DNA from: Candidatus Limnocylindrales bacterium | Lineage (GTDB): Bacteria > Chloroflexota > Limnocylindria > Limnocylindrales > CSP1-4 | Reading direction: 5' to 3' | Length of the DNA: 64,000 nucleotides | NCBI GenBank assembly: GCA_050010635.1 | Contig: JBEKKR010000004.1 | Span: 70,272 to 134,271, forward strand | Shown here: piece after piece, positions 1-64,000 of the stretch | Numbering within the stretch: the stretch's first letter is position 1 | Layout: the number at the start of each line of letters is the position of its first letter | Notes under the pieces: model-generated | The model's database searches: none | What the model was told of the DNA's origin: nothing | The model's input: the letters and a program-made list of their open reading frames with translations, nothing else | Program-made: the position numbers and the translations under genes

Positions 1-1
1 C

Positions 2-157
2 GCGGGCCGCTGGGACGCCAAGGAGCGAGGCGAGCTCCAGCACATGGAGCCGGGCGACGTCCGGCGCTACGATCTGGAGATCGGCGCCCTTGTAGGCGAG
101 AAGGCGATCGACGGGTTCGCGACCCGGGTGGAGCGGCTCGCACCGGCCCCGAAGTAG
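2..157 (+). CDS. C-terminal fragment of an upstream gene (5' partial), unknown function
   Basis: Frame 2 is open from the window edge to TAG at 155-157 (..WDAKERGELQHMEPGDVRRYDLEIGALVGEKAIDGFATRVERLAPAPK). Amino-acid composition is protein-like. No recognisable family. Confidence 0.3.
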   Translation, partial: AGRWDAKERGELQHMEPGDVRRYDLEIGALVGEKAIDGFATRVERLAPAPK

Positions 158-235
158 CCGGAACGAGCTCGGCCCGCCGGCCGGAGAGATCCGCGTACTC
201 GAAAGGTCGAAAGGCGCCTAGACTGGCGAGGGCTC

Positions 236-601
236 ATGCCGCCCTTGACTACGGCGGGGCGGCGGGCCCGGAGCTTCAAGGTGTCCTACGGGCTTCTTCA
301 CCGCCGGAGCGAGGCGGCACGGTCATCGATCCTGCGCGATCCTTCGCCCTCCAGGCGCATCTTCGTCGCATCGGAGATCGGGGCCGGCTGGCTCGTCGTC
401 GATACGGACGGTGTCGGCGTGGGCAAGGTGGCCGGGCTCGAGGGCGACTTCCTGATCGTCTCGCGCGGTTTCCTCTCTCCGCGTCTGTATGTCCCGCTCG
501 TGGGCGTGAGAGAGGTCACCGAAGGCACGGTGCGCCTCACCCTGACGATCGACCAGATCACCGGAAGTCGCTGGGCGGAGAAGCCGCGCAACGACCACTA
601 G
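236..601 (+). CDS. DUF2171-like small protein (PRC-barrel-like), hypothetical
   Basis: Core segment IGAGWLVVDTDGVGVGKVAGLEGDFLIVSRG..LYVPLVGVREVTEGTVRLTLTIDQI resembles the DUF2171 fold. It parallels the second copy at 60853-61134. True start is probably internal (GTG at about 281). Confidence 0.45.
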   Translation: MPPLTTAGRRARSFKVSYGLLHRRSEAARSSILRDPSPSRRIFVASEIGAGWLVVDTDGVGVGKVAGLEGDFLIVSRGFLSPRLYVPLVGVREVTEGTVRLTLTIDQITGSRWAEKPRNDH

Positions 602-696
602 CCGTTCCGCGTGCCGGTCTGCGGATGCGGGCCGGCGCTCTGCCGCTCGGCAGATGCGAACATCGGTCGACAAGCAGGATCAGCAGGAGGGTAGAC

Positions 697-1140
697 ATGG
701 CCACAGTCCGTCGTGCGGCGGTCAAATGGACGGGCGACCTCAACTCGGGAAACGGTCGCGTGGATGCGGTCACGAGTGGAGCCTTCTCGGCCTTGCCGGT
801 GACTTGGGCCTCGCGAATAGAGGCGGCCGACGGCCGCACGAGTCCGGAGGAATTGCTCGCCGCCGCCCACGCCAGCTGCTTCTCGATGGCCTTCTCCAGC
901 GATCTGGCCAAGGCCGGCTCGCCGCCGGAGAGCCTGGAGGTCACCTCTGAGGTCACCTTCGACAGGGTCGACGGCAAGTGGACGGTGATTTCGAGCAAGC
1001 TGGCGGTCCGCGGCCGCGTACCAGGCCTGGACGAAGAGCGATTCCGCGCCCTGGCCGACGGGGCCAAGAACGGCTGCCCGATCTCGCGAGCGATACAGGG
1101 CAACGTCGCCCTCAGCATCGAGGCGTCCCTGGACCAGTAG
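697..1140 (+). CDS. osmC: OsmC/Ohr family peroxiredoxin-like protein
   Basis: MATVRRAAVKWTGDLNSGNGRVDAV.. with the conserved Cys region (AHASCFSMAF, NGCPISRA) typical of OsmC. Internal ATG chosen over the extended ORF-track start. Confidence 0.8.
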   Translation: MATVRRAAVKWTGDLNSGNGRVDAVTSGAFSALPVTWASRIEAADGRTSPEELLAAAHASCFSMAFSSDLAKAGSPPESLEVTSEVTFDRVDGKWTVISSKLAVRGRVPGLDEERFRALADGAKNGCPISRAIQGNVALSIEASLDQ

Positions 1141-1255
1141 TCGCGCCCCGGGGCCAGCCGGACTCCCCGCTCGCCTGGCGGCCGGGGCCGCCCGGGGAGT
1201 CGGAAGCCTGCGGGCTCTCCTCCCCTCCAGCGCCCGGCCCTGCTAATCTCGCCGC

Positions 1256-1801
1256 ATGAGCAAACAGGACCCGCCCAAGGCCGTTCGTATCGACAGCTGG
1301 AGCTTCGACGGCAGCTGGCCCGCCAGGCGGCCGGGTATCCCGATGGTCGGCATCTTCCTGATCATCCTGGGCCTCTTCCTCGGTGCCGGCCAGCTCTTCA
1401 GCCAGGCTCAACTGGGGGCCTCGGCATTCTTCCTCGCCGTAGGCCTAGTCCTGGTCATCGTCGGGATTCGCGACCGCAGCGACCTGGCCCTCTACGTGGG
1501 CGTGTTCATCACGGCGCTGGCCCTATCGGACGTCCTCACCAGCCTGAACGTCATCCGCGGCTCAGGATGGGGCACCCTGTTCCTTGGTGTGGGCGTGATG
1601 GCGATCGCCCTGATCCGCTCGACCGCCGGCCGCCGTTGGGGCTGGGCCCTTGGCATCGGCGCCCTCCTCGCCCTCTGGGGCGGCAGCGACGTGGCGGCGT
1701 CCTACGCCAACTTCCCCACCGATCGGCTCATCGGGCCTCTGCTGATAGTGCTTCTCGGGGTCTACATCGTGACCCGGAGCCGGAGCGGCAGGCGCGTCTG
1801 A
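1256..1801 (+). CDS. hypothetical integral membrane protein
   Basis: 181 aa with 4-5 hydrophobic helices (IFLIILGLFLGAG.., FFLAVGLVLVIVGI.., LLIVLLGVYIV). No family recognised. Confidence 0.55.
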   Translation: MSKQDPPKAVRIDSWSFDGSWPARRPGIPMVGIFLIILGLFLGAGQLFSQAQLGASAFFLAVGLVLVIVGIRDRSDLALYVGVFITALALSDVLTSLNVIRGSGWGTLFLGVGVMAIALIRSTAGRRWGWALGIGALLALWGGSDVAASYANFPTDRLIGPLLIVLLGVYIVTRSRSGRRV

Positions 1802-2222
1802 CTCCACCCAGCGCGGGTAGCTCTGCGGAAGCACCGGGCGGGCGCGGCGGCCCGAAGTCGGGCGGAAACGCGCAATTGGCCGGTAACGGTACGAACGCGT
1901 GCTCTGGGTTGGGTCCGTCGGCCCGGCTCGTTCGACCGAGGGCCCCGCGACCGAGGCCGTTGGACGGCGACGAACGGCCCCTCAGGCCGGCCTGTCGCCG
2001 GCCCGCGCTCGGAGCCCTCGACGGCCGCCGGAATCGCCGCCGGCGCTCCGATCAGCAGCTCCAGCAGCGAGTAGGCCTCGCGACGGGCTTCCTCCACAGA
2101 CAGCGCACCGGCCTCGAGAATGCGGACGACGAAGCCGTCGATGAGGGTCATCTTCGACGGTCATCCGGCACTTCGCCGGGTGGCCGTCGGGGACGTTGTT
2201 CGCCGGAGAGGATCCGGCGAGC

Positions 2223-3614
2223 TCAGCCCGGCCCGGGCGCGACCTCCGCGCAGGCCTTCTCTACCGCGCCCCCGACGATTTCGACGCAACGCGCCAACTC
2301 CACGTCCGTGATCACGAACGGCGGCCCGAGAAGGATGGTGTCGCCGTTCGTGCCGTCGGCGTTGCCCGTGCCGTGGTACATGAGCAGACCGGCGGCGCGG
2401 GCCTGGACCATGACGGCCTCGATCAGCCGGGCCGACCGCGGGAAGGGCCGCCGCGTAGCGCGATCGGCGACCAGCTCCAGTCCAACCATCAAGCCGCGGC
2501 CCCGGATCTCGCCAACGTTCCGATGGCCCCCCAGGCGATCCGCCAGGAGCCCCTTCAGCCGCGCGCCCTTGACCGCGCTCGCCTCGACGAGCTTCTCCGT
2601 CTCGAGGATTCGGAGCACCTCGCCGGCCGCGGCCGCACCGACCGGTGAGTGGCTGTATGTGAACCCATGGACGAAGCCACCGGCGGCCGTGACCGTCTCG
2701 TAGACTTGGCCACTCGCCACGGCCAGGCCGAACGGGAAGTAGCCCCCGGCGGCGCCCTTGGCCGCGGCCATCACGTCGGCCCGGACGCCCCAGTGATCCA
2801 TCCCGAACCATCGCCCCGTCCGCCCGAATCCGGTCATCACCTCGTCGGCCACGAGCAGGACGCCGTGGCGCCGGCAGACCTCCGCGACGGCCGGCCAGTA
2901 GCCGTCCGGCGGGGCCACCGCGCCGAGAGTGGCGCCGACGATTGGCTCTGCGACAAAGGCGGCCACTCTCCCCTCCCCGGCCGCGGCGATGGCCGCCTCG
3001 AGCTCGGCGACCAGCCTGTCCACGTCGCCGAGGGCGTGAGCGGCGGCCTCTCCCGCCCGGTACGGGTACGCGGCGCTGACGTGGTCGAAGCGGCCCAGCC
3101 ACGGCTCGTAGGGGCGGCGCAGCGGCTCGCGGCCGGATAGATCAAGCGCCCCCATGGAGTTGCCGTGGTAGCTGCCCCACCGGGCGATGACGGCGGTCCG
3201 GTCGGGCTCGCGGCGGGCCAGGTGATAGGCCCGCGCCAGCTTGAGGCAGCTCTCGATCGCCTCCGAGCCGCCGCTGACCGGGTAGATGGCCGGATCGTCA
3301 ACGGGGAGGTACCGGGCCACGGCTCGCGCGTACGACTCGAGCGGCTCGCTGGTGAAGGTAGTGCCGTGGACGTAGGTGAAGGCGCCGGCCTGGCGCGCCA
3401 TGGCGTCCACGACCGACTGCCGGCCGTGGCCCACGTTGACGACGACGGCCCCGCCGGCGGCGTCCAGATACGCCCGGCCTTCGGTGTCCCAGATGGTGCA
3501 GCCTTCGGCCCTCGCCGCGACCGGCAGATCGCGGCCGATGACCCGCTGGAAGACTCGCCCGGTGACGGTCGCGCCGACGCCAGCGCCGACGCGGGTGCGA
3601 TCTCTAAGGCTCAT
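2223..3614 (-). CDS. class III (omega) aminotransferase, PLP-dependent
   Basis: 463 aa. Carries the aspartate-aminotransferase-family-III hallmarks: GxGxxG-type PLP region, VLLVADEVMTGFGRTG (PLP-lysine loop), and SYHGNS. Confidence 0.9.
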   Translation of the reverse strand: MSLRDRTRVGAGVGATVTGRVFQRVIGRDLPVAARAEGCTIWDTEGRAYLDAAGGAVVVNVGHGRQSVVDAMARQAGAFTYVHGTTFTSEPLESYARAVARYLPVDDPAIYPVSGGSEAIESCLKLARAYHLARREPDRTAVIARWGSYHGNSMGALDLSGREPLRRPYEPWLGRFDHVSAAYPYRAGEAAAHALGDVDRLVAELEAAIAAAGEGRVAAFVAEPIVGATLGAVAPPDGYWPAVAEVCRRHGVLLVADEVMTGFGRTGRWFGMDHWGVRADVMAAAKGAAGGYFPFGLAVASGQVYETVTAAGGFVHGFTYSHSPVGAAAAGEVLRILETEKLVEASAVKGARLKGLLADRLGGHRNVGEIRGRGLMVGLELVADRATRRPFPRSARLIEAVMVQARAAGLLMYHGTGNADGTNGDTILLGPPFVITDVELARCVEIVGGAVEKACAEVAPGPG

Positions 3615-3733
3615 CTGCCGATTGTAGGACGCAGGTCAGATCAGCCGCGCGAACCAAATACATGAGTGAGTCACTTAGGGCCATAGGGCGCCCGTGACGT
3701 GACAAGCGGCAGATGGTCACATGCATTCCAGCG

Positions 3734-3747
3734 ATCTATTCATAGAT
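3734..3747. promoter_or_regulatory. perfect 6-2-6 palindrome ATCTATTCATAGAT, candidate ArsR-type operator
   Basis: Inverted repeat ATCTAT/ATAGAT seen directly in the divergent intergenic region. It lies about 65 bp upstream of the ArsR start and the whole sulfur operon. Confidence 0.4.
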
Positions 3748-3810
3748 CACGCATAGATCGATGGGAGTCCGCCAATGCCGAACCTCACGCGTCCGCTGGA
3801 GCACTGAGCC

Positions 3811-4179
3811 ATGTTGCGCCCCGCCGACGGCATCTACGGCCTCCAGGCCTCACTCCTCAAGACACTTGCCAGCCCGCGCCGGCTCGAGATCGTCCACTAC
3901 CTGGGTGAGTCCGGCCCGGTCGAGGTGCGGAAGCTCGCCGAGCATTTCGGCTCGACTCAGCCGGCGATCTCGCAGCACCTTGCCGCCCTGCGGGGAGTGG
4001 GCATCGTCGAGGCCGTTCGAGACGGTCGTGAAGTCCGGTACCAACTGGCCGATCCGGAGATCGTCGCGGCGTGCGGCGCGATGCGCCAGGTCCTGATTCG
4101 GCGCATTGCCCGTCTCGGCGACATCGCCGCGTCGTATTCCAACCCTCAACCGGCCGACTCCGTCCCGGTCAACCGGTAG
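3811..4179 (+). CDS. ArsR/SmtB family transcriptional regulator (sHdrR/SoxR-like)
   Basis: wHTH signature LKTLASPRRLEIVHYLGESGPVEVRKLAEHFGSTQPAISQHLAALRGVGIVE. About 60% identical paralog at 16892-17278. Confidence 0.85.
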   Translation: MLRPADGIYGLQASLLKTLASPRRLEIVHYLGESGPVEVRKLAEHFGSTQPAISQHLAALRGVGIVEAVRDGREVRYQLADPEIVAACGAMRQVLIRRIARLGDIAASYSNPQPADSVPVNR

Positions 4180-4222
4180 GCAAACCAAAATCTGGTTCCG
4201 CACAACAAGGAGATTGCGAGTC

Positions 4223-4588
4223 GTGGCCGAGAAGCTCATGTTCATGCTCACCCACGGGCCGAACCATCCCGAACACGTGACGATCCCGTTCGTCATGGCA
4301 GTTGCCGCTCTTGCCTCGGACGTCGAGGCCGTCATCGGACTCCAGGCCGACGGCGTCGAGATCGCCGTCAAGGGCCGCGCCGAATCGGTCGCTGCCGAAG
4401 GCTTCCCTCCCCTCTCCAAGCTCATGAACGACTACAAAGAACTCGGCGGGAAGATCCTCATCTGCGGCCCGTGCGTCAAGTCACGCCAGATCGACGCCGC
4501 CACCCAGCTCGTCGAGAACGCCGAGGTCGTCGCGGCGGCCCGGTTTGTGGTCGAACTGACTTCCGCCACAAACGCCCTGAGTTACTAA
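4223..4588 (+). CDS. DsrE/DsrF-like sulfur relay family protein
   Basis: GTG start 8 nt after AAGGAG. MFMLTHGPNHPE..ILICGPCVKSR resembles the DsrE/YchN fold. It sits immediately 5' of tusA. Confidence 0.75.
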   Translation: MAEKLMFMLTHGPNHPEHVTIPFVMAVAALASDVEAVIGLQADGVEIAVKGRAESVAAEGFPPLSKLMNDYKELGGKILICGPCVKSRQIDAATQLVENAEVVAAARFVVELTSATNALSY

Positions 4589-4612
4589 CCAGCAACCCAT
4601 TCGGAGAAACCT

Positions 4613-4876
4613 ATGAGCGCCTTGGACGTAGCAGAACTCGGAAACCTCACCGCCGCCGAAGTCATCGACGCCCGCGGCGCTGCCTGCCCCGGCCCGCTCC
4701 TCGAGGCCAAGAAGGGCATGGGCAAGGTCGCCATCGGCGACGTCATTGAAGTCTGGTCCAGCGACCCGGTCACCAAGACCGACATGGGCGCCTGGGCCGG
4801 CAAGGTCGGGCATGAGTTCCTCGGCGTCATCGAGGCAGACGGATACGACCGCGTCTTCCTTCGCCGCGGCAAGTAG
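4613..4876 (+). CDS. tusA: TusA-like sulfur carrier protein
   Basis: 87 aa with the invariant CPxP motif (ARGAACPGPLLEAKKGM) and typical two-layer alpha/beta size. Confidence 0.85.
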   Translation: MSALDVAELGNLTAAEVIDARGAACPGPLLEAKKGMGKVAIGDVIEVWSSDPVTKTDMGAWAGKVGHEFLGVIEADGYDRVFLRRGK

Positions 4877-4966
4877 CGCGGTCGGCCGGCACGAGCCGGC
4901 GGGACCCCGATCGGCGGGCGGCCCCCTCGCCCCCGCCGGGTTGAGCATCGCAGGAGCACTGGACTG

Positions 4967-5407
4967 ATGACTGCGCTCGCGGCACCTGTTGATGAGAAGA
5001 CGGGCACAGCCGCCCCGCGAATCCTGGTCTTCTCCACCAACAACATCTCCGATCCCGGCATCGACCTAGCCGGGAGCGCCCACCTCCACTACTCACCCGG
5101 TGTGCGTGTCATCAGCATGCCGTGCACCAGCGGCATCCGCCCTTCATGGATCCTCCACGCCATCAAGCAGGGTTTCGAAGGTGTCTTCATTGCCTCCGAC
5201 GGGGACGAGTGTGCCTACCTGCCCGACTGCGCCAAGCGCGCGTCGCGGATCATCGCCGAGGCTCAGGCGCTGCTCAAGGCGGAGGGTCTCGCGCCGCAGC
5301 GCATCAAGATGGCCGCCATCTGCTCGGTCTGCGCGGAGAACTTCGCCAAGCACATGAACCAGTTCTCGGAGGCGCTGATCGCGCTCCGATCGGCTGGAGC
5401 CAACTGA
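4967..5407 (+). CDS. MvhD/FlpD-like iron-sulfur protein (methyl-viologen-reducing hydrogenase delta subunit family)
   Basis: 146 aa. RILVFSTNNISDPGIDLAG..MPCTSGI..FIASDGDECAYLPDC..CSVC matches the MvhD Cys pattern. Its stop overlaps the hdrA1 start (ATGA). Confidence 0.8.
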   Translation: MTALAAPVDEKTGTAAPRILVFSTNNISDPGIDLAGSAHLHYSPGVRVISMPCTSGIRPSWILHAIKQGFEGVFIASDGDECAYLPDCAKRASRIIAEAQALLKAEGLAPQRIKMAAICSVCAENFAKHMNQFSEALIALRSAGAN

Positions 5408-8133
5408 TGACCAGCTACGACGCCCTTGTCGTCGGCAGCGGCATCGCCGGCATGGAATCCGCGCTCAAGCTGGGCGACATGGGCTACAAGATCCTGCTCG
5501 TCGAGAAGGAGGCGAGCGTCGGCGGCCGGATGATCCTGCTCAGCAAGGTCTTCCCCACCCTCGACTGCGCCAGCTGCATCTCCACGCCGAAGATGGCAGC
5601 CTCGATCCACCACCCCAACGTGACCGCTCTGACGTACACCGAAGTCGACGACATCGCCCGCCAGGAGGGCGGCCGCTTCAAGGCCACCATCCGTCGGAAG
5701 CCGCGCTTCGTCGACGAGGCCGCCTGCACCGGATGCCAGCTATGCGAGACGGCCTGTACAGTCGCCGTCCCGGACCAGTTCAACGCCGACATGGTCGCCC
5801 GCCGGGCCGCCTACATCACGTTCCCGCAGGCCGTACCGAAGAAGGCCGTCCTCGAGCGGGCCGGCACTTCGCCCTGCACCTACACGTGTCCTGCGGGCAT
5901 CAAGGCCCACGGCTACGTCTCCCTCATTCGCAGCGGGGAATACGAGAAGGCCTTCCAGCTCGTCCTGGATGCGACGCCGCTAGTTGGGACCCTCGGCCGA
6001 GCCTGCTACGCCCCGTGCGAGGGCGAGTGCACCCGCGGCTCCCTCGAAGGCACGCTGCCGATACGGCGACTCAAGCGCTTCGCCGCCGACCAGCACTACG
6101 CCTCCGCCGATGGGCCCAATGTCGAAATTCCGCCCGCCAACGGCAGGAGGGTGGCCGTTGTCGGCTCCGGACCGGCCGGCCTGACCGCCGCCTGGCAGCT
6201 CGCCCGGCGTGGCTACGGCGTGAAGATCTTCGAAGCCGCTCCGGTTGCCGGCGGCTTCCTCAGGCTCGCCATCCCGGCCTACCGCCTCCCGGCCGAGGTC
6301 GTGGATCAGGACATCTCCAACGTGACCGCCATCGGCGTGGAAATCGCCACGAATTCGCCGGTCACGGACCTAGACGCGCTGCGGCGAGACGGCTACGACG
6401 CCGTCCTGGTCGCCACCGGAACGCCGCTTTCCACCGCGCTCAACGTCCCCGGTGAGAACCTTGATGGCGTCCTCGGCGGTCTGAAGTTCCTCCGCACCGC
6501 CAAGCTCGGCGCCCCGACGGACCTGACCGGCAAGAAGGTCGTGGTCGTGGGCGGCGGCAACGTCGCCATGGACGCGGCCCGCAGCGCCGTCCGGCTCGGC
6601 GCCGCCGAGACCACCGTCGCCTATCGCCGCGGTCGAGAAGAGATGCCGGCCCATAAGGCCGAAGTCGACGAAGCCGAACAAGATGGCGTCAGGTTCTCGT
6701 TGCAGGTAGCTCCCGTCGAGGTCGTCGGTGATGCCGCCGGCCAAGTCACCGGGCTGCGCTGCCAGCGCATGGCCCTGGGCAAGCCCGACGCCTCCGGGCG
6801 CCGCCGCCCGGAGCCGATCAGGGGCAGCGAATTCGTGATCGCCTGCGACACGGTCCTCGTGGCCATCGGCATGGCTCCCGAAGGTTCGGCCTTTGGGAGC
6901 GGCATCGCCGCCAACGCGAACGGCACGCTCGTCGCCGACAAGAACACGCTCCAGACGGCCGTCCCGCACGTATTCGCCGCCGGCGACGTGACCACGGGCG
7001 CGTCGGACATTACCCAAGCGGTCGGCCAGGGCCGCCGGGCCGCCCACATGATCGACCGATATCTGCAGGGCGAGCCGCTCACCGGGTTCGAGATGGACGG
7101 CCTCCTGCCGCTCGTCGACAAGCCGGCCGTCCTGGCCCGCCAGAAAAACTACGTCAACCACTCGCCGGCGATCGCCGCCGAACCTGCACCCGGCGGCGTT
7201 GCCGGCCTCGCCAAGCCGGACTTCGCGGAGGTGGAGGCCCCCCTGACCGAAGAGGAGGCGCGCGCCTCCGCCGGCGATTGCCTGGACTGCGGCGTCTGCT
7301 CGGAGTGCCAGGAGTGCGTCACGGTCTGTCCATCGGATGCCATCCACCTGGACATGCGCGAGCAGATCGAAGAGATCGACGTCGGCGCTGTGGTGGTCGC
7401 AACCGGCTACAAGCTGTTCACGGCCGACGCCAAGCCTGAGTACGGCTTCGGCCGCTACAAGAACGTCATCACCGGCATGCAGATGGACCGCCTGCTCGCG
7501 CCGACCAGGCCGTTCAACACGGTCCTGCGCCCGGGCGACGGCAAGGTTCCCGAGCGAATCGCTTACGTCATGTGCACGGGCTCTCGCGACGAGACCGTCG
7601 ACAACCCGCTCTGCTCGCGCTTCTGCTGCATGTACTCGATCAAGCAGAACCAGCTCGTCATGGGCGCGCTGCCGCTGGCCGAGGTCACCGTCCACTACAT
7701 GGACATCCGAGCCCCGGGCAAGCGCTACGACGAGTTCTACGAGGGCGCCAAAGCGATGGGCGCCACGTACGTCAAGGGCCGCGTCGCGAAGATCACCGAG
7801 AAGCCCGACGGCAACCTGGTCCTGCGCTACGAGGACATCGAGCACGGCGGGGCGCTCGTCGAGGCCGAGTACGACATGGTCGTGCTGGCAGTCGGCGTCC
7901 AGCCGAATCGAGACGTCGAACGCCTCTTCTCAGGCGACACGATCGAACTCAACGATTACCACTACGTGGCCGAACCGAGCGAGGACATGAACCCGGGGAC
8001 GACGAGCATACCCGGCGTCTTCGTGGCCGGAACCGCGTCCGGCGCAAAGGACATCACCGACTCGATCCTGCATGCCGGCGCCGCAGCGGCCCAAGCCGCA
8101 GCCCACCTGGAGTCAGTGAAGGTGCCGGCATGA
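5407..8133 (+). CDS. HdrA-like FAD/FeS flavoprotein with inserted GltD/NfnB-like NAD(P)H oxidoreductase module
   Basis: 909 aa. Domains in order: N-terminal FAD Rossmann (VVGSGIAGM), a ferredoxin motif CTGCQLCETAC, and an approximately 430-aa pyridine-nucleotide-disulfide-oxidoreductase module. That module has two GxGxxG sites (VAVVGSGPAGL and VVVVGGGNVAMD) and ends in AAGDVTTG, like the glutamate-synthase small subunit. A second Fd motif CLDCGVCSECQECVTVCP follows, then the HdrA signature CTGSRDETVDNPLCSRFCC. Confidence 0.85.
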   Translation: MTSYDALVVGSGIAGMESALKLGDMGYKILLVEKEASVGGRMILLSKVFPTLDCASCISTPKMAASIHHPNVTALTYTEVDDIARQEGGRFKATIRRKPRFVDEAACTGCQLCETACTVAVPDQFNADMVARRAAYITFPQAVPKKAVLERAGTSPCTYTCPAGIKAHGYVSLIRSGEYEKAFQLVLDATPLVGTLGRACYAPCEGECTRGSLEGTLPIRRLKRFAADQHYASADGPNVEIPPANGRRVAVVGSGPAGLTAAWQLARRGYGVKIFEAAPVAGGFLRLAIPAYRLPAEVVDQDISNVTAIGVEIATNSPVTDLDALRRDGYDAVLVATGTPLSTALNVPGENLDGVLGGLKFLRTAKLGAPTDLTGKKVVVVGGGNVAMDAARSAVRLGAAETTVAYRRGREEMPAHKAEVDEAEQDGVRFSLQVAPVEVVGDAAGQVTGLRCQRMALGKPDASGRRRPEPIRGSEFVIACDTVLVAIGMAPEGSAFGSGIAANANGTLVADKNTLQTAVPHVFAAGDVTTGASDITQAVGQGRRAAHMIDRYLQGEPLTGFEMDGLLPLVDKPAVLARQKNYVNHSPAIAAEPAPGGVAGLAKPDFAEVEAPLTEEEARASAGDCLDCGVCSECQECVTVCPSDAIHLDMREQIEEIDVGAVVVATGYKLFTADAKPEYGFGRYKNVITGMQMDRLLAPTRPFNTVLRPGDGKVPERIAYVMCTGSRDETVDNPLCSRFCCMYSIKQNQLVMGALPLAEVTVHYMDIRAPGKRYDEFYEGAKAMGATYVKGRVAKITEKPDGNLVLRYEDIEHGGALVEAEYDMVVLAVGVQPNRDVERLFSGDTIELNDYHYVAEPSEDMNPGTTSIPGVFVAGTASGAKDITDSILHAGAAAAQAAAHLESVKVPA

Positions 8134-9878
8134 GCCCCGCCGAAAGCCGCGACCCTCAAGCCCGCCGCATCGGGGTTTATGTCTGCCACTGCGGCGGCAA
8201 CATCTCCGACTACGTCGACGTCCAGGCCGTCGTCGACGCGGTCAAGGACGAGCAGGGCGTCGTGATCGCCAAGCACATGATGTTCGCCTGCTCCGACGCC
8301 GGACAGCAGGAGATGGAAGAGGACATCGCCGCCAACGACCTGGACGGCCTCGTCGTCGCCTCTTGCTCGCCCAAGCTCCACGTCGTCACGTTCCGCGGCG
8401 TCGCGAAGCGCTCGGGCATGAATCCCTACGAGTACAACCAGGCCAACATCCGCGAGCAGTGCTCGTGGACCCACACCGACGATCGCGACGGCGCCACGCA
8501 CAAGGCCATCGGCCTGGTCCGCGGCGTCATCGGCCGGACCCGCCTCACCGAGGCCCTGGAACCGCTCGTCGTCGAGACCACGCAGAAGGCGCTGATCATC
8601 GGCGGCGGCGTGACCGGCCTGCGAGCCGCGATCGGTATGGCGGACATCGGCCTGGGCGTCTTCCTGGTGGAGCGCGAGCCCGAGCTCGGCGGCTGGGTCG
8701 GCAAGTTCGGCCCGATGTTCCCACACGAGCGAGACGGCCGCGAGCTGATCGCCCGGATGGTCTCCGAGATCAAGAAGCGACCATCGATCAAGGTCTTCAC
8801 CGGGGCCGAGGTCGTAACCAAGGCCGGCAGCTTCGGTAACTACGAGATCGGCATCCGCGTTGCCGCCGACCCGCCGCAGACCCTCTCTGTGGAGGTCGGC
8901 TCGATCGTCGTCGCTACCGGCTTCGACGCCTACCAGCCGGCCGAAGGCGAGCTCGGGGCCGGCTTGCCGGGCGTACTGACGCTGCCCGAGTTCAAGGATC
9001 TGGTCGACGGCTCGAAGGGTCCGCTCCGCTACAACGGCCGGCCCGTTCGCAGCCTCGCGTACATCTACTGCGTGGGCAGCCGCCAGCCGGACGGCAACGA
9101 GTACTGCTCGCGCTTCTGCTGCTCCGCCACGGCTCACGTCTCGATCAAGGTCTCGGAGCGGGACCCGAAGGTTCGCCAGTACCACCTCTATCGCGACATC
9201 CGGACGTACGGCAACTTCGAGCTTCTGTACACGGAAGCCCGCAAGCAGGGCGCGATCTACGTCAAGTTCCCGGACGACGCCCCTCCCGTCGTAGCCGTCG
9301 AGGCGGGTGGCGGCCTGGCGGTGACCGTCCGCGACCTGCTCTCCGGCGACGAAGAGCTGGAGATACCGGTGGACCTGGTGGTCCAGGTCACCGGCATGAT
9401 CGCCCGTAAGAACGACGAGATGGTCGGGATGCTGAAGCTACCGCTCGGCCGCGATGGCTTCTTCAACGAGATCCACCCCAAGCTGCGGCCGGTCGAAACG
9501 ATGGTCGACGGGGTCCTGATCGCCGGCGCTTGCCAGGGGCCCAAGAGCTCGGCCGAGAGCGTGGCCTCGGGCCTGGCCGCGGTCACCCAGAGCGCGTCCG
9601 TGCTCAAGAAGGGCGTGGCGGAGCTGGATCCGCTCGTCGCCACGGTCGACCCGGACAGGTGCACCTGGTGCGGCAAATGCGAGACCGCCTGCCCCTACGG
9701 AGCGATCGAGAAGCTGTCGCTCAACGGTCGCGAGGTCGCGACGATCAGCGAGGCCGGCTGCAAAGGCTGCGGCGGCTGCGTCCCAATGTGCCCCGAAAAC
9801 GCCATCGACCTGCGCGGCTACACGGACGCCCAGATCACGGCAATGATCGACGGCCTGCTCGAGGAGGCGATCGCATGA
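8130..9878 (+). CDS. HdrA/QmoB-like FAD/FeS flavoprotein with C-terminal 2x[4Fe-4S] ferredoxin domain
   Basis: 583 aa. Cys-rich N-domain (VYVCHCGGNISDYVD), FAD site ALIIGGGVTGL, HdrA signature CVGSRQPDGNEYCSRFCC, and C-terminal CTWCGKCETACP / CKGCGGCVPMCP. ATGA overlap with hdrA1. Confidence 0.85.
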   Translation: MSPAESRDPQARRIGVYVCHCGGNISDYVDVQAVVDAVKDEQGVVIAKHMMFACSDAGQQEMEEDIAANDLDGLVVASCSPKLHVVTFRGVAKRSGMNPYEYNQANIREQCSWTHTDDRDGATHKAIGLVRGVIGRTRLTEALEPLVVETTQKALIIGGGVTGLRAAIGMADIGLGVFLVEREPELGGWVGKFGPMFPHERDGRELIARMVSEIKKRPSIKVFTGAEVVTKAGSFGNYEIGIRVAADPPQTLSVEVGSIVVATGFDAYQPAEGELGAGLPGVLTLPEFKDLVDGSKGPLRYNGRPVRSLAYIYCVGSRQPDGNEYCSRFCCSATAHVSIKVSERDPKVRQYHLYRDIRTYGNFELLYTEARKQGAIYVKFPDDAPPVVAVEAGGGLAVTVRDLLSGDEELEIPVDLVVQVTGMIARKNDEMVGMLKLPLGRDGFFNEIHPKLRPVETMVDGVLIAGACQGPKSSAESVASGLAAVTQSASVLKKGVAELDPLVATVDPDRCTWCGKCETACPYGAIEKLSLNGREVATISEAGCKGCGGCVPMCPENAIDLRGYTDAQITAMIDGLLEEAIA

Positions 9879-10138
9879 ACGCTCCCAACGTCGCGCCCGA
9901 CAGGGACCTGCGCGAGATCATCCGCGAGGAGCCGCTCATGAGAAGCCGGATCCTCGAGGTTCTCGCCGACGGTCCGCACACCGTGCCGGAGATCGCCGAG
10001 GCCCTCGGCCGCCCGACTCATGAAGCCATGTACTGGGTCATGGGCATGCGCCGGTACGGCTGGGTCCGTGAGCTCAAGGATGTGACGCCCGAGGGCTACT
10101 TCCGCTACGGGGCCGTCCAGAAGGAGACGCGGTCATGA
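9875..10138 (+). CDS. small winged-helix-like protein, translationally coupled inside the hdr/qmo-like operon
   Basis: 87 aa. GAGGAGG RBS, and ATGA overlaps on both sides. ILEVLADGPHTVPEIAEALGRPTHEAMYWVMGMRRYGWV looks like a wHTH fold. Confidence 0.5.
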   Translation: MNAPNVAPDRDLREIIREEPLMRSRILEVLADGPHTVPEIAEALGRPTHEAMYWVMGMRRYGWVRELKDVTPEGYFRYGAVQKETRS

Positions 10139-11292
10139 CCGCGCGAGTCGATCGCAACCTCTATCCCGAGCTTCAGCGCTTCGGCGCCACGGACATTTCG
10201 GCGTGCTTCAACTGCGGTGTCTGCTCCGCCATCTGCCCGCTTTCAGTGGACGGCGCCTCGTTCCCGCGCCGGATGTCCCGCTACGCCCAGCTCGGTCTTC
10301 GCGAGAAGCTGCTCGCCAGCCCGGAGCTATGGTCTTGCTACGGCTGCTCCGAATGCACGGACTCGTGCCCGACCAAGGCCGATCCGGCCTCGTTCATGGC
10401 CGCCGCACGGCGCTACGCCGTCGCCAGCTATGACCGAACCCACCTCGCCTACCTGCTGGCAACCTCGCGGCTCTTCGCAGGCTTCTTCGTCGTCGCCCTC
10501 GTCGGGCTCCTTGCTGCCTTCATGTATTCGGTCCACAAGCCGGTCGACGGCTCGACGCTCGCCTTCTTCGACTTCGTCCCCAGCGACGTCATCCACAACA
10601 TGGGCATCGTCGCCATGGCGGTCATGGGAGTGGCGGCACTGGTCGGCCTGATAGAGATGGTCAGGCGCGTGTTGCGCGGACCCAAGGCAGTAGCCGCGAA
10701 GACGACGTTCGGCAAGGTGGCCGGGGCCGCCGTCTACGCGGTGGGCACCGAGTCGCTGGCCCAGACGCGCTTCCGAAAGGATTGCGCCGACGGGGCGGCG
10801 TCCGGCGAAGCCGGCGAGGCCCGGCCCTGGTATTCGCAGCGCTGGTTCATCCACTTCGCCACCATGTGGGGGTTCCTGGGCCTGCTCGGCGCCACGATGC
10901 TCGACTACGGCCTGGAACTGCTCGGCGTCAAGGCCGTGGGCACGGCGGTGCCGATCTGGTATCCAGTGCGCCTGCTCGGCACGATCGCCGGCGCCGCGCT
11001 GATCTACGGCACGACCGTGCTGATTGTCCGGCGCCTGCGCAAGAGCGACCGCTCAAGCCTCCACTCGACGACTTCGGACTGGACTTTCCTGGCAATGCTC
11101 TGGGTCACGGGCGTAACGGGCTTCGTCCTGGAACTCGCGCTATACCTGCCGCAGGCCCCCACGTGGGGCTACCCGATGTTCCTGCTCCACGTCGGAGTGG
11201 CCATGGCCCTGGTCCTGCTGGTGCCGTTCGGCAAGTTCGCCCACGTCTTCTACCGGCCGGTTGCGCTCTTCGCCATCAGGCTGCGCGGCTGA
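10135..11292 (+). CDS. QmoC/HdrE-HdrC-like membrane protein: di-[4Fe-4S] ferredoxin domain fused to a multi-helix, probably heme-b, membrane domain
   Basis: N-terminus carries CFNCGVCSAICP and CYGCSECTDSCP (HdrC-type). Five or more TM helices follow, with conserved His (HNMG, HFATMWG, HVGVAM, HVFYRP) as in NarI/HdrE cytochrome b. Confidence 0.8.
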   Translation: MTARVDRNLYPELQRFGATDISACFNCGVCSAICPLSVDGASFPRRMSRYAQLGLREKLLASPELWSCYGCSECTDSCPTKADPASFMAAARRYAVASYDRTHLAYLLATSRLFAGFFVVALVGLLAAFMYSVHKPVDGSTLAFFDFVPSDVIHNMGIVAMAVMGVAALVGLIEMVRRVLRGPKAVAAKTTFGKVAGAAVYAVGTESLAQTRFRKDCADGAASGEAGEARPWYSQRWFIHFATMWGFLGLLGATMLDYGLELLGVKAVGTAVPIWYPVRLLGTIAGAALIYGTTVLIVRRLRKSDRSSLHSTTSDWTFLAMLWVTGVTGFVLELALYLPQAPTWGYPMFLLHVGVAMALVLLVPFGKFAHVFYRPVALFAIRLRG

Positions 11293-11394
11293 GGCCTGCC
11301 GAGGGCACAACCTTTCCATACTCCATGACGTAAGCTCGAAGACACGCGAGACCGACCCACGGCGGCACATCGCAACCACAAAAGGAACCGGCCG

Positions 11395-11985
11395 ATGAGT
11401 TCCAAGAAACGCCACGGCGCAGCCGGCCGTCGCTCCACGGGTGGGACCGTCGTTGCCTCCAGCCCATCGAGGCCGGCGCTCTTTGCCGATGGGCAAGCTC
11501 GACTCGTTCTGCTCGTCGCCGTCCTCGTTCTGGCCGCCGCCGTCGTGATCGGCGCCGATCTTATCTTCGGCGCGATATCGAACGGCAGCGGGAGCACCGC
11601 AGCAACCGCTACGCCGGCCGCCACCTCGAGCCAGATCGGTGTCGTCGTCCAGGGCAGAGGGGGCCACTGGACCAACGTAACGCCGGATCAGCTGGCTCAG
11701 ATGATGGCCCGCAAGGACTTCACCCTGGTCAACGTCAAGACGCCGTACATCGGCGAGATCGACGGCACGGACCTCTACATCCCCTACGACCAGCTCACGG
11801 CGCGTGCCTCGGCGCTGCCCTCGAACAAGGGCGCCCGGATCCTCGTCTACTGCCGGAGCGGCGCGGAGAGCGCTCAGGCCGCCCAGACGCTGCTGGACCT
11901 GGGATATACCAACGTCTGGAACCTGGATGGCGGGATGAACGCCTGGCAGGCGTCCGGCCGCCCGATCGTCACCAGGAACCGGTAG
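11395..11985 (+). CDS. rhodanese-domain sulfurtransferase with N-terminal membrane anchor or signal
   Basis: TM helix LVLLVAVLVLAAAVVIG, then a rhodanese domain with active-site loop CRSGAES and C-terminal LDGGMNAW. Confidence 0.8.
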   Translation: MSSKKRHGAAGRRSTGGTVVASSPSRPALFADGQARLVLLVAVLVLAAAVVIGADLIFGAISNGSGSTAATATPAATSSQIGVVVQGRGGHWTNVTPDQLAQMMARKDFTLVNVKTPYIGEIDGTDLYIPYDQLTARASALPSNKGARILVYCRSGAESAQAAQTLLDLGYTNVWNLDGGMNAWQASGRPIVTRNR

Positions 11986-12001
11986 CGCCGGCCGGCGCGC
12001 T

Positions 12002-12718
12002 ATGTCCGCGGCGCCCGCCCTGTCCACCTATCGCGAGGGGTCGCTCCACGCGGCGTTGAAGGAGCTGTACGCCGGGGCGGGCGGCCGAACCGAGGCGAAA
12101 GTCGACGGCTACGTCGTGGACGTGGTCCGCGGCGACGAGCTGATCGAGATCCAAACCGCGGGCTTCGCCATGGCCGCCCGCAAGCTGAGGCGCCTGGTCG
12201 CGGACCACCGCATCGCCCTCGTCCACCCGATTGCCGTCGAGCGGTGGCTGCTGCGCGTCGACGCCGACGGCGTGGTCGTGGACCGCCGGCGCTCGCCCAA
12301 GCGCGGACGGCCGCTCGACGTCTTCGAGGAGCTCGTCGCCTTTCCGGAGCTCGTGGCGCACCCGAACTTCCGGCTCGAGTTGCCGATGATCTGCGAGGAA
12401 GAGATCCGCGGCCCGATACCGGCCGGCGCCCGCTACCGCTATCCGCGCGAGTGGTGGCGGCTCGACCGCCGGCTGCTCGAGGTAGTCGAGACGATCAGGA
12501 TCGACGTGCCGGCGGACCTGCTGCGGCTGCTACCCGAGGGCCTGCCCTCGCCTTTCACGACGGCCGACATCGTCGCCGCATCGAGGCGGTCGAAGCGACT
12601 GGCGATGCGAGCGGCCTACTGCCTGGCGAAATCCGGCGCCACTCGCAGCGTCGGCCTGGCCGGCCGGCTCCTCACCTACGAAGCCGAGACGAGCCCCGTG
12701 ACGGCCGGAGCTCAGTAG
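12002..12718 (+). CDS. conserved hypothetical protein (possible PD-(D/E)xK-like fold)
   Basis: 238 aa with protein-like composition. GYVVDVVRGDELIEIQT loosely resembles a nuclease-fold motif. No confident family. Confidence 0.45.
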   Translation: MSAAPALSTYREGSLHAALKELYAGAGGRTEAKVDGYVVDVVRGDELIEIQTAGFAMAARKLRRLVADHRIALVHPIAVERWLLRVDADGVVVDRRRSPKRGRPLDVFEELVAFPELVAHPNFRLELPMICEEEIRGPIPAGARYRYPREWWRLDRRLLEVVETIRIDVPADLLRLLPEGLPSPFTTADIVAASRRSKRLAMRAAYCLAKSGATRSVGLAGRLLTYEAETSPVTAGAQ

Positions 12719-13188
12719 ATCCAGGGCAGCAGGCGGCGCGTCCGGCTGCGGTAGCTGCCGTAGTCGGCGAACTGCTCCGCCAGCCAGAGTTCTTCGCGAC
12801 GCGACTTGAGGTCGAAGAAGACGGCCAGGCCGAGCGCCAGGACCAGGGTGAGCGGCGAGGCCCGCAAGATCCCCCACCCTGCTGCTCCGAGTATCAGGCC
12901 GCCGTAGATCGGATGTCGAACCAGGCTGTATGCGCCACAGTCAACCAGGGTCGCGCCGGGAAGCGGCTTCGGGAACGGCGTCAGGTTCTCGCGCAGATCC
13001 AGCACGCCGCGGACCGACAGCAGCCCGCCGCAGACAATCAGGATGGCGCCGAGGGCTTCGCCGGCCGTCCGCGCCGTGCCGCCCCAGGCGGGGCCGGCGA
13101 GGCCGGAGGCCGCGATCGCCGCGAAGAAGACCAGCTGCAGCAGGAACCAGCCCTCGCCGCGTCGGCCGAGATCGGGAAGCCGAGTCAT
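12712..13188 (-). CDS. isoprenylcysteine carboxyl methyltransferase (ICMT)/phospholipid methyltransferase family membrane protein
   Basis: 158 aa membrane protein with the C-terminal RHPxYxG-type motif (VRHPIYGGLILGAAGW..EE..L...F..Y..Y). Confidence 0.7.
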   Translation of the reverse strand: MTRLPDLGRRGEGWFLLQLVFFAAIAASGLAGPAWGGTARTAGEALGAILIVCGGLLSVRGVLDLRENLTPFPKPLPGATLVDCGAYSLVRHPIYGGLILGAAGWGILRASPLTLVLALGLAVFFDLKSRREELWLAEQFADYGSYRSRTRRLLPWIY

Positions 13189-13197
13189 GGCATTCGT

Positions 13198-13824
13198 CTA
13201 CTGGCGGGGCAGGCGGCGGATGACGAGCAGCGAGTCGATCGGGGCACGGGCGGGCGGCGGGGCCCTCCGCACCACCTCGGCGCGCTCGACGACAAGGCCG
13301 GGATCGGTGGCCAGCAGCTCGCGGCCGATCTCTTCTGCGGTGAACAAGCGAGTCGCTTCCGGCGGCCCGCCCTCGCCCTGGGTCTCGTTCAGGCGGTCGT
13401 GGCCCACGACGATCATGCTGCCGCCCGGCGCCACCGCGGCCGCCGCCCGGGCATAGACGGGTCCGCGTTCCTTGGGCGACAGGTGCAGGTAGACGATGAC
13501 CACCAGGCCAAAGGCCCGTCGGGGTGGGAACCAGTCGAACAGGTTGCGTTCCAGCCAGTCGACGGTGACCCCGGCGTCACGCGCTTTCGCCATGCCGTTG
13601 GCCAGCGCAACGGGTGACCAATCCACGGCCGTGGTCCGCCAGCCCTGCCCGGCCAGCCAGACCGCGTTGGTGCCGCTGCCCGCGGCGAGCTCGAGCGCAT
13701 TGCCGGGGATCGTGCCTGCCAGACCGGCCAAGCCCAGGACGAGCGTCGGGTTAGGAGCATCGCCCTCGAAGTCGCCGGCACGGTGGCGGTCGTCCCAGGC
13801 CAGGCGCCGTTCGTCGGCAGTCAC
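13198..13824 (-). CDS. class I SAM-dependent methyltransferase (TehB/thiopurine-MT-like)
   Basis: Motif I LELAAGSGTNAVWLA and post-I acidic residue (TTAVDWS). Size and layout match small-molecule methyltransferases. Confidence 0.7.
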   Translation of the reverse strand: MTADERRLAWDDRHRAGDFEGDAPNPTLVLGLAGLAGTIPGNALELAAGSGTNAVWLAGQGWRTTAVDWSPVALANGMAKARDAGVTVDWLERNLFDWFPPRRAFGLVVIVYLHLSPKERGPVYARAAAAVAPGGSMIVVGHDRLNETQGEGGPPEATRLFTAEEIGRELLATDPGLVVERAEVVRRAPPPARAPIDSLLVIRRLPRQ

Positions 13825-13827
13825 TCG

Positions 13828-14163
13828 TCAGTCCCGCTCAAGAGGCCGGTTGGCGCGAGCCCAGGCGTCGGTCCCGCCTTTGACCGAGACAACACCCTCG
13901 AAGCCGTTCCGAAGAAGCAGGTCCGTCGCCACCCGGCTCCGAATGCCGTGCTCGCAGATGACCAGGAGCCGCTCGCCTCGCGGCAGGACGGCAATCCGTG
14001 CGGGCAGCTGGGCGAGGGGCAGGCTCACCGCCCCCGGGACGCGACGCCGCCGGAACTCCCACTCCTCGCGGACGTCCAGGAGGCGCACGCCTCCGTCGGT
14101 CATCAGGACGCCGAGTTCGTCAACGTCAATCTCCGGAATGGGTTGACGAATTGGCAGGGACAC
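13828..14163 (-). CDS. single-domain rhodanese (GlpE/PspE-like sulfurtransferase)
   Basis: 111 aa. Active-site loop CEHGIRS and C-terminal VKGGTDAW. Confidence 0.8.
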   Translation of the reverse strand: MSLPIRQPIPEIDVDELGVLMTDGGVRLLDVREEWEFRRRRVPGAVSLPLAQLPARIAVLPRGERLLVICEHGIRSRVATDLLLRNGFEGVVSVKGGTDAWARANRPLERD

Positions 14164-14280
14164 AGATGCTCCGATTCGGCCACTGCTGGGGATGAAGATC
14201 TACGCCACCGATTATCGTTGATGAGCCGATTTCCTGGCGCAGCGGATCGGCCCTTGGGATACATTACCGGCACTTGCGTT

Positions 14281-14290
14281 ATTGCGCAAT
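14281..14290. promoter_or_regulatory. 10-bp perfect palindrome ATTGCGCAAT upstream of tauE
   Basis: Seen in the divergent intergenic region about 40 bp upstream of the TauE/SafE start codon. Confidence 0.25.
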
Positions 14291-14330
14291 TTGGCATGTG
14301 CGAGGCCTTTATGCCGCCCTTCGGGTTCCG

Positions 14331-15173
14331 ATGACACCGGGCGCCGACATCGCGATCTTCGCGATCAGCGCCGCCGCGGGGCTGATCGGCGCCCTGGCGG
14401 GCGTCGGCGGTGGGATCCTGGTCATCCCTACGCTGACATTCGGTTTCGGCGTGGACATCCACCTGGCCGTCGGGGCGAGCATCGTATCGGTCATCGCCAC
14501 GAGCTCCGGAGCAGCCGCAGCCTACGTTCGGGACCGCATGACGGACATGCGGGTCGGCAAGTTTCTCGAACTGGCGACGACAACCGGAGCCGTCTGCGGC
14601 GCGCTCCTGGCGGCCGTCGTGGCGCCGGCTTTCCTGTACTTGCTGCTGGGTGTCGTCCTTCTCGGCACGGCGGCGATACAGGTCGCGCGCATGGGCGAGG
14701 AGAGCCCGCCAAACGACACGCCGTCGCCGCTGGCCGCCCGCCTGCGGCTTGAGTCGTCGTACCCAGACCGGCGTCTGGGCCGCGAAATCCCCTACTCGGC
14801 GCGCCGCATCCCCCTCGGGTTCGTGCTCATGTGGATCGCGGGCGTGGTGTCCGGGTTGCTCGGGATAGGCTCAGGCGTGCTGAAGGTGCTAGCGATGGAC
14901 GGCGTGATGCGGCTTCCGATGAAGGTCAGCTCCGCCACGAGCAACTTCATGATCGGGGTCACCGCGGCCGCCTCGGCCGGCATATACCTGGGCCGCGGCG
15001 ACGTGGACCCGAGGATCGCCGCGCCGGTGGCGCTGGGCGTCCTCACCGGGGCAATCGTCGGAGCCCGCCTCCTCGGCCGGGTCTCCAACCGCGCGGTCAG
15101 GCTGATCTTCCTGCCCGTTGTCATTGCCGTAGGGCTCGAGACGATCGGCCGCGGTTTGGGGTTCGGGCTATGA
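14331..15173 (+). CDS. TauE/SafE (TSUP, DUF81) family sulfite/organosulfonate exporter
   Basis: Two DUF81 repeats with Gly-rich helices (GVGGGILVIP, GIGSGVLKVL), 7-8 TM segments. Internal ATG at 14331 chosen. Confidence 0.8.
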   Translation: MTPGADIAIFAISAAAGLIGALAGVGGGILVIPTLTFGFGVDIHLAVGASIVSVIATSSGAAAAYVRDRMTDMRVGKFLELATTTGAVCGALLAAVVAPAFLYLLLGVVLLGTAAIQVARMGEESPPNDTPSPLAARLRLESSYPDRRLGREIPYSARRIPLGFVLMWIAGVVSGLLGIGSGVLKVLAMDGVMRLPMKVSSATSNFMIGVTAAASAGIYLGRGDVDPRIAAPVALGVLTGAIVGARLLGRVSNRAVRLIFLPVVIAVGLETIGRGLGFGL

Positions 15174-15529
15174 AACCGGAACGGTTCAGGAGGGTGATCA
15201 GCGCGGTGCTGATCGTCGGCGTCGGCATCAGCGCAGCCCTGATTGCGATCGGCTTCGTGGCTGCCCTAGCGATCGGCTGGCAGGGATCGCTCGTCGGCGC
15301 CGGCCCCTTCGCCGCCGCGACAACCGACTTCTCCAACCTTCCGGCTCGTCTGGCATCGCTGGAACCGGCCGCTATCGTCCAGCTCGGCCTCCTCACCTTG
15401 CTGGCCACGCCGGTCGCGAGGGTCGCGGCCTCGGTCGTCGGTTTCACCCTCGAGGGCGACCGCCTCTACGCGGCCATCACGCTGGCGGTTCTGCTGATCC
15501 TTCTGACCAGCATCTTCGTCTTGCGCTAA
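15170..15529 (+). CDS. DUF1634 family membrane protein (usual TauE partner)
   Basis: 120 aa with 3 TM helices. ATGA overlap with the tauE stop. DUF1634 commonly follows TSUP exporters. Confidence 0.65.
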   Translation: MKPERFRRVISAVLIVGVGISAALIAIGFVAALAIGWQGSLVGAGPFAAATTDFSNLPARLASLEPAAIVQLGLLTLLATPVARVAASVVGFTLEGDRLYAAITLAVLLILLTSIFVLR

Positions 15530-15642
15530 GGCGCCAACGGCACGCGACCCCGGGGTGTCCTCGTGAAGACGCTCCGGGGTCGCCGTGACGGGGGTCCGGT
15601 GATTGTCCGGCGCAGGCCGACGGTGGTTGGCAGGCCGCGAAC

Positions 15643-16140
15643 CTAGATGAACATCGTGGAGTCGGCCTCGGTCGCCAGCTGCAGCATCGTCGCCGCGCCG
15701 ACCGTCTCCTCGAGGCCGTCGATGAGATCCTCGCGCCTGATGCCGAACAAGTCCGAGGTCATCTGGCACGGGTAGATCCTGACCCCGAGTTCCTGGCACA
15801 TCGCGAGCAGCTCCTTGGGCTTGGAGGCCTTGTACTTGTCGGCCAGCTGGAACATCATCCACGGCCCCATGCCCATGAAGTTCATCTTGCTCGTCTTGCG
15901 ATGGCTGATGCCCGGCCGCTGCATGAAGGACAGCATCTTCTGCATCCAGTTCTGGCCGGTGATGCGCTTGCCGTCCTTCACAAAGGCCTGCAAGGCCCAG
16001 AAGGTCACGAAGATCGAGGTCTCTATCTCCATCGCGGCGGCGGCGGAGGCGATGATCAACGATGCCCACGTCTTCTCCAGGTCGCCGCTGTAGGCGATGA
16101 TGCAGAGCTTCTTGGGCTTGCTGGCAGCCTCTGCGGTCAT
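15643..16140 (-). CDS. DsrE-family protein (COG2210-type, DsrE2/DsrE3-like)
   Basis: 165 aa. KLCIIAYSGDLEKTWASLIIASAAAAME..YPCQMTSD. Confidence 0.7.
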   Translation of the reverse strand: MTAEAASKPKKLCIIAYSGDLEKTWASLIIASAAAAMEIETSIFVTFWALQAFVKDGKRITGQNWMQKMLSFMQRPGISHRKTSKMNFMGMGPWMMFQLADKYKASKPKELLAMCQELGVRIYPCQMTSDLFGIRREDLIDGLEETVGAATMLQLATEADSTMFI

Positions 16141-16191
16141 TTCGGATCCTTTCGTGTTGAGGGCGAACCAGTTGGGCGCTCGCCGGGGTGG

Positions 16192-16419
16192 CTACTTGTG
16201 GCGGAGCACGAAGCGGAACTTGCCGTTGGCGGAGTCCTGCTCCACGAGGGCGTTGCCGGTAGAGGCGGCCCACGCCGCGAAGTCCTTGACCGACCCCGGG
16301 TCCGTAGCCAGGACCTCCATCAGATCGCCTGCCTCGAGAGTCCTCATGCCCAGCGTCGCCTTGAGGATCGGCCCCGGGCAGGAGAGACCGCTGGCGTCCA
16401 CTTTGAGCTTGATATCCAT
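16192..16419 (-). CDS. tusA: TusA-like sulfur carrier protein (second copy)
   Basis: MDIKLKVDASGLSCPGPILKA.. with the CPxP motif. Internal ATG chosen; 76 aa. Confidence 0.8.
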   Translation of the reverse strand: MDIKLKVDASGLSCPGPILKATLGMRTLEAGDLMEVLATDPGSVKDFAAWAASTGNALVEQDSANGKFRFVLRHK

Positions 16420-16468
16420 CTGCTGCCCTTTCGCTGCTGGTTTGGCCGGGTAGGCCGGTTCCTTCCGA

Positions 16469-16882
16469 CTAGATGAAGAGGATCTGGCCCTCACCGGCGT
16501 TGACATAGAAAGCGGCCACTCCCTCTACGCCGTCGACGATGGGGTCGAGGTCCGAATGCTTGAGCCCGAGGAGCTCCATTGAGGCCGAACAGGCCTGGAT
16601 GTCGACCTCGCCCAATTCCTTGGCCATCCGGAGTGTCTCTGTCCAGTGCGCCTGACCTGCTTTCGCGGCCGCGTCGAGGGCGGCCTTGCCGGCCGGACCG
16701 GCCTCGGGCACAAGACCGTGATCGGCCGTGATCCGATCGGCTCGGAAGGACTCAAGGGCCCAATACTGCAGAAGGATCTTGACCGGCCGACCGAGCGCGG
16801 CGGCACCCGCGGTCAGGACCGAGGCAGATTGAAGCTTGTCGTCGGTCCCCGAGAAGAGGACTATCGAGATGGTTTCGTCCAT
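16469..16882 (-). CDS. DsrE-family protein (COG2210-type, DsrE3-like)
   Basis: 137 aa. ISIVLFSGTDDKLQSASVLTAGAAALG..DIQACSASMELLGL. Together with 16192-16419 and 15643-16140 this forms a DsrE-TusA-DsrE triplet. Confidence 0.7.
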   Translation of the reverse strand: MDETISIVLFSGTDDKLQSASVLTAGAAALGRPVKILLQYWALESFRADRITADHGLVPEAGPAGKAALDAAAKAGQAHWTETLRMAKELGEVDIQACSASMELLGLKHSDLDPIVDGVEGVAAFYVNAGEGQILFI

Positions 16883-16891
16883 GCGAGGGCC

Positions 16892-17278
16892 TCAGCTAGT
16901 TCTGTTGTTAGGCGCGGTCGAGACGGTGGATGTGCCCGATGTCCGCTCAGCGACGAGCTCGTCTGAAGTACGTGCGGCGGCGGCGGAGATACGGGCCAGC
17001 CTACGGGCGAGGACGCCGCGCATCATCTCGCAGGCGACGATGATCTCCGGATCGCTGAGCCGGTAGCGAACCTCGCGGCCGTCCCGATCGGCCTCGACCA
17101 CACCGCCGGCCCGCATTACGGCCAGGTGCTGCGAGACGTTTGGCTGGCTGATGCCCATCTCCTCGGCCAGGCGCGAGACCTCGCGAGGGCCGTCGGCGAG
17201 CAGGTGGATGATCTCGAGGCGGCGCACGTTAGCGATCGTCTTGAGAACTTCGACCTGGAGCTTGTAGACCTCATCCAT
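16892..17278 (-). CDS. ArsR/SmtB family transcriptional regulator (paralog of 3811-4179)
   Basis: MDEVYKLQVEVLKTIANVRRLEIIHLLADGPREVSRLAEEMGISQPNVSQHLAVMRAGGVVEADRDGREVRYRL. Confidence 0.8.
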   Translation of the reverse strand: MDEVYKLQVEVLKTIANVRRLEIIHLLADGPREVSRLAEEMGISQPNVSQHLAVMRAGGVVEADRDGREVRYRLSDPEIIVACEMMRGVLARRLARISAAAARTSDELVAERTSGTSTVSTAPNNRTS

Positions 17279-17296
17279 GGGATGCAGTCTTGGATA

Positions 17297-17314
17297 TATG
17301 CGCAGGTGCGCATA
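17297..17314. promoter_or_regulatory. perfect 8-2-8 palindrome TATGCGCAGGTGCGCATA, candidate operator of the second ArsR/DsrE-TusA module
   Basis: Seen directly, 19 nt upstream of the ArsR ATG at 17278 on the minus strand, in the intergenic region before hypE. Confidence 0.45.
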
Positions 17315-17446
17315 GGTACAGGTGTCCCGACGCTGAGGGCCAAATGGCACGTGAGGCTAAGAAAGTAAGGCGACAGGCGGCGTCGGCCTAATATAAGTGG
17401 GGCGGTTACCATTTTCGGCCGGTCACGGCTCCTGCCGTGGCCGCCG

Positions 17447-18622
17447 CTAGCAGATGCGGGGCAGCTGCTCCCCGACCAGCATGTCCACGATCCGCTGCGA
17501 GCCGACAATCGTGCGGACGGTGACCATCGACGGGTGGTCCGCCACGACGCGGCCGATCTCGACCGCCTCCGCCCCTTCCGGGAGAACCCGCATCGCCGCC
17601 AGCACGGCCTCGACCGCGGCGGCCGGCACGATCGCGACGAGCTTGCCTTCGTTGGCCACGTGGAGCGGATCCAACCCAAGCATCTCGCAGGCGGCCCGCA
17701 CGGGGCCGGGGATCGGAATCGTCTCCTCGCGCAGGTCCACGCCCACCTGAGATGCCCCGGCGATCTCGTTGAGCGCCGAGGCCAGGCCGCCGCGTGTCGG
17801 GTCGCGGAGGACGTGGACGTCCGGGCAGGCGGCGACGATCGCGGCCACCAGCGCGTTGAGCGGCTGCGTGTCCGAGGCGATCTCGACCTCGAAACCCAGG
17901 CCCTCGCGGACGCTCATGATGGCGATGCCGTGCAGTCCGATCGGGCCGGAGAGGATGACCGCGTCGCCGGGGGCCGCCCGATCGGCGCCGACCGAGACGC
18001 CGGCGGCCACCAGCCCGATGCCCGCGGTGTTGACGAAGAGCCCATCCGCCGCTCCCCGACCGACGACCTTCGTGTCGCCGGTCACGATTCGAACGCCGGC
18101 TCGGGCCGCCGCCCGCGCGACCGACTCGGTGATCTTCCGCAGCTCGTCGATCAGCAGGCCTTCCTCGATGACGTAGGCGAGCGACAGCGCCAGCGGCTGG
18201 GCGCCCATCATGGCCAGGTCGTTGACGGTGCCGAAGACGGCCAGCTCGCCGATGTCGCCGCCGGGGAACTCGAGCGGGCTGACCACGAACGAGTCGGTGG
18301 TGAAGGCGAGCCGCGAACCCGCGACATCCACGACGGCGGCATCGTTCAGCGGCCCCTGGGCCGCACCGCCGGCCGCAGCCAGCGCCGGGCCGATAACCTC
18401 GCGCATGAGCGCCGCGGAGAGCTGCCCGCCGGAGCCGTGGCCCAGGAGGACTCGTGCGCGTTCGGGTATCGAGGCCGGGCAGGCTAGATTGGCCGGGTCC
18501 GGCGCCGCCGAACCAGCCGGGCCGGGCGCGGCCGCCAGCTCGGTCTCGCTCGCCGCGCGCCCGCCCAGGTTCGTCTCGTCCGGGAAGCCGCCGAAGATGT
18601 CGGCCGCCCGCTTCTCCGTCAT
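17447..18622 (-). CDS. hypE: hydrogenase maturation protein HypE (carbamoyl dehydratase)
   Basis: PurM-like fold. N-terminal [15 protein letters not shown] and invariant C-terminal PRIC. About 50-aa N-terminal extension. Confidence 0.85.
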
Positions 18623-19767
18623 CTCGGCGCCTCGCCGAGCGGCCGCGACAACTCGTAGAGCGGGAACGCCGTCGGCGCCGCGAGCCCCCGCCCCGCCGCG
18701 TGATAGGCGGAGCAGACCCCCTCGGCGCTGACCATCGGCGCCCCCAGCGGCTTCTGGGGGTTGCAGAGCACGCCGTAAGCCGTGCAGTCGAGCGGGGTCT
18801 TCGTGCCCTGCAGGATCTGGCCGGCGATGCAGGCCGGGTGCTCCTGGGTGTGGATGTCGCCGACCTCGAACCGCTTCTCGGCGTCGAACTCCTCGAACTC
18901 GGGCCGCAGGTGGTAGCCCGACGCCGGGATGGTGCCGATGCCGCGCCAGGTCCGCTCGCCCACCTCGAAGACGCGGAAGACCGTCTCCTGCGCCTCGCGA
19001 TTACCCTCGCGCTTCACGGCTCGCGCGTACTGGTTCTCGACGACCGCCCGCCCTTCCTCGAGCTGGCGAATCGCCATCAGAATCCCCTCGAGCAGGTCCA
19101 GCGGCTCGAACCCGGTCACCACGATCGGGACGTGGTAGCGCTCCGCGATCGGCTCGTATTCGGTCCAGCCCATGACCGCGCAGACGTGGCCCGCGGCCAG
19201 GAAGGCCTGGACCTGGTTCGTCGGCGACTCCAGGATCGCGGTCATCGCGGGCGGAACCAGGACGTGGCTGACGAGAACGGAGAAGTTCTCGAGCCCGAGC
19301 CGGGCGGCCTGCCGGACCGCCATGGCGTTTGCCGGTGCCGTCGTCTCGAACCCGATCGCGAAGAAGACGACCTGCCGATCCGGGTTCGCGGCCGCAATTC
19401 GGACCGCATCCAAAGGCGAGTACACGATCCTTACGTCAGCGCCGCGCGCCTTCAGCGCCAGCAGATCAGTCGTCGATCCCGGGACGCGGAGCATGTCGCC
19501 GTAGCTGGTGAAGATGACGTCCGGCCGGGCGGCGATCGCAAGCGCCTTGTCGATCTGCTCGAGCGGGGTCACGCACACGGGGCAACCGGGGCCGTGGATC
19601 ATCCGCACGCCCTTCGGCAGCGCCTCGTCGATACCCTGCTTGACGAGTGTGTGGGTCTGCCCGCCGCACACCTCCATCAGCGACCACGGCCGAGTGGTGA
19701 TGCGGTGGATCTCGTCGACCAGCTTGCGGGCGATCTCGGAGTCGCGGTACTCGTCGACGTACTTCAT
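18619..19767 (-). CDS. hypD: hydrogenase maturation protein HypD
   Basis: [17 protein letters not shown] and the C-terminal CxxH motifs of HypD. 382 aa. Confidence 0.9.
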
Positions 19768-20075
19768 ACGCGCGCCCCCGGCGCGGGCGGCGGCCCTGAA
19801 GCGGCAGGCGGCGCGGCCTCGGCCATCGCGCCCAGCTCCATGGCCATGCCTTCCTCGTCGATCATCCGTAGCAGCTCGAGCGTCTTGAGAGCCTCCTCCT
19901 CGTCGAGCTGGCTGATCGCAAAACCGACGTGGACGATGACGTAGTCGCCGATGCCGACCTCCGGCAGGTAGGCCAGGCAGGCTTCCTTGCGCACCCCGCC
20001 GAAGTCGACGCGAGCCATGCGCAGCGCTCCGTCATCGCGGATCTCCACGACCTTGCCCGGGATGCCGAGGCACAT
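19764..20075 (-). CDS. hypC: hydrogenase assembly chaperone HypC/HupF
   Basis: Starts [12 protein letters not shown] (invariant Cys2). About 104 aa with an Ala/Pro-rich tail. Internal ATG chosen. Confidence 0.8.
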
Positions 20076-20080
20076 TCGAA

Positions 20081-22549
20081 CTACTCCTTCGCGGGGGCCG
20101 CGGCCAGCCGCGCGGCTGCCACCGCCGCCTGACCGTAGCTGATCCCGCCGTCGTTCGCCGGGACCTTCTGATTGGTGTAGACCTCGAACCCGTCGCCGCC
20201 AAGGCGCCGGACGAGGGTAGTGGCAAGCCACTGATTCTGGAAGACGCCCCCGGAGAGTGCGACGGTCCGGAGACCGGTCTCCGACCGGACGGCGGTGCAG
20301 AACTCGCGGGTGACGGCGGCGATCGTCTCCTGGAACCGCGCGGCGAGAGTCTCCGGCGCGGCTCCCTCGGCACGACTTTCGAGGAGCGCCCGAATGGTGG
20401 GCCGGGGATCGTATACGAGGAGCGACCTGCGGTCGCTTTGGCCGTCGCGTCGAACCATCCTATACGGCAGCGGCGCGACGGTTCCCTCCTCCGCCAGCAG
20501 CTCCAACTCGATCGCGGCCTGCGCCTCGTACTCCGCCACATCGCGGATGCCGAGGAGGCTGGCCGCGGCATCGAATAGCCGGCCGGCCGACGAGGCGACG
20601 GGCGCGTTGAGGCTGCGCGCCAGCTGGACGCGGACGACTTCGACCTCGCGGGGGTCGAGCCGGTCGAGGAAGGCGTGCGTCAGCTCGGGATCGATCCAGC
20701 CGGCCACCGAACCTTCGGGCTCGAACGCCTCGCCCGCCAGCAGGTACCCGAGGGCCATGCGGTACGGCTTCTTGACCGCCAGCGCCCCGCCCGGCATCGG
20801 CGCACGGCCGAAGCGGCCGACGCGCCGGTAGCCCGCCAGCGTGGCTATGAGCACCTCGCCGCCCCAAAACGTGCCGTCGTCGCCCATGCCCAGGCCGTCG
20901 AAAGCGACGCCGATGAACTCGGCCGCGGCGCCCGAGCCGGCCCCGATGCCCGCCTCGGCCGCGACCGACGCCACGTGGGCGTGGTGATGCTGGACGGCGA
21001 TTCGTCGGCTCTCCGGGAAGTGGCTCACGGCGTACTGCGTCGACAGATAGGCCGGATGCAGGTCGTGGGCGACATATTCCGGCTCCAGGTCCAGCAGCCG
21101 CTTCAGGTGAGCCAGGTTCGTCTCGAAGGCCCGGTGCGTCAGCAGGTCTTCGAGGTCGCCGGTATGCGGCGCGACGTGGGCACGCGAGCCGCGCGCGAGC
21201 GTGAACGTGTGCTTGAGCTCCGCGCCTACCGCCAGAAGAGGGGCGGGCGTGGCCACGGGCAGGTCGAGCGGCTCCGGGGCATAGCCGCGGCCGCGCCGGA
21301 TCAGGCTCTCGCGTCCATCGACGACCCGCGTGACCGAGTCGTCGTAGCGGGCCCGGATCTCGCGGTCGTGCTGCAGGAACGAGTCGGCGATGCCCGCCAG
21401 CCGCTCGACAGCTTCGGCATCGTCCGTGGCCAGCGGCTCGTCGGAGAGGTTGCCGCTCGTGAGCACGATCGGCCGGCCCAGCCCCTCCAGCAGCAGGTGG
21501 TGGAGTGGCGTGTACGGCAGGAAGAGACCGACCCGGCGGTTGAGGGCGGCCGCGCGGGCCGGGTCCGCGGCCGCGTCAGCCGCCGCGACGACTCCGTCGG
21601 CCAGCGGCGAGGCGCCGCTCGCCGGCCCCTCGCGGCGCCGCTCGACGAGCACGATCGGCCGCGCCGGCGAGGTCAGGAGCTCCTCCTCCTCGCGCGAGAT
21701 CTCGGCCTGGGCGCGGGCGGCGACCATGTCCCGGACCATGACCGCGAACGGCTTGGCCCAGCGGTGCTTGCGGTCGCGGAGCCGCGCGACCGCGGCCGGG
21801 TCGGTGGCGTCGCAGGCGAAGTGGTAGCCGCCCAGCCCCTTCACGGCCACGATTCGCCCGGCCCGAAGGTCCGCCAGGGCCGCGGCAAGGGCCGCTTCCC
21901 GATGCGCCGCCGGGGCAGCGTCGCCGGGCCGCCGGTACGAGAGCTGCGGCCCGCAGTCCGGGCACGCGACCGGCTCGGCGTGGAAGCGGCGGTTCGCCGG
22001 GTCGCGGTACTCGGCTCCGCACGCGGCGCAGAGCGGAAACTCCCGCATAGACGTCCGGGCGCGGTCGTAGGGCAGGTCGTCGATGATCGTGGCCCGCGGC
22101 CCGCAATTCGTGCAATTGGTGAACGGGTAGCGGTAGCGCCGGTCGGCCGGGTCGAACAGCTCGCCCAGGCAGTCGTCGCAAGTGGCGATGTCGGGAGGGA
22201 AGAGCCGCTCGGCGGACGCGACGGCCTCGCTCTCGTCGATCGCGAAGCCGGCTCCCGGCTCGATCGTTCGGCCGCTCGGGCGGACCTCAACCGCCTCCAC
22301 ACGGGCTCGCGGAGGCGCCTCGCTCGCCAGCCGCCGAGCGAAGGCTTCGACTGCCTCCGCCGGTCCCGCAACCTCGATCTCGACCTGGCCGGCACGGTTG
22401 ACGACCCTGCCGTCGAGCCCGAGCTCGGCCGCCAGCCGCCATACGAAGGGCCGGAAGCCAACCCCCTGGACGACGCCGCGGACCTCGATGGCGCGCGCGA
22501 CGCGGCCGGCCGAAGCGGCTTCCCCTGGCGTCAGTCCTGCGTCGCGCAT
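20081..22549 (-). CDS. hypF: carbamoyltransferase HypF
   Basis: 822 aa. Acylphosphatase domain (VRGVVQGVGFRPFV), two CxxC-x18-CxxC zinc fingers, a YrdC-like domain, and a Kae1-like domain. Confidence 0.9.
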   Translation of the reverse strand: MRDAGLTPGEAASAGRVARAIEVRGVVQGVGFRPFVWRLAAELGLDGRVVNRAGQVEIEVAGPAEAVEAFARRLASEAPPRARVEAVEVRPSGRTIEPGAGFAIDESEAVASAERLFPPDIATCDDCLGELFDPADRRYRYPFTNCTNCGPRATIIDDLPYDRARTSMREFPLCAACGAEYRDPANRRFHAEPVACPDCGPQLSYRRPGDAAPAAHREAALAAALADLRAGRIVAVKGLGGYHFACDATDPAAVARLRDRKHRWAKPFAVMVRDMVAARAQAEISREEEELLTSPARPIVLVERRREGPASGASPLADGVVAAADAAADPARAAALNRRVGLFLPYTPLHHLLLEGLGRPIVLTSGNLSDEPLATDDAEAVERLAGIADSFLQHDREIRARYDDSVTRVVDGRESLIRRGRGYAPEPLDLPVATPAPLLAVGAELKHTFTLARGSRAHVAPHTGDLEDLLTHRAFETNLAHLKRLLDLEPEYVAHDLHPAYLSTQYAVSHFPESRRIAVQHHHAHVASVAAEAGIGAGSGAAAEFIGVAFDGLGMGDDGTFWGGEVLIATLAGYRRVGRFGRAPMPGGALAVKKPYRMALGYLLAGEAFEPEGSVAGWIDPELTHAFLDRLDPREVEVVRVQLARSLNAPVASSAGRLFDAAASLLGIRDVAEYEAQAAIELELLAEEGTVAPLPYRMVRRDGQSDRRSLLVYDPRPTIRALLESRAEGAAPETLAARFQETIAAVTREFCTAVRSETGLRTVALSGGVFQNQWLATTLVRRLGGDGFEVYTNQKVPANDGGISYGQAAVAAARLAAAPAKE

Positions 22550-22753
22550 CCGAATCGAGCCTCCATGAAGCGCACCTCTGAATCCGGGCGGGCACGCAGG
22601 GCCGCTGAAGCCCCGTATATCTCACACCCGGGCGCTGAAGTTTCCGCCTGCCGAGCGGCCCGCCGCCGCGGCCAAAAGGTCCCGACTACGGACCGTCCGG
22701 CCGGGTGGGTCGGGGGGCCGCCTGCACCGGCCGCCGGCCAGGACACCCCGCCA

Positions 22754-23977
22754 TCAGACGACGACCGGGGAGTCCTCCATGCCGAAGCCCGCCAGGGCGT
22801 GCTTGCAGCGCGGGCAGCGGCCTTCGACCAGGCGCCACTCCGTGACCGAGAAGTCCGCCCGGGCGATCAGCCGCTCGCCGCAACGGGCGCACGTGGTCAT
22901 CGACTGCTCGACCTCCGGAGCGTTGCCGATGTAGACGTGGCGGAGACCGGCCTCGCGGGCGATCTTCGCCGCCTCGACCAGCGTGGCCGCCGGCGTGGGC
23001 TGCAAATCCGCCAGGTGGTATGCGGGATGGAAACGGGTCAGGTGCCAGGGCGTCTCCGGACCCACGGCCGTACCGATCCACTCGGCCATGGACCGCAGCT
23101 CCTCCGGATCGTCGTTGAGCCCCGGGATGACCAGCGTCGTCAGCTCGATCCAGATGCCCCGCCTTCTCATCTCTACGATCGAGTCGCGAACCGGCTCCCA
23201 GCGGGCCCCGCAGATGCGGTGGTAGAAGCTCTCGTTCGCCGCCTTGAGATCCACGTTGGCGGCATCGAGATACGGCGCGATCAGCTCGATCGCCTCCGGC
23301 GTCTCGTAGCCGTTGGTGACGAAGACGTTGTGAAGGCCGGCCGAATGAGCCCGGGCCATCGAATCGAGGGCGAACTCGATGAAGACCGTGGGCTCGACAT
23401 AGGTGTAGGCGACGCTCCGGACGCCCGCCTCCACTGCCTCGTCGACCACCTCTTCGGGCGTCACGTTGCGGCTCTGGGGCACCATGCCCTCGCGGTGCGC
23501 CTGGGACATCTGCCAGTTCTGGCAGTAGGCGCAGTGAAAGTTGCAGCCCTGGGTCGCGACCGAATAGGCGTCGCTGCCCGGCATGAAGTGGAAAAACGGC
23601 TTCTTCTCGATCGGCTCGGCCTTGGCAGCCACGACCTGGCCGTAGACCAGGGTGTAGAGCCAGCCGCCCCGGTTCTGCCGGACGCCGCAGATGCCGATCC
23701 TGCTCGGCCGGAGGACGCAGCGATGGGCGCAGGCCACGCATCGGACACTGCCGGGGGCGATGGGGTCGTCGAACGGCTCGCCGAGCAAGGCCGGGCGGAT
23801 GTGCGGCTCGGATTCGGTGCCCGGTCCAAGGTCGTCGACATGGAGCCCGTCCGCCGGCTCCTCGCCGGGGAAGTGCGCCCGTACCGGCACCAGGGTCGCC
23901 GCGTCCGGATCCATGGCAACCGTGGGCGCCTTCGTGAAAGTCTCCGGGGCACCGTTCCGGTGCGGTTCGTGCTCCAT
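22754..23977 (-). CDS. radical SAM enzyme, AmmeMemoRadiSam-system / PFL-activase-like
   Basis: CX3CX2C as GCNFHCAYCQNW. Upstream and C-terminal Cys pairs (CVACAHRC..CGV, CARCGERL..CPRC). Internal ATG at 23977 chosen over a 92-aa spurious extension. Confidence 0.7.
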   Translation of the reverse strand: MEHEPHRNGAPETFTKAPTVAMDPDAATLVPVRAHFPGEEPADGLHVDDLGPGTESEPHIRPALLGEPFDDPIAPGSVRCVACAHRCVLRPSRIGICGVRQNRGGWLYTLVYGQVVAAKAEPIEKKPFFHFMPGSDAYSVATQGCNFHCAYCQNWQMSQAHREGMVPQSRNVTPEEVVDEAVEAGVRSVAYTYVEPTVFIEFALDSMARAHSAGLHNVFVTNGYETPEAIELIAPYLDAANVDLKAANESFYHRICGARWEPVRDSIVEMRRRGIWIELTTLVIPGLNDDPEELRSMAEWIGTAVGPETPWHLTRFHPAYHLADLQPTPAATLVEAAKIAREAGLRHVYIGNAPEVEQSMTTCARCGERLIARADFSVTEWRLVEGRCPRCKHALAGFGMEDSPVVV

Positions 23978-24374
23978 CAAGGCCCTCTGAGTGCGGTCTC
24001 GCCGTGACTCGGATCCAGGGCCCTTGGTCACTGCCCCACTCCATTTGCAGTATGCCATCAGATCGGCCCATATGGCGGGCGGCCCGCGCCGCCGAGAGTG
24101 CCAATGTCGACGGCGAGCAACGGAATGTGCATGTTCGGGACATCGGGGGCCTCGCGCGCGGCCAGCATCGGGGCCGACCCCTGACTGGCGATCCCGCGGC
24201 GCACCCCTATCGGCCTTGAACCGCATGCCCATCCGGGCGGGTCCGTTCGGCACTTGCCCGATCCGGCTCCCGGCCTGAGGTTAAGGGCAACAAGTCCCGT
24301 GCGCGGGACCGCCGCAGGCCGAGAGGTCTGTGGCTTGTTCTGCGACGGGCTCCGCACCCGAAAGCGAGCAGCGA

Positions 24375-24662
24375 ATGGCGATCAGTCCAGTTGCCATGGC
24401 TCTCCGGCCGCCGGTGCCGTGGACTCCCCTCGTTATCGCCGAGGACCGCTGCAAGGGCTGCGAGCTGTGCGTCGCAGCCTGCCCCAAGCGCGTTCTCGAG
24501 CTGAACCGGAGCCGCATCAACGTGCTCGGCTACCACCCCGTCGAGCTGACCGACGCAGCCGCCTGCACGAGCTGCGCCTTCTGCGCCCGTGTCTGCCCGG
24601 ACACCGTCTTCACCGTCTGGGCCGCCCCGCGCGAGGCCTCGAGAGAGGAGCGGTCGCGATGA
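24375..24662 (+). CDS. 2x[4Fe-4S] ferredoxin, delta subunit of 2-oxoacid:ferredoxin oxidoreductase
   Basis: [12 protein letters not shown] and [12 protein letters not shown]. Stop overlaps the korA start (ATGA). Start uncertain (24330 or 24375). Confidence 0.7.
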
Positions 24663-25899
24663 AATCCGATCGTGAGATAGGCCTCGGCGCACGCCAAACC
24701 GCGGCGGAGCTGGAAGCGAGCCGCCGCTCCCGGGTTCTGATGAAGGGAAACGAGGCGATCGCGGAGGCCGCCGTACAGGCCGGCTGCGATGCCTACTTCG
24801 GCTATCCGATCACGCCGCAGGCCGAGCTCCTCGAGTGGATGGCCCGGCGCATGCTCGAGCTGGGGCGGGTCTTCGTCCAGGCCGAGAGCGAGCTGGGCGC
24901 GATCAACATGGCCCTCGGCGCCGCCGCCACGGGCGCCCGGGTCATGGTTTCGTCGTCGAGCCCGGGCATCAGCCTGATGGCCGAGGCGATGAGTTACATG
25001 GCCGGCTCCGGCACGCCGATGGTGCTCGTCAACATCATGCGGGCCGGCCCCGGCCTGGGCGGCATCGGTCCGTCCCAGAGCGACTACTTCCAGGCCACCA
25101 AGGGCCACGGCCACGGCGACTACCGCGTGCCGGTCCTCGCCCCCGACTCGATCAGCGAGGCTATGGATCTCACGGCAACGGCCTTCGAGCTGGCGGAGCG
25201 CTATCGGACGCCCGTCATGCTCGTCGCCGACGGAATACTCGGCCAGGCGATGGAACCGGTCGAGCTGCGCTTCCGAACGCCAGAAAGGCACACCTTCGAC
25301 TGGGCCCTCACCGGCGCAGCCGGCCGCCCGGCCCGGATCATCAAGTCGATCGACCTCGATCCCGAGGTCCTCGAGGCGCGCAACCAGGCCCTCCAGCACA
25401 AGTACCGCGAGATCGCCCGCCACGAGGTCCGCTGGGAGGGCTGGCAGCTCGAGGATGCCGAGTTCGCCATCGTCGCCTACGGCACGGCGGCCCGCGTCGC
25501 TCGCTCCGCCATTGCCATAGCCCGGGAAAAGGGCATCAAGGTGGGCCTCTTCCGGCCGATCACGCTTTGGCCCTTCCCCGAGCGCGAGCTGGCCCGGCTC
25601 AGCCGGCGCCTCCACGGCATCCTGACCGTCGAGCTCTCGTCCGGCCAGATGGTCGAGGACGTCCGGCTGGCCGTCGAGGGTCGCTGCCCGGTCGCCTTCC
25701 ACGGTCGAATGGGCGGCCTGGTGCCTACCCCGGACGAGGTCCTCGGTGCGCTCAAGGCCCTGCGGGCCCGCACCGAGCGCACGCGATCGGCCGAACACCA
25801 TGCGGCCACGGCGTCGCCGCCATCCCGTCCGCTGGCTACGTACGAATCGTCCGAGATCGCCCCGTGGGTTCACGAACGGGCCCGGCGGGGAGGTCGACG

Positions 25900-25903
<4 letters not shown>
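24659..25903 (+). CDS. korA: 2-oxoacid:ferredoxin oxidoreductase alpha subunit (KorA/PorA/VorA)
   Basis: [34 protein letters not shown] is typical of OFOR alpha. 415 aa. Confidence 0.85.
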
Positions 25904-26733
<830 letters not shown>

Positions 26734-26734
26734 G

Positions 26735-27301
26735 ATGGAGCATTCCGTGGTCTTTGCCGGGTTCGGCGGCCAGGGCCTCCTGTTCGCCGGCCAGGTCCTA
26801 GCCCGGGCCGCCATCAAGGACGGCCTGGAGGCCTTCTGGATCCCCTCCTACGGGCCCGAGATGCGCGGCGGCACGGCCTCGTGCACGGTCATCGTCGGCG
26901 ACGGCCCGATCGGCTCACCGGTGGTGGATCGGTTCGACGCCGCGGTCGTGATGAACCTGCCGTCACTGCGCAAGTTCGCGCCGAAGGTGGCGTCGGGCGG
27001 CGTCATCGCCATGAACACCTCGCTGCTCGGCGAGGAGAGGAGCGGCCGCTCGGACGTGACCGAGATGCACCTTCTCTGCACCGAGCTGGCGGCGAAGGGC
27101 GGCGACGACAAGCTGATCAGCGTCGCCGCCCTGGGCGCGTTGGTGGCCAGGACGGGCTGGGTCACGCCGGACTCGATCCGAGCCGCCCTGCGCGAGATGG
27201 CCGGAAGGAAGCGCCCCGAGGTCGTAGAGGCGGACCTGGGCGTCCTTGCGGCCGGCCTCGAGGCGGGCCGGGCCGGGGCCGCGGAGGCCGTCGCGACCTG
27301 A
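26735..27301 (+). CDS. 2-oxoacid:ferredoxin oxidoreductase gamma subunit
   Basis: FAGFGGQGLLFAGQVLARAA is the hallmark of the OFOR gamma subunit. Confidence 0.85.
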   Translation: MEHSVVFAGFGGQGLLFAGQVLARAAIKDGLEAFWIPSYGPEMRGGTASCTVIVGDGPIGSPVVDRFDAAVVMNLPSLRKFAPKVASGGVIAMNTSLLGEERSGRSDVTEMHLLCTELAAKGGDDKLISVAALGALVARTGWVTPDSIRAALREMAGRKRPEVVEADLGVLAAGLEAGRAGAAEAVAT

Positions 27302-27311
27302 CCGGAGACGG

Positions 27312-27815
27312 CTACGTGCTGGGGCCGGACGCGGCTGCGCTTGGACCCGGCGTGGGCAGCCCAAATCCTCCGCCGCGGCTACGCCCGCCGTCGCCGAAAC
27401 CGCGGACGCCGCTCTGGATGCGCGTGGCATTGACAGAGCCGTCGGCGTTGGGCGTGCCCTGAACCACGATCCGGTCGCCGACCGCGATGTTGTCGATGGT
27501 GGCGGCGGTGACTCCGCGCAGGGAGTAGGTCGTCGCCGGCGAGACATTCACGGTGACCGTCTGGCCGGCAAGGGTCGTCACGACGATCGCCGAGGCGGTC
27601 TTGCTCACCACCGTTCCGATCACGGACCCGGGCCCGCCTGCCCCGACCCTTGGAATGCCACGTCCAGTTGCCGCGGGACTTGCGACCGAACCGGCCGGTA
27701 CCCCGTGGGGACCTCCGGTAGTGGCCCCCCACGAGAAGGCCACCGAAGCCACACCGATGAAGACGAGCGCCACAGCAGGCGCGATGACCGATAACCGCGA
27801 AAACGAGAGGTTCAT
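27312..27815 (-). CDS. secreted hypothetical protein (signal peptide; Gly/Ser/Thr-rich)
   Basis: N-terminal signal MNLSFSRLSVIAPAVALVFIGVASVAFS. Repetitive (T/S)V(T/N)V beta-strand-like segments. Confidence 0.45.
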   Translation of the reverse strand: MNLSFSRLSVIAPAVALVFIGVASVAFSWGATTGGPHGVPAGSVASPAATGRGIPRVGAGGPGSVIGTVVSKTASAIVVTTLAGQTVTVNVSPATTYSLRGVTAATIDNIAVGDRIVVQGTPNADGSVNATRIQSGVRGFGDGGRSRGGGFGLPTPGPSAAASGPST

Positions 27816-27982
27816 GTGTGCCGACTCGCTCTTGAGCTGATTCGTGCCAGGACCCGGATATCCAAGGTTCGAGGGTCCGCACTATCTAAGAGCGCCTTGC
27901 TTAAGTAATCCTGAAACGGCGGTCACGATCCCCTGAGCGACCCGAACTGATACCCCGGGGGCCGCTCTCGGCCTCGCGAATC

Positions 27983-28014
27983 GGAACCGGGGCCCCCTGC
28001 GAGGCCCCGGTTCC
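27983..28014 (-). terminator. GC-rich hairpin (12-bp perfect stem, 8-nt loop) downstream of the PFOR operon
   Basis: GGAACCGGGGCC-ccctgcga-GGCCCCGGTTCC seen directly, about 55 nt 3' of the 28071 stop. No U-tract, as is common in high-GC genomes. Confidence 0.45.
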
Positions 28015-28070
28015 TGGTGACGGTGCGGTGAGCGTGGCGCCGGCCCGAGGGACGGCGCGGGCGTGTCTGG

Positions 28071-29738
28071 CTAGTGGCCCGTCCGCAGGACGCCGGCCAT
28101 CTCCTGCAGGACCTTCCAGTCCTGGAGCCGGTCCTCCTGGGAGCGCTGCAGCTCGACCGAGGGATTGCCCTCCTTGTCGAAGTGCTGGCTGAAACGGCCC
28201 TCGGTCCTGGCGAACGAGATGAAGTCGAACGTCGTGCCGTCCGGGTTCTTCGTCCAGTCTTCCTTGACCGCGGGGTTGCCCTGCAGCGAGAGCCGCTCGG
28301 CGAGCGAGTTGCCTCGACGCGGGTCGTAGGTGAAGAGCGGGAATGCGCGCGAGTCGACCGCAAGCTTGGCCTGGCGGTTGGCCGCGTCGTCGGCGATGCC
28401 GTGCTCCGGCATGCAGGGGGTGTAGGCAACGATCACGGCCGGGCCCGGATAGGCGTTGGCTTCCATGACCGCCTTGTAGAGGTGGTTGATGGTACAGGCC
28501 GCGACCTGGGCGACGTAGACATCGCCGTGGGCCATCAGGATGCGACCCAGTTCCTTGCGCTTCTCCGACTTGCCGTGCTCGGCCTTGCCGTAGGCGGAGA
28601 GCTTGGCAACCTGCGAAGTGAACGACGCGGTCGAGGTCTGGCCGCCGGTGTTCGAGTAGACGCCGGTGTCGAGGACGAGGACCTTGACGTCCATGCCCGA
28701 CGAGACCAGGCGCGACAGCGACTGGAAGCCGATGTCGTACATGGCCCCGTCGCCGCCGAAGACCCACAGCCGCCGATCCTCGTGACCGGCCTGATCCCAG
28801 CGCAGCCGGATGCCCATGGCATCGGCCGGGCCGTTCTCGAAGAGGGAGTTGGTCCACGGAACCGTGAACGGGTTGAACGGGTACGTGCTTCCGAAGACCG
28901 TGTTGCAGCCGGTCTCGGCCACGATGCCCATGCTCTGCGGTCCGTAGGTCTGGAGCGTGGCGGCCACGACCATGCGGACGACGGTGCCTTCGCCGCAGCC
29001 GGAGCAGGAACCGGCTCCGCCGACGAAGCCGAAGGCGTTCTCGCCGAGCATCAGGTCCGCGAGGACCTTCTCGTTGCGATACTCGACAGGGGTTGGCGGG
29101 AGGGACTTGTAGAAGGCGATGTCGCGGCGGTAGCGGTCCAGCGTGCACTCGCCGCTTGCTTCGGCATCGCACTTCTCGATCATGGCCAGGGCGTCATGAC
29201 CCTGGGCCACGCAGACGTCAACGCACTCGGCGCAGCCCTTGCAGTGGTACGGGTCGATGAAGAGGCCGAAGTCCGCGCCCTCGATGCCCTTCTTGGCGGG
29301 CACGTCGGCGTACTTGGTCGTGTGGACGAAGTGCTGCCTGACCGTCTCCGCGGCGAGCTTGGGATCCTTCTGGGCCGCGGCGAACCCGTCGATCGCCATT
29401 GCCAGCGAGGTCTTCGGCTGGGCCGTGGCCATGATGGCGCTGTCCGGGCAGGCGCTGACGCAGGCCATGCAGCCCACGCACTTCTCTGCCGTCAGCTGCG
29501 GAATAAGCGGCGAAAGGGTGCTGAAATCGCGAACGCCTGCGGTCGCGGGGGCGATGAGGCTGCGAGCCACGCCCCTGTCGGCCGGCAGGTCGACGTCGGC
29601 GACGCCGCGGCGGTAGGCATCGATGACATTCCTGTTGAAGTCGTCGACGTAGTCCGCGATGTCGAGAGTCTGGGGTGCGATGAGCCCGGGGCCGGCCCCA
29701 AGCTTCTCGATGTTGGTATCTGCAATCGTGTCGGTCAT
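28071..29738 (-). CDS. pyruvate:ferredoxin oxidoreductase, C-terminal part (ferredoxin domain plus TPP-binding beta domain)
   Basis: CVGCMACVSACP and CKGCAECVDVCV, then GGDGAMYDIGFQSL..DTGVYSNTGGQ (TPP site). This is homologous to domains IV-VI of single-chain PFOR. Confidence 0.85.
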   Translation of the reverse strand: MTDTIADTNIEKLGAGPGLIAPQTLDIADYVDDFNRNVIDAYRRGVADVDLPADRGVARSLIAPATAGVRDFSTLSPLIPQLTAEKCVGCMACVSACPDSAIMATAQPKTSLAMAIDGFAAAQKDPKLAAETVRQHFVHTTKYADVPAKKGIEGADFGLFIDPYHCKGCAECVDVCVAQGHDALAMIEKCDAEASGECTLDRYRRDIAFYKSLPPTPVEYRNEKVLADLMLGENAFGFVGGAGSCSGCGEGTVVRMVVAATLQTYGPQSMGIVAETGCNTVFGSTYPFNPFTVPWTNSLFENGPADAMGIRLRWDQAGHEDRRLWVFGGDGAMYDIGFQSLSRLVSSGMDVKVLVLDTGVYSNTGGQTSTASFTSQVAKLSAYGKAEHGKSEKRKELGRILMAHGDVYVAQVAACTINHLYKAVMEANAYPGPAVIVAYTPCMPEHGIADDAANRQAKLAVDSRAFPLFTYDPRRGNSLAERLSLQGNPAVKEDWTKNPDGTTFDFISFARTEGRFSQHFDKEGNPSVELQRSQEDRLQDWKVLQEMAGVLRTGH

Positions 29739-29757
29739 CGCTCGCTCAGTCTTCGGT

Positions 29758-30153
29758 CTACCTCAACCACAACCGTACGAGGTCGCTGGTCGAGATGATG
29801 CCGATCGGGGTGGCCGCATCGTCGGTGACGACGAGGCGGTGGACTCGGCGCTCTTCCATCAACCTGGCCGCCTCTTCGAGGCGGGCCGTGGCGGAGATGG
29901 TGAGAGCCGGCTTGGTCATCACCTGGCCGACCGCGAGGCCGGGCCAGCTGGTGGCCATGTTCTGGCTTGCTCGAACCCGAACGAGGTCGGTCTGACTCAG
30001 GACGCCCACGAGGAGCCCGTCCGTGTCGACAACGGGAAGACCGGTGATCTTCTTGCTGTCGAGGATCCCGGCGGCCTCCGCGAGGGAGGCCGACTCGACG
30101 ATCGAGATCGGGTTGGGGGTCATGATCTCGCCGACCGTTCGAGATTGGTTCAT
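29758..30153 (-). CDS. CBS-domain pair protein
   Basis: Two CBS motifs (IMTPNPISIV..ITGLPVVDTDGLLVGVLSQTDL and VMTKPALTIS..HRLVVTDD..IGIISTSDL). Stop overlaps the start of the upstream PFOR gene. Confidence 0.75.
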   Translation of the reverse strand: MNQSRTVGEIMTPNPISIVESASLAEAAGILDSKKITGLPVVDTDGLLVGVLSQTDLVRVRASQNMATSWPGLAVGQVMTKPALTISATARLEEAARLMEERRVHRLVVTDDAATPIGIISTSDLVRLWLR

Positions 30154-32486
30154 CGACCGACCTCGGCACGAGCCGGGACGGCGACCTTGCCGGCGATGGC
30201 CTCGGTGACGTCGATGACGCCGTCGTAGGCGCCCTGGATGACGGCGAGGTTGGCGTCGACAACGGCCGAGCCGCGCTTCCCGAAGAATCGGGTCAGGTTG
30301 ACGCGGACGGCTTCCATCAGGGCGGGGCGGTCGAGACCGGCCCGCTCTGCGAACGGCGAGACCTTGAGGAAGACGCCGACGAGGGCCACGCCCTGCATCC
30401 GGATCTCGAGATCCTCCCGGGGCGCGTACTGCTTGGCGAGCGCTGCGGCGTCCAGCGCGAGGAGCCTGATCTTGCGGGCCAGGATCTCCGCGCGCGTGGC
30501 GGGCGGAAGGGCGGCCCAGATCTCGTCCGGATCGGTCAGCGGCGTCGGCACGAAGACCGTGCCGCCGTCGACCAGGCCGGCGAGAGGATCGCCCTGCTTG
30601 AACGAGTTGGTGTCGAAGAGCGGCACGAAGTCGACTTCGGTCAGCTCGTTATGGAGCCGGATCGGCTCCTCGGCGATGGTGAGGAAGTAGGTCGTCGGCA
30701 GGCCCTTCTTCTCCGAGCCGTAGCGCGGATAGGCCTGGACGTACAGGTTGAACAACTCGCCGACGGTCGTGGCCACGAGCTTGTTCGTGGTGACGCTGCC
30801 GAAGCCGCCGACCGAGTGGCCGCGCAGGCTGTATGCGCCCTTGGGCCGGATGCTGAGGCTGCTCTTGTCCAGCGCCAGCGGATGGCGAATGCCGAGGAAG
30901 GCGCGGCGTGTCTTCTTGACGCGGACGTCGTCCGCCATGAGGTCGAAGACGGCCCCGAGGTCGCCCGGCTGGATGTCGCGCGAGCCGAGACCGGCCGAGA
31001 CGGAGATGACGCGCGGCATCGGCGCGCCGTCCATGGCCGCGTCGGCCAGGGCCGACTTGAGCTCACGCGTCAGCGGGTTGTCCGCTGCAGCGGGTTCGTC
31101 CGTCCGCTCGACGACAGCCACGACCTTTGCCTTGGCAAGCGCCTTGGCGAGACGAGTGGCCGGGAACGGCCGGAAGCTCGTGACGGTCACGCAACCGACC
31201 TTGCGGCCCTGGTTGCGCAATTCGTCTACGACCGCCAGGGCCGTATCCGCCATGGTCCCCATCGAGACCATGATGTAGTCCGCGCCTTCCGTGCGGTACT
31301 CGCTGATCAGACCGTAGTGGCGGCCGGTAAAGGCCTCCCACTCGGCCATGGCCCGTTCCGTGATGTCCGTGAGCTGGTCGTACCAGGCACGCTGCCCGAT
31401 CCGACCTTTCATGTAGGAGTCCTGATTCTGAACGACGCCGATCATCAGCGCGTCCTTGGGGTCGAACATGTCACGGACGGTGACGCGCGGGTCCCCAACG
31501 AACCGCTTGAGGAGTTCATCCTCGGGAAGATTGACGTTCTCGATTGTGTGCGTGGTCAGGAACCCGTCCTGAGCGACGAACCACGGGGTCTCGGCGTCCT
31601 CGGCCACTCGTCGGGCAATCGCGGTGAGATCTGCCGCTTCCTGGCAGTTCCGGGCGAAGAAGATGCCCCAACCTGCATCGGCGACGCCCATGACGTCGTC
31701 GTGGCCGGCGTGGATGTTGAGGCTCTGGCTGGTCAGGGCGCGGGCCCCGATGTGGAATACAGCGGGAAGACGCTTGCCGGAGATGACGTACAGGACTTCC
31801 TTCATGAGGATGAGTCCTTGTCCGGCGGTGAAGTTCGTGACCCGTCCGCCCGCCAGGGCGAAGCCTTCGGCGGCTGAGGCGGAGGAATGCTCCGACTCCG
31901 GCTCGATGAACTTCAGGTGCGTTCCCCATAGGTTCGGGGTGCCGTTGGCGACGGCAACCTGGTAGACCGCCGCCATGGTCGTGGACGGAGTGATCGGGTA
32001 GGCGCAGGCGCCGTCGCTGATCCGCGTCTCGACGTAGGCGATGGCCTCCGAGCCGTCGATGATGGCAGGAATGCCTGGAAATTCGGGAGTCGGCGAATTC
32101 GTCACGATGGTCGGTTCACTCAATGCACGCAGCTGGCGGGCCAGCGCGCTTCCGTCCAGGTGCTTGAGCAGGGTGCCGCCTATCCCGCTGGCGACCGCCT
32201 CGCGCTGCTCGTCTGCATGCCAGTAGGAAGCCAGCACGGCGATCCGACCCGCGGGGATCAGATCGCGCAGGGCGGCAACCATTGGCCTCCACCCCCCGGC
32301 CACATCCGCATCGAGCAGCACCACGTCCGGCCGGGCACCGGCGGCCTCGCGAGCCGCGGATTCACACGACGCCTGAGCGACGATGAAGCCATGGCGCGAG
32401 AGGTGATCGCAGAGAGCCTCGGTTGCGGCGCGGTGCTGGCTGACGATGAGAACTCGGCGGAGGGGTATCTGGGAGTCAGCGAGCAT
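30150..32486 (-). CDS. fusion of a degenerate response-regulator receiver (REC) domain with the pyruvate:ferredoxin oxidoreductase N-terminal (alpha and gamma-like) domains
   Basis: Residues 1-120 form a REC-like domain (RVLIVSQH.., DVVLLDADVAGG, VLAS, LLKHL) lacking the acidic DD pair. Then YPITPSTTMAAVYQ...GQGLILMKEVLY, which is PFOR domain I-III. Confidence 0.85.
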   Translation of the reverse strand: MLADSQIPLRRVLIVSQHRAATEALCDHLSRHGFIVAQASCESAAREAAGARPDVVLLDADVAGGWRPMVAALRDLIPAGRIAVLASYWHADEQREAVASGIGGTLLKHLDGSALARQLRALSEPTIVTNSPTPEFPGIPAIIDGSEAIAYVETRISDGACAYPITPSTTMAAVYQVAVANGTPNLWGTHLKFIEPESEHSSASAAEGFALAGGRVTNFTAGQGLILMKEVLYVISGKRLPAVFHIGARALTSQSLNIHAGHDDVMGVADAGWGIFFARNCQEAADLTAIARRVAEDAETPWFVAQDGFLTTHTIENVNLPEDELLKRFVGDPRVTVRDMFDPKDALMIGVVQNQDSYMKGRIGQRAWYDQLTDITERAMAEWEAFTGRHYGLISEYRTEGADYIMVSMGTMADTALAVVDELRNQGRKVGCVTVTSFRPFPATRLAKALAKAKVVAVVERTDEPAAADNPLTRELKSALADAAMDGAPMPRVISVSAGLGSRDIQPGDLGAVFDLMADDVRVKKTRRAFLGIRHPLALDKSSLSIRPKGAYSLRGHSVGGFGSVTTNKLVATTVGELFNLYVQAYPRYGSEKKGLPTTYFLTIAEEPIRLHNELTEVDFVPLFDTNSFKQGDPLAGLVDGGTVFVPTPLTDPDEIWAALPPATRAEILARKIRLLALDAAALAKQYAPREDLEIRMQGVALVGVFLKVSPFAERAGLDRPALMEAVRVNLTRFFGKRGSAVVDANLAVIQGAYDGVIDVTEAIAGKVAVPARAEVGR

Positions 32487-32767
32487 GCGTATAGGGTGCG
32501 CGCCGAAACCTCTCGCTACGAGCGACAGGGCTCCCTAACACCGGGGGCCATATGGCCCGCGGAGGCACGGGACGGGATAGGTGGCACCTGCCCACAAGAG
32601 TGGGCTCATGGCGGCTTGGAGGGTGGGTCGCGCGGGCGGATTGACCTGTGCGCCGGAGGGCATGCGGCCCCCTCGGCGTCCTCATCCGGGCGGGGGAACA
32701 CTTGCCCGCGGCTGAGGGCCATTCGGCACTGCCGCGGCAGCTGCACCGGCCCGAGACTTCCGCTTGT

Positions 32768-32808
32768 GACGAACGCCGGAGGGGACGCCCGGCGTTCGTC
32801 CTTTTTAC
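32768..32808 (+). terminator. canonical intrinsic terminator (12-bp stem, 9-nt loop, CTTTTTA tail) oriented for plus-strand transcription
   Basis: GACGAACGCCGG-aggggacgc-CCGGCGTTCGTC followed by CTTTTTAC. No plus-strand gene precedes it, so this is an orphan. Confidence 0.6.
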
Positions 32809-32887
32809 GCCCCTAACAAACGCAACGGGCGACTGGCCGCCCAGCCCAAGCGTGCCGGCTCCCTGCTCCACCGCCGTAGGGCGGCCC

Positions 32888-34159
32888 CTACAGTTCGTGG
32901 TACTTGCGGGCGTAGGAAGCCAGCTCGTCGCGGAAGTCCGGGTGGGCAATTGCGATGAGACGCTTGGCTCGCTCGCGGAGCCCCTGGCCGAACAGCTCGG
33001 CCACCCCGTACTCGGTCACGACCGTGCGCACGCTCGAACGAGTCGTGGTGACCCCCGCGCCGTCATACAGCTCCCACGTGATACGCGAGACCTTCCCGTC
33101 GGCCGTGGTGGATGGCAGGGCGATGATCGCCCGCCCCTCCGGCGCCAGGGACGCGCCGCGCACGAAGTCCATCTGCCCGCCGACGCCGCTGTACATGCGG
33201 TGGCCGAGGGAGTCGGCGCAGACCTGGCCGGTCAGGTCAACCTCGATCGCGGAATTCACCGCGGTCATGCGCCGCTGCCTGCGAATCGTGGCAGTGTCGT
33301 TGGTGTAGTCCACGCCGCGCAGCTCGAGCATCGGGTTGCCGTCGACCCACCTGTAGAGGCGCGGCGTCCCCATCATGAACGCGGCCACGACCTTGTGCGG
33401 GTCGACGGTCTTGGCGCTGCAGTCCACGACCCCCTTCTCAACCAGTTCGACGAGGGGGTCCGTGAACATCTCGGTGTGGACCCCGAGATGCTTCTTGCCC
33501 TCGAGGCACATGCCGACGGCCGTCGGGATGGCCCCGATGCCCATCTGGAGCGTGGCCTCGTCCGGGATCAGGTCCGCGACGTACTCGCCGATCCGGCGCT
33601 CCACCTCGCCGATCTCGCCCGGGGTGTAGACGTATGGCGCCTGGTCGACCTCGACCGCCAGGTCGATCTGGCTGACGTGGACGTAGCTGTCGCCGTGAGT
33701 GCGCGGCATTGCCTTGTTGAGCTGGGCGATGACCGTCTTCGCACAACGGATCGCGGTCTGCATCGATTCGACGGACGTTCCCAGCGAGCAGAAGCCGTGG
33801 TCGTCGGGCGGCGTCATGTTGGCGAAGACGGCATCGAGCGGCAGCAAGCCGCTCTCCATCAGCAAAGGGACGTCCGACAGCTGGACCGGGATGAACTCCG
33901 CCCGTCCGTCGTTGATGGCCGCCCGGGCGTTCGGTCCGATGAAGAGCGCCCGGTGGAAGAGGTGGCCCTGCATTTCGGGGGCAAGGTGCGGGTGCGGCCC
34001 CTCGCAGTGCAAGTGAACGACTTTGACGTCCTCCAGCTCCGGGGCCTTACGGCACAGGGCGTCGAGGAGCACGGACGGCGTGGCAGCCGCGCACTGGACG
34101 TAGATTTGGTGGCCTGACTTGATCCCCGAGACTGCCTCATCGGCGCTGACGATACGCAT
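32888..34159 (-). CDS. acetyl-CoA hydrolase/transferase family protein (4-hydroxybutyrate CoA-transferase/Cat1-like)
   Basis: 423 aa, full-length match to the family pattern (LQMGIGAIP.., DLTGQVCADS, GVGGQMDF). Confidence 0.85.
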   Translation of the reverse strand: MRIVSADEAVSGIKSGHQIYVQCAAATPSVLLDALCRKAPELEDVKVVHLHCEGPHPHLAPEMQGHLFHRALFIGPNARAAINDGRAEFIPVQLSDVPLLMESGLLPLDAVFANMTPPDDHGFCSLGTSVESMQTAIRCAKTVIAQLNKAMPRTHGDSYVHVSQIDLAVEVDQAPYVYTPGEIGEVERRIGEYVADLIPDEATLQMGIGAIPTAVGMCLEGKKHLGVHTEMFTDPLVELVEKGVVDCSAKTVDPHKVVAAFMMGTPRLYRWVDGNPMLELRGVDYTNDTATIRRQRRMTAVNSAIEVDLTGQVCADSLGHRMYSGVGGQMDFVRGASLAPEGRAIIALPSTTADGKVSRITWELYDGAGVTTTRSSVRTVVTEYGVAELFGQGLRERAKRLIAIAHPDFRDELASYARKYHEL

Positions 34160-34260
34160 GCGCCGAATCTATGCACTCCGCATGGAGGCGCGAGGGCCGA
34201 ACGGCAGCATTTCGGGCGGTGCGGGCGACAACGAAGGTGTCGACCGCCCGCGACGCAGCC

Positions 34261-35532
34261 CTAGAGGCCGTAGACCTTCCTGGCGTACGACGTCAGCTCG
34301 TCGCGGAAGTCGGGATGTGAGATTGCGATCAGACGTCTGGCCCGCTCTCGCAGGCTCTGCCCGAACAGCTCGGCGATGCCGTACTCCGTCACGATCGTGC
34401 AGGGGTGGGATCGGGTCGTGGTCACGCCCGCACCCTCCTTGAGGGCCACGGTGATCCGCGAGACCTTGCCGTCTGCCGCGGTCGAGGGCAGGGCGATGAT
34501 CGCTCGACCCTCCTCGGCGAGAGCCGCGCCGCGAACGAAGTCCAGCTGGCCACCGACGCCGCTGTACATCTTGTGCCCGATCGAATCGGCGCAGACCTGG
34601 CCGGTGAGGTCGACCTCGATGGCGGAGTTGATGGCGGTCATGCGCCGGTGCCGGCGGATCACCGAAGTGTCGTTCGTGTAGTCGACCTGGCGCATCTCGA
34701 CCATCGGGTTGTTGTCCACGAACCTGTACAGTCGCCTGGTGCCCATCATGAAGGTGACGACGATCTTGCCGCAGTCCAGATCCTTCTTCTGGCAGGTCAC
34801 CACGCCTCGCTCGACCAGATCGACGAGTACGTCCGTGAACATCTCGGTATGGATCCCGAGATCCTTCTTGTCGACGAGGTAGAGGCACACCGCGCTCGGG
34901 ATCGCGCCGATACCCATCTGCAGCGTCGCCTCGTTGGGGACGAGCTCCGCCACCGCCTCACCGATGCGACGTTCGATGTCGCTGATGACCGGGTCGGCGT
35001 GCTCGTAAGGCAGCTGATCGACCTCGACGCCGAGATCGATCATGCTGACGTGGACGAAGCTGTCGCCCAGCGTCCGGGGCATCGATCGGTTCAGCTGGGC
35101 GATGATCGTCTTGCCGCAGCGTACGGCGGCCAGACAGGTGTCGACGGACGTACCGAGCGAGCAGAAGCCATGCTCGTCGGGTGGGGTGACGTTGAGGAGC
35201 ACCGCGTCCAGTGGCAGAACGCCTTTGTCGAACAGCGACGGGATGTCCGACAGGAAGACCGGGATGAACTCCGCCCGGCCGTCGTTGATCGCCTTTCGCG
35301 CGTTGGGGCCGATGAACAATGCGCGGTGACAGAAGTGGCCGGCCATCTCGGGGGCCAGATGCGGACCGGGCCCCTCGGCGTGCATGTGGACGATCTTCAC
35401 GTCCTCGAGTTCGGGCGCTCGCGCGACCAGGGCATCGAGGAGGAAGGAGGGCGTGGCAGCCGCCCCCTGCATGAAGACCTGCTGACCAGACTTGATTCCG
35501 GATACGGCTTCTTCGGCGGTCACGATACGCAT
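34261..35532 (-). CDS. acetyl-CoA hydrolase/transferase family protein (tandem paralog of 32888-34159)
   Basis: About 75% identical to the neighbouring gene over its full length. Internal ATG (MRIVTAEEAV) chosen. Confidence 0.85.
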   Translation of the reverse strand: MRIVTAEEAVSGIKSGQQVFMQGAAATPSFLLDALVARAPELEDVKIVHMHAEGPGPHLAPEMAGHFCHRALFIGPNARKAINDGRAEFIPVFLSDIPSLFDKGVLPLDAVLLNVTPPDEHGFCSLGTSVDTCLAAVRCGKTIIAQLNRSMPRTLGDSFVHVSMIDLGVEVDQLPYEHADPVISDIERRIGEAVAELVPNEATLQMGIGAIPSAVCLYLVDKKDLGIHTEMFTDVLVDLVERGVVTCQKKDLDCGKIVVTFMMGTRRLYRFVDNNPMVEMRQVDYTNDTSVIRRHRRMTAINSAIEVDLTGQVCADSIGHKMYSGVGGQLDFVRGAALAEEGRAIIALPSTAADGKVSRITVALKEGAGVTTTRSHPCTIVTEYGIAELFGQSLRERARRLIAISHPDFRDELTSYARKVYGL

Positions 35533-35627
35533 GATTAGGAGTTTACGTACCGCCGCTGTACCGGCGAGGGTCAATTGCGAGGTATCGGAGGGCCGTCCGG
35601 CCTGCCCCGGACAAGTCGCCGAGGGGA

Positions 35628-36299
35628 CTACGCGCCGCCTTTGAGGCGGTGGCGGGCGACGAACGCGGCGGCCTGGGCGCGGCGTTCGAGGTTCAGCTTC
35701 GAAAGGATGGAGCTGACGTAGTTCTTGACCGTCTTGTCGGACAGGAAGACCTCGGAGGCGATCTCCTTGTTGGTCTTGCCCTCGGCGACGAGCAGCAGGA
35801 TCTTCTGCTCTTGCTGGGTCAGCTGGGCCAGCTCGTCCGTGTAGGTGCCGGTCGCGATGCGGCGGACTCGGTCCAGGACCTTCTCCGTGACGGCCGGGTC
35901 CAGCAGCGACTCGCCGCGGCCGACGGACTCGAGGGCGCTGACGAGGTCGCGGCCGCGAATCTGCTTCAGCAGGTAGCCGGATGCGCCGGCGATGATCGCC
36001 GAGAGGACCGCTTCCTCATCGGGGTAGCTGGTCAGGATGACAACGCGGGTGCTCGGGAACTCGGCCCGAATCTCGCGACAGGCCTCGATGCCCGAGCCGT
36101 CCGGCAGCCGAACGTCCATGACCACGAGGTCGGGCTCGAACTTGCGAGCCATCTCGACGGCTTCGGCCGCAGTGCCCGCTTCGGCTACGACCTGGAAGTG
36201 TTCGCGTCGCTCCAGCAGCGAGACGAGGCCCTGACGAACGACCTCGTGGTCGTCGACCACGAGCAGCCTCAGGGGGCGTGCATCGATCTGGTCGGTCAT
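35628..36299 (-). CDS. NarL/LuxR-family response regulator (DosR/DevR-like)
   Basis: REC domain (LLVVDDHEVVRQG, DLVVMDVRLPDGSG, K) plus C-terminal LuxR HTH (LTQQEQKILLLVAEGKTNKEIA). ATGA-coupled to the kinase. Confidence 0.85.
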   Translation of the reverse strand: MTDQIDARPLRLLVVDDHEVVRQGLVSLLERREHFQVVAEAGTAAEAVEMARKFEPDLVVMDVRLPDGSGIEACREIRAEFPSTRVVILTSYPDEEAVLSAIIAGASGYLLKQIRGRDLVSALESVGRGESLLDPAVTEKVLDRVRRIATGTYTDELAQLTQQEQKILLLVAEGKTNKEIASEVFLSDKTVKNYVSSILSKLNLERRAQAAAFVARHRLKGGA

Positions 36300-37858
36300 T
36301 CCTCTCCTTGATCCGTAACCCCGCCCAGTATGTCGCGGCGGGGCGCCTCGACGATGATACGCGTGCCGGCGCCGGGACCGCTCTGGACGTCAAGCCAGCC
36401 GCCGACAGACGAGGCGCGGGCGCGCATGTTGACCAGGCCCTGGTGGCCCACGCCCCGGGGCCTGGCCGGGTCGAAGCCGACGCCGTTGTCGCCGATTATC
36501 AGCCTGACGACCTCGTCGCCCGTCTCGACGCGAACGCTGCCGCGAGTGGCCCTTGAGTGGCGGGCGATGTTGCTGAGAGCCTCGCGGGCAATCGAGAGCA
36601 GCTGTCCGATGAGCTCGGGCGGAAGGTCCGCATCGCGCGCCTCGTCCGTATCGAGGTCGATGTCCACCATGCTGTTGACGCGGAACTCGTCGGCCAGGGC
36701 GGCCAGGCCGCCGATCAGGCCCGCCTGCTCGAGCAACTCGGGCCGGAGACCGAAGATGAAGTTGCGGATGTCTCGGATCGATTGATCGAGCGAATCCACA
36801 GCGCGCTCGACGCGCGCTCGCGCCTCGTCCGGCTCGTCGGCCATCAGGTCCGGCACGTCTTCCAGCGACAGGCCCACCGCGTAGATGCTCTGGATGATGC
36901 CGTCGTGGAGGTCGCGACCGATCCGCTCGCGTTCCTCGACGATGGCGAGGCGCTGGACCTGCTCGTGCAGGCGGGCGTTCTCGATGGCGATGCCGGCGTG
37001 GAGGGCGAACATCTCGACCAGGCGCTCGTCGTCCTCGGTGAAGTCGCCGAAGGGCTGCTTGTTGGTCAGATACAACCGGCCGATCGACCGGCCCTTCGCC
37101 CCGATCGGCACACCGAGCAGCGAACGCATCTCCGGGTGGTTCGGTGGGAAGCCGTAGCGGCGCGGGTCGGTGGCGATGTCGTGGACCCGGACGGGATGCG
37201 TCTGGCGCGCGATGACACCGAGCAGCCCGTGGCCGTGCGGCGGCGGGCCGATCCGCTCGCGCTCCGCACGGGTTATGCCGCTCGTGATGAACCGTTCGAT
37301 GCCGCCCTCCTGGTCCACGATCCCGAGGGCGGCGTACTCGGCATGGGCAAGCTCGCGGACGCGGTCCGTGATCAGCTGCAGGACGCGGTCGAGATCGAGG
37401 ACGCCGGCGATTCCGCGCGTGGCGGTGTCCAGGGCGGCCAGCTCGTCCGAGGCCTGGCCGGCGCGGGCCCTCGACCAGGCCGAGCCGATGACGATCTCCA
37501 GGCCGCGGGCGCATTCGTCCACGGAGAAGACCGCCGCGGGCGGCGCGTCCAGCTGGAGCGTGGCCAGGACGCGATCGCCGAAGGAAAGCTGGTAGGTTCG
37601 CAGGCCCGCCGTCTCCGCATCCTGGTCGAGCAGGCTCCCGGCGCGCAGCTCCACCTCGGTCAGAGGCGGGGCGTCCAGGTGCAGGTGCCCGCCGCCCAGG
37701 CCCGAGCTGTCGATCACGCGGCTGAAGGCCGACGAGAGCTGCACATGACCTTCGGGAGCGGGATGGTTCTGCCAGCTCTCGAGAGCGACCGATAACTCGC
37801 GCAGGCCGAGCAGGCCGGTCGAATCCCGGCTCGAAGGCGTCACCTGCGAGGAGCTCAT
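36296..37858 (-). CDS. tandem-GAF sensor histidine kinase (HisKA_3/HATPase_c; DosS/DevS-like)
   Basis: Two GAF domains, an H-box ERERIGRDLHDGIIQS, and ATPase motifs (DNGVGF, GHQGLVNMRARA..GG). Confidence 0.85.
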   Translation of the reverse strand: MSSSQVTPSSRDSTGLLGLRELSVALESWQNHPAPEGHVQLSSAFSRVIDSSGLGGGHLHLDAPPLTEVELRAGSLLDQDAETAGLRTYQLSFGDRVLATLQLDAPPAAVFSVDECARGLEIVIGSAWSRARAGQASDELAALDTATRGIAGVLDLDRVLQLITDRVRELAHAEYAALGIVDQEGGIERFITSGITRAERERIGPPPHGHGLLGVIARQTHPVRVHDIATDPRRYGFPPNHPEMRSLLGVPIGAKGRSIGRLYLTNKQPFGDFTEDDERLVEMFALHAGIAIENARLHEQVQRLAIVEERERIGRDLHDGIIQSIYAVGLSLEDVPDLMADEPDEARARVERAVDSLDQSIRDIRNFIFGLRPELLEQAGLIGGLAALADEFRVNSMVDIDLDTDEARDADLPPELIGQLLSIAREALSNIARHSRATRGSVRVETGDEVVRLIIGDNGVGFDPARPRGVGHQGLVNMRARASSVGGWLDVQSGPGAGTRIIVEAPRRDILGGVTDQGEE

Positions 37859-37980
37859 GACCGGAGACTAGCAGGACGTTCGGCGGCGCGTCACTGCCCC
37901 GGCCGGGTGTTGCGCCGAGGTTGAGCCGTTTGCGAGGATGGATACGGTCGATCGGGGCTCTCGGGCGCCGGATGGCACCG

Positions 37981-38023
37981 GGGACCTTGGACCCACCGGA
38001 ACGGGCCGGAGGTCCCTTGGCCC
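37981..38023. promoter_or_regulatory. two DevR/DosR-box-like elements (GGGACCTTGGACCC and GGTCCCTTGGCCC) in the divergent dosS/usp intergenic region
   Basis: Seen in sequence, 80-120 bp upstream of the USP start. Similarity to the mycobacterial Dev box half-site GGGAC(T/C) is partial. Confidence 0.3.
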
Positions 38024-38100
38024 TTCATCGGGCCGCGCCCAACCTTGCCGAGCACGAAGGCCGGCACCACTTCAGCGCACCGGCCGAACGGACGGGGGTC

Positions 38101-38550
38101 ATGTCCCACCTCGAAACCATCCTGCTCGCCACCGACGGCTCGCCCGCGTCGGAAAGCGCCAGCGAGGAAGCGATCGACCTGGCTGTCCAAGTCCAGGCGC
38201 GGCTGCTCGTCGTCAGCGTCCTCGGCACCTCGGCGCGCCCGTCGGAGGCATCGGCCGGAGCCGGGAGCCTGGCCGACTCGCGCGACTCGCTGACGACCAA
38301 GGCCCAGTCGATCGTGCAGCGGGCCAAGGCTTCGGGCGCCGACGCGACCTTCCTGGTCTGGGAAGGCGAGCCGGGCGAAGCCATCGTCGCCGCCGCCGAG
38401 TCGGAGAACGCCGACATGATCGTGGTCGGCTCGCACGGCCGCAGCGGCGTCAGCCGCTTCCTGATCGGCAGCGTCTCGGACTACGTAGTCCGCCACGCCC
38501 ATTGCCCGGTGATGGTGGTCCGCGGCAGGCCGGACTCCACGCGGCGGTAG
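38101..38550 (+). CDS. universal stress protein (UspA family)
   Basis: ILLATDGSPASESA..MIVVGSHGRSGVSRFLIGSVSDYVVRHAHCPVMVV, ATP-binding type USP. Divergent from the DosS/DosR-like pair. Confidence 0.8.
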   Translation: MSHLETILLATDGSPASESASEEAIDLAVQVQARLLVVSVLGTSARPSEASAGAGSLADSRDSLTTKAQSIVQRAKASGADATFLVWEGEPGEAIVAAAESENADMIVVGSHGRSGVSRFLIGSVSDYVVRHAHCPVMVVRGRPDSTRR

Positions 38551-38562
38551 AGCCCCGCTCCC

Positions 38563-39372
38563 CTACTTCGTGTAGACGCCCTCGGGATCCAGCTCCTCGC
38601 GGATGAGGCGCAATTCCTCGGCCGTGGGCACGGGCGTGACCGCCAGCGGCTCCGCAACCTTAGGCTCCCAACCGATCGTCTCGCGGACCTGCTCGAGCGT
38701 GGCGCCGGGGTGGATCGAATCGAGGCGCATCTCGCCCGAATCGTCGAAGTGGTAGATGCCCAGATCCGTCACCACGACCGATGGGCCGCGCCCGAGCCAG
38801 CCCTCCTCGCGGCGGATCCTGGCCGCGGCTTCCGCTCCGCCAAGGTTGCCGGGCGAGGTCCGGAAGTCGATCCGATCGACGAACGAGCGCTTCGACTGGC
38901 GCATTATCACGAAGACCTGGCGGGCGTTGATGGCGATCTCGCACGCCCCGCCGGAGCCCGGCAGCCGCGTCTTCGGATGCTCGTAGTCGCCGATGACGGT
39001 GCTGTTGATGTTGCCGAACCGGTCTATCTGGGCCGCGCCGAGGAAGCCGACGTCCACGAGCCCGCCCTGCAGGTAGAAGCTGAACAGCTCGAACATCGAG
39101 ACGGCCGCGGTGGCGCCGGTGACGATCGTGGGGTCGCCGATGGAGAGCGGTAGGCGGGCGGGCTTTGCGCCGAAAGCGCCCGACTCGTAGACGAGCTCCA
39201 GCGCCGGGGCCACGGTCAAGCGGGCCAGGTTCACGGCGATGTTCGGCAGCCCGACGCCGACGAAGCAGACGCGCTGGCCGGCCAGCTCGCGGGCCGCCGC
39301 CACGATCATCATCTCGGACTTGCTGAAGGCGGGGGCTCCCGCCGCGCCGGGCTGCACCGCAGGCTCGCTCAT
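38563..39372 (-). CDS. CoA-transferase subunit B (glutaconate/3-oxoacid CoA-transferase family)
   Basis: MSEPAV..SESGEMRLDS-type family I CoA-transferase B subunit. Internal ATG. ATGA overlap with subunit A. Confidence 0.8.
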   Translation of the reverse strand: MSEPAVQPGAAGAPAFSKSEMMIVAAARELAGQRVCFVGVGLPNIAVNLARLTVAPALELVYESGAFGAKPARLPLSIGDPTIVTGATAAVSMFELFSFYLQGGLVDVGFLGAAQIDRFGNINSTVIGDYEHPKTRLPGSGGACEIAINARQVFVIMRQSKRSFVDRIDFRTSPGNLGGAEAAARIRREEGWLGRGPSVVVTDLGIYHFDDSGEMRLDSIHPGATLEQVRETIGWEPKVAEPLAVTPVPTAEELRLIREELDPEGVYTK

Positions 39373-40328
39373 TTGTAGACCCCGTAGTCGACCGAACCGG
39401 AAGGAGCCATGCCCCAGGGCTGCAGCGAAGCCATCCGTTCGGCCCCGAGCTTCTCCATGTACTCCGCCCGACCGCTCACGCCGTAGACCCATTCGTCGAG
39501 CCAGGCTTGCGTCGTGGCGGCCTCTCGGGAGATGGCGTCCCAGTCGCGGTAGAAGTGGTTGTCGCGGTCGTACGCGCCCTGAACGTATGAAGGATGGGCA
39601 CCCCACGGCTCCACCACGACCGCGTCCACGATCAGGCCGGGGATGACGGTGCGGTTCGGGTCGGCGCGGACGACGGCCTCGTCCACGAGCTCCTCAACGA
39701 CGACGATGACCCGCTCCGCCGCGAAGGCCGCCTCCTTCTGACAGCCGAGCAGGCCCCACATCTGAGTGTTGCCCTCGGCGTCGGCCCGCTGGGCGTGGAC
39801 GACGGTCACGTCCGGCTTGAGCGGCGGGACGGCATAGACCGTCTCGTCGCCGTATGGCGACTTGATCGGCCGGATCAGTGGGTTCGCCTTCGGCAGGTCC
39901 GTCTCGAAGTACGACCGCAGCGGGAAGAAGGGCAGGTTCGAGGCGCCGGCCGTGTATCGGCCGACCATGCCGAAATGGCTGTACTCCTCCAGCTCCAGCG
40001 GGGCTGGATCGGCATCTTCCACACGGCGGCGGATGGCATGCAGCCCGCCGACGCCCGGATTGCCGAGCCAGCTGAAGACGAGCTTCCGCGCCGTTCCGGC
40101 CGCGACCATCTGGTCGTAGATGAGGTCCGGCGTCAAGCGGGCCAGGGTCAGGTCCCGCTTGCGCTGGCGGATGATCTCGTGGCCGGCGGCGAAGCAGATC
40201 AGATGCGTGAAGCCTTCGATGGCGACCACGTCACCGTCGTGGACCAGGGCGGCGACGGCGTCGCGCATCGATGCGACCTTGCCCCGGCTGTGCCGGGGCT
40301 CCTCATCGGCGCTCACCTGCGACTTCAC
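39369..40328 (-). CDS. CoA-transferase subunit A (glutaconate CoA-transferase-like)
   Basis: 319 aa. DGDVVAIEGFTHL..GNPGVGG is typical of CoA-transferase alpha subunits. Confidence 0.8.
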   Translation of the reverse strand: MKSQVSADEEPRHSRGKVASMRDAVAALVHDGDVVAIEGFTHLICFAAGHEIIRQRKRDLTLARLTPDLIYDQMVAAGTARKLVFSWLGNPGVGGLHAIRRRVEDADPAPLELEEYSHFGMVGRYTAGASNLPFFPLRSYFETDLPKANPLIRPIKSPYGDETVYAVPPLKPDVTVVHAQRADAEGNTQMWGLLGCQKEAAFAAERVIVVVEELVDEAVVRADPNRTVIPGLIVDAVVVEPWGAHPSYVQGAYDRDNHFYRDWDAISREAATTQAWLDEWVYGVSGRAEYMEKLGAERMASLQPWGMAPSGSVDYGVYK

Positions 40329-40378
40329 CGCGGATCACCTCGGGATCTACCGCGGCTTCACCGCGGCTGCACTGACGC

Positions 40379-41752
<1,374 letters not shown>

Positions 41753-41893
41753 GGTGCACCTCGACTGGTTCTTGGCGGGCCGCGGAACGGGCGCAGCTGC
41801 CGCAATAACGGATAGCCTTTATGCAGGCTGGATAGTCACAGAAGTATAGCGGAGCGGCCGGGCGTCGCCGGTGGATCGTTCGACCGGCCGCCC

Positions 41894-43468
41894 TCAGTCG
41901 ACCAGGGTTTGCGACTGCTCCCTCATGAACTGCTGGACGTAGTACAGGCCGCCGGAGGCCTTGCCGGTCGTGCCCGAGCCCTTCCAGCCCCCGAAGGGCT
42001 GGATGCCGGGCCAGGCGCCGGTCGTCGCGCCTGCTCGCCGGTTGATGTAGATCACGCCGGCCTCGATCGCCTCCTTGAAGCGCTCGATCTCCTCGTGGTC
42101 GTCGCTGAAGAAGCCGGCGGTCAGGCCGTAGATGGTGTCGTTGGCGCGCTCGAAGGCTTCGTCGAGCGTCTTGACCGAAGTCACGGCGACCACCGGCACG
42201 AACAGCTCCTCGCGCCAGATCCGGTGGCCCGCCGGAAGATCCGCCACGATCGTCGGGGCGACGTAGAGATCCGTGCCGTAGCCGGTCAGGACCTCGCCGC
42301 CGGCGACGATCCGCCCGTCGCGCTTGGCCTCGGCAATCGCGGCCTCGTACTTGGCCTTGGCCTTGGCGTTGACCAGCGGGCCGAGCCAGACCTTGCGGTC
42401 GGTCGGATCGCCGACGGTGATGCCCTTCGTCTTGGCGACCAGCGCCTCGAGGAATGCCTCGTACACGGGGGCCTGGACGTAGACGCGGCTGCAGGCCGAG
42501 CACTTCTGGCCGCCGTAGCCGAACGCCGAGCGCATGACGCCTTCGGCCGCCTCTTCGAGGTCGGCCCGGGCGCTGACGATGGCCGGGTTCTTGCCGCCCA
42601 TCTCGACAACGACCGGCTTGGGGAACTGCTTGCTGAATGTCTTGAAGACGCCGTTGAAGCCGATCTCGTACGAACCGGTGAAGAGCAGGCCGTCGACGCC
42701 TTCGTTCTCCTGCAGCTCGGCGCCGACCGTCGCTCCGGGGCCGCTGATCATGTTGAAGACCCCATGCGGCAGCCCGGCCAGATCCGCGATCTCGGCCAGC
42801 TTGACGCCGCACAGGGGCGCGTCACTGGAGGGCTTGTAGACGACCGCGTTGCCGGCCACGAGCGCGCCGCCGGACGGTCCGCCCGACAGGGCCATCGGGA
42901 AGTTGAAGGGGCTGATCACCGCCCAGACGCCTTGCGGCTTGAGGACCGATCGGGTGTGGACCGTTGGATCGCCAAGGTTGCCCATGGGGCGGTCGAAGCC
43001 GTCGTTGGCCTGCATCTGGTCGCAGTAGTAACGGATCAGGTCTGCCGCCTCCTCGACGTCGCCGAGGGCCTCGAGCCGGTTCTTGCCGACCTCGATGGCC
43101 ATCAGCGCGGCCAGCTCCATCTGCCGCTCGCTGATCATGTCGGCCATGCGGCGCATGATCGCGATCCGTTCCAGCCAGGGCGTCCGAGCCCAGGCTGGGG
43201 CGGCAGCGCGGGCTGCGGCGATCGCATCTCTCACGTCCTTGCGCGTGCCGGCACCGAACTTGCCCACGAGCGAGCCGTCGTTCGGCGAGCGCTTCTCGAA
43301 GGTGGCCGCGGCGGGCCGCCACTGGCCGTCGATGAAGAGGCCGTGGGTGGCCCCCAGCTCGCCTCGGGCCGTCGCCAGGCCGGCATCGTACGAGGCGTGC
43401 AACTGCTCGTTGTCGTTGCGGAGCGTGGCGTAGGTGATCTTGAGCCGGGGCTCAGACGTCGCGGTCAT
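41894..43468 (-). CDS. NAD(P)-dependent aldehyde dehydrogenase (succinate-semialdehyde / P5C dehydrogenase-like)
   Basis: 524 aa. Catalytic region VVVEMGGKNPAIV..GQKCSACSRVYV. Confidence 0.85.
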   Translation of the reverse strand: MTATSEPRLKITYATLRNDNEQLHASYDAGLATARGELGATHGLFIDGQWRPAAATFEKRSPNDGSLVGKFGAGTRKDVRDAIAAARAAAPAWARTPWLERIAIMRRMADMISERQMELAALMAIEVGKNRLEALGDVEEAADLIRYYCDQMQANDGFDRPMGNLGDPTVHTRSVLKPQGVWAVISPFNFPMALSGGPSGGALVAGNAVVYKPSSDAPLCGVKLAEIADLAGLPHGVFNMISGPGATVGAELQENEGVDGLLFTGSYEIGFNGVFKTFSKQFPKPVVVEMGGKNPAIVSARADLEEAAEGVMRSAFGYGGQKCSACSRVYVQAPVYEAFLEALVAKTKGITVGDPTDRKVWLGPLVNAKAKAKYEAAIAEAKRDGRIVAGGEVLTGYGTDLYVAPTIVADLPAGHRIWREELFVPVVAVTSVKTLDEAFERANDTIYGLTAGFFSDDHEEIERFKEAIEAGVIYINRRAGATTGAWPGIQPFGGWKGSGTTGKASGGLYYVQQFMREQSQTLVD

Positions 43469-43735
43469 CCGAACGCCCTCCTGGGTCGTGCACCTGTGAG
43501 GCCGAGCCGCCCCGAGCCGCGCGCTCGCAGCAGGGCGCAGCCTGTATTAGCCCTAGTCTAGCGCCGCCCGCCCAGAGGCCGCCGGCAGACCCGACGACCG
43601 GCACCGCCATCGGGGTATCCTTCACCGGAACCGCACCTGCGCCCCTGCTGGTTCCACGCCATCCCGGCGGCGACCGATCCGGGAAAGCCTCGACACCATC
43701 CGCCAGGCGTTGCCGGGCGATCTCCGGAGACTTGG

Positions 43736-44641
43736 ATGACCGAAGCAAGACCGATCCACAGCGTGGTCCTGGTAAAGCAGGTGCCCGACACGCACAACCT
43801 CACCGGCGAGGTGATGACCAAGGACGGCACCATGAACCGCGGTGCCCTGCCGGCCATCTTCAACCCGGAGGACCTCAACGCTCTCGAGATGGCTCTCGAG
43901 ATCAAGGGGCGGCACGGCGGCACCGTGACCGTCATCACGATGGGTCCGCCCAAGGCGGCCAACATCCTGCGCGAATCCCTCTTCCGGGGCGCGGACAAGG
44001 TGGTCCTGCTGACGGACCGCAAGTTCGCCGGCGCGGACACCCTGGCCACTTCCTACGCCCTCCAGCTCGCGGTGCAGAAGCTGGACCACTTCGACCTCGT
44101 CCTGGCCGGCCGGCAGGCTATCGACGGCGACACCGCCCAGGTCGGGCCGCAGACGGCCGAGAAGCTCGGCATCCCGCAAATCACCTACGCCGAGCAGATC
44201 ATCGATATCGCCGACGGCAAGATCACGGCCCAGCGGGCGCTGGACTCCGGTTCGGAGATCGTCCGCTGCACGCTCCCCTGCCTTCTCACCGTCGTCGGCT
44301 CGGCCAACACGCCCCGCCCCGCCTCGGTCCGGCGCCAGATGGAACGCAAGCTCTCCGCCGCCCCCGGCGAGTACGCGGCCCTGCGGACGCAGTGGCCCGA
44401 GTTCGAGACGGACGAGGCCCTCGAGGCCTTCCTGACCGAACACGACCTGAAGATCCCCGTCTGGACGGCCGAGGACATCGGCGCGACCGAGGGGAGCATC
44501 GGGCTGGCGGGCTCTCCCACGCAGGTCCACAAGATCAACTTCGTGGTCCTCGAGAGCACCGAGAGCAAGACCATCGCGCCCACGCCCGAGGCAATCGCGG
44601 CGATGGTGGCCGAGCTGGTCCATGAATACATCGTCGGGTAG
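43736..44641 (+). CDS. etfB: electron transfer flavoprotein beta subunit
   Basis: VVLVKQVPDT, DLVLAGRQAIDGDTAQVGPQTAEKLGIP. Confidence 0.9.
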   Translation: MTEARPIHSVVLVKQVPDTHNLTGEVMTKDGTMNRGALPAIFNPEDLNALEMALEIKGRHGGTVTVITMGPPKAANILRESLFRGADKVVLLTDRKFAGADTLATSYALQLAVQKLDHFDLVLAGRQAIDGDTAQVGPQTAEKLGIPQITYAEQIIDIADGKITAQRALDSGSEIVRCTLPCLLTVVGSANTPRPASVRRQMERKLSAAPGEYAALRTQWPEFETDEALEAFLTEHDLKIPVWTAEDIGATEGSIGLAGSPTQVHKINFVVLESTESKTIAPTPEAIAAMVAELVHEYIVG

Positions 44642-44648
44642 GCGCGAG

Positions 44649-45719
44649 ATGGCAGAGCGAAAGAGCATCTGGGTATTCATCGAGCACACCGACGATCGCA
44701 TCGCCGATGTCAGCCTCGAACTGACGGGCAAGGCCCGCGAGCTGGGCGACCAGCTGGACTACGAGGTCGTCGGTCTGCTGTGCGGCCACAACGCCGACGC
44801 GCTGGCCCAGGATGTGATCCACCACGGCGCCGACCGGGTCCTGCTGGCGGACCACCCGGAGCTGGCCCTGTACCGGACGCTGCCGTACGCCCGCGTGGCG
44901 ATTGCGGAAGCCCAGCGCAGGGGGCCCGAGATCTTCCTGGTCGGCGGGACACCCAACGGCCGCGACTTCGCGCCACGCGTCGCCAGCGCCCTGCGCTGCG
45001 GCCTGACGGCCGATTGCACGGACCTCCAGATCGGCGACTACTACCTCAAGAAGGAAGACAAGACCTACAAGGATCTGCTCTACCAGATCCGGCCGGCCTT
45101 CGGCGGCAACCTGATCGCCACAATCGTCAACCCCAGGACGCGGCCGCAGATGGCCACCGTCCGCGAAGGCGTCATGCGCAAGCCGGCCGCCGACGCGAGC
45201 CGGACCGGGGTCGTGGAGAAGGTCACGCCGGCGTTCGAGCCCGGCGACTTCGCCCTGGAGGTCCTGAGCCGCCAGGTCCGCAAGTCCACGGTCAAGCTCA
45301 AGGACGCCCCGGTCATCGTGGCCGGCGGTGCCGGCGTAGACGGGGCCGAGGAATTCGCCCTCCTGCGCGACCTGGCGAACCTGCTGGGCGGCGAGGTCGG
45401 CGCTTCACGTGCCGCCGTCGACGCCGGCATGATCGACCGAGCCCACCAGGTCGGCCAGACCGGCACCACGGTCCGGCCGCGCCTCTACATCGCGGCCGGC
45501 ATCTCGGGCGCGATCCAGCACCGGGCCGGCATGGACCAGTCGTCAAAGATCATCGCCATCAACACGGACCCGAACGCGCCCATGTTCCAGATCGCCCATT
45601 ACCGCATCGTCGGAGACGTCGGCGAAGTCCTGCCGATGATCATCAAGTCCCTGCGCGAGCGCTCGCTTGGCGAGTCCGATGCGGCCGAGCGCCCCACCGA
45701 CCAGGGAGACGTCGAATGA
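44649..45719 (+). CDS. etfA: electron transfer flavoprotein alpha subunit
   Basis: IWVFIEH.., the FAD-binding C-terminus [33 protein letters not shown]. Confidence 0.85.
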
Positions 45720-47437
45720 GCGAGAACTTCTTCCTCGACAACCCGGACCTCCAGTTCCGTCTCCAGCAGATCGACCTCCGCGAGGCCCTCGAGCTCAAGG
45801 AGAAGAGTTACTCCGAGGCCGCGATCTACCCCGGCGCGCCGCGCAACTACGCCGACGCCAAGGACAACTACCGGATCGTGTTGGACGTCCTAGGCGAGAT
45901 CTGCGGCGAGCGGATCGCTCCCCGGGCCGGCGAGGCGGACGAGGAGGGCGCCCACTTCGACAGCGGCGTCGTCACGTACGCCGCCGCGACCCTGGACGCC
46001 ATCGAGGCCCTCCGGCAGGCCGAGCTCTTCGGGGCGATGCTGCCGCGGGAGTTCGGCGGCCTGAACCTGCCCGAGTCCATCTATCAAATGATGGTCGAGG
46101 TGGTGGCCCGGGCCGAGAGCGGCCTTATGACCGTGTACGGTCTCCAGGAGATCGCCTCGATGATCGACGAGTACGGCGATCCCGAGACGAAGGCCCGCGT
46201 CCTGCCCCGCTTCTCGCGCGGCGAGGTCTCCGGCGCGATGGTCCTGACCGAAGCCGATGCCGGCTCCGACCTGGGCGCCGTCGCGACGAAGGCAACCCTG
46301 GACGAAGCCACGGGCCAGTGGCACCTCAACGGCGTCAAGCGCTTTATCACCAACGGCCTGGCCGACATCTCCGTCGTGCTGGCCCGCAGCGAGGAAGGCT
46401 CCACGGACGCCCGCGGCCTCTCGATGTTCCTGGTGGAAAAGGACGAGACCGTCAAGATCCGCCGCATCGAGAACAAGCTGGGCATCCACGCCTCCCCGAC
46501 GTGCGAGATCCAGTACAACAACACGCCGTGCACCCTCATCGGCAAGCGCCGCTTCGGGCTGATGCGCTACTCCATGAACCTGATGAACGGGGCCCGGCTG
46601 GCGGTCGCCGCCCAGGCACTCGGCATCGCCGAGGCCGCCTACCGCGAGGCCGATCGCTACTCCAGGGAACGCATCCAGTTCGGCAAGCCGATCCGCGTCC
46701 TGCCGGCCGTCGGCCGGCTGCTTCTCTCGATGCGTGTGGACCTGGAGGCAACGCGCGCCCTCCTGGCCGAGACGGCGACCTGGGTGGACCTGTGGAAGGT
46801 CTACGAGAAGGCCGTCGGCGAGGGCGGGACCGAAACCGACCCGGCCGCCCGGGCCCGCCACAAGCAGTGCCAGGCCCTGGCCGAGACCCTGACCCCCATG
46901 GTGAAGTACTGCTCCACCGAGATGGGCAACCGCGTCTGCTACCAGTCGATGCAGGTCCACGGCGGGGTCGGCTACATGCGCGAGTTCAACATCGAGCGGC
47001 TCTTCCGCGACGTTCGGATCACGAACATCTACGAAGGCACGAGTCAACTGCAGGTAGTCGCGGCCATCGGCAAGCTCCTCAACCGCTCGCTCGATCCGCT
47101 ATTCGCCGAGTGGGCCGCGGCCGAGTACCCGGCCGACATGGCCGCCGAGAAGGCCACGCTGGTCGAGCTGACCGGCGTCTACCAGCGGGCCGTCGACGCG
47201 CTCAAGGCCCAGCCCGAGCGCGACAAGGTGGACTACTACGCCTGCGACCTGGTCGACGCGGCCGTCTGGCTCACCTGCTCCTGGCTGCTGCTTCGCGACA
47301 CGAACCTGCTCGAGTCGAAGAAGTCGATCGCCCGCAGCTACGTCGCCTCGATCGCGCCCCGGCTCCGGGCCGCGGCCGGGATCGTGACGGAGTCCAACGC
47401 CGTTCCACTCGAGGCGATCGGCGCGCTCCTGGCGTAA
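45716..47437 (+). CDS. acyl-CoA dehydrogenase with long C-terminal extension (574 aa)
   Basis: ACAD N, middle and C domains (GAMVLTEADAGSDL, RITNIYEGTSQLQ). ATGA overlap with etfA. Confidence 0.85.
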   Translation: MSENFFLDNPDLQFRLQQIDLREALELKEKSYSEAAIYPGAPRNYADAKDNYRIVLDVLGEICGERIAPRAGEADEEGAHFDSGVVTYAAATLDAIEALRQAELFGAMLPREFGGLNLPESIYQMMVEVVARAESGLMTVYGLQEIASMIDEYGDPETKARVLPRFSRGEVSGAMVLTEADAGSDLGAVATKATLDEATGQWHLNGVKRFITNGLADISVVLARSEEGSTDARGLSMFLVEKDETVKIRRIENKLGIHASPTCEIQYNNTPCTLIGKRRFGLMRYSMNLMNGARLAVAAQALGIAEAAYREADRYSRERIQFGKPIRVLPAVGRLLLSMRVDLEATRALLAETATWVDLWKVYEKAVGEGGTETDPAARARHKQCQALAETLTPMVKYCSTEMGNRVCYQSMQVHGGVGYMREFNIERLFRDVRITNIYEGTSQLQVVAAIGKLLNRSLDPLFAEWAAAEYPADMAAEKATLVELTGVYQRAVDALKAQPERDKVDYYACDLVDAAVWLTCSWLLLRDTNLLESKKSIARSYVASIAPRLRAAAGIVTESNAVPLEAIGALLA

Positions 47438-47777
47438 TTGGCCCCACGCAGTCCGCGGCCGCCGGGTTTCGACCCGGCGGCCGCTTGCTATCCGGCGGGC
47501 GGTACGTAACGGGCGGCGCCGAATCCGCAACGTTCGCCCGGTTCGATTGTGCAGCGCAATGGTTCGGGCTATTCTCCGCGCCAGCCCGATGGCGGCCGTC
47601 ACAGCGCGTCCGGCCGCTCCTCCGTCGCGAGTAACGATCGAGCTACATCAGGGTTTGGATAGATGCTACGAGCCGGCGTCGAATAGGCACCGGCCAACCG
47701 ACTCGCCGCGGCCCGCCGGGATAGCGGACCCGCAGACCAGCGATCCCGGAACGGCACATCGGAGGACCGACGGACTC

Positions 47778-48764
47778 ATGGAACTCACCAAGCGATCGAC
47801 GGCGCCGTCCGTCGAGCAGGAAACCGCCATTCAGACGCAGCCGGACGCCGGAGAGCCGGCCACCGCCCCGGAGCGGGGCCCCACCGCGTCGCGTGCCGCG
47901 GCAGTCGAAGTCCCGACCGCGACCGTCATCGCAAAGCCGCGCGCCCGCCGGCTCGCCCGCCCCGCCGACGACTGCGTCCGCGAGGGCTTGCTCAAGGGCA
48001 AGAAGGCGCTCGTGTTCGGCGTCGCCAATGACCATTCGATCGCCTGGGGGATCGCCAAAGCGCTCTACGACCAGGGCGCCGAGGTCGGCTTCAGCTCGAT
48101 GGCCTCGCTGATCAAGCGGCGCGTCCGGCCGCTGGCCGCCTCCATCGGCTCGACCTTCGTCGAGGCCTGCGACGTCCGCGACGACGACGAGATCCGCAAG
48201 GTCTTCGAGCGCTGGCATCGGAAGGAAGGCGATCTCGACATCCTCGTCCACGCCGTCGCCTATGCCGAGAAGGAAGACCTGGCCGGCAACTTCAGCTCGA
48301 CCAGCCGGGACGGCTTCCACACCGCCTTCGACATCAGCGTCTACTCGCTCATCGCCATGGCCCGCGAGGCTCGGCCGTATATGAAGCCCGGCTCCTCGAT
48401 CATGACGATGACCTACTACGGCGCCGAGAAGGTCGTGCCCCACTACAACATCATGGGCGTGGCCAAGGCCGCCCTGGAGGCGTCCACTCGCTACCTGGCC
48501 GCCGACCTGGGCCCCAGCGGCATCCGCGTCAACGCCATCAGCGCCGGGCCGGTCCGGACCCTCTCGGCCCACGGTATCGCCGGGTTCAAGCTGATGTACG
48601 GGGGCTTCGCGGAAGTCGCGCCGCTGCGCTCGCACATCACCATCGAGGACGTGGCCGGCACGGCCGTATACCTGGCCAGCCCCCTCTCCGGCCAGACCAC
48701 GGGCGAGGTCATCTACGTCGACGGCGGTTTCAACATCCTGGGACTGCCGGTCGCGGAGGAATAG
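47778..48764 (+). CDS. fabI: enoyl-ACP reductase FabI (NADH) with about 70-aa low-complexity N-terminal extension
   Basis: LLKGKKALVFGVANDHSIAWGIAKAL, the Y-x6-K triad region (MGVAKAALEASTRYLA). GGAGGA RBS before the ATG at 47778. True start uncertain. Confidence 0.75.
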   Translation: MELTKRSTAPSVEQETAIQTQPDAGEPATAPERGPTASRAAAVEVPTATVIAKPRARRLARPADDCVREGLLKGKKALVFGVANDHSIAWGIAKALYDQGAEVGFSSMASLIKRRVRPLAASIGSTFVEACDVRDDDEIRKVFERWHRKEGDLDILVHAVAYAEKEDLAGNFSSTSRDGFHTAFDISVYSLIAMAREARPYMKPGSSIMTMTYYGAEKVVPHYNIMGVAKAALEASTRYLAADLGPSGIRVNAISAGPVRTLSAHGIAGFKLMYGGFAEVAPLRSHITIEDVAGTAVYLASPLSGQTTGEVIYVDGGFNILGLPVAEE

Positions 48765-48797
48765 GCGCCGCCTCTCCTTGGCGAAGCCCGCCGGACT

Positions 48798-49232
48798 TCA
48801 GCCGGTTCGGCGCGACCGGAGACGGAGCCAGACGGTCAACGCCAGGAGGGCGATCGCCGCCCCGGCCGAGTCGATCGCGACGTCCACGGGCGAGGCGTGG
48901 CGGCCGGCGGTGAACGACTGGTGGAACTCGTCCGACACGGCATAGAGGATCGTCAGAGCCAGGCTGACCGCGACGGCGCCGCGAGGCCTCGAGTACGAAA
49001 CGGCTCTCCAGAGGAGCACCGCCAGGATGCCGAAGGCGGCCATATGGCCGGCCTTCCGCACAACGAAGTCGATGGCATCTGCCTGGACGAAGCGGAGGTT
49101 GGGCGTCGCCGATAGGGCGAATATCAACCCGGCCCAGGCGACCACGAGGACCCAGGCCAGGCCCAGCCGCACCGGGTCGGCGTCCCAGGAGCGCCTCACT
49201 CGCTCCGGAAGTCCCCCGCCGGCGCGCGCCAC
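48798..49232 (-). CDS. VanZ-family membrane protein
   Basis: 4 TM helices. RKAGHMAAFGILAVLL..YAVSDEFHQSFTAGR motif. Confidence 0.65.
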   Translation of the reverse strand: MARAGGGLPERVRRSWDADPVRLGLAWVLVVAWAGLIFALSATPNLRFVQADAIDFVVRKAGHMAAFGILAVLLWRAVSYSRPRGAVAVSLALTILYAVSDEFHQSFTAGRHASPVDVAIDSAGAAIALLALTVWLRLRSRRTG

Positions 49233-49233
49233 C

Positions 49234-50001
49234 TCAGTCGCTGCCGCCCGGTAGCTCGAAGCGCATCAGCTTCCACGTGGCGACGACCAGGGCGGCTGCC
49301 ACGAGCACCGCAGACAGGATGAAGGCCGTCTCCGCGGAGAGGCGCGCCTCCTGGACGGGCAGCTGGAAGATCGCGGCCGAGGCGCCCAGGGCGTACTGGC
49401 GGATCGACAGGTTGGCGATGCCGGGCAGCAGGAACGAGAGGGCGCCCTCCCAGACCAGCATGTAGCCGATACCGATCACCAGGGCCCGGCGGGTGAAGAG
49501 GCTGAGCGCGAGGAACAGCGAGACGTAGCAGGCCGAGCCCACGATCATGGCCAGGATCTGGGCCTCGGTCGCAAGGACGCCGTCGTTTCCGGCCGGGACG
49601 AGGTCGATGAAACCGGCCAGGGCCGTCGAGGCGCCTGTCAGCAGAACGGCCATCGCCGTCGCGCTGAGCGCCTTCGCCGCGATCACCATCCAGCGCGGGA
49701 CCGGCTTCGCCAGCAAGTAGACGACCGTGCCGTCGTCGATCTCGGCACCGAAGGCGCCCGAGCCGAACAGGATCGCGACGAGAGGCAGCAGAATCGTCAT
49801 CGAGACCGTGTCGAAGATGCGGCGGGTGAACCGCTCTACATCGGTCTGGCCTCCCAGGCGGAAGGCGACGGCCAGCAGCACCGGCAGCGCCGCGAGCAGC
49901 ACGAGCAGCAGCGTCCGGCGGCGGCCGAGCAGCTGTCGGAACGTGACCCGCATGATCTCCGGGATGGCGGCAATCGGGCTCACCGGCCCCTCCCCGCTCA
50001 T
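49234..50001 (-). CDS. ABC-2 type transporter permease
   Basis: 6 TM helices, operonic with the ATPase (overlap). Confidence 0.7.
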   Translation of the reverse strand: MSGEGPVSPIAAIPEIMRVTFRQLLGRRRTLLLVLLAALPVLLAVAFRLGGQTDVERFTRRIFDTVSMTILLPLVAILFGSGAFGAEIDDGTVVYLLAKPVPRWMVIAAKALSATAMAVLLTGASTALAGFIDLVPAGNDGVLATEAQILAMIVGSACYVSLFLALSLFTRRALVIGIGYMLVWEGALSFLLPGIANLSIRQYALGASAAIFQLPVQEARLSAETAFILSAVLVAAALVVATWKLMRFELPGGSD

Positions 50002-50981
50002 CGACGCACCAGGTAGTCGAAGACGCTCTCGAGCGACTCGTCCGCCGGAACGACCTCGAACAGCCGAACGCTCGCGGCTCGGCTGACGGCGGCCAGCAGA
50101 CGGCGGAAGGCCGTCAGGTGGGCCGTCTGCACCGTGATCCCATTCGGGGTCAACTCGACCGCGAAGACCGACGGCTCGGCCATGAGGCTGATGGCCAGGC
50201 GTCGATCGTCGCTCGATCGGACGGTGATGCTGTGCGGCCGGTCGGTCATCAGGGTTCGAATTGCCCGGAAGTCGCCCGAGGCTGCGAGGCGGCCCGACAC
50301 CATCACCAGGATCTCCGTCCCGACGCGCTCGACCTCCTCGAGGATGTGCGACGAGAAGAGGATGGTGCGGCCCTGCTCCGCCAGCGTCCCGAGGAGATCC
50401 ATCATTGAGATGCGGTTGCGGGGATCCATGCCGTTGAAGGGCTCGTCCAGCAGGAGCACCTGGGGGTCGTGGACGAGCGATCCGGCCACCTTGATACGCT
50501 GCCGCATCCCCTTGGAGTACGTCCCGATCTGGCGGTCCATGGAGTCTTCCATGCCCACCAGTTCGATCGTGTGGCGGGCGGCCAGGTCCGCGTTTCGCAT
50601 CCCCTGCAGCCGGGCATTGAACCTCACGTAATCGAATCCGGTCAGGAACGAGTAGACGGCCTCCCGCTCCGGGACGAGCCCGATCTGGCGGTAAACCGAG
50701 GGATCGCGGTGCGGGCTGCGGCCGAGGACCAGGACCTCGCCGGCGGAGGGCGCCAGGAAGCCCGCCAGCATATGCAGGACGGTCGTCTTGCCGGCTCCGT
50801 TGGGGCCGAGCAGGCCGGTCACTCCGGCGCCGAGTGTGAAGCTGACGTCGTTGACCGCGACCACGTTGCCGTACCAGCGGGCCGCATGCGAGAGTTGGAT
50901 TGTCGGGGCGACGGCCCCCGCCGGCGCGGGCGCGGGAGCCGGAGATCCTTCGCGGAGGTTCGGGGCCGGTTGCGCCGTCAT
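49998..50981 (-). CDS. ABC transporter ATP-binding protein
   Basis: Walker A GPNGAGKTT, signature YSKGMRQR, Walker B LLLDEP. Confidence 0.85.
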   Translation of the reverse strand: MTAQPAPNLREGSPAPAPAPAGAVAPTIQLSHAARWYGNVVAVNDVSFTLGAGVTGLLGPNGAGKTTVLHMLAGFLAPSAGEVLVLGRSPHRDPSVYRQIGLVPEREAVYSFLTGFDYVRFNARLQGMRNADLAARHTIELVGMEDSMDRQIGTYSKGMRQRIKVAGSLVHDPQVLLLDEPFNGMDPRNRISMMDLLGTLAEQGRTILFSSHILEEVERVGTEILVMVSGRLAASGDFRAIRTLMTDRPHSITVRSSDDRRLAISLMAEPSVFAVELTPNGITVQTAHLTAFRRLLAAVSRAASVRLFEVVPADESLESVFDYLVRR

Positions 50982-51901
50982 GCGGGCATCCTCCGGTAGC
51001 GGAACAGCAGGACCGAGGTCGCCACCACGAAGCTCGCCACCGCTGCGATCAGGTATTCGCCGCTCGTGAGAGAGCCGTTGAAGTCCTGGCGAGTGAGCGG
51101 CTCACCGAAGAACCAGAACACCCCGCCCATGAGGGACGTGAGCGGCGTCAAGGCGAATAGCTTGTCCGCCCAGTCCCAGCCGGCATTCTGGCCGACCGAG
51201 TAGATGGCCGCCGGGATCGCCTCCATGAGCAGCGTGTAGGCCACGATGCCGATGGCCGAATACGCCCGGCGCGGCGAGAAGGAGGAGATGGCCAGCGAGA
51301 GTGAGGCCAGACAGATGGAGACGAGCGCGTTGGCCGGCAGCGAAGGCAGCGCCTTCGGCAGCTCGTCGCCGATCGCCTTGAAAGTGTCCGGCTTCATCAG
51401 CACGTCGCCGACGAAGAGGCCGGCCGTGGGCACGAGCAGCAGCAGGAACATGGCCGCGGCCAATGAAGCGAGTCTGGCCAGGGCGTATTCGCTCCGGCCC
51501 ATGGCCCTCGTGAAGTAGAGCGGCAGTACCTGGTAGCGCTGATCGCGGCAGACCAGCTCTGGAGCCTGGGCCACGCAGAACAGGATGATGAAGAAGCTCA
51601 GCCGCTGGAAGTAGTTGCCGTAGGCGAACAGGCCCATCTCTTCAGTGCTGTTCATCTGTTGCGAGATCGTGGACGAGAACGCGAGCTGGATCGCAGCCGG
51701 CAGCGCGTACAGGCCGGCGAGGATGAACGGGGCCGCCTTGGCGGTCATCGGCCGGCCGAAGCCCCAGACGCCACGGAAGCTTTCGACGAACAGCGACCAC
51801 ATTGCGTAGGCACGACCGTTTCGCTTGCCCTCGTAGTGGCGGTAGCCGAGGTCGTAGATGCTGCCGGTCGCCGAGCTGGCGGCGGGGTTTAGGGCGTTCA
51901 T
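50978..51901 (-). CDS. ABC-2 type transporter permease
   Basis: Multi-TM. Overlaps both neighbouring genes. Confidence 0.7.
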   Translation of the reverse strand: MNALNPAASSATGSIYDLGYRHYEGKRNGRAYAMWSLFVESFRGVWGFGRPMTAKAAPFILAGLYALPAAIQLAFSSTISQQMNSTEEMGLFAYGNYFQRLSFFIILFCVAQAPELVCRDQRYQVLPLYFTRAMGRSEYALARLASLAAAMFLLLLVPTAGLFVGDVLMKPDTFKAIGDELPKALPSLPANALVSICLASLSLAISSFSPRRAYSAIGIVAYTLLMEAIPAAIYSVGQNAGWDWADKLFALTPLTSLMGGVFWFFGEPLTRQDFNGSLTSGEYLIAAVASFVVATSVLLFRYRRMPA

Positions 51902-52818
51902 TGGGGGCTCCCGGCGGTTGGGGCGGCGTCGCGGAAGAGGTCTTCGAGCCGGCCGCGCTCCTGCTGGATGCGGACCAGCGGCAGGGCCAGGTCCGCAACA
52001 GCGTCCCGGACCGCGTCGTAGATGGCGTCGCTTTCGATGGCAACCAGGACGCCGGTCCCGTAGAGCTGGGCGCGCGCGCCTCGGGCGGAGAGCGCGGCCG
52101 CGAGCCGGTCCGCCCCTTCCTCGACCTCGACGGCCAGGACGGGCGTCCGCTGGGTGAAGAAGGAGATCGGCGCGGCCTGCAGAAGGTGGCCGTCGTCGAT
52201 CGCGAGCAAGAACGTGCAGACCTGCTCGATCTCGCCGAGCAGATGGGAGGCGACCACGACGGTGATCCCGAAATCGGTGCCTGTTCGCTTGATCAGGTCG
52301 AGCATCTCGTCGCGGCCGGAGGGGTCCAGGCCGTTCGTCGGCTCGTCGAGGAGCAGCACCTTGGGGTCGTGGACGAGGGCCTGGGCCAGCTTGACCCGTT
52401 GCTTCATGCCGGTGGAGTAGCCGCCGATCTGGCGGTAGCGCTCCTCGTACAACCCAACGTGGCGCAGGACCTCGGCGGTTCTCTCACGCGCCGCCGTTCG
52501 CGGTAGCCCGGAGATGCGGGCCATGTGGGTGACGAAGTCGGTCGCGCCGACATCCGGTGGCAGGCAATCATGCTCGGGCATGTAGCCGACGACGTGGCGG
52601 ATGGCGCGAGTCTCGCGCACGGAGTCCATGCCCAGGACGGAAGCGCTCCCGCTGGTGGGGGCAAGCAGCCCCAGCAGGATCTTCAGGAGCGTGCTCTTCC
52701 CGGCGCCGTTGGCCCCGACCAAGCCGATGATCCCGGGCTCCACAGAGAGGTCGAGCTTCTCGAGAGCCTTGACCGAACCGAAGTGCTTGGTCAGACCGAC
52801 GGTCTCGATGAGTGCCAT
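51898..52818 (-). CDS. ABC transporter ATP-binding protein
   Basis: GANGAGKST, YSTGMKQR, LLLDEPTNGLD. Confidence 0.85.
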   Translation of the reverse strand: MALIETVGLTKHFGSVKALEKLDLSVEPGIIGLVGANGAGKSTLLKILLGLLAPTSGSASVLGMDSVRETRAIRHVVGYMPEHDCLPPDVGATDFVTHMARISGLPRTAARERTAEVLRHVGLYEERYRQIGGYSTGMKQRVKLAQALVHDPKVLLLDEPTNGLDPSGRDEMLDLIKRTGTDFGITVVVASHLLGEIEQVCTFLLAIDDGHLLQAAPISFFTQRTPVLAVEVEEGADRLAAALSARGARAQLYGTGVLVAIESDAIYDAVRDAVADLALPLVRIQQERGRLEDLFRDAAPTAGSPQ

Positions 52819-52966
52819 GCCCGCGATTATGCGGCTCGCGCGCCTCGACCGGCGTCCTACTTACGGCCGGACCGCGTGTCATCCCAAAGGCCGATTGCCG
52901 GCCCGGCCCACCGAAAGATGGCCCGGTCGGGCCCACTGGCCCAGCCTGAGTTCGTGTTGCCATACT

Positions 52967-52988
52967 AAGTTCAGTATTGACTGAACTT
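52967..52988. promoter_or_regulatory. perfect 9-4-9 inverted repeat AAGTTCAGT-ATTG-ACTGAACTT, candidate operator for the GbsR/MarR-like regulator
   Basis: Seen directly in an AT-richer divergent intergenic region, about 80 bp upstream of the regulator GTG. Confidence 0.45.
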
Positions 52989-53067
52989 GCCGAAAGTTCT
53001 AGCCTCCCCAAATCCACTCGACCGGCACCGCCGGCCGCGGCATGGGAGGTCTCCCAGAGGAGGCTAC

Positions 53068-53577
53068 GTGGACGATCTGTTGGAACGAACCGGCGAGACT
53101 CGGCACTCTCGTATCTCCGCGGAGAGGTTCGTCGAGGAGATCGGCCTGGTCTTCGACTCGATGCACCTGCCCCGCATGGCCGGACGCGTGCTCGGGGCCA
53201 TCCTGCTGGGCCCGGCAGACGGCCCGACGGCCTCGGACCTGGCCGAGACCCTCCAGGCCAGCAAGGGCTCCATCAGCAACATGACCCAGCTGCTCATCCA
53301 CTACCGCTTCGTCGAGCGGACCGTGCGTGCCGGCGATCGGCGCGACCGCTTCGTGATCAAGTCGGGGGCGTGGGCCCGAATGATGCTGTGGCGCCTGGAG
53401 CTGCTGCAGCGACTGCAGGAGCTGGCCAGCGACGGCCTCGAGCTGCTCCCCGCGGAAGGCAACCCGGAACCATTGCAGGAGGTTCGCGACATGTACGCGT
53501 TCTTGGAACGTGAGCTGCCCAAGCTCTTCGATCGATGGGAGGTTGAACGTCCAACGGTCCGAAAGGAGGCCCCCTGA
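53068..53577 (+). CDS. GbsR/MarR-family transcriptional regulator
   Basis: GTG start 6 nt after GAGGAGG. wHTH region MAGRVLGAILLGPADGPTASDLAETLQASKGSISNMTQLL. Confidence 0.6.
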   Translation: MDDLLERTGETRHSRISAERFVEEIGLVFDSMHLPRMAGRVLGAILLGPADGPTASDLAETLQASKGSISNMTQLLIHYRFVERTVRAGDRRDRFVIKSGAWARMMLWRLELLQRLQELASDGLELLPAEGNPEPLQEVRDMYAFLERELPKLFDRWEVERPTVRKEAP

Positions 53578-54503
53578 TGACGGCCGCAATCGAGACTCAC
53601 AAGCTCACGAAGTGGTACGGCCGCTCGCGCGGCATCATCGACGTCGACCTGGTCGTTGAGACTGGCCAGATCTTCGGCTTCCTCGGACCCAACGGGGCCG
53701 GCAAATCGACCACGATCCGGCTCCTGTTCGACCTCATCCGGCCGACGGGCGGGTCGGCCAGCGTGCTCGGTCTTGACGTCCATCGCGATCGGCTCGCGAT
53801 CGACCGGCGAGCGAGCTACGTCCCGGGCGAGCTGTCGCTGTACGGCGACCTGACCGGCCGCCAGTTGCTGACATACCTGGCCAACCTCCAGGGCAGAGTC
53901 GACGTCGATTACCGCGACAAGCTGATCGAGCGTCTCGAGCTCGACCCAACCAAGAAGATCAAGAGCCTCTCGCGCGGCAACAAGCAGAAGGTTGGGCTGG
54001 TTGCCGCCTTCATGATCCGGCCCGAGCTCCTGATTCTGGACGAGCCGACCGCCGGCCTCGACCCCTTCGTCCAACTCGAATTCGAGCACCTCTGCGAAGA
54101 GGCCCGCGACGAGGGCCGCACGGTCTTCATCTCGTCCCACCAGCTGCCCGAGGTCGAGCACCTGTGCGACCGGGTCGGCATCATCCGCGAGGGCCGGCTG
54201 CTCGCCGTCGAGTCGATCGTCGACCTCAAGGCCAGGGCGGTGCGCCGCCTGGAGATCGACTTCGGCGAGCCCGTGTCGGCCGATTCGTTTGCGAATCTGC
54301 CGGGCGTTCGCGACCTGACGATCCACGACGGCGTCCTGCGCTGCACCGTCATGGGCAGCCTGGACGCGCTCGTCAAGTCGGCCGCGCGATACCGGATCGA
54401 CAACCTCCGGAGCATCGAGACGAGTCTCGAGGAGATCTTCCTGGCCTACTACGGTGCCGGCGATGGAGTCGCCGGGGAGGAGGCGCGCCATGCTGCTGCG
54501 TAA
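53577..54503 (+). CDS. ABC transporter ATP-binding protein
   Basis: GPNGAGKST, LSRGNKQK, LILDEPTAGLD. Confidence 0.85.
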   Translation: MTAAIETHKLTKWYGRSRGIIDVDLVVETGQIFGFLGPNGAGKSTTIRLLFDLIRPTGGSASVLGLDVHRDRLAIDRRASYVPGELSLYGDLTGRQLLTYLANLQGRVDVDYRDKLIERLELDPTKKIKSLSRGNKQKVGLVAAFMIRPELLILDEPTAGLDPFVQLEFEHLCEEARDEGRTVFISSHQLPEVEHLCDRVGIIREGRLLAVESIVDLKARAVRRLEIDFGEPVSADSFANLPGVRDLTIHDGVLRCTVMGSLDALVKSAARYRIDNLRSIETSLEEIFLAYYGAGDGVAGEEARHAAA

Positions 54504-55290
54504 CGTCTTCACCAAGACGGTCCGCGACCTGCGCTGGCCCACGTTCTGGGTCGCCCTCGGCATGGGCGCGATGACCGGCTACTTCGCCCTCCTGTTCCCA
54601 ACCTACGCCAAGATCGTCGACCTGAACTCCATCCTGGACAAGATGGGGCCGGCGGCGAAGCTCCTCGGTGCGAGCATGGGCGATGCCAGCACTCTCATCG
54701 GATTCCTCCACATCGAACTCTTCTCGATGATCCTGCCGGCGTTGATGGTCACGTTCGCGGCGGGGATGGCCAGCGGGTTCACCGCCGCCGAGGAGTCGCG
54801 CGGCACGATCGACGTGCTGCTCTCCTACCCCGTCTCGCGGCGGCGGCTGGTCCTGGAGAAGACCCTGGCGGTCGTCCTGGGCTGCGTCGTCTCGGCGGTA
54901 GTGGTCTGGGTCTTTGCCATCGTCGGAGCCGCGGCCAGCGCCAGCGTCCTGCCCGGGGACAAGCTGGCGGCCGCGCTCGTGATGATGGTCCTGATCGGCC
55001 TCGACTTCGGCGCCATCGCCCTGTCGATCTCGGCCTTCACCGGCAACCGCGGCGCCTCGATCGGCATTGCCGTGGCCCTTATGGTCGTGATGTACCTGGT
55101 CGACGCCCTCGCCAACATCGTCGACAGCCTGGGCATGGTCAGGCCACTCTCGCTCTTCCGCTACTACATGGGCGGCGATCCGCTCCGCAACGGCCTCGAC
55201 CTCGCCGACGCGGGCGTCCTTGCGGCCGTCGCCCTGGTATTCCTGGTCGTCTCCGTCATCGCCTTCGAGAGGCGCGACCTGGCGGCCTGA
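54490..55290 (+). CDS. ABC-2 type transporter permease
   Basis: 6 TM helices. Start overlaps the ATPase stop. Confidence 0.75.
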   Translation: MLLRNVFTKTVRDLRWPTFWVALGMGAMTGYFALLFPTYAKIVDLNSILDKMGPAAKLLGASMGDASTLIGFLHIELFSMILPALMVTFAAGMASGFTAAEESRGTIDVLLSYPVSRRRLVLEKTLAVVLGCVVSAVVVWVFAIVGAAASASVLPGDKLAAALVMMVLIGLDFGAIALSISAFTGNRGASIGIAVALMVVMYLVDALANIVDSLGMVRPLSLFRYYMGGDPLRNGLDLADAGVLAAVALVFLVVSVIAFERRDLAA

Positions 55291-55511
55291 CCTCGATCGC
55301 TCATTCGACCGCGGCCGCCCCAGGGTGGCCGCGGTTCGATTCCCGGCGCGTTGCGCGCGATCGTCTCACTTGCCCGAACGGGCGGGCTCCTCAGACGTTG
55401 CGCCTGTAGGCTGATGCGGACGCGATAGAGTAGTCGCGGGCTTATCGTTCCGTTCCGAGGTCACCCAGACCCTCCGGACGGACCGGCTCAGAGCGGGAAG
55501 CGGAAGCGGCA

Positions 55512-57200
55512 ATGCCCCGATGGAACTCCCACCGACGCGTTGAGACAGCAGGGACCTCCCTCGGCGCGGACAACTTCCACGACTACCTGGCCCGGAACCT
55601 ATCGGACGGATACCGGCTTGCTGTGATGGTCCTCGACGATCCGATCGAGGCCGGTGCCGTCCTCCGCGGCACGACCATGTCGACCTGGCTGACGGCCAGC
55701 GATCCATCGCCGGAAGCGGTCGACGAAGCCTTCCGCCGCCGTTTCGACTCGGACCTGCAGGCGGCCGTTCGATCGAGGCAATCGGGTGAGGGCCTGGACG
55801 TCGTCGTGCTGGGACCGCTCGAGGCGGCTATGGCGGGACTCGGGCCGCGGCTGCAGATCGCGCTGGCTCGCGGATTGGGGCCGTGGCAAGGGATCGGGCC
55901 GCTCGCCGTGGACGCCGACGCGACCGCGAAGGCAACGGCGGAGGCCATGGGAACCCTGGAAGCCCGGCTGGGCGCGAGCGATGCCGTCGCGCCGCCCGCC
56001 GGCGACACCGAGGCGCAACTGCGGACTCTCTACGAAGCCCGGGATCCCGGAGAGCCGGCGCCGCTGCCGCTGCGGATGCGACTCCAGCAGGACCTCCGCG
56101 GGGCCGAGGTGGCTTCGGCCGAACGGACGCGACTGGCGCGGGCCTCCGGCTGGCGATTCGTCTTCAATGCCTTCCTGGCGTTGGTCGTCCTGAGCCTGCT
56201 GGTGGCGCTGGCCAGCGTGCTCGGCGTCCGTTCGAGCCCGATAGTCGCCGGCGACCCGACGAGCGACCCGGCTTCGCCCCTGACCATCTCGGGCCTCTCG
56301 CTCGTCCAGGGGTCCATCGACGGCGTCGACGTCCACGTCGGGTCGACCCAACGGACGATGATCGTGGCCTTCGCGCCGTCGCCCCTCTGGCATTCGTCGG
56401 ACAAACAATGCCAGGCCGACGTCTTCGGCGTGATCGACTGGCACGGCCAGACGACCTGGATCGGGCAGCAGGCCGGCCACACGGACCTCATTGCCGGCGA
56501 CCCATCATCGGCCAGCGCCTACGTGGCGGGGCTGGGTGCGTATTGCGGGGTCGGGCGGTTCGCGACCGCAGACGGTGGCGTGACCTGGTCCGCCGGCGCA
56601 CTTCCCGGCGGCGCGGCGGAGAACCCGGCATGGCTGTCCTTCGATCCGGCCCGGGCCCACGCTCTCTTCGCCTACTACCCCGAGACGCTGTATACGAGCA
56701 CGGATTCGGGCGCGAGCTGGACCTCCAGGCCTTCGACGGTCGCGCCGCTTGCGTTCGATTCGACCGGTCGCCTGGTCGGCTGGTCGGCTGGCATCCTGTA
56801 CGAGTCGATGGACGACGGGGCCTCCTGGCAGGCGACCGGCCCCGGACCGGCCGATGCCCCGACGGCCGCCGGTGCGAACTCGGGCGGCGTGCTGATCGGG
56901 GCGAAGGACGGCCTGTGGTGGTACCCAAGCAGCTCGGCGGCCAGCCTGGTCCGGGCCGGCAGCGTCTTCTCGATTGCCACCCTCGGCGACGGTGCCGTGG
57001 TCCTCGGCGCGGATTCGACCGGCCATCCCTGGCTCGGCACGGTGGACGCCGCGACACCGGGGATCAACCTGGCAGCGTTGCCGCCCGAGGTCGGCACGCT
57101 CCAGGTCTCCGGGGGCAGCGTCGCGGTCAACGACAGCGGCGCGGTCGTGGCCTTCTCGGGCAGCAGCTCCGCCATCGCACTCGCCTCGTTCGGCCACTGA
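55512..57200 (+). CDS. single-pass membrane protein with extracytoplasmic BNR/Asp-box repeat domain; N-terminus resembles sigma-70 region 2 fragment
   Basis: TM helix WRFVFNAFLALVVLSLLVALASVLGV. Asp-box motifs SxDxGxTW (TSTDSGASWT, SMDDGASWQ, ADGGVTWS). N-terminus NFHDYLARNLSDGYRLAVMVLDDPIEAGAV. Confidence 0.55.
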   Translation: MPRWNSHRRVETAGTSLGADNFHDYLARNLSDGYRLAVMVLDDPIEAGAVLRGTTMSTWLTASDPSPEAVDEAFRRRFDSDLQAAVRSRQSGEGLDVVVLGPLEAAMAGLGPRLQIALARGLGPWQGIGPLAVDADATAKATAEAMGTLEARLGASDAVAPPAGDTEAQLRTLYEARDPGEPAPLPLRMRLQQDLRGAEVASAERTRLARASGWRFVFNAFLALVVLSLLVALASVLGVRSSPIVAGDPTSDPASPLTISGLSLVQGSIDGVDVHVGSTQRTMIVAFAPSPLWHSSDKQCQADVFGVIDWHGQTTWIGQQAGHTDLIAGDPSSASAYVAGLGAYCGVGRFATADGGVTWSAGALPGGAAENPAWLSFDPARAHALFAYYPETLYTSTDSGASWTSRPSTVAPLAFDSTGRLVGWSAGILYESMDDGASWQATGPGPADAPTAAGANSGGVLIGAKDGLWWYPSSSAASLVRAGSVFSIATLGDGAVVLGADSTGHPWLGTVDAATPGINLAALPPEVGTLQVSGGSVAVNDSGAVVAFSGSSSAIALASFGH

Positions 57201-57394
57201 TGGTGCCGCCGGCACGACGGTGAATCGGCGAGCGCCGAAGTTGGGCTGGTGGGTTGCGGTCGGATATCGGCGGCGCCCAAAGGGAATCCTTCGCGCCACC
57301 CAAATGCATCCGTCCCTCCACTGACGCGCGGGCAGCGACTCCCTAGCCTGGGCTCGAATTCGTCCCAAGGACCCGGCCGTGAAGGAGGAATCCC

Positions 57395-57691
57395 ATGATG
57401 CCGCAAGCTCCGACCCCCGGTCTTCGTATTCCGACTGCCGGCCGCGCCCGAACCGCAACGGAGAGACTGCCCAGCTCAACGCCCGACTCCGACTCCAGCC
57501 AGGCCGTGAGGCTCGTTGCCCTGTTGCGCGCCATCGTCGCCACCGAGCGTGCCGGCGCCTGCCCGGTCTCCGATGGACAGCGCCTGAGTGGCGAGCCGCC
57601 CTCGAAGGCCGCGGCTGCCTCCCGCGCGGGCAGTGCGTCCCGAACGACAACCGATCCGCGACGACGACGCCACCAAACGTCTACTGGCTGA
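57395..57691 (+). CDS. possible small ORF (98 aa) with unusually strong RBS
   Basis: AAGGAGGA 7 nt upstream of ATGATG. Composition is low-complexity (R/S/T/P-rich) and GC3 is only moderate, so coding status is doubtful. Confidence 0.2.
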   Translation: MMPQAPTPGLRIPTAGRARTATERLPSSTPDSDSSQAVRLVALLRAIVATERAGACPVSDGQRLSGEPPSKAAAASRAGSASRTTTDPRRRRHQTSTG

Positions 57692-57827
57692 GCACTGAAT
57701 TCCCGCCGTCCCGCCCGTAGGCTCGCGGTCTCGGGTCGACACTCGACCTCTAGTGACCGGTTTGCACAATCCATGGGTGGCCCGGACGCATTGATTCAGT
57801 CGTCGGGCGCGGCGGGGGCGCCGCCCG

Positions 57828-58358
57828 CTACCTCAGCAACTTCTCGTACAGGGCATACGGCACGTCAAAGGCCGGGCCGCTCACCTCGCCCCGGTATTCG
57901 AAGCCGGCCCCCTCGTAGTAGGCCCGGATCGCGGGGTTACCGGCCACGCAGTCGAGCCGCAGGCAGACCGCGCCGCCATCTCGGGCAAGGATTTCGGCGA
58001 GCCCGAGCAGCTCCCGCCCCAGGCCGGGATGGCTCCGGAGGATCGCCAGCTTGTGCAGGTACCGCGCGTGCCCCGGCGGTTCGTCCGGCCGCTCTCCCCA
58101 GAACCTGACGTCCGTCCGGTGGAGGCTGAAGGTGCCGACCGCGGTCGGGCCGTCCCAGGCCAGGTAGGTCGGGCCGAGGGCCAGGCCGGCTTCGAGCACC
58201 GCCACGGAGAGGGGCCTCGGCCAGCAGTCGAGACCCCGGCTCGCCAGCCACGCCGACGCTTCGTCGAGAATCCCGGCCGCGACCGGCAGCTCGTCGGCCC
58301 GGGCGGCGGCGACGCGAATTCGGCCGTCCGCGAGCAACCATTCCTGCGGCAGAACCAT
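57828..58358 (-). CDS. GNAT family N-acetyltransferase
   Basis: 176 aa. Acetyl-CoA-binding motif region ..VCLRLDCVAGNPAIRAYYEGAGFEYRG. Internal ATG chosen from a 755-aa artefactual ORF. Confidence 0.7.
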   Translation of the reverse strand: MVLPQEWLLADGRIRVAAARADELPVAAGILDEASAWLASRGLDCWPRPLSVAVLEAGLALGPTYLAWDGPTAVGTFSLHRTDVRFWGERPDEPPGHARYLHKLAILRSHPGLGRELLGLAEILARDGGAVCLRLDCVAGNPAIRAYYEGAGFEYRGEVSGPAFDVPYALYEKLLR

Positions 58359-58481
58359 TCGAGGCGCCTCCCGACCCGCGACCTGCAACCCTTTCGATAC
58401 CTTACCCGCGAATCGCCGAAAGGCGTCGAGCGCTAAGCTAATGCGCCGGGGAAGTGGGGGCATGCGGCGTTCGAGCCCACA

Positions 58482-59984
58482 ATGTTGGAGGTCTGGGTGC
58501 GCGTCTCGATTGGGATAGACCTGGGGTCGTCGAGGGTCAAGCTCCTGGCGCTGGACGAGGCCGGTGAGTCGCTCGGCGTGACAATGGCCTCCTACCCAAC
58601 CGAATCGCGTCAAGCCGGGTATGCCGAGCAGAACCCCGATCGCTGGTGGGACGCCCTTCGCGCGGCCATGTCCGAGATGCTGGCCCGTCCGGCCCTTCGC
58701 GGCACAAGCGTCGAAGCTATCGGGCTGAGCGGCCAGATGCACAGCGCCGTATTCCTCGATGCGAACGGGTCGGCGGTCAGGCCGGCGCTGATGTGGTCGG
58801 ACGGGCGAGCCGAGGCGGAGGCTGCCGAGATCGAGCAGCGCATCCCGCGAGCCGATCTCGTGGCCATCACCGGCAACCGCTCGAGCGTCAGCTTCACCGC
58901 GCCGAAGATCATGTGGGTCGCCCGCAACGAGCCCGAGGTCATGGCCAGGACGCGCTGGATAGTCCAGCCGAAGGATGCGCTTCGAGCACGCCTGACGGGC
59001 GAGGTGGCCAGCGATGTCTCGGATGCCTCCGCCACGCTGCTGTTCGACCTGCGAGCCCGAACCTGGTCCGACGAGGTCTGCAACCGCCTGGAGATCGATC
59101 GCGGCCGGCTGGCGCCGCTGACCGAATCGGAGGCATCGGCCGGCGCCTTGCGCGAGGACGCAGCTCGGGCGCTTGGGCTCCCGACCGGGATCGCCGTCGC
59201 CGTCGGCGGCGCCGATGCGCCCGCGGCAGCGCTCGGCCTTGGACTTGCCCGCGAGGAGGATGCCCACGGCACGGTGCTCGTCTCGTTGGGCACGGGCGGC
59301 CAGGTCCTGGCTCCGGTCACGAAGCCGATGGCCGACGTGGAGGGCCGCCTCCACGGCCTGTGCCACGTGGTTCCCGGCCAGTGGTGCGTCATGGCCGCCA
59401 CCCTGTCGGCGGCGGCCTCGCTCGATTGGATCGTGCGGCTGCTCCGTCCGGACGATCCGAACGGTGCCCGCGAGCTTCTCGCCGCAGCCGCGAAGGCGCC
59501 GGCCGGCAGTGACGGCGTCATCTTCCTGCCCTACCTCCGCGGCGAGCGGACGCCCCACTTCGACCCGGCTGCGACCGGCGCGCTGGTGGGTCTCCGGATC
59601 GGGCACGGACCCGCGGAGGTGACCCGGGCGGTCCTGGAGGGAGTGGCATTCGCCCTCGCCGAGGGCCTGGATCTCATGCGCGGCCTGGGCCTCGAGCCCA
59701 AATCCGGCGTCGTGGCCGGCGGCGGCGTCAACCGCCTGTGGCAGCAGATCATCGCCGACGTCCTCAACATGCCCGTCACGCTCGGGGCCACGGAACACGC
59801 TTCCGCCCGGGGCGCGGCGCTGCTCGGAGCCGTTGCCGCAGGCATCGCGCCGTCCACGGCCGAGTCCACGTGGCCGCTCCCCGGCGACACGCGCGTTATG
59901 GACCCGATCCCCGCCCAGGCTGCCCTCTACGCCGAGCGCTCTTCGATCTACCGCGAGCTCTACGGCCGGCTGCCGAAGGGGTAA
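58482..59984 (+). CDS. FGGY-family carbohydrate kinase (xylulokinase-like)
   Basis: IGIDLGSSRVK (actin-fold phosphate-1), GTGG.., GGGVN... Start is TTG or GTG between 58482 and 58497. Confidence 0.8.
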   Translation: MLEVWVRVSIGIDLGSSRVKLLALDEAGESLGVTMASYPTESRQAGYAEQNPDRWWDALRAAMSEMLARPALRGTSVEAIGLSGQMHSAVFLDANGSAVRPALMWSDGRAEAEAAEIEQRIPRADLVAITGNRSSVSFTAPKIMWVARNEPEVMARTRWIVQPKDALRARLTGEVASDVSDASATLLFDLRARTWSDEVCNRLEIDRGRLAPLTESEASAGALREDAARALGLPTGIAVAVGGADAPAAALGLGLAREEDAHGTVLVSLGTGGQVLAPVTKPMADVEGRLHGLCHVVPGQWCVMAATLSAAASLDWIVRLLRPDDPNGARELLAAAAKAPAGSDGVIFLPYLRGERTPHFDPAATGALVGLRIGHGPAEVTRAVLEGVAFALAEGLDLMRGLGLEPKSGVVAGGGVNRLWQQIIADVLNMPVTLGATEHASARGAALLGAVAAGIAPSTAESTWPLPGDTRVMDPIPAQAALYAERSSIYRELYGRLPKG

Positions 59985-60185
59985 GGAAGTCTGTCGGGAC
60001 CGCCTACGTTTGACCGACGGCGGGAACCTGCGCGGACTGGCCGGCCGCGTTGACCGCCGTGATCCACAGGCACATCGCGCCGCCGCCAGTGGCAAGCCCG
60101 TTGTAGATCGTCAAAGCCCGCGCGTTGGCCGCGGTCTGCCACACCATCGTCGGATTGGACTGAATGTCAGCGGGTGCGGGCCCGA

Positions 60186-60662
60186 CTATGGAACGGGAGA
60201 GCTTGCGCCGCCCGAGAGGTCAATGAGCGCCTCGTGCGCCGCGTCCAGTCGTCCAAGGAGCGCTCGGGCCACGGCAAAGTAGACCGACGCCGCGAACTCG
60301 CAATCTTGTTCGAACAGCGACCGTATCGCGGAGGCATCAACGGCCAGCGCGTGAACGTCACCGACTGCGGTCACCGTTGTCGTCGCCCGGTGCGGCGGCA
60401 CGAGGGCGGAGAGCCCGAAGACCTCGCCGACCTCTGCCGTCTCGAGCGTGACCTGGCCTCGCCCTGAGACGCCGAGCTGAAGCGCAATCCGACCGGAGGC
60501 AACGACGCCAAACCAGGCCACGCGGTCACCCTCGCGCATGATCTCGGTGCCCCCCGGGAAGGAAGTGGGGGTGGCAATGGCCAGGATCTTGCTGCGGGCC
60601 TCCCGAGGCATCGTGGCGAGCCAGCCACTGAGAACGGCATCATCCGGGTTGGTAGCAGCCAC
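60186..60662 (-). CDS. cyclic-nucleotide-binding domain protein (no DNA-binding domain)
   Basis: cNMP-binding beta-barrel (FPGGTEIMREGDRVAWFGVVASGRIAL..). GTG start 8 nt after GAGGAGG chosen. Confidence 0.6.
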   Translation of the reverse strand: MAATNPDDAVLSGWLATMPREARSKILAIATPTSFPGGTEIMREGDRVAWFGVVASGRIALQLGVSGRGQVTLETAEVGEVFGLSALVPPHRATTTVTAVGDVHALAVDASAIRSLFEQDCEFAASVYFAVARALLGRLDAAHEALIDLSGGASSPVP

Positions 60663-60852
60663 TACGACTTCCTCCTCGGTGCGAACAGTGTAGGGACTGC
60701 GACTGGCTCCCGGCAACCCTCGCCGGTCGCGGAAGGAGGGCGTAACGCAGCGGCCCTTGCGCCGCCGGCGGCGCAAGGCGCTCCTAGAGGGCTAGGTCGC
60801 GGCGATCCGAACCTGAGGCCTCCGGCGGCGCTCTGTGCCGCGGGCAGCTCGG

Positions 60853-61134
60853 TCAGACGTGCCTGTGCAGGTCCGTTTCTGGCGACGTCTCCGGCGCGTC
60901 CTGATCCCTTGGCGGCTGCTCCCAGCCCATCTCATCGGCCTCGCGTTTCGAGAGATTGAGGTACACCACCTCATGTTCGACATTGGCCACGTGAGTCGCG
61001 GGAACGTAGAGATGGCCGGCGAGACCGGCTTTCGCCGCGAGGATGTAGTTCTGGCCCACACTCTGGACCGTGCCAAAGCGGTGCCCGTCATTGCTGAGGA
61101 TCGCCCAGCCGGCCTTCAGGTCCGTCATGCGCAT
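60853..61134 (-). CDS. DUF2171 family small protein
   Basis: MRMTDLKAGWAILSNDGHRFGTVQSV..HLYVPATHVANVEHEVVYLNLSKREAD matches the DUF2171 pattern. Confidence 0.55.
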   Translation of the reverse strand: MRMTDLKAGWAILSNDGHRFGTVQSVGQNYILAAKAGLAGHLYVPATHVANVEHEVVYLNLSKREADEMGWEQPPRDQDAPETSPETDLHRHV

Positions 61135-61211
61135 GGCTCTCGGCCTCCTCGCCTCTGAGCGGCCACTCCAGCAACGGGACGGCGGCCGACCACTTCGTCG
61201 ACGAGCCTTCG

Positions 61212-62084
61212 CTAGCTGCAAACCGAATCGGCGTCCGAAGATTCGCCTTCAAGACGATTCCATATGGCGTTGATTGCGGGCAGGTCGACCTTGTTCACGG
61301 TGGTGTACTTGCCCGCGAACCAATCATCCATTCCCTTGATGTCCGCATTGTCGTACAGGATCAGGTCGTTGTAGAAGACCGAGTAGCAGTCCATGGGTGG
61401 GTGGGCACTGAGCCAACCCAGATCGGCTTGGGCATCCGCCTTCACCTTCGTCGCAGCGGCATAGGTTGTCGACCCATTGTTCGCGGCGTTCCAAGCTTGA
61501 TTGTCGGCGACCTGCTTTGCGTGCTCAGCCGTCTCATAGGCGCTGAAGACTTGCCAGGGGGTGCCAAACGGAGTTGGCACCAACGTTGGAACTGGAGTGA
61601 CGTAGACGATCTCCGGCGTAGGCGTTGGGGCCAGGGTCGGGGTCGCGGTCACCGTGGCAAGCGCGATGGCGGACGCGCCAGACGTGGCATGGGGGCCACC
61701 GGCCGAGGATAAAAGCACCACGCCCACGACGATGACTGCGACGAGCCCGATCAGGCCCAGTGCCACGTAGATGGGCATCGAGTTGCGGCGGGCGGGTGTC
61801 GGTGCGTAGCCATAGCCGGCGGGATAACCGGGGACCGGACCGTAGCCTTGAGGTTGCTGGGCTGGCGGCTGGCCGTAGCCCTGCGGCTGGCCGTAGCCCT
61901 GCGGCTGCGTGTATCCGGGAGTGAACGTGGGCGGTAACGGTGGCGGCGCAGCGGGAGAAGTCAATGAGGGCGCCTGCGTCGTGTTCATGACCCGGCCACA
62001 GGCCGGACAGAAGCTGGCACCGGCGGGGGTTTGGTTGCCACAGTTGGGGCACGTGATCTCAGCCTGGCCCGGGTTGTAGCTCAT
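61212..62084 (-). CDS. zinc-ribbon plus single-TM membrane protein with P/Q/G/Y-rich linker
   Basis: N-terminal CPNCG..CPACG zinc ribbon, QGYGQP repeats, TM helix IYVALGLIGLVAVIVVGVVLL, and an about 150-aa extracellular domain. Confidence 0.6.
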   Translation of the reverse strand: MSYNPGQAEITCPNCGNQTPAGASFCPACGRVMNTTQAPSLTSPAAPPPLPPTFTPGYTQPQGYGQPQGYGQPPAQQPQGYGPVPGYPAGYGYAPTPARRNSMPIYVALGLIGLVAVIVVGVVLLSSAGGPHATSGASAIALATVTATPTLAPTPTPEIVYVTPVPTLVPTPFGTPWQVFSAYETAEHAKQVADNQAWNAANNGSTTYAAATKVKADAQADLGWLSAHPPMDCYSVFYNDLILYDNADIKGMDDWFAGKYTTVNKVDLPAINAIWNRLEGESSDADSVCS

Positions 62085-62393
62085 GATTCGCTCCCTCGAT
62101 GTCGGACTGATGTTGGGCGCACGTGCCCCACCTCAGTACATGTGGCAGAGGGGCTGGCCGGCGGCTTGGCGCCGACCCAAGGCATACCCTCGCTCGCACC
62201 GCACGGATCGGTCTCGCCAATGGCTCGGCGCGGTCCCAACGGCCGAAGCGCGGGCCACGATTAGAAACCTTCCGTGTGGCGGCAGCGTCATCTTGGGCGG
62301 AGCGGCTGCCTAGTGCCGAAGGTCGTCGACCGGCAGCGTCCCGGCGTCACCGGCCGGGCAATGGTCGCGCCGCTGAGATCGAAGTGATACCGC

Positions 62394-64000
62394 CTACCCG
62401 TCCCTCGCCAGCTCGATGAAGCGGCAGAGGGCGTTGGCGAGTTGCATCTGGCGGGGGGTGCGGGCCCGGACGCGGATCAGGGCGGGGTTGGCGACGACGA
62501 CCGCAAGGCAGCGGGCGCGAGAAGTGGCCACGTTCAGGCGGTTCAGGCTGTAGAGAAACTCCATGCCGCGCGGCGCATCCTCCGGGCTGGAAGTGGCCAT
62601 CGAGTAGAGCGAGACCGGCGCCTCCTGGCCCTGGAACTTGTCCACCGTGCCGGCGCGGACTCCGTGGAGGGCTCGAGCGATCTCGGCCACTTGGGCGTTG
62701 TACGGGGCGACCACGAGCACGTCGTCCAGCGATAGCTCGTGGCGGCGGCCTTCGCCGTCCGTCCACGTCCCGCCAGCCGCCATCAGCTCGCCAATGAGCC
62801 CCGCGACGACAACCGCTTCCTCGGGCGAGTCGTTTCGGTTGCCCTCGTGGGTCACAGCCACGAACCGCACGCCCGTCCCGTCCAGCACGCCCGACCCCGC
62901 CAGATTCTGGTGCGCCAGCCACGGCTCCGACGCGAGGCGGCTCTCGTAGAAGGCCTCCGAGGTGAACCGGCACAGGTCCGGGTGCAGCCGCCGGGTTCGC
63001 TCGAGGAAGAGGCCCATCTCCGGCGGCATCGTCGACTTGCGGTCCAGGATGTGGCCCAGGGCCGAGGCCTCCGCGCCGGGCGGATGGGTCCCCTGCAGTG
63101 GCTGGTCGAGCTGCTGCGGATCGCCCAGAAGAACGAGGTTCCGGGCTGCCGGTGAGACTGCCACGGCATTGGCGAGCGAGAGCTGGCCGGCTTCGTCGAC
63201 CACCAGGACGTCGAGCGACTCCGCGAACTCCGGCCGCGACCACAGCCAGGCCGTGCCCCCGACCACGTTCACCTCGCCCGAACCGAGCGCGGCGAGCAGA
63301 TCGCCGTAGTCCTCGTACGGCTCGGCGGCGTCCGAGGTGCAGTCGCCCGAGCGGTCCGGCTTCTGGCCGATCCTGACCGGGACGCCGTGCTCCTCTGCCC
63401 GCTCGGCGACCGAGTCGAGCAGGTGGCCGATGACCCGATGGCTGTTGGCGGTGACACCGACCTTGCGGCCGAGCCGAACGAGTTCGACCACGACTTCCGC
63501 CCCGAGGTAGGTCTTGCCCGAACCCGGCGGGCCCTGGACCGCCAGCCAGCCGCCGTTCAACGCCGGGGCGATTCGTTGAGCGGCCTCCGAGACCGTCTCG
63601 CCGTCGCAGCAGAGTGACTCCCCCACCCCGGCGCCCGACGGCCGCCGGCCCGAGGGCCGCCGGCCCGACGGCCGCCGGCCCGACGGCCGCCGCATCAGCA
63701 GCTCGCGAGCGGCCGAGTACTCGCCCGGACTGTCGATGCCGCGATCCGCGATCCACTCCCCGATCCGCAGCAGGCTCTCCTGGAGCGGCTCCGTGCCGAC
63801 GCGGTCGAACGGAACCAGCGACGTTGGGTGGGGGCCGTCCGTCCTTGGACCGCGCTTCAAGTCCAAGGTGCAGGTCGCGTCGTCGATCGCGATCACGCTG
63901 CCGGGCGACCGGCCTGTGGCCGGGTCCCGGACGTCGGTGCCTACGTCGATGGCGTGCTCCTGCTCCGGGTAGCTGTAGCGGTAGACGACCGATCGGTCCA
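62394..64000 (-). CDS. superfamily-1 DNA helicase (AAA_11/AAA_12, possibly RecB-nuclease-fused), N-terminus beyond window edge
   Basis: Walker A GPPGSGKT, DEAGQ (Walker B), motif VI-like RLNVATSRAR. Reading frame stays open to position 64000. The track start is a GTG inside the ORF. Confidence 0.7.
   Translation of the reverse strand, partial: DRSVVYRYSYPEQEHAIDVGTDVRDPATGRSPGSVIAIDDATCTLDLKRGPRTDGPHPTSLVPFDRVGTEPLQESLLRIGEWIADRGIDSPGEYSAARELLMRRPSGRRPSGRRPSGRRPSGAGVGESLCCDGETVSEAAQRIAPALNGGWLAVQGPPGSGKTYLGAEVVVELVRLGRKVGVTANSHRVIGHLLDSVAERAEEHGVPVRIGQKPDRSGDCTSDAAEPYEDYGDLLAALGSGEVNVVGGTAWLWSRPEFAESLDVLVVDEAGQLSLANAVAVSPAARNLVLLGDPQQLDQPLQGTHPPGAEASALGHILDRKSTMPPEMGLFLERTRRLHPDLCRFTSEAFYESRLASEPWLAHQNLAGSGVLDGTGVRFVAVTHEGNRNDSPEEAVVVAGLIGELMAAGGTWTDGEGRRHELSLDDVLVVAPYNAQVAEIARALHGVRAGTVDKFQGQEAPVSLYSMATSSPEDAPRGMEFLYSLNRLNVATSRARCLAVVVANPALIRVRARTPRQMQLANALCRFIELARDG
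63633..63692. repeat. 15-nt tandem repeat x4 encoding (RRPSG)4 linker inside the helicase gene
   Basis: gcccga(c/g)ggccgccg repeated four times, seen directly. In-frame. Confidence 0.85.

Follow-up and report, generated by a model that had tools for sequence, protein, structure and literature searches.

Organization of the gene cluster

A nine-gene operon of a soil Chloroflexota genome encodes a sulfur-carrier relay (DsrE, TusA and rhodanese) together with a putative quinone-linked, heterodisulfide-reductase-type flavoprotein complex. It spans positions 3811–11985 of the window (the whole 64-kb stretch of DNA analyzed), and all nine genes lie on the + strand in the order arsR, dsrE, tusA, mvhD, hdrA1, hdrA2, wHTH, qmoC-like and rhodanese. 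This gene set and order, from arsR to the anchored rhodanese, had been given in a preliminary description and was borne out by gene calls and Pfam/NCBIfam domain matches, which confirmed the HdrA, MvhD, HdrC/NarI, DsrE and TusA families. Identical proteins were found on metagenome contigs, for which independent gene calling yielded the same nine genes. ATGA overlaps had been described at four junctions; four junctions do overlap, but only hdrA1/hdrA2, hdrA2/wHTH and wHTH/qmoC share the 4-nt ATGA, and mvhD/hdrA1 has a 1-nt overlap (TGATG). The translational coupling of mvhD through qmoC suggests that their products may form a complex.

The first gene, arsR (3811–4179, +), encodes an ArsR/SmtB-family regulator of 122 aa (HTH_5, 5.7e-13; NF033788, 4e-23), which scored 48 bits against the BigR model (cutoff 155). 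Its only Cys, Cys88, was conserved in 91% of 23 homologues adjoining related operons. An inverted-repeat search revealed a perfect palindrome, GATCTAT-N2-ATAGATC, at positions 3733–3748, which lies within a longer inverted repeat (3728–3764), 63–78 nt upstream of arsR. It occurs once in the window versus 0.03 expected, and the same palindrome was found upstream of arsR at the diverged locus L032. This palindrome is a candidate ArsR operator, through which ArsR, as a repressor with one conserved Cys, would regulate the operon. The wHTH gene (9875–10138, +), translationally coupled on both sides, encodes a small winged-helix protein of 87 aa without Cys, with weak HTH_20 and HTH_5 matches. Its AlphaFold2 model had a pLDDT of 86, and comparison gave only generic MarR/ArsR winged-helix matches.

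The dsrE gene (4223–4588, +; alternative start 4238) encodes a DsrE-family sulfurtransferase of 121 aa (PF02635, 3.3e-13), whose active-site Cys81 in a CGPC motif was 100% conserved among 31 sequences. The sole PDB match was 3MC3 (SSO1125, DsrE3A type; 2.9e-4). The TusA sulfur carrier of 87 aa (4613–4876, +; PF01206, 1.6e-18) has Cys25 in a CPGP motif, and Cys25-Pro-Gly-Pro was 100% conserved among 64 operon-linked TusA sequences. The last gene (11395–11985, +) encodes a single-domain rhodanese of 196 aa (PF00581, 4.8e-13) with the active site Cys153 in CRSGAES, 100% conserved in 11 sequences. Its N-terminal part consists of a basic N-terminus, one transmembrane helix (~36–58) and a Ser/Thr/Ala-rich linker, and the positive-inside rule predicted that the catalytic domain is outside the membrane. 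The rhodanese would therefore be in a compartment different from that of TusA and DsrE. Of the persulfide relay of rhodanese, TusA and DsrE claimed earlier, the TusA/DsrE link holds, whereas the rhodanese is predicted to lie apart. A second sulfur-themed cluster, consisting of rhodanese, TauE, DrsE_2-TusA-DrsE_2 and ArsR genes, was located 2 kb downstream of the operon.

Flavoprotein and membrane subunits

The mvhD gene (4967–5407, +) encodes an MvhD/FlpD-type [2Fe-2S] electron-transfer subunit of 146 aa with five Cys (PF02662, 1e-28). It is a separate gene, and its product matches the C-terminal MvhD part (positions 644–774) of the NCBIfam HdrA2 model. This model also placed both large flavoproteins in the HdrA family, as had been proposed (hdrA1, 3.8e-135; hdrA2, 1.6e-143). 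HdrA1 (5407–8133, +; 908 aa), a QmoA-like/HdrL-like flavoprotein that also matches GltD/NfnB-type families up to 4.5e-144, has the thioredoxin-reductase-type FAD domain and the inserted-ferredoxin domain of HdrA and lacks its N-terminal and C-terminal domains. The QmoB-like HdrA2 (8130–9878, +; 582 aa) combines the N-terminal Cys-cluster and FAD domains of HdrA with its C-terminal 2×[4Fe-4S] ferredoxin domain, but has neither an inserted-ferredoxin domain nor a DCxxC motif. Its residues 10–243 align to HdrA 10–243, and residues 248–579 to HdrA 313–652.

HdrA1 residues ~153–625 (5863–7281, +) form a GltD/NfnB-type module, comprising a 2×[4Fe-4S] Fer4_20 domain (154–231) and FAD and NAD(P)H sites (Pyr_redox_2, 248–542; TIGR01316 gltA, 9.1e-97). 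Its PDB matches are the NfnB chains 4ylf_B (1.1e-84) and 5jca_L (6.4e-77). On the two sides of the module, residues 5–152 align with residues 145–291 of HdrA (5ODC) and residues 626–902 with 289–566. Since the two halves align to contiguous HdrA stretches, the insert noted in the preliminary description is a true insertion within the inserted-ferredoxin domain, positioned between its two cluster motifs. HdrA1 retains an FPTLDCASC motif (Cys54, Cys57). The FPxxDCxxC motif was present in 59 of 70 HdrA1-like ORFs, and DCxxC was absent in 73 of 74 HdrA2-like sequences. In the alignment, its second Cys falls at the X (selenocysteine) position of the methanogen HdrA 9sfi_A, and the motif beside the HdrA1 flavin domain is a candidate thiol centre.

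The QmoC-like membrane subunit (10135–11292, +; 385 aa) matches NCBIfam qmoC (3.9e-57), HdrC (2.1e-15) and Nitrate_red_gam. Its N-terminal HdrC-like domain has two CxxCxxCxxxCP motifs, with HdrC chains as PDB matches, and its C-terminal NarI/HdrE-type cytochrome b domain has six predicted transmembrane helices. The conserved residues His154, His240, His352 and His370 are candidate ligands for two hemes b; among QmoC-like proteins, His352 and His370 were invariant and His240 was conserved in at least 90%.

Relationship to known systems

The QmoABC design that had been suggested for this locus, two HdrA-type flavoproteins and an HdrC/HdrE-fused membrane subunit, was supported by the domain calls, which add an MvhD module. 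Canonical type I QmoABC of sulfate reducers and Chlorobi likewise has two HdrA-related flavoproteins, an MvhD-type module and no HdrB, and its membrane subunit is an HdrC-like 2×[4Fe-4S] domain fused to an HdrE/NarI-like dihaem cytochrome b. The complex is presumed to connect menaquinone with a sulfur reaction in the cytoplasm (PMC3333476). This equal subunit design (PMC3333476), and the fact that qmoC ranks first among the NCBIfam matches to the membrane subunit, would be expected if an ordinary QmoABC served an APS reductase (AprAB/Sat) with genes at another genomic location. However, the protein scored 194 bits against NF038018 qmoC, below the curated cutoff of 300, whereas canonical QmoC representatives scored 380–475 bits. 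All 80 TusA-linked QmoC-like sequences fell in a clade separate from canonical QmoC, to which the QmoC-like protein is only 27–29% identical. Moreover, MvhD is the C-terminal domain of QmoB in the canonical system but a separate upstream gene here, TusA/DsrE replace AprBA/Sat as the genetic partners, a small wHTH gene precedes qmoC, and the Limnocylindria QmoA-like subunit carries the NfnB/GltD NAD(P)H module. No AprA/B, Sat or DsrAB gene was found among the Pfam-annotated genes of the 64-kb window plus 10 kb upstream (74 kb), and no apr/sat gene in the flanks of related loci. Carriers of the locus include Paludibacter and other Bacteroidales and Terracidiphilus, which to our knowledge are not sulfate reducers. 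We therefore consider an ordinary QmoABC very improbable.

The closest published concepts to the TusA-linked locus are HdrL and the "type II Qmo", for which Chernyh et al. 2020 is reportedly also a source. The accessible text of Neukirchen et al. (2023, ISME J) places "type II Qmo" in organisms with or without Dsr/Apr, gives its role as unknown, and describes its proteins as closer to typical HdrA than to bacterial QmoAB (PMC10504309). This account fits our locus, the likeness to the references, Vulcanisaeta moutnovskia and Ammonifex degensii, being one of description; the TusA/DsrE linkage, the wHTH gene and the NfnB insert are not reported for it in that text (PMC10504309). HdrL of Desulfobacterium autotrophicum is a fusion of HdrA with a glutamate-synthase (GltD) NAD(P)H/FAD module encoded next to mvhD (PMC2702500), as in our operon. 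On the other hand, the HdrL systems described are soluble and associated with dsrABC, fdh or hdrA genes, whereas the TusA-linked locus pairs the fusion with a second HdrA, a QmoC-like membrane anchor and TusA/DsrE. The architecture had been called apparently undescribed; no description of the TusA linkage of a Qmo-like complex was found in the searchable literature, but these two related concepts were already known.

The HdrA, MvhD and HdrC of methanogen MvhAGD-HdrABC, the model for flavin-based bifurcation, are the best structural and sequence relatives of HdrA1/HdrA2, MvhD and the QmoC FeS domain. The operon differs in having neither HdrB nor the MvhAG hydrogenase, in having two complementary truncated paralogues instead of an HdrA homodimer, and in that the high-potential branch would end at a quinone-reactive cytochrome b and not at HdrB.

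Distribution and gene neighbourhood

Among 80 related loci, 57 had at least 7 kb of upstream flank. A gene-neighbourhood search showed that the core tusA-mvhD-hdrA-hdrA-qmoC is retained in 55–56 of these 57 (hdrA1, hdrA2 and mvhD each in 56, tusA in 55), together with a DsrE-family gene in 50 and the wHTH gene between hdrA2 and qmoC in at least 45. The carriers, judged from record titles to span about ten phyla, number at least 55 genomes at species level. The architecture is distinct, as had been stated, in its separation from canonical QmoC, but it belongs to a widespread family and is not peculiar to one genome. The NAD(P)H/GltD module (19 of 57), ArsR (22) and rhodanese (13) are variable accessories and not defining parts; the rhodanese and ArsR genes occur mainly in Limnocylindria loci. 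Upstream, Bacteroidota loci additionally encode a cysteine desulfurase and a DrsE_2 protein as well as a DsrMK-like pair.

TusA, DsrE and rhodanese sets are hallmark companions of the sHdr-LbpA systems (types I and II), which also contain an HdrA-family flavoprotein and often an ArsR-type regulator (PMC11094781). The operon could be the electron-transfer part of a sulfur-oxidising sHdr-like/DsrMK-like system, with the genes for the catalytic CCG subunit, and for LbpA if required, at another genomic location. Of the 80 related loci, 8 do have CCG-domain ORFs in their ~10-kb flanks (four representatives Pfam-confirmed, PF02754), five of them being Bacteroidota loci with a DsrM-like and HdrD/DsrK-like pair upstream on the same strand (one Pfam-checked). 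However, the other 72 loci have no CCG ORF within ~10 kb, and Pfam found no CCG-domain (HdrB/D) or lipoate-binding (GCV_H-type) protein gene in the 64-kb window plus 10 kb upstream. The window lacks sHdrB1/B2 CCG subunits, sHdrC and LbpA, and the earlier statement that AprAB/Sat, HdrB/C(CCG) and LbpA are missing holds for the window and the 10 kb upstream. Furthermore, sHdrA is a short single-domain protein, and methanogen-type HdrA fits HdrA1 and HdrA2 far better (1e-100 or better, versus 4e-41 and 3e-32 for sHdrA 6TJR); a quinone-reactive membrane subunit of the QmoC-like kind is absent from sHdr systems. Such an assignment appears improbable to us.

Proposed function

Our favoured reading, in which we place about even confidence, is that the operon encodes a Qmo-like quinone-interacting complex that turns over the sulfane sulfur bound to TusA/DsrE in redox reactions coupled to quinone and NAD(P)H. 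Its membrane part would be the QmoC-like subunit with two [4Fe-4S] clusters and a dihaem cytochrome b domain, its cytoplasmic part an HdrA1/HdrA2 heterodimer with MvhD, and its dedicated genetic partners TusA and the DsrE-family protein. The substrate and reaction that we infer are a two-electron interconversion between the sulfane sulfur of a TusA/DsrE persulfide and sulfide plus free thiol, with probable coupling to the menaquinone pool. If the HdrC-like domain of QmoC docks in the way that HdrC does on HdrA, it would connect an HdrA flavin with the hemes and quinone site, and the HdrA-type flavin may permit electron confurcation or bifurcation between low- and high-potential partners. In the Limnocylindria lineage, the NfnB/GltD module of HdrA1 would bring in NAD(P)H as a third, built-in redox partner, and the outward-facing rhodanese may mobilise external sulfane sulfur.

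The Qmo/Hdr electron-transfer domain architecture, the conserved synteny, the invariant TusA Cys25 and DsrE Cys81, the conserved candidate heme/FeS ligands of the QmoC-like subunit, the sulfur genes 2 kb downstream and those upstream in Bacteroidota loci, and the candidate FPxxDCxxC thiol centre are consistent with this turnover. According to a proposal by Ramos et al. (2012), Qmo requires an additional donor of low potential, for example an NADH oxidoreductase (PMC3333476), and GltD-like NfnB/SudA enzymes are cited as performing NADPH-driven polysulfide reduction in vitro (as cited in PMC5736913); both may serve as precedents. Against sulfur turnover, no subunit has a recognised sulfur-converting site (no CCG/noncubane-cluster protein, AprA-type FAD site or sirohaem), redox cofactors are absent from TusA and DsrE, and the rhodanese is predicted to be extracytoplasmic with no sulfur importer encoded in the operon.

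That no sulfur-converting catalytic site is visible would suit an enzyme working independently of sulfur, namely a flavin-based electron-bifurcating NAD(P)H:ferredoxin/menaquinone oxidoreductase comparable in function to FixABCX, in which TusA/DsrE are merely co-regulated accessories, for example in cofactor sulfur supply or regulation. NAD(P)H would enter at the NfnB-like module, one electron passing to menaquinone via QmoC and the other to ferredoxin via the HdrA ferredoxin domains, and all modules needed (NfnB-like NADPH entry, HdrA flavins, ferredoxin-type domains and quinone-reactive cytochrome b) are there. We regard this as rather unlikely, as the tusA and dsrE genes are conserved also in the 38 of 57 loci without the NAD(P)H module, where such a reaction has no donor. 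The invariant catalytic Cys of both proteins and the sulfur-themed regulators and neighbours also speak against it. For lack of the module in these loci, NAD(P)H cannot serve as a partner of the complex throughout the family.

Conserved synteny is evidence of a functional link and not of a substrate. The genetic link of TusA/DsrE to a Qmo-like complex is real and strongly conserved, with tusA immediately upstream of mvhD in 55 of the 57 loci. Taken together, the main new result is that the TusA-linked locus is not a one-off, its core gene set being widespread across about ten phyla.

Organisation of the operon

The ORF listing, together with the inspection of start codons and junction sequences, gave nine co-directional genes, all on the + strand, in a window with a GC content of 65–73%. 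They are arsR (3811-4179), dsrE (4223-4588), tusA (4613-4876), mvhD (4967-5407, a separate gene of 146 aa upstream of hdrA1), hdrA1 (5407-8133), hdrA2 (8130-9878), a small winged-helix (wHTH) gene (9875-10138), the qmoC-like gene (10135-11292) and a rhodanese gene (11395-11985). The mvhD and hdrA1 genes share one base (TGATG), ATGA overlaps occur at the hdrA1/hdrA2, hdrA2/wHTH and wHTH/qmoC junctions, and the remaining gaps are 16–102 nt. The identical nine genes were called on public metagenome contigs carrying identical proteins. The gene order claimed in the preliminary description was borne out by the ORF listing and the junctions, and every domain call was confirmed by the Pfam and NCBIfam searches.

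A perfect palindrome, GATCTAT-N2-ATAGATC, lies at 3733-3748, 63–78 nt 5' of arsR, and is unique in the window. The same palindrome was also found upstream of arsR in a diverged related locus (L032), and it is a candidate operator. A scan of the operon gave no sigma-70-like promoter and no informative terminator, and such a scan says little for a Chloroflexota genome of 69% GC. We considered whether the ArsR protein is a persulfide sensor of the BigR/SqrR type, which has two cysteines. This was not supported: the protein has one Cys only, which is conserved among homologues, and scored 48 bits on the BigR model against a cutoff of 155. A gene encoding a DUF8091 protein (12002-12718) begins 16 nt past the rhodanese stop codon on the same strand and is retained in the contigs that carry identical proteins (L001, L002, L005 and L006). 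It may be part of the operon transcription unit.

Redox subunits

In the alignment with the solved structure of methanogen HdrA (5ODC), residues 5–152 of HdrA1 correspond to HdrA 145–291 and residues 626–902 to HdrA 289–566, and the N-terminal and C-terminal domains of HdrA are absent. The intervening residues, ~153–625, form a GltD/NfnB module consisting of a Fer4_20 di-cluster domain and FAD and NAD(P)H Rossmann folds, whose top matches are the NfnB chains 4YLF_B and 5JCA_L and GltD. The flanking alignments to 5ODC indicate that this module is a true insertion between the two cluster motifs of the inserted-ferredoxin domain of HdrA. HdrA2 keeps the N-terminal cluster domain (residues 10–243, equivalent to HdrA 10–243) as well as the FAD domain and the C-terminal 2x[4Fe-4S] domain (residues 248–579, equivalent to HdrA 313–652), and it lacks the inserted-ferredoxin domain, so that the two flavoproteins are complementary. 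As a heterodimer, the pair appears to stand in for the HdrA homodimer, a role that is also ascribed to QmoA and QmoB (PMC3333476).

Two CxxCxxCxxxCP motifs were found in the QmoC-like subunit, along with six predicted transmembrane helices and the conserved residues His154, His240, His352 and His370, and its soluble domain matched HdrC chains. In the rhodanese, a basic N-terminus is combined with a single transmembrane helix and a linker rich in Ser, Thr and Ala, and the positive-inside rule predicts an outward-facing catalytic domain. The small wHTH protein was compared with DsrD, which is likewise a small winged-helix protein and belongs to sulfur metabolism. No DsrD match was found in Pfam, and a Foldseek search of its AlphaFold2 model (pLDDT 86) against the PDB returned generic MarR/ArsR/SmtB winged-helix matches only, so a DsrD-like role was rejected.

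Comparison with known systems

The operon shares with canonical QmoABC a membrane subunit in which an HdrC-like 2x[4Fe-4S] domain is joined to an HdrE/NarI-like cytochrome b domain of several helices, and two HdrA-related flavoproteins as counterparts of QmoA and QmoB. It differs from it in several respects. The QmoC-like protein scored 194.4 bits on the NF038018 qmoC model, below the NCBIfam equivalog cutoff of 300 bits. Five distant representatives scored 380–475 bits on this model, for which reason we take them to be canonical QmoC; they are 27–29% identical to the QmoC-like protein of the window. In the neighbour-joining tree, canonical QmoC formed a clade apart from all 80 TusA-linked sequences. 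Moreover, MvhD is encoded by a separate gene here, whereas QmoB of the canonical complex carries a fused MvhD-like domain (PMC3333476). An association with aprBA and sat was not seen either: neither was found in the window and the 10 kb upstream, and no recurrent aprBA/sat cluster was found in the flanks of the 80 related loci.

The set of TusA, DsrE and rhodanese is a known companion of the sulfur-oxidising sHdr system (PMC11094781), and it accompanies this complex as well. The CCG subunits sHdrB1/B2, which hold noncubane clusters, were not found across the window contigs (PF02754), nor is LbpA encoded with the cluster. A Pfam search of all called genes in the 64 kb window and 10 kb upstream detected no AprAB, Sat, DsrAB, CCG-domain or lipoate-binding (GCV_H/lipoyl-type) protein. 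Hidden genes for CCG/HdrB, Apr, Sat, Dsr or LbpA were rejected over the same span, and ORFs with CCG motifs occur in only 8 of the 80 related loci. Methanogen-type HdrABC also differs, as HdrB is missing here and the HdrA proteins scored 326–480 bits against equivalog cutoffs of 1100–1400. In NfnAB the NfnB protein is paired with NfnA, whereas here the NfnB-like module is internal to hdrA1 and there is no NfnA (PyrK-like) gene in the operon.

HdrA1 itself has the features of HdrL, the name given to HdrA-GltD fusions adjoining mvhD (PMC2702500), in that HdrA and a GltD-type NAD(P)H/FAD domain are joined in one polypeptide and mvhD is adjacent. The closest published concept is the "type II Qmo" of Neukirchen et al. 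(2023, PMC10504309), whose subunits are closer to HdrA than to bacterial QmoAB and which occurs with or without Apr/Dsr; this description fits the locus, which may belong to that type. We found no description of a tusA-mvhD-hdrA-hdrA-qmoC cluster in the openly accessible full-text literature. Taken together, the proposed Qmo-like architecture lacking Apr, HdrB and LbpA stood, but the view that it was undescribed held only in part, since parts of it had already been named.

Distribution and conservation of the gene cluster

A collection clustered at 90% identity contains more than 1,397 relatives of the QmoC-like protein at E<=1e-10, and 666 passed the same threshold among the representatives of 50%-identity clusters. 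When one genome per GTDB species was scanned with a profile, at least 594 genomes had a relative, and the best 80 loci were retained. By their record titles, these belong to Chloroflexota (Limnocylindria, Anaerolineae, Thermoflexales), Actinomycetota, NC10, Acidobacteriota and Bacteroidota, and further to Desulfobacterota, Planctomycetota, Spirochaetota, Latescibacteria and Heimdallarchaeota. Synteny was examined by tblastn with the nine window proteins, all other flanking ORFs were clustered, and the feature counts were restricted to the 57 loci having at least 7 kb of upstream sequence.

The core order tusA-mvhD-hdrA-hdrA-qmoC recurs in these loci: hdrA1, hdrA2 and mvhD were each present in 56/57 and tusA in 55/57. 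The locus is therefore a member of a widespread, conserved family and not singular. The small wHTH gene precedes qmoC in at least 45 of the 57, and a DsrE-family gene of any kind (PF02635 or DrsE_2 type, either before tusA or after qmoC) was found in 50. The GltD/NfnB insert (19/57), the upstream ArsR (22/57) and the downstream rhodanese (13/57) are more variable. The catalytic Cys is invariant in TusA (64 sequences) and in DsrE (31 sequences). These data establish TusA and a DsrE-family protein as near-obligate genetic partners of the complex. The other recurrent neighbours are only regulators, judged from sequence to be of the ArsR, LysR, PadR and sigma-54/PAS types, plus the additional genes of five Bacteroidota loci.

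In these five loci (L065, L066, L067, L078 and L083, ~240-4300), four extra same-strand genes stand upstream of tusA. They encode a DsrM/HdrE-like membrane protein (PLSKLKH motif, no Pfam match), an HdrD/DsrK-like CCG protein, a class-V cysteine desulfurase and a DrsE_2 protein, which suggests a complete persulfide-handling unit. Two further loci carry the operon twice. One metagenome contig (L003, ENA ERZ27250124 k141_850273, 1-12075) has two tandem paralogous operons that are 52–67% identical, with Crp-family and ArsR regulators and a glutaredoxin gene preceding the second copy. In a Thermoleophilia MAG (L073, 5188-21142), operons without and with the NfnB insert are arranged tail to tail on a single contig, with a CCG-domain ORF between them.

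Six Limnocylindria loci (L022, L023, L029, L030, L032 and L033) match the window unevenly along the operon. Their arsR, tusA and qmoC, and in most of them also dsrE and rhodanese, are 55–80% identical to those of the window, but the internal mvhD-hdrA1-hdrA2-wHTH block shows 34–48% identity and has no NfnB insert. This difference between the flanks and the internal block indicates that the soluble module has been exchanged as a cassette. Within the TusA-linked clade, the QmoC tree follows taxonomy, and insert-bearing and insert-less states are interleaved.

Genomic context

The NCBI names of near-identical proteins assign the organism to Candidatus Limnocylindrales (Chloroflexota). A second sulfur-trafficking cluster was observed 2 kb 3' of the operon (13828-17278). 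It consists of a rhodanese gene (13828-14163, -), a TauE/SafE-type exporter with DUF1634 (14331-15529, +) and a DrsE_2-TusA-DrsE_2-ArsR group (15643-17278, -), and together with the operon it makes up a sulfur island of ~13.5 kb. Between both sulfur clusters (12712-13824, -) are two methyltransferase genes, one for a membrane protein of the PEMT/ICMT family (158 aa) and one for a SAM-dependent enzyme (208 aa). The thiol S-methyltransferase MddA is a member of the PEMT/ICMT membrane family, and judging from this family membership, methylation of sulfide or thiols is conceivable.

The [NiFe]-hydrogenase maturation genes hypE, hypD, hypC and hypF are found 5.5 kb downstream (17447-22549, -). A hydrogenase as the partner of MvhD was considered and rejected, as there were no structural genes in the 64 kb window and none recurrent in the related loci. 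The region 24254-32486 contains two separate gene sets for 2-oxoacid:ferredoxin oxidoreductases, one of four genes (delta/alpha/beta/gamma) and one comprising a fused 778-aa POR, a CBS protein and a TPP/ferredoxin subunit. They indicate a ferredoxin-dependent metabolism in this organism, which is a possible source or sink of low-potential electrons. CoA-transferase genes, and etfBA with an acyl-CoA dehydrogenase gene, are also located downstream of the operon.

Proposed function

It is established that the translationally coupled unit encodes two HdrA flavoproteins that complement each other, a dihaem/di-cluster subunit in the membrane and an MvhD protein of the [2Fe-2S] type, and that in this locus it also encodes an NfnB-type module that binds NAD(P)H. 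From these components we infer the function of the operon. By analogy with the docking of HdrC on HdrA in the Mvh-Hdr structures, the HdrC-like domain of QmoC would link an HdrA flavin with the hemes and with the site for menaquinone, and the NfnB-like module would feed or remove NAD(P)H electrons. The third redox partner would be sulfane sulfur, bound to TusA or DsrE in persulfide form. The complex may work in either direction and may serve respiration, an electron sink, detoxification or the supply of sulfur. None of the encoded subunits has a recognised sulfur-converting site. The only candidate thiol centre found is an FPxxDCxxC motif beside the HdrA1 flavin domain; 59 of 70 HdrA1-like ORFs keep this motif, and 73 of 74 HdrA2-like ORFs are without it. 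In the alignment, the second Cys of the motif falls on the selenocysteine position of a Methanococcales HdrA.

From standard potentials, the oxidation of sulfide to persulfide driven by menaquinone is exergonic, and the reduction of persulfide by menaquinol would require a low-potential co-donor. In this locus, the fused NAD(P)H module would serve as such a co-donor. Ramos et al. (2012, PMC3333476) applied the same logic to Qmo and APS. In vitro, GltD-like NfnB/SudA enzymes are known to use NADPH for the reduction of polysulfide (cited in PMC5736913).

A more far-reaching proposal, which we regard as rather unlikely, is that the TusA-linked Qmo-like complexes form a distinct energy-converting class, in which the HdrA-type flavin uses a protein-bound persulfide/thiol couple as its mid-potential substrate. 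The couple would be TusA- or DsrE-SSH versus -SH + H2S, at roughly -200 to -270 mV, and its electrons would be bifurcated, exergonically to menaquinone and endergonically to ferredoxin or NADP+. The complex would then act as a sulfide/sulfane-sulfur:quinone oxidoreductase, conserving energy in the form of low-potential reductant, or in reverse as a confurcating persulfide reductase. The thiol chemistry would take place at the DCxxC (Cys/Sec-equivalent) beside the HdrA1 flavin, not at an HdrB-type noncubane cluster.

Four features make the operon a variant in its own right: its linkage to TusA, two HdrA proteins that complement each other, a wHTH gene that is conserved and an NfnB insert that is variable. 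It offers a solid and testable starting point for work on sulfur bioenergetics and on the mechanism of Qmo, but it is not a categorically new system. How menaquinol oxidation drives a cytoplasmic sulfur reaction has been a standing question for Qmo since the co-donor proposal of 2012, and the fusion of an NfnB-type NAD(P)H module into a QmoA-like subunit makes a built-in co-donor directly testable. The module types with and without the insert share their flanks, and the five Bacteroidota loci add a DsrMK-like pair, which together offer natural contrasts. If the proposed function is true, many soil, sediment and gut-type bacteria outside the classification of sulfur metabolisers, among them Limnocylindria, Anaerolineae, Acidobacteriota and Bacteroidales, would handle sulfane sulfur by a quinone-linked route, and this route would be invisible to the markers of sulfur-cycle surveys (dsrAB, aprAB, sox, shdr and sqr).

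Follow-up and report, generated by a model that had tools for sequence, protein, structure and literature searches.

An HdrL-type flavoprotein in a conserved operon with a QmoC-like subunit and sulfur-carrier genes in Limnocylindria (Chloroflexota)

One long reading frame from a Candidatus Limnocylindrales contig, analysed here within a window of 64,000 nucleotides, appears to join pieces of two flavoproteins. An earlier note had described it as an HdrA-like protein interrupted by a complete GltD/NfnB-type module and had seen in it the ingredients of an electron-bifurcating or confurcating enzyme. Is this frame a genuine protein, and what might such a protein do among the genes that surround it?

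Domain structure of the 908-residue protein

The gene hdrL (5407-8133, plus strand) starts at an ATG at 5407, which has one base in common with the stop codon (TGA) of mvhD just before it, and stops at 8131-8133. Its 908-aa HdrL-type product consists of an HdrA thioredoxin-reductase-like FAD domain with its inserted ferredoxin domain, broken by an NfnB/NfnL/GltD-type NADPH:FAD module. The proposed split of the HdrA domain was borne out when residues 128 to ~615 were removed: the remainder gave a single seamless alignment, with ~50% identity, to a solved HdrA (5odc, residues 145-566). NCBIfam HdrA models matched only the two flanks, and the equivalog score was 452 bits against a cutoff of 1100 bits. 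An AlphaFold2 model (pLDDT 92, pTM 0.87) resembled NfnB within the insert, and outside it superposed on HdrA with a TM of 0.94 (TMt against 8rvu_a, Foldseek).

The N-terminal HdrA part (5407-5850, plus strand; residues 1 to ~148) aligned with 5odc residues 145 to ~270. It carries the FAD motif GxGxxG (G10, G12 and G15, in VVGSGIAGM at residues 8-16), an FPTLDCASC motif in which C57 is the equivalent of HdrA Cys197, a first ferredoxin motif CTGCQLCETAC (residues 107-117; C107, C110, C113 and C117) and an FPQAVP linker. The C-terminal part (7354-8133, plus strand; residues 650-908) supplies the remaining FAD domain, aligned with 5odc residues ~313-566, and its cluster motif CTGSRDETVDNPLCSRFCC (residues 723-741; C723, C736, C740 and C741) is conserved. 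Both signatures of the HdrA-type FAD domain, GxGxxG and CxGSRD...CSxxCC, were found. Among 63 diverse homologues with 35-95% identity, all cofactor Cys and Gly motifs of HdrL, including the cysteines of the N-terminal part, were invariant or nearly invariant.

Just before the C-terminal part lies a six-Cys motif (7279-7332, plus strand; CLDCGVCSECQECVTVCP, residues 625-642) with the spacing C625-x2-C628-x2-C631-x2-C634-x2-C637-x3-C641-P, again with all six cysteines invariant or nearly so. Its last four cysteines (residues 631-641) correspond to the second motif of the HdrA inserted ferredoxin domain. Two ferredoxin-type CxxCxxCxxxC motifs had been said to bracket the protein. They do exist, at residues 107-117 and 631-641, but they flank the insert of ~470 aa rather than the protein, and are the two halves of the inserted ferredoxin domain.

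PDB sequence matches and Foldseek placed the NfnB/NfnL-like module at 5854-7074 on the plus strand (residues ~150-556). It has cluster cysteines at C157, C161, C200, C204 and C208, an FAD site VAVVGSGPAGL (residues ~248-258), an NADPH site VVVVGGGNVAMD (residues 377-388) followed by YRR, and AAGDV at residues 524-528, so that all motifs quoted in the earlier note were present. Residue-level alignment to 4ylf_B and 5jca_L recovered the GxGxxG, the NADPH-type GxGxxA...YRR and the terminal GD of the NfnB/GltD/SudA group. In Pfam, Pyr_redox_2 matched residues 248-542 (1.8e-45) and Fer4_20 matched residues 154-231 (62.8 bits, above cutoff, with only profile positions 29-109 covered); the NCBIfam GltD-like model PRK12771 spanned residues 128-658 (481 bits). 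The best PDB sequence matches were 9bov_A (381 bits), 9n5u_A (356), 8oh5_C (341) and 4ylf_B (289), and the modelled insert superposed on NfnB with TMt 0.78-0.80 and an rmsd of 2.4 Å. The insert was thus assigned to the GltD/NfnB type as first suggested, and a duplicated HdrA FAD domain was ruled out by the HMMs, the PDB sequence matches and the fold.

The top sequence and fold matches were the NfnL-like domain of Bfu-type NfnA/StnC (9bov, 9n5u and 8oh5) and NfnB of NfnAB (4ylf and 5jca). Like the insert, they have FAD and NADPH motifs and a two-cluster N-terminal region, the latter putative in the insert. The insert is embedded in HdrA, whereas the NfnL-like domain sits in an Fdh/NuoG-like subunit and NfnB pairs with NfnA. 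NfnB-family proteins use seven Cys plus a Glu, or eight Cys, in the N-terminal Fer4_20 region for two [4Fe-4S] clusters. NfnB keeps the first CxxC of this motif (C39 and C42), but L149 and A152 stand there in HdrL; C625 and C628 might stand in for the CxxC that the module lacks at its N-terminal side. The Bfu-type proteins share with the HdrL insert the linker and the 'CxxCG.C' past the fold. In HdrL this linker (7075-7278, plus strand; residues 557-624) is partly disordered in the model, with pLDDT below 50 at residues 590-601. The insert had been estimated to span about 5800-7090. Its NfnB-like fold does end there (residue 556, nt ~7074), but the HdrA sequence restarts only at residue ~620-625 (nt ~7270-7279), after ~65 residues of linker.

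An assembly error or frameshift fusing separate hdrA and gltD genes would produce a similar picture. No point was found in its favour. The HdrA sequence restarts in frame past the insert; a search for HdrA proteins with the same insertion returned full-length orthologues in more than 120 protein clusters (73-95% identity, 98-100% of the length covered) and in 80 independent genomes; and collinear homologues occur in Syntrophaceae, Dehalogenimonas and Caldisericota. An artefact is therefore close to inconceivable.

The novelty implied for this architecture was overstated, because it is already in the literature. HdrL is the name given in 2009 to an HdrA/GltD fusion in sulfate reducers, including D. 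autotrophicum, and an HdrA-NfnB architecture is known from ANME-1 (Chadwick et al. 2022, PMC9012536). As in the sulfate reducers, HdrA and an NAD(P)H-binding GltD/NfnB-like module are found here in one polypeptide, with mvhD adjacent. The sulfate-reducer HdrL partners HdrABC, Fdh or DsrABC (D. autotrophicum being compared by description), whereas here a QmoC-like membrane subunit and TusA/DsrE are found. ANME-1 HdrA9/10/11 likewise have an NfnB-like insertion of ~500 aa in the inserted ferredoxin domain, with NADPH proposed as electron carrier; compared by description, they differ in being archaeal, in their methane-oxidation context and in having no QmoC/TusA link (PMC9012536). What is new is the operon context in soil Chloroflexota. 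In the literature we found no biochemical or structural characterisation of any HdrL, and no description of an operon pairing HdrL with a complementary HdrA, a QmoC-like subunit and sulfur-carrier proteins.

The complementary HdrA and the operon

HdrL begins at the FAD motif and stops at HdrA position ~566, and so has neither the N-terminal cluster domain nor the C-terminal 2x[4Fe-4S] ferredoxin domain of HdrA. Exactly these two domains are encoded, together with an FAD domain, by the adjoining hdrA (HdrA2; 8130-9878, plus strand; 582 aa), which overlaps hdrL by 4 nt. HdrA2 aligned to 5odc residues 4-235 and 313-652. It has neither an inserted ferredoxin domain nor equivalents of Cys194 and Cys197, and reads FPHERDGRE where HdrA has FPTNDCSIC; HdrL retains the Cys197 equivalent. 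An HdrA2-type gene adjoins every HdrL homologue whose contig is long enough. In Syntrophaceae, proteins of ~1500 aa are collinear with HdrL residues 6-905 and conserve all cofactor cysteines, and one of them (P0124, 1495 aa) is a Rosetta-stone fusion of an HdrL part with an HdrA2-type part. HdrL and HdrA2 therefore most likely form an asymmetric heterodimer. The long deltaproteobacterial HdrL is likewise fused to its complementary HdrA, whereas two separate, overlapping genes are present here. Chadwick et al. (2022, PMC9012536) applied the same complementarity logic, with heterodimers of HdrA paralogues, to the tandem HdrAs of ANME.

The genes mvhD-hdrL-hdrA-hyp-qmoC, with arsR-dsrE-tusA in front, form a translationally coupled operon conserved across Limnocylindria MAGs. 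Neighbours from mvhD to qmoC overlap by 1-4 nt, and the gene order is kept in 70-80 of 80 genomes. The MvhD/FlpD-type [2Fe-2S] subunit (4967-5407, plus strand; Pfam FlpD 1e-28) has five conserved cysteines, and its gene was present in 79 of the 80 loci. The small hyp gene (9875-10138, plus strand), coupled translationally on both sides and found in 74/80 loci, encodes an 87-aa winged-helix-like protein without Cys and with a weak Pfam HTH_20 match.

The last gene, qmoC-like (10135-11292, plus strand), encodes an HdrC-like 2x[4Fe-4S] domain followed by a NarI/HdrE-like domain of ~6 transmembrane helices, as judged from hydropathy. Residues 9-378 matched positions 5-358 of the 360 in NCBIfam qmoC (NF038018), with 194 bits, below the 300-bit cutoff. 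Eight Cys and four His are conserved, and the four His are predicted to bind two haems b. The N-terminal domain is 41% identical to HdrC of another HdrL locus (L081). Sister clusters have HdrCB or HdrD in place of the QmoC-like subunit, with counterparts of hyp (42% and 33% identity, respectively) at the equivalent position.

Possible electron path

These parts suggest that HdrL is the NADP(H)-binding subunit, in split form, of a five-subunit membrane-anchored complex of the Hdr/Qmo type (MvhD, HdrL, HdrA, the small hyp protein and the QmoC-like subunit) that is NADPH-linked, quinone-coupled and bifurcating or confurcating, with a low-potential third partner. We give this reading about an even chance, and we infer bifurcation from the sequence. 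HdrL would contribute its C57 to complete the partner HdrA's N-terminal cluster. A hydride from NADPH would reach the NfnL-like FAD, from which single electrons would travel by way of the [4Fe-4S] clusters of the module itself and the two that the split ferredoxin domain carries, reaching an HdrA-type FAD where the electron pair would be bifurcated. The high-potential electron might then pass from the FAD-domain cluster to the HdrC-like clusters of QmoC, the two haems b and menaquinone; the low-potential electron might leave through the C-terminal ferredoxin domain of the partner HdrA, through MvhD or through both, for ferredoxin or some other acceptor of low potential. Run in reverse, the complex would confurcate and yield NADPH. 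The cluster holds no ferredoxin gene. It also holds no gene for an NfnA partner (FAD_binding_6/NAD_binding_1), which was seen only in one distant HdrL context (L085).

Two flavins need not mean two bifurcation sites, since, of the solved structures, the insert comes closest to the NfnL-like domain of Bfu-type NfnA, where NADPH delivers its electrons to NfnABC and the FAD passes them on singly without bifurcating. The same fact favours a linear NADPH:quinone oxidoreductase, or a quinol:NADP+ reductase driven otherwise, in which the NfnL-like FAD would feed a straight chain of FeS clusters and QmoC haems that ends at quinone, with the HdrA flavins only relays or structural remnants; the split ferredoxin domain could, by inference only, touch the HdrC-like domain directly. 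However, such a chain would make superfluous both HdrA-type FAD domains, the C-terminal ferredoxin domain of the partner and MvhD, all strictly conserved with every cluster ligand, and the HdrA-type enzymes characterised to date in methanogens bifurcate (PMC9012536). We consider a linear enzyme improbable. The branches of the bifurcating scheme may nevertheless be arranged in another way: in methanogen Hdr, electrons enter at MvhD and leave for ferredoxin by way of the inserted ferredoxin domain (PMC9012536), so NADPH wired into the inserted ferredoxin domain could mean a logic other than the proposed one. EtfABCX/FixABCX, which bifurcate from NAD(P)H to quinone and ferredoxin, would offer the same overall reaction and thermodynamic logic, by analogy only, their protein families being unrelated to the Hdr/Qmo parts here.

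Sulfur-carrier genes and the third partner

TusA, DsrE and a rhodanese are co-inherited with the genes of the complex. The TusA sulfur-carrier protein (4613-4876, plus strand; 87 aa; Pfam TusA 1.6e-18) has its active-site Cys in a CPGP motif; C25 was conserved in 100% of 75 orthologues, and tusA lies immediately 5' of mvhD in 76/80 loci. The DsrE-family sulfur-carrier-like protein (4238-4588, plus strand; 116 aa; Pfam DsrE 2.7e-12) has a CGPC motif, with C76 and C79 conserved in all 55 orthologues. A rhodanese-domain gene (11395-11985, plus strand; Pfam Rhodanese 4.8e-13) follows qmoC here and in the closest relatives (21/80 loci). A third couple of sulfur or quinone, as the earlier note had proposed, fits an operon with these proteins and a QmoC-like subunit. 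A pure NADPH/quinone/ferredoxin scheme does not explain the near-universal TusA and the frequent DsrE.

Alternatively, TusA/DsrE might carry a sulfur substrate that the complex connects with NADP(H) and, via QmoC, with the quinone pool. Examples would be the reductive release of sulfide from a thiosulfonate or persulfide, and the oxidation of a sulfur carrier's thiol or persulfide, for which NADP+ and quinone would be the two acceptors. The position of tusA directly upstream, with DsrE, rhodanese and TauE close by, argues for such a role, and so does the company TusA and hyp keep: both are found with the sister clusters that have HdrCB or HdrD, in another phylum, and are absent from HdrL contexts with AFOR or Hdr only. 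The layouts hdrA-hyp-hdrC-hdrB and hdrA-hyp-hdrD also mirror the published sHdr arrangements A-H-C2-B2 and A-H-B3, and canonical Qmo works for a sulfur enzyme. Against it, no catalytic site for sulfur chemistry was found: there is no CCG/HdrB domain, no AprAB and, within +/-10 kb, no lipoate-binding protein (LbpA). TusA is retained where a membrane cytochrome replaces HdrB, so it cannot be simply the substrate of HdrB. The ArsR/SmtB-family regulator at the front (3811-4179, plus strand; Pfam HTH_5 5.7e-13; upstream of the cluster in 66/80 related loci) has one Cys only, and is therefore not of the two-Cys SqrR/BigR persulfide-sensor type. A sulfur role of this kind seems possible, though somewhat unlikely.

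The cluster resembles the sulfur-oxidising sHdr system in having TusA, DsrE and rhodanese linked and a small hyp gene between hdrA and an hdrC-like gene. The absence of an HdrB/CCG subunit already contradicts membership of that system: no HdrB, sHdrB3 or LbpA was found in the cluster or in the 80 related loci, and HdrC is represented only by the QmoC domain. Methanogen HdrA also scores far higher against both HdrAs (331-393 bits) than sHdrA 6tjr does (115-145 bits). We regard membership as very unlikely.

QmoABC was reportedly described by Pires in 2003. QmoABC and the 'type II Qmo' (Neukirchen 2023, PMC10504309) share with the proposed complex a pair of HdrA-like flavoproteins, modules of the MvhD and HdrC kinds, a membrane domain for two haems b, and the swap of QmoC for HdrBC/HdrD between lineages. 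Here, by contrast, mvhD stands as a gene of its own, an NADPH module sits in one of the HdrAs and the QmoC-like score falls below the equivalog cutoff. The canonical link to aprBA/sat also sets them apart: none of these genes was found in the window, as far as it was annotated, or among the genes recognised beside the cluster in related loci, where the screen queries were the window proteins only.

A bolder and rather doubtful reading is that the cluster arsR-dsrE-tusA-mvhD-hdrL-hdrA-hyp-qmoC would encode a respiratory module, not described before, of Chloroflexota from soil and peat: an electron-bifurcating Hdr/Qmo hybrid, dependent on TusA and linked to NADP(H), whose third partner would be a sulfur species bound to a sulfur carrier, instead of or besides ferredoxin, with hyp docking TusA. 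If so, there would be a direct coupling of sulfur-carrier chemistry with NADPH and with the quinone pool, and the HdrCB and HdrD sister forms would be NADPH-linked relatives of the sHdr pathway.

Further sulfur genes lie at 14274-16524: a TauE/SafE sulfite exporter (14274-15173, plus strand), a DsrE_2 protein (15643-16191, minus strand) and a second TusA (16192-16524, minus strand), syntenic in the closest loci only. The window also contains OFOR/PFOR genes; they are real, as the earlier note had reported, but lie 16-24 kb away.

An HdrA protein divided by an NfnB-type module

The hdrL gene lies in a window of ~69% G+C. It starts at an ATG at 5407, within a long open frame at 5122-8133 (+ strand), ends at 8133 and encodes 908 amino acids. 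The first base of this ATG also belongs to the stop codon (TGA) of the gene upstream. The earlier note had read the product as an HdrA split by a GltD/NfnB-type module. All of the motifs it quoted were found in the product, and domain searches confirmed the reading, revealing a three-part protein. In Pfam, Fer4_20 (GltD/DPD-type) matched residues 154-231 and the Pyr_redox_2 fold matched residues 248-542 (E = 1.8e-45). In NCBIfam, the GltD-like model PRK12771 spanned residues 128-658, and the HdrA models matched the flanks only, e.g. residues 625-903 against positions 284-562 of the HdrA2 model. When residues 128 to ~615 were removed, HdrL aligned to solved HdrA chains without a break and with ~50% identity (5odc residues 145-566, which comprise the thioredoxin-reductase-like FAD domain and the "inserted ferredoxin domain"). 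The insertion point is between the two CxxCxxCxxxC motifs of the inserted ferredoxin domain. [quoted passage not shown]

At the 90% level, the orthologues of HdrL, all of ~900 aa, fell into more than 120 protein clusters (73-95% identical, 98-100% length coverage), and a genome scan found full-length hdrL in 80 species-level genomes. Fusion of two genes by a frameshift or an assembly error was ruled out by these full-length clusters and genomes. The genomes were labelled Chloroflexota, Limnocylindrales or "Chloroflexia", apart from a few co-assembly bins under the label Anaerolineaceae and a single one under Steroidobacteraceae. In a 50%-identity library, dozens of representatives were collinear with HdrL over residues ~5-900 at 35-52% identity, with lengths of ~900, ~1100-1270 or ~1470-1530 aa. 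The named homologues came from Syntrophaceae/Syntrophobacterales, Dehalogenimonas sp. WBC-2 and Caldisericota. Fusions of HdrA with NfnB/GltD (HdrL) are widespread in anaerobes, including Syntrophaceae, Dehalogenimonas, Caldisericota and ANME-1. They have been repeatedly invoked in metabolic models, seen in Syntrophobacter proteomes and discussed for Desulfurivibrio. We found no purified HdrL enzyme in the literature and no solved HdrL structure in the PDB copies searched; HdrL belongs to a kind already known but uncharacterised.

The closest sequence relatives of the insert were the NfnL/NfnB-like domains of the Bfu-type enzymes, NfnA (9bov, 381 bits; 9n5u, 356 bits) and StnC (8oh5_C, 341 bits). 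The NfnB subunits of NfnAB ranked below the Bfu-type enzymes (4ylf_B, 289 bits; 5jca_L, 264 bits), followed by GltD (~203 bits) and then DPD. NfnA is absent from the cluster, and a canonical NfnAB was dismissed on this ground. An AlphaFold2 model built from an alignment of 63 sequences, including the 35-52%-identical representatives, reached a pLDDT of 92.0 and a pTM of 0.87, with pLDDT below 50 only at the linker of residues 590-601. Without these additions, 36 close orthologues alone gave a pLDDT of 67.6 and a pTM of 0.50. In Foldseek searches with the HdrL model, the insert superposed on NfnB (TMt 0.78-0.80, rmsd 2.4 Å) and the remainder of HdrL on HdrA (TMt up to 0.94), and no solved chain spanned both the insert and the HdrA part (TMq ≤0.49). 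Pfam/NCBIfam, the PDB sequence matches and Foldseek excluded a duplicated HdrA FAD domain as the identity of the insert. The structural interpretation of the earlier note is therefore supported by HMMs, PDB matches and AlphaFold2/Foldseek.

As in NfnB, "YRR...EMPA" comes after the second dinucleotide site of the insert; in this family the motif is the NADPH 2'-phosphate site. The first cluster motif of NfnB is CxxCxxxxCxxxCP, and its first two cysteines are replaced by L149 and A152 in HdrL. The HdrA sequence resumes at a six-cysteine motif (C625, 628, 631, 634, 637 and 641), in which all positions are invariant or nearly so. Around the junction there are 4 + 5 + 6 = 15 cysteines. This tally matches the eight of the ferredoxin domain plus the seven that, with a Glu, belong to NfnB-type domains, which led us to infer that C625 and C628 would supply the CxxC missing from the NfnB-like first motif.

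The partner HdrA and the conserved operon

The second HdrA (582 aa, window 8130-9878) aligned to 5odc residues 4-235 and 313-652. Its N-terminal and C-terminal domains are present, and the alignment skips the inserted ferredoxin domain. At the site of FPTNDCSIC in HdrA it has FPHERDGRE, and HdrL retains an FPTNDCSIC-type motif, in which C57 is the equivalent of Cys197. In the solved HdrA enzyme, the N-terminal cluster of a protomer is bound by Cys197 from its neighbour, and heterodimers of tandem HdrA paralogues have been proposed from such complementarity (Chadwick et al. 2022, PMC9012536). An HdrA2-type gene adjoined hdrL in every examined homologue whose contig reached past hdrL. Moreover, in a 1495-aa Syntrophaceae protein (P0124), an HdrL part (residues 8-913) is fused to an HdrA2-type part (residues 931-1487) that is 38% identical to the HdrA2 of the window over its whole length. 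This adjacency and fusion support a putative HdrL-HdrA2 heterodimer. The fusion also indicates that the window carries the split form of the "large" HdrL.

The gene order is arsR (3811-4179), dsrE-like (4238-4588), tusA (4613-4876), mvhD (4967-5407), hdrL (5407-8133), the second hdrA, a gene for an 87-aa winged-helix-like protein, hereafter hyp (9875-10138), qmoC-like (10135-11292) and a rhodanese gene (11395-11985). From mvhD to qmoC, each of the five genes overlaps the next by 1-4 nt. The same order was found across the 80 related loci, in which MvhD was present in 79, TusA in 76, HdrA2 and hyp in 74 each, QmoC in 70 and ArsR in 66; the missing genes were mostly at contig ends. The QmoC-like protein matched the NCBI qmoC model from end to end, scoring 194 bits where the cutoff is 300. 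Its eight conserved cysteines, four conserved histidines (H154, H240, H352 and H370) and ~six hydrophobic helices fit a predicted pair of [4Fe-4S] clusters and two haems b. A canonical Qmo serving AprAB was dismissed, as apr and sat were not found nearby, and so was sHdr, as HdrB and LbpA were not found within 10 kb. "Type II" Qmo proteins, which are nearer to HdrA and occur with or without Apr/Dsr, have been noted as functionally unknown (Neukirchen 2023, PMC10504309).

A 52%-identical HdrL, from candidate division FCPU426 and another MAG, lies in the order DsrE_2-TusA-MvhD-HdrL-HdrA-hyp-HdrC-HdrB, and a 46%-identical one, on a metagenome contig, in the order Rhd-TusA-MvhD-HdrL-HdrA-hyp-HdrD. 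The hyp proteins of these sister clusters are homologous to that of the window (42% and 33% identity), and HdrC of the HdrCB cluster shares 41% identity with the QmoC N-terminal domain. Therefore, the QmoC-like membrane subunit takes the place of HdrCB or HdrD. The same kind of alternation has been described for Qmo systems (PMC10504309). The locus is a clean, minimal split HdrL, in which the partner HdrA is unambiguous and a membrane quinone module replaces HdrBC. Our literature searches turned up neither this TusA-MvhD-HdrL-HdrA-hyp-QmoC cluster nor any HdrL in Limnocylindria; the novelty of the operon is the split HdrL together with the QmoC-like anchor and the TusA/DsrE linkage.

The cysteine-free hyp (also at L081 12472-12708, L083 8286-8570 and L089 9001-9237, three homologue loci) always lies between hdrA and an HdrC-like gene, a position that mirrors sHdrH in shdr operons. 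Some copies are annotated as MarR regulator (NCBI) or 'DprA/Smf' (JGI). Among the best 120 matches listed in a profile search, only its own family appeared (Limnocylindria, FCPU426), with no link to sHdrH. It goes with TusA and not with HdrL in other contexts: more distant HdrL-HdrA pairs lie beside AFOR/Fer4 (Bam-like) or further Hdr/MvhD genes, where TusA and a clear hyp homologue were absent. In two such loci (L085 3980-14457 and L087 3881-9364), HdrL-HdrA is beside a tungsten-type AFOR with a Fer4 subunit and ThiS, a layout that recalls the clusters of class II benzoyl-CoA reductase (Bam); L085 also has an NfnA/PyrK-like gene. The only match to hyp in these contexts was in another homologue locus, L084, over 43 aa: a 263-aa MvhD (FlpD) gene (8782-9573) ends in ~45 residues weakly similar to the hyp of L083 (30%, E = 1.6e-4), and may unite both small subunits in one protein.

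Proposed electron transfer and alternative roles

NADPH would reduce the NfnL-like FAD, which in the closest solved relative (Bfu-type) is a non-bifurcating entry point, from which electrons pass singly via its two clusters. The split ferredoxin domain would then carry electrons to an HdrA-type FAD, where the pair would be split. One branch would lead through QmoC to menaquinone, and the other, of low potential, through the C-terminal ferredoxin domain of the partner and/or MvhD to ferredoxin. The whole reaction might also run in reverse. NADPH (~ -320 mV) and menaquinone (~ -75 mV) are far enough apart for a carrier near -500 mV to be reduced, as happens with EtfABCX/Fix. Set beside the observed cofactor motifs, folds, complementarity, fusion, and operon structure with its conservation, this NADPH-linked, quinone-coupled bifurcating scheme as a whole has, in our view, an even chance of being correct. 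If true, it would be a second, Hdr-based answer to the EtfABCX/Fix task, and would explain the source, or the fate, of reduced ferredoxin in such organisms. Limnocylindria are abundant in soils, fens and freshwater.

Three things weaken the scheme. In methanogen Hdr, electrons are described as entering at MvhD and leaving for ferredoxin at the inserted ferredoxin domain (PMC9012536). The cluster contains no gene for a ferredoxin. Finally, bifurcation leaves TusA and DsrE unaccounted for. Their tight linkage, common to the HdrCB/HdrD sister clusters of another phylum, suggests a sulfur connection outside current models of Hdr-like enzymes. We consider a sulfur-centred, Qmo-like role of the complex a serious but doubtful alternative to NADPH-linked bifurcation. 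A linear NADPH:quinone reductase, in which electrons would reach quinone without being split, seemed improbable to us.

Other genes in the window

A peripheral sulfur-carrier set at 14274-16524 comprises a TauE/SafE exporter (+), DsrE_2 (-) and a second TusA (-). Its synteny is limited to the closest relatives, and another ArsR-family gene follows it in related loci. An open frame antisense to the DsrE_2 gene (15776-16093, +, GC3 0.95) is almost certainly no gene but a shadow ORF, a product of the high G+C. The OFOR and PFOR genes that the earlier note placed near hdrL are real, but they lie 16-24 kb away, outside the 10-kb flanks covered at the related loci, and the argument from proximity is weak. 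They are a multi-subunit 2-oxoacid:ferredoxin oxidoreductase set (24185-27301, +; POR_N/PFOR_II at 24185-25903, POR gamma at 26687-27301) and a two-gene set (28071-32534, -; fused alpha/gamma at 30150-32534, TPP/Fer4 beta at 28071-29762). The hydrogenase maturation genes hypE (AIRS/AIRS_C), hypD and hypF occupy 17447-22621 (-), and no structural gene for a hydrogenase was found in the annotated parts of the window. The open frames of hypE (17447-19000) and hypD (18619-20031) overlap by ~380 nt in different frames. A 588-aa ORF at 55434-57200 (+) had a coding-like GC3 of 0.85 and no Pfam match. Another flavin-based electron-transfer module, an EtfB/EtfA pair, lies at 43562-45719 (+), and its neighbours at 39.4-43.5 kb are aldehyde dehydrogenase, class-III aminotransferase and CoA-transferase genes.

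Follow-up and report, generated by a model that had tools for sequence, protein, structure and literature searches.

Our analysis suggests that a 64,000-nucleotide stretch of DNA (hereafter the window) from an uncultured peat bacterium assigned to Candidatus Limnocylindria, a class of Chloroflexota, carries a probably autoregulated operon, arsR2-dsrE(a)-tusA-dsrE(b), in which a repressor of the ArsR/SmtB family is followed by small, presumably cytoplasmic carriers of sulfane sulfur; this is the reading we favour, if not by a wide measure of certainty. The module is real but a fairly ordinary sulfur-handling operon, and its regulator is without the usual cysteine pair of known sulfur sensors. 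Sulfane-sulfur-sensing repressors of the ArsR type have so far been defined by that one pair; many ArsR regulators encoded beside shdr genes are without the two cysteines and must work otherwise (PMC12423496, 2025). The locus offers a clean, conserved test case for such pair-lacking regulators: it has a defined 18-bp putative operator, a single invariant cysteine at another position, and a paralogue with a related yet distinct operator in the same genome.

In the mechanism that we propose, ArsR2 acts as a dimeric winged-helix repressor that most likely binds yATGCGCA-NN-TGCGCATr over the core promoter, 16–18 nt before its own start codon, and would thereby shut the operon off; DsrE-a, TusA and DsrE-b would relay sulfane sulfur, in the form of persulfide or thiosulfonate, between proteins via their invariant cysteines; and the inducer, probably sulfane sulfur or thiol oxidation, would act on Cys83 of ArsR2. 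In its ancestral role the operon probably served the uptake and distribution, or else the disposal, of sulfane sulfur derived from sulfide, because in the wider lineage it continues into genes for a second TusA (TusA′) and for a flavoprotein resembling type III sulfide:quinone reductase (SQR). On this view the sub-lineage of the window has lost the SQR-like enzyme. Here the module has other sulfur genes as neighbours (two rhodaneses, TauE/DUF1634 and a DsrE3-TusA-MvhD-HdrA-QmoC-like operon, here called the first operon), any of which could serve as donor or acceptor.

Gene layout and the carrier proteins

The four minus-strand reading frames arsR-dsrE-tusA-dsrE described in the earlier note are all present, and identical contigs from metagenomes carry the same four genes according to an independent gene caller. 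The features of the module, followed by those of the first operon that bear on it, are:

17324–17350, minus strand: block GTGCCATTyGGCCC-N8-10-GGGAC, conserved in nearer relatives
17297–17314: TATGCGCAGGTGCGCATA, a perfect 8-2-8 palindrome 18 nt before the arsR2 ATG (last base at −19), putative ArsR2 operator
16892–17278, minus strand: arsR2, predicted ArsR/SmtB-family winged-helix repressor, 128 aa
16469–16882, minus strand: dsrE-a, predicted DsrE2-like sulfur carrier, 137 aa, starting 9 nt past the arsR2 stop
16192–16419, minus strand: tusA, predicted TusA-family sulfur carrier, 75 aa
15643–16140, minus strand: dsrE-b, predicted DsrE2/YrkE-like sulfur carrier, 165 aa
15544–15583: GC-rich inverted repeat (19-nt arms, 2-nt loop, 84% complementary) between the convergent dsrE-b and DUF1634 genes
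3811–4179, plus strand: arsR1, paralogous regulator of the first operon
3734–3760: element before arsR1, ATCTATTCATA-GAT-CACGCATAGAT, with the consensus cTATTCATA-N3-4-cAcGCATAg over 48 distinct orthologous upstream regions

The tight spacing along arsR2-dsrE-a-tusA-dsrE-b (gaps of 9, 49 and 51 nt), together with the terminal hairpin, argues for a single operon, whose end is marked by the inverted repeat as a probable bidirectional terminator. Terminator-like sites occurred at the chance rate in our scan (one site); the σ70 consensus scan returned no promoter at the thresholds used, and Rfam recognised no RNA element in or near the module. The proposal that ArsR and DsrE-TusA-DsrE form a second, separately organised module is borne out, and the module is conserved in relatives.

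Judged by their profile matches, DsrE-a and DsrE-b are members of the PF13686 family and not equivalogs of curated DsrE2: DsrE-a matched PF13686 at 49.5 bits and DsrE-b, over its full length, at 146 bits (E = 1.2e-42; cutoff 25 for both), and on the NCBIfam DsrE2 equivalog NF047629 they scored 26.3 and 81.7 bits, respectively, both below the cutoff of 210. In the PDB, DsrE-a matched 2QS7 (SSO1126, a DsrE2B) over its full length (E = 1.3e-20) and gave no match to 3MC3; DsrE-b matched 3PNX (E = 1.7e-20), 2QS7 (E = 2.8e-19) and, at just E = 1.8e-12, 3MC3. The likeness to dsrE3-tusA pairs that had been suggested for the module does not hold: both of its DsrE proteins are of the DsrE2/PF13686 type, with 2QS7 and 3PNX as best matches, and the DsrE3-like protein is encoded in the first operon (best match 3MC3, E = 3e-4), yet has CxxC instead of Cx7C. 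DsrE-a and DsrE-b have one conserved cysteine each and are without the Cys-X7-Cys of DsrE3A; the candidate active-site residues, Cys98 in the “ACS” of DsrE-a (invariant in 78/78 orthologues) and Cys125 in the “PCQ” of DsrE-b (invariant in 81/81), align with the “ACS” of 2QS7 and with Cys99 of Metallosphaera cuprina DsrE2B. TusA (PF01206, E = 7e-21) carries Cys15 in LSCPGP, a CPxP-type motif, again invariant in all 81 orthologues, and is 40% identical to the TusA of the first operon.

The module resembles dsrE3A-dsrE2B-tusA of M. cuprina and SSO1125-SSO1126 of Saccharolobus solfataricus (3MC3, 2QS7) in that DsrE/TusA genes adjoin an Hdr-like set and in the match of both DsrE proteins to DsrE2B with the active-site cysteine aligned. 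It differs from them in having two DsrE2-type proteins and no DsrE3, in its dedicated ArsR regulator, and in a neighbouring HdrA/Qmo-like complex without HdrB/C, LbpA or lipoamide dehydrogenase. M. cuprina DsrE2B, the sole DsrE2B to have been tested biochemically, failed to react with any of the six sulfur compounds tried (PMC4175335), an observation that counts against the favoured reading.

The palindrome before arsR2 and the first operon

The perfect 8-2-8 palindrome claimed for the region before arsR2 is indeed found there; read on the minus strand it is TATGCGCA-CC-TGCGCATA, and it overlaps a weak −35/−10-like pair, TGTACC-N16-TATATC. Its significance rests on position and conservation, not on perfection, because perfect 8-arm palindromes occur in the window at the chance rate (18 observed vs. 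15.8 ± 4.6 expected from Markov-1 simulations). The motif yATGCGCA-NN-TGCGCATr stands 16–18 nt before the start codon, with 0–2 mismatches, at approximately 70 of the 77 orthologous loci, which come from MAGs of Limnocylindria; in an alignment of 76 upstream regions the information content is highest on the two half-sites, the spacer is free and the flanks vary. This fixed distance from the start codon, combined with the free spacer and the variable flanks, marks the motif as a genuine cis-element at the level of sequence comparison, and the palindrome at 17297–17314 is most likely the ArsR2 operator. Even with three mismatches allowed, the window contains no further copy of TATGCGCAGGTGCGCATA, and no extra operator copies (a possible regulon) were found within ±6 kb in relatives, where the motif occurs once per locus. 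The information-content profile of the same 76 regions brought out the block at 17324–17350, which might act as a promoter element, fold into a small hairpin or provide a second binding site. A covariation of residue 44 (Ser/Thr) in the recognition helix with the G/T variant of the half-site was considered and dropped, as three loci (L015, L024 and L037) are counter-examples.

ArsR1 is a paralogue of ArsR2, as the earlier note held, at 56% identity over 111 aa in place of the approximately 60% given there. The perfect palindrome assigned to the first operon, ATCTATTCATAGAT, exists at 3734–3747, but as a 14-mer it is not conserved: its right half sits in the variable centre of the element and reads ATAGAC, ATATAC, ATACAA or ATAACT among orthologues. 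The palindrome of the arsR2 module is distinct from the element before arsR1, each is conserved in relatives, and the two share an outer TAT(G/T)C...GCATA frame.

The first operon encodes FlpD/MvhD, two HdrA2-like proteins (one of 908 aa that contains a GltD insert, the other of 582 aa), a protein of 87 aa, a QmoC-like membrane subunit (194 bits, cutoff 300) and a rhodanese. It does not suit the role of sHdr acceptor that had been proposed for it: with MvhD, a split HdrA2-like component and a QmoC-like subunit, it is without the sHdr core (sHdrC1B1AHC2B2, with CCG-domain HdrB/HdrC, and LbpA), and no CCG or GCV_H domain was found in this operon or in the part of the window’s other reading frames that was scanned.

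The regulator and its lone cysteine

ArsR2 matched HTH_5 (E = 2e-14), HTH_20 and an NCBIfam ArsR/SmtB subfamily (81.6 bits, cutoff 55). Its AF2 model (pLDDT 88.6) consists of α1–α5 and a wing and, being a monomer, confirms the fold and the helix positions but not the Cys83–Cys83′ distance; Foldseek matched it to SmtB, Rv0081, HlyU, CzrA and SqrR, with SqrR and BigR at TM 0.58–0.61. Neither ArsR1 nor ArsR2 has the canonical CVC motif, in agreement with the earlier note: the α3 metal box ELCV(C/G)D is replaced by DGPREVSRL in ArsR2 and SGPVEVRKL in ArsR1, and the α5 metal site is also absent in both (DxHx10Hx2(E/H), D104/H106/H117/E120 in SmtB vs. D76/E78/V89/R92 in ArsR2).

Cysteine conservation was compared with sHdrR and SoxR of Hyphomicrobium denitrificans, which, like BigR, SqrR and YgaV, are two-cysteine, sulfane-sulfur-responsive repressors of the ArsR type. 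Common to both sets are the ArsR/SmtB winged-helix fold without metal sites, a paralogous repressor pair in one sulfur-gene region with adjoining TusA/DsrE genes, and presumed repression at intergenic repeats. The defining cysteine pair, Cys50 (α2) and Cys116 (C-terminal end of α5) in HdsHdrR (PMC12423496), is missing: the α2-equivalent of ArsR2 is R32/E33 (Val at position 32 in ArsR1), the equivalent of SmtB C121 is R93, and the NCBIfam BigR equivalog scores 53.8 bits on ArsR2 against a cutoff of 155. Going by these residues, the two-cysteine tetrasulfide switch of BigR/SqrR/SoxR/sHdrR cannot operate in ArsR2. The sole cysteine of ArsR2 is Cys83, 10 residues ahead of position 93 and at the beginning of α5. 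It is invariant in 79/79 sequences although the residues around it vary (V/C/A/T/R at −2; E/S/G/N/D at +1), and is found in 110 of 138 alignable representatives (about 80%), down to approximately 33% identity. ArsR1 has the same single α5 cysteine, with Leu at position 12.

More than half of the wider family pairs the α5 cysteine with a second conserved cysteine in α1, a partner that is lost here. We consider it a rather remote idea that ArsR2, ArsR1 and their Limnocylindria relatives are one-cysteine sulfur or redox sensors derived from a large α1-Cys/α5-Cys family, with at least 5,400 members in anaerobic sulfur-cycling phyla, whose thiol switch is placed otherwise than in BigR/SqrR. Cys83 would lie near the two-fold axis of the antiparallel α5/α5′ pair, where either a Cys83-S(n)-Cys83′ bridge would form between the subunits or the regulated TusA/DsrE proteins would transpersulfidate the residue directly, and the paralogues would be insulated by a one-base change in operator spacing. 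The supposition that the α1/α5-cysteine family is always linked to sulfur was rejected, since the four neighbourhoods looked at were mixed (FtsEX/M23, LonC, YgaP-like TM); nor did Cys32 strictly track the presence of the SQR-like gene. In a tblastn search of plasmids with a distant family member, all matches were without the α5 segment.

Relatives, rival readings and known systems

Among 80 related loci (79 labelled as Chloroflexota/Limnocylindria MAGs and one, L076, as Solirubrobacterales, probably misbinned), the gene order of the module is kept in approximately 76. In 44 of the 80 the operon takes a six-gene form that runs on into TusA′ and the SQR-like flavoprotein (human SQOR, E = 2e-36; type III SQR, 339 bits), which points to the handling of sulfide-derived sulfane sulfur; these loci have no Hdr/Qmo operon within 6 kb. 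The name DsrE4 denotes DsrE proteins encoded beside SQR, with Mcup_1724 as the prototype (Liu et al. 2014); an SQR-like gene adjoins the module in the same 44 relatives and is missing from the window itself.

The conservation of two regulator/operator pairs and two carrier sets could also mean that the pairs gate separate sulfur inputs (e.g. thiosulfate vs. polysulfide) that converge on a single sulfur-oxidising complex of the Hdr-like kind. In nearer relatives the module and the HdrA/QmoC-like operon are never more than approximately 4–6 kb from each other, and the two operators have different inner half-site bases and different spacings (8-2-8 vs. 8-3/4-8), which is compatible with insulated control; however, the shared outer frame leaves room for cross-talk. 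We regard this arrangement as doubtful: the complex is not sHdr, the carriers of the module are not DsrE3, more than half of the relatives couple them to the SQR-like enzyme with no Hdr/Qmo operon nearby, and H2-linked reduction would account for MvhD and the flanking hyp genes just as well. The same hydrogen-related surroundings bear on whether ArsR2 senses sulfur at all. Its closest solved relative and best sequence match in the PDB is Rv0081 of Mycobacterium tuberculosis (6JMI; approximately 40% identity, E = 6.6e-15), which likewise has no α3 or α5 metal site, is the first gene of its own operon, autorepresses at an inverted repeat upstream of it, as ArsR2 would, and lies in a hydrogen-metabolism neighbourhood (the FHL operon there, hyp genes here). 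ArsR2 might accordingly be a ligand-independent or otherwise modified repressor (phosphorylation, abundance, hypoxia) that links the operon with hydrogen metabolism or with anaerobic metabolism; Rv0081 has Leu opposite Cys83, so that the cysteine could be a packing residue, structural at the α5 dimer interface. The hypD and hypE genes directly upstream of the module in most loci of both sub-lineages, the DevS/DevR-like two-component system and PFOR/OFOR genes in the window, and the same-cysteine family members in non-sulfur contexts would all fit such a role. Rv0081 differs, however, in having no cysteine and in targeting formate hydrogenlyase, whereas the genes regulated here all encode thiol-based sulfur carriers; were Cys83 there for packing alone, replacement by L/I/V/A would be expected with time, yet all 79 sequences retain it; and its pairing with a second conserved cysteine, in α1, in over half of the wider family looks like a thiol switch. 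We judge a non-sensing ArsR2 to be unlikely; were it so, the finding would amount to routine annotation.

It is improbable, in our estimation, that the palindrome instead serves as a conserved promoter element or binds another factor (possibly ArsR1 or a third ArsR) while ArsR2 acts elsewhere. Its right arm does overlap a −10-like TATATC/TATGAC hexamer, its outer frame recurs at arsR1, and a third ArsR, approximately 40% identical, is encoded near the module in many relatives. Yet the motif accompanies arsR2 in essentially every locus, including those without the third ArsR and far from arsR1, and nowhere else within ±6 kb; dyad symmetry around a free 2-nt centre is characteristic of the sites of dimeric winged helix-turn-helix proteins and not of −35/−10 hexamers; and ArsR/SmtB repressors as a rule regulate their own genes through an inverted repeat upstream.

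The carrier set also recalls the Staphylococcus aureus cst operon (CstR; CstA, a rhodanese-TusA-DsrE fusion; CstB; SQR) and the yrk genes of Bacillus (YrkE, YrkF and YrkI), sets for the handling of persulfide in which TusA-like and DsrE-like carriers occur with SQR, a TauE-family exporter nearby and a dedicated thiol-based repressor. The six-gene form of the relatives is similar in its logic; the regulator is of the CsoR family in cst and of the ArsR family here, and the carriers are fused there and separate small proteins here. In contrast to cst, no persulfide dioxygenase was found for the arsR2 module, and in the window it is also without the SQR-like gene.

With hypD and hypE directly upstream, the operon may be connected with hydrogen metabolism instead of sulfide. 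Limnocylindria, an abundant, uncultured class of soil and peat, carry this DsrE2-TusA carrier operon in conserved form, and its coupling with either a type III SQR-like enzyme or an HdrA/Qmo-like complex is relevant to cryptic sulfur cycling in peat.

The carrier operon and its relatives

Three thiol-based sulfur carriers form an operon headed by an ArsR gene: four closely spaced ORFs on the minus strand (15643-17314) show the codon bias of real genes (window G+C, 69%), with gaps of 9, 49 and 51 nt from arsR2 to dsrE-b, and an independent gene caller returned the same four genes on identical metagenome contigs. The ORFs, their domain matches and the palindrome bear out the arsR-dsrE-tusA-dsrE module with palindrome described in the earlier note.

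The arsR2 module and its borders
17314..17297, palindrome TATGCGCA-CC-TGCGCATA, 18 nt before the arsR2 ATG; single occurrence in the window
17278..16892, minus, arsR2, 128 aa; HTH_5 E=2e-14; NCBIfam ArsR/SmtB subfamily 81.6 bits (cutoff 55)
16882..16469, minus, dsrE-a, 137 aa; PF13686 49.5 bits
16419..16192, minus, tusA, 75 aa; PF01206 E=7e-21
16140..15643, minus, dsrE-b, 165 aa; PF13686 E=1e-42, full length
15544-15583, GC-rich hairpin between dsrE-b and a convergent DUF1634/TauE pair

DsrE-a aligns from end to end with 2QS7, the solved structure of the DsrE2B protein SSO1126 (E=1.3e-20); DsrE-b, only 26% identical to DsrE-a, has 3PNX (E=1.7e-20) and 2QS7 (E=2.8e-19) as its best structures, with the DsrE3A structure 3MC3 weaker (E=1.8e-12). 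Because the 2QS7 and 3PNX matches are better than that to 3MC3, we assign the module as DsrE2-like/TusA/DsrE2-like and not as the dsrE3-tusA pair to which it had been likened; a DsrE3-like protein sits instead in the first operon (the plus-strand “hdr-like” gene set from 3811), and shows no detectable similarity to DsrE-b. Against the NCBIfam DsrE2 equivalog the two module DsrEs score 82 and 26 bits, below the cutoff of 210. The candidate carrier cysteines are invariant among orthologues: C98 of DsrE-a (78/78), C15 of TusA (81/81) and C125 of DsrE-b (81/81). The sole DsrE2B tested biochemically, that of M. cuprina, was unreactive with all six sulfur compounds (PMC4175335).

A scan with DsrE-b, taking one genome per species, gave 80 loci (61–95% identity), all but one from Chloroflexota/“Candidatus Limnocylindria” MAGs, and the gene order arsR2-dsrE-a-tusA-dsrE-b is conserved in about 76 of them. 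In half of the lineage the module occurs together with a gene for a type III SQR-like enzyme: 44 of the 80 loci, chiefly more distant relatives plus L033, have a six-gene form that ends in a second tusA (tusA') and a flavoprotein gene. This flavoprotein resembles human SQOR (E=2e-36) as well as bacterial SQRs and flavocytochrome c sulfide dehydrogenases; it carries a YKCPPAP cysteine region, and its top NCBIfam model is type III SQR (339 bits, cutoff 525). Both tusA' and the flavoprotein gene are absent throughout the 64-kb window. In the window and nearer relatives, hypD-hypE flank the module on one side, and DUF1634/TauE, a rhodanese and then the first operon, 4–6 kb off, lie on the other; hypD/hypE also lie upstream of arsR2 in six-gene loci L041, L044, L046, L049, L050, L070, L072 and L074.

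The one exception in taxonomy, L076 (DATCBF010000320.1), is labelled Solirubrobacterales, has the typical six-gene form and is probably a misbinned contig. In many relatives (L012-L017, L023, L028, L030, L032, L040) a further, third ArsR paralogue with about 40% identity to ArsR2 stands between TauE and a 111-aa rhodanese; its gene runs divergently from TauE/DUF1634, precedes that of the rhodanese, and is absent from the window, where the corresponding gap is 110 nt.

Conserved elements upstream of arsR2 and arsR1

Palindromes as such are no more abundant in the window than chance predicts (18 perfect 8-base arms with 0–4 nt spacers, vs. 15.8 ± 4.6 in Markov simulations); as the raw statistics show no excess, the case for the arsR2 palindrome rests on comparison of relatives. 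The module promoter has a conserved dyad: yATGCGCA-NN-TGCGCATr, with 0–2 mismatches and 16–18 nt before the projected ATG, is found in about 70 of the 77 loci with an arsR2 start. Its centre is unconstrained (CC, AC, CG, TC, GA, CA or AA) and its flanks diverge; over 76 upstream regions, information content is highest in the half-sites and drops between them, in the spacer. No locus has a second copy within ±6 kb, the one exception being a start-codon misprojection. This pattern reads as the footprint of a site for a dimeric winged-helix protein at its own promoter, and we consider ArsR2 the likely occupant.

A sigma-70 scan returned no promoter at the scan thresholds; visual inspection shows the palindrome bracketed by TGTACC-N16-TATATC, with TATGAC as the second hexamer in relatives. 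No Shine-Dalgarno sequence precedes the arsR2 ATG, and therefore a very short mRNA leader is possible. Upstream of the palindrome, nearer relatives keep a block, GTGCCATTyGGCCC-N8-10-GGGAC (17324-17350, minus), whose GGCCC and GGGaC could pair; it may act as a promoter element, fold into a hairpin or provide a second site. In the related locus L032 (~4700-4815), several tandem copies of a 19-nt unit that includes the arsR2 start (GAGGCGTAGTGGCATGGAC) shift the projected start codon (putative operator at 4628); they may reflect an assembly artefact or a true duplication.

The first operon likewise has its own upstream element, as the earlier note had proposed, but not in the form of the perfect 14-mer ATCTATTCATAGAT (3734-3747). 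A metagenome scan with its regulator, ArsR1, gave 80 loci, and the 48 distinct upstream regions compared share (A/G)(T/C)CTATTCATA-N3-4-(C)A(C/T)GCATAG(A/C)T; the variable centre of this element (ATAGAC, ATATAC, ATACAA or ATAACT) takes in the 14-mer's right half. The arsR1 element TATTCATA-N3-CACGCATA and the ArsR2 site TATGCGCA-N2-TGCGCATA have in common an outer TAT(G/T)C...GCATA frame and differ in inner bases and in one base of spacing. The two candidate operators are related yet distinct; it is plausible that they are insulated from each other, and cross-talk may also occur.

A short uORF (MPNLTRPLEH*, 3776-3808, plus) stops, at a TGA, 3 nt short of the arsR1 ATG. Of 70 distinct upstream regions of orthologues (L088-L159), 46 have a similar uORF of 9–45 codons, frequently beginning MPSPS... 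or MSSPS..., that ends 0–3 nt ahead of arsR1; such uORFs could encode a leader peptide or serve translational coupling.

Regulators with a single conserved cysteine

ArsR1 is a paralogue of ArsR2, as had been noted, at 56% identity, not ~60%. The predicted ArsR2 fold is canonical for ArsR (pLDDT 88.6; α1 2-15, α2 18-27, α3 34-41, α4 45-57, wing 61-74, α5 78-115), and Foldseek matches of the model include M. smegmatis SmtB, Rv0081, HlyU, CzrA and SqrR. The ArsR2 sequence has no CVC box, confirming an earlier impression, and D76/E78/V89/R92 occupy the SmtB α5 ligand positions D104/H106/H117/E120; with the box absent and the ligands replaced, its sequence argues that ArsR2 is not a metal sensor of known type. 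Nor does it follow the thiol sensors sHdrR, SoxR, BigR, SqrR and YgaV, against which a check of cysteine conservation had been proposed: their defining pair (Cys50/Cys116 in sHdrR; PMC12423496) is missing, ArsR2 having Arg at positions 32 and 93 and ArsR1 Val at 32.

The single cysteine of ArsR2, Cys83, is invariant in 79/79 Limnocylindria sequences, ArsR1 included; position 32 is Cys in just 28 of the 79. In an exhaustive search (13,716 hits, 138 alignable representatives), Cys83 is kept in 110 representatives, down to ~33% identity, within the motif (D/N)P(K/E)IxxAC(D/E)LMRxVL; position 12, in α1, is also Cys in 59 of these 110, and is Leu in both ArsR1 and ArsR2. With Cys83 kept and Cys12 replaced, the window regulators are thus best read as one-Cys derivatives of an α1/α5-Cys family without prior characterisation. 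Cys83 aligns with SmtB position 111, which lies midway between α5-site ligands from opposite protomers, and would therefore lie near the dimer two-fold axis. Rv0081, the closest solved sequence relative and an autorepressor at an upstream inverted repeat, differs in having Leu at this position and zero Cys.

A profile built on the two-Cys group picks up at least 5,417 members, with names from Nitrospirota, Thermodesulfobacteriota, Anaerolineales and Ca. Sulfobium, and the gene neighbourhoods sampled are heterogeneous. Of the distant relatives sampled, one alone is close to a genuine sHdr-type gene set: two-Cys member P0324 at L170 (1-2401, a Chloroflexi MAG), with CCG-domain (HdrB-like), GCV_H (LbpA-like) and SQR/FCSD-like genes 2.6–5 kb away.

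The first operon and a proposed sulfur relay

Genes of the first operon
3811-4179, plus, ArsR1
4223-4588, plus, DsrE3-like protein; 3MC3 match E=3e-4
4613-4876, plus, TusA
4967-5407, plus, FlpD/MvhD-like protein
5407-8133, plus, HdrA2-like protein, 908 aa, with GltD-type NAD(P)H insert
8130-9878, plus, HdrA2-like protein, 582 aa
9875-10138, plus, 87-aa protein without family match
10135-11292, plus, QmoC-like Fe-S/NarI membrane protein; 194 bits (cutoff 300)
11395-11985, plus, rhodanese

An Hdr-like complex had been put forward as the acceptor of the carriers' sulfur. The first operon contains neither an HdrB/C CCG domain nor LbpA, and its gene content indicates an HdrA/Qmo-like complex, with either direction conceivable, instead of sHdr; a sample of ORFs scanned from the rest of the window contained no sox, dsr or shdr gene. 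The layout at 4967-11292 is unusual, with an HdrA2-like protein split over two genes and a GltD-type module inside the first; DsrE3-like and TusA genes precede this MvhD/HdrA2/QmoC-like set and a rhodanese trails it. Taken with hypFCDE (17447-22549), the set could alternatively belong to a sulfur-reducing or bifurcating complex linked to H2 or NAD(P)H.

On balance we favour a model in which ArsR2, as a dimer on the dyad, represses the operon and is released when Cys83 meets sulfane sulfur or undergoes thiol oxidation, and the carriers shuttle sulfane sulfur from donor to acceptor. Within it, Cys83 as the sensor is a tentative suggestion, and somewhat improbable. In relatives SQR would be the donor, and in the window this role would fall to rhodaneses or some other donor; the acceptor would be the HdrA/Qmo-like complex, or sulfur would be disposed of via export. 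The components and the logic, an ArsR repressor with TusA/DsrE carriers, are already known; new are a defined candidate operator of ArsR2, the pattern of one-Cys regulators whose ancestral Cys pair was placed differently, and the conserved occurrence of the module in Limnocylindria.

The ORF sample elsewhere in the window includes ETF, CoA-transferase, PFOR/OFOR and a DevS/R-like two-component system. A 778-aa pyruvate/2-oxoacid:ferredoxin oxidoreductase alpha/gamma-like protein (30150-32486, minus) has, judging from its translation, an apparent N-terminal receiver-like segment of ~130 aa, and its gene adjoins a small CBS-pair-like ORF (29758-30153). The ORF at 61212-62084 has upstream of it a c-di-GMP-II (GAG type) riboswitch aptamer (62197-62281, minus; 60.9 bits, gathering score 40; E=1e-9).
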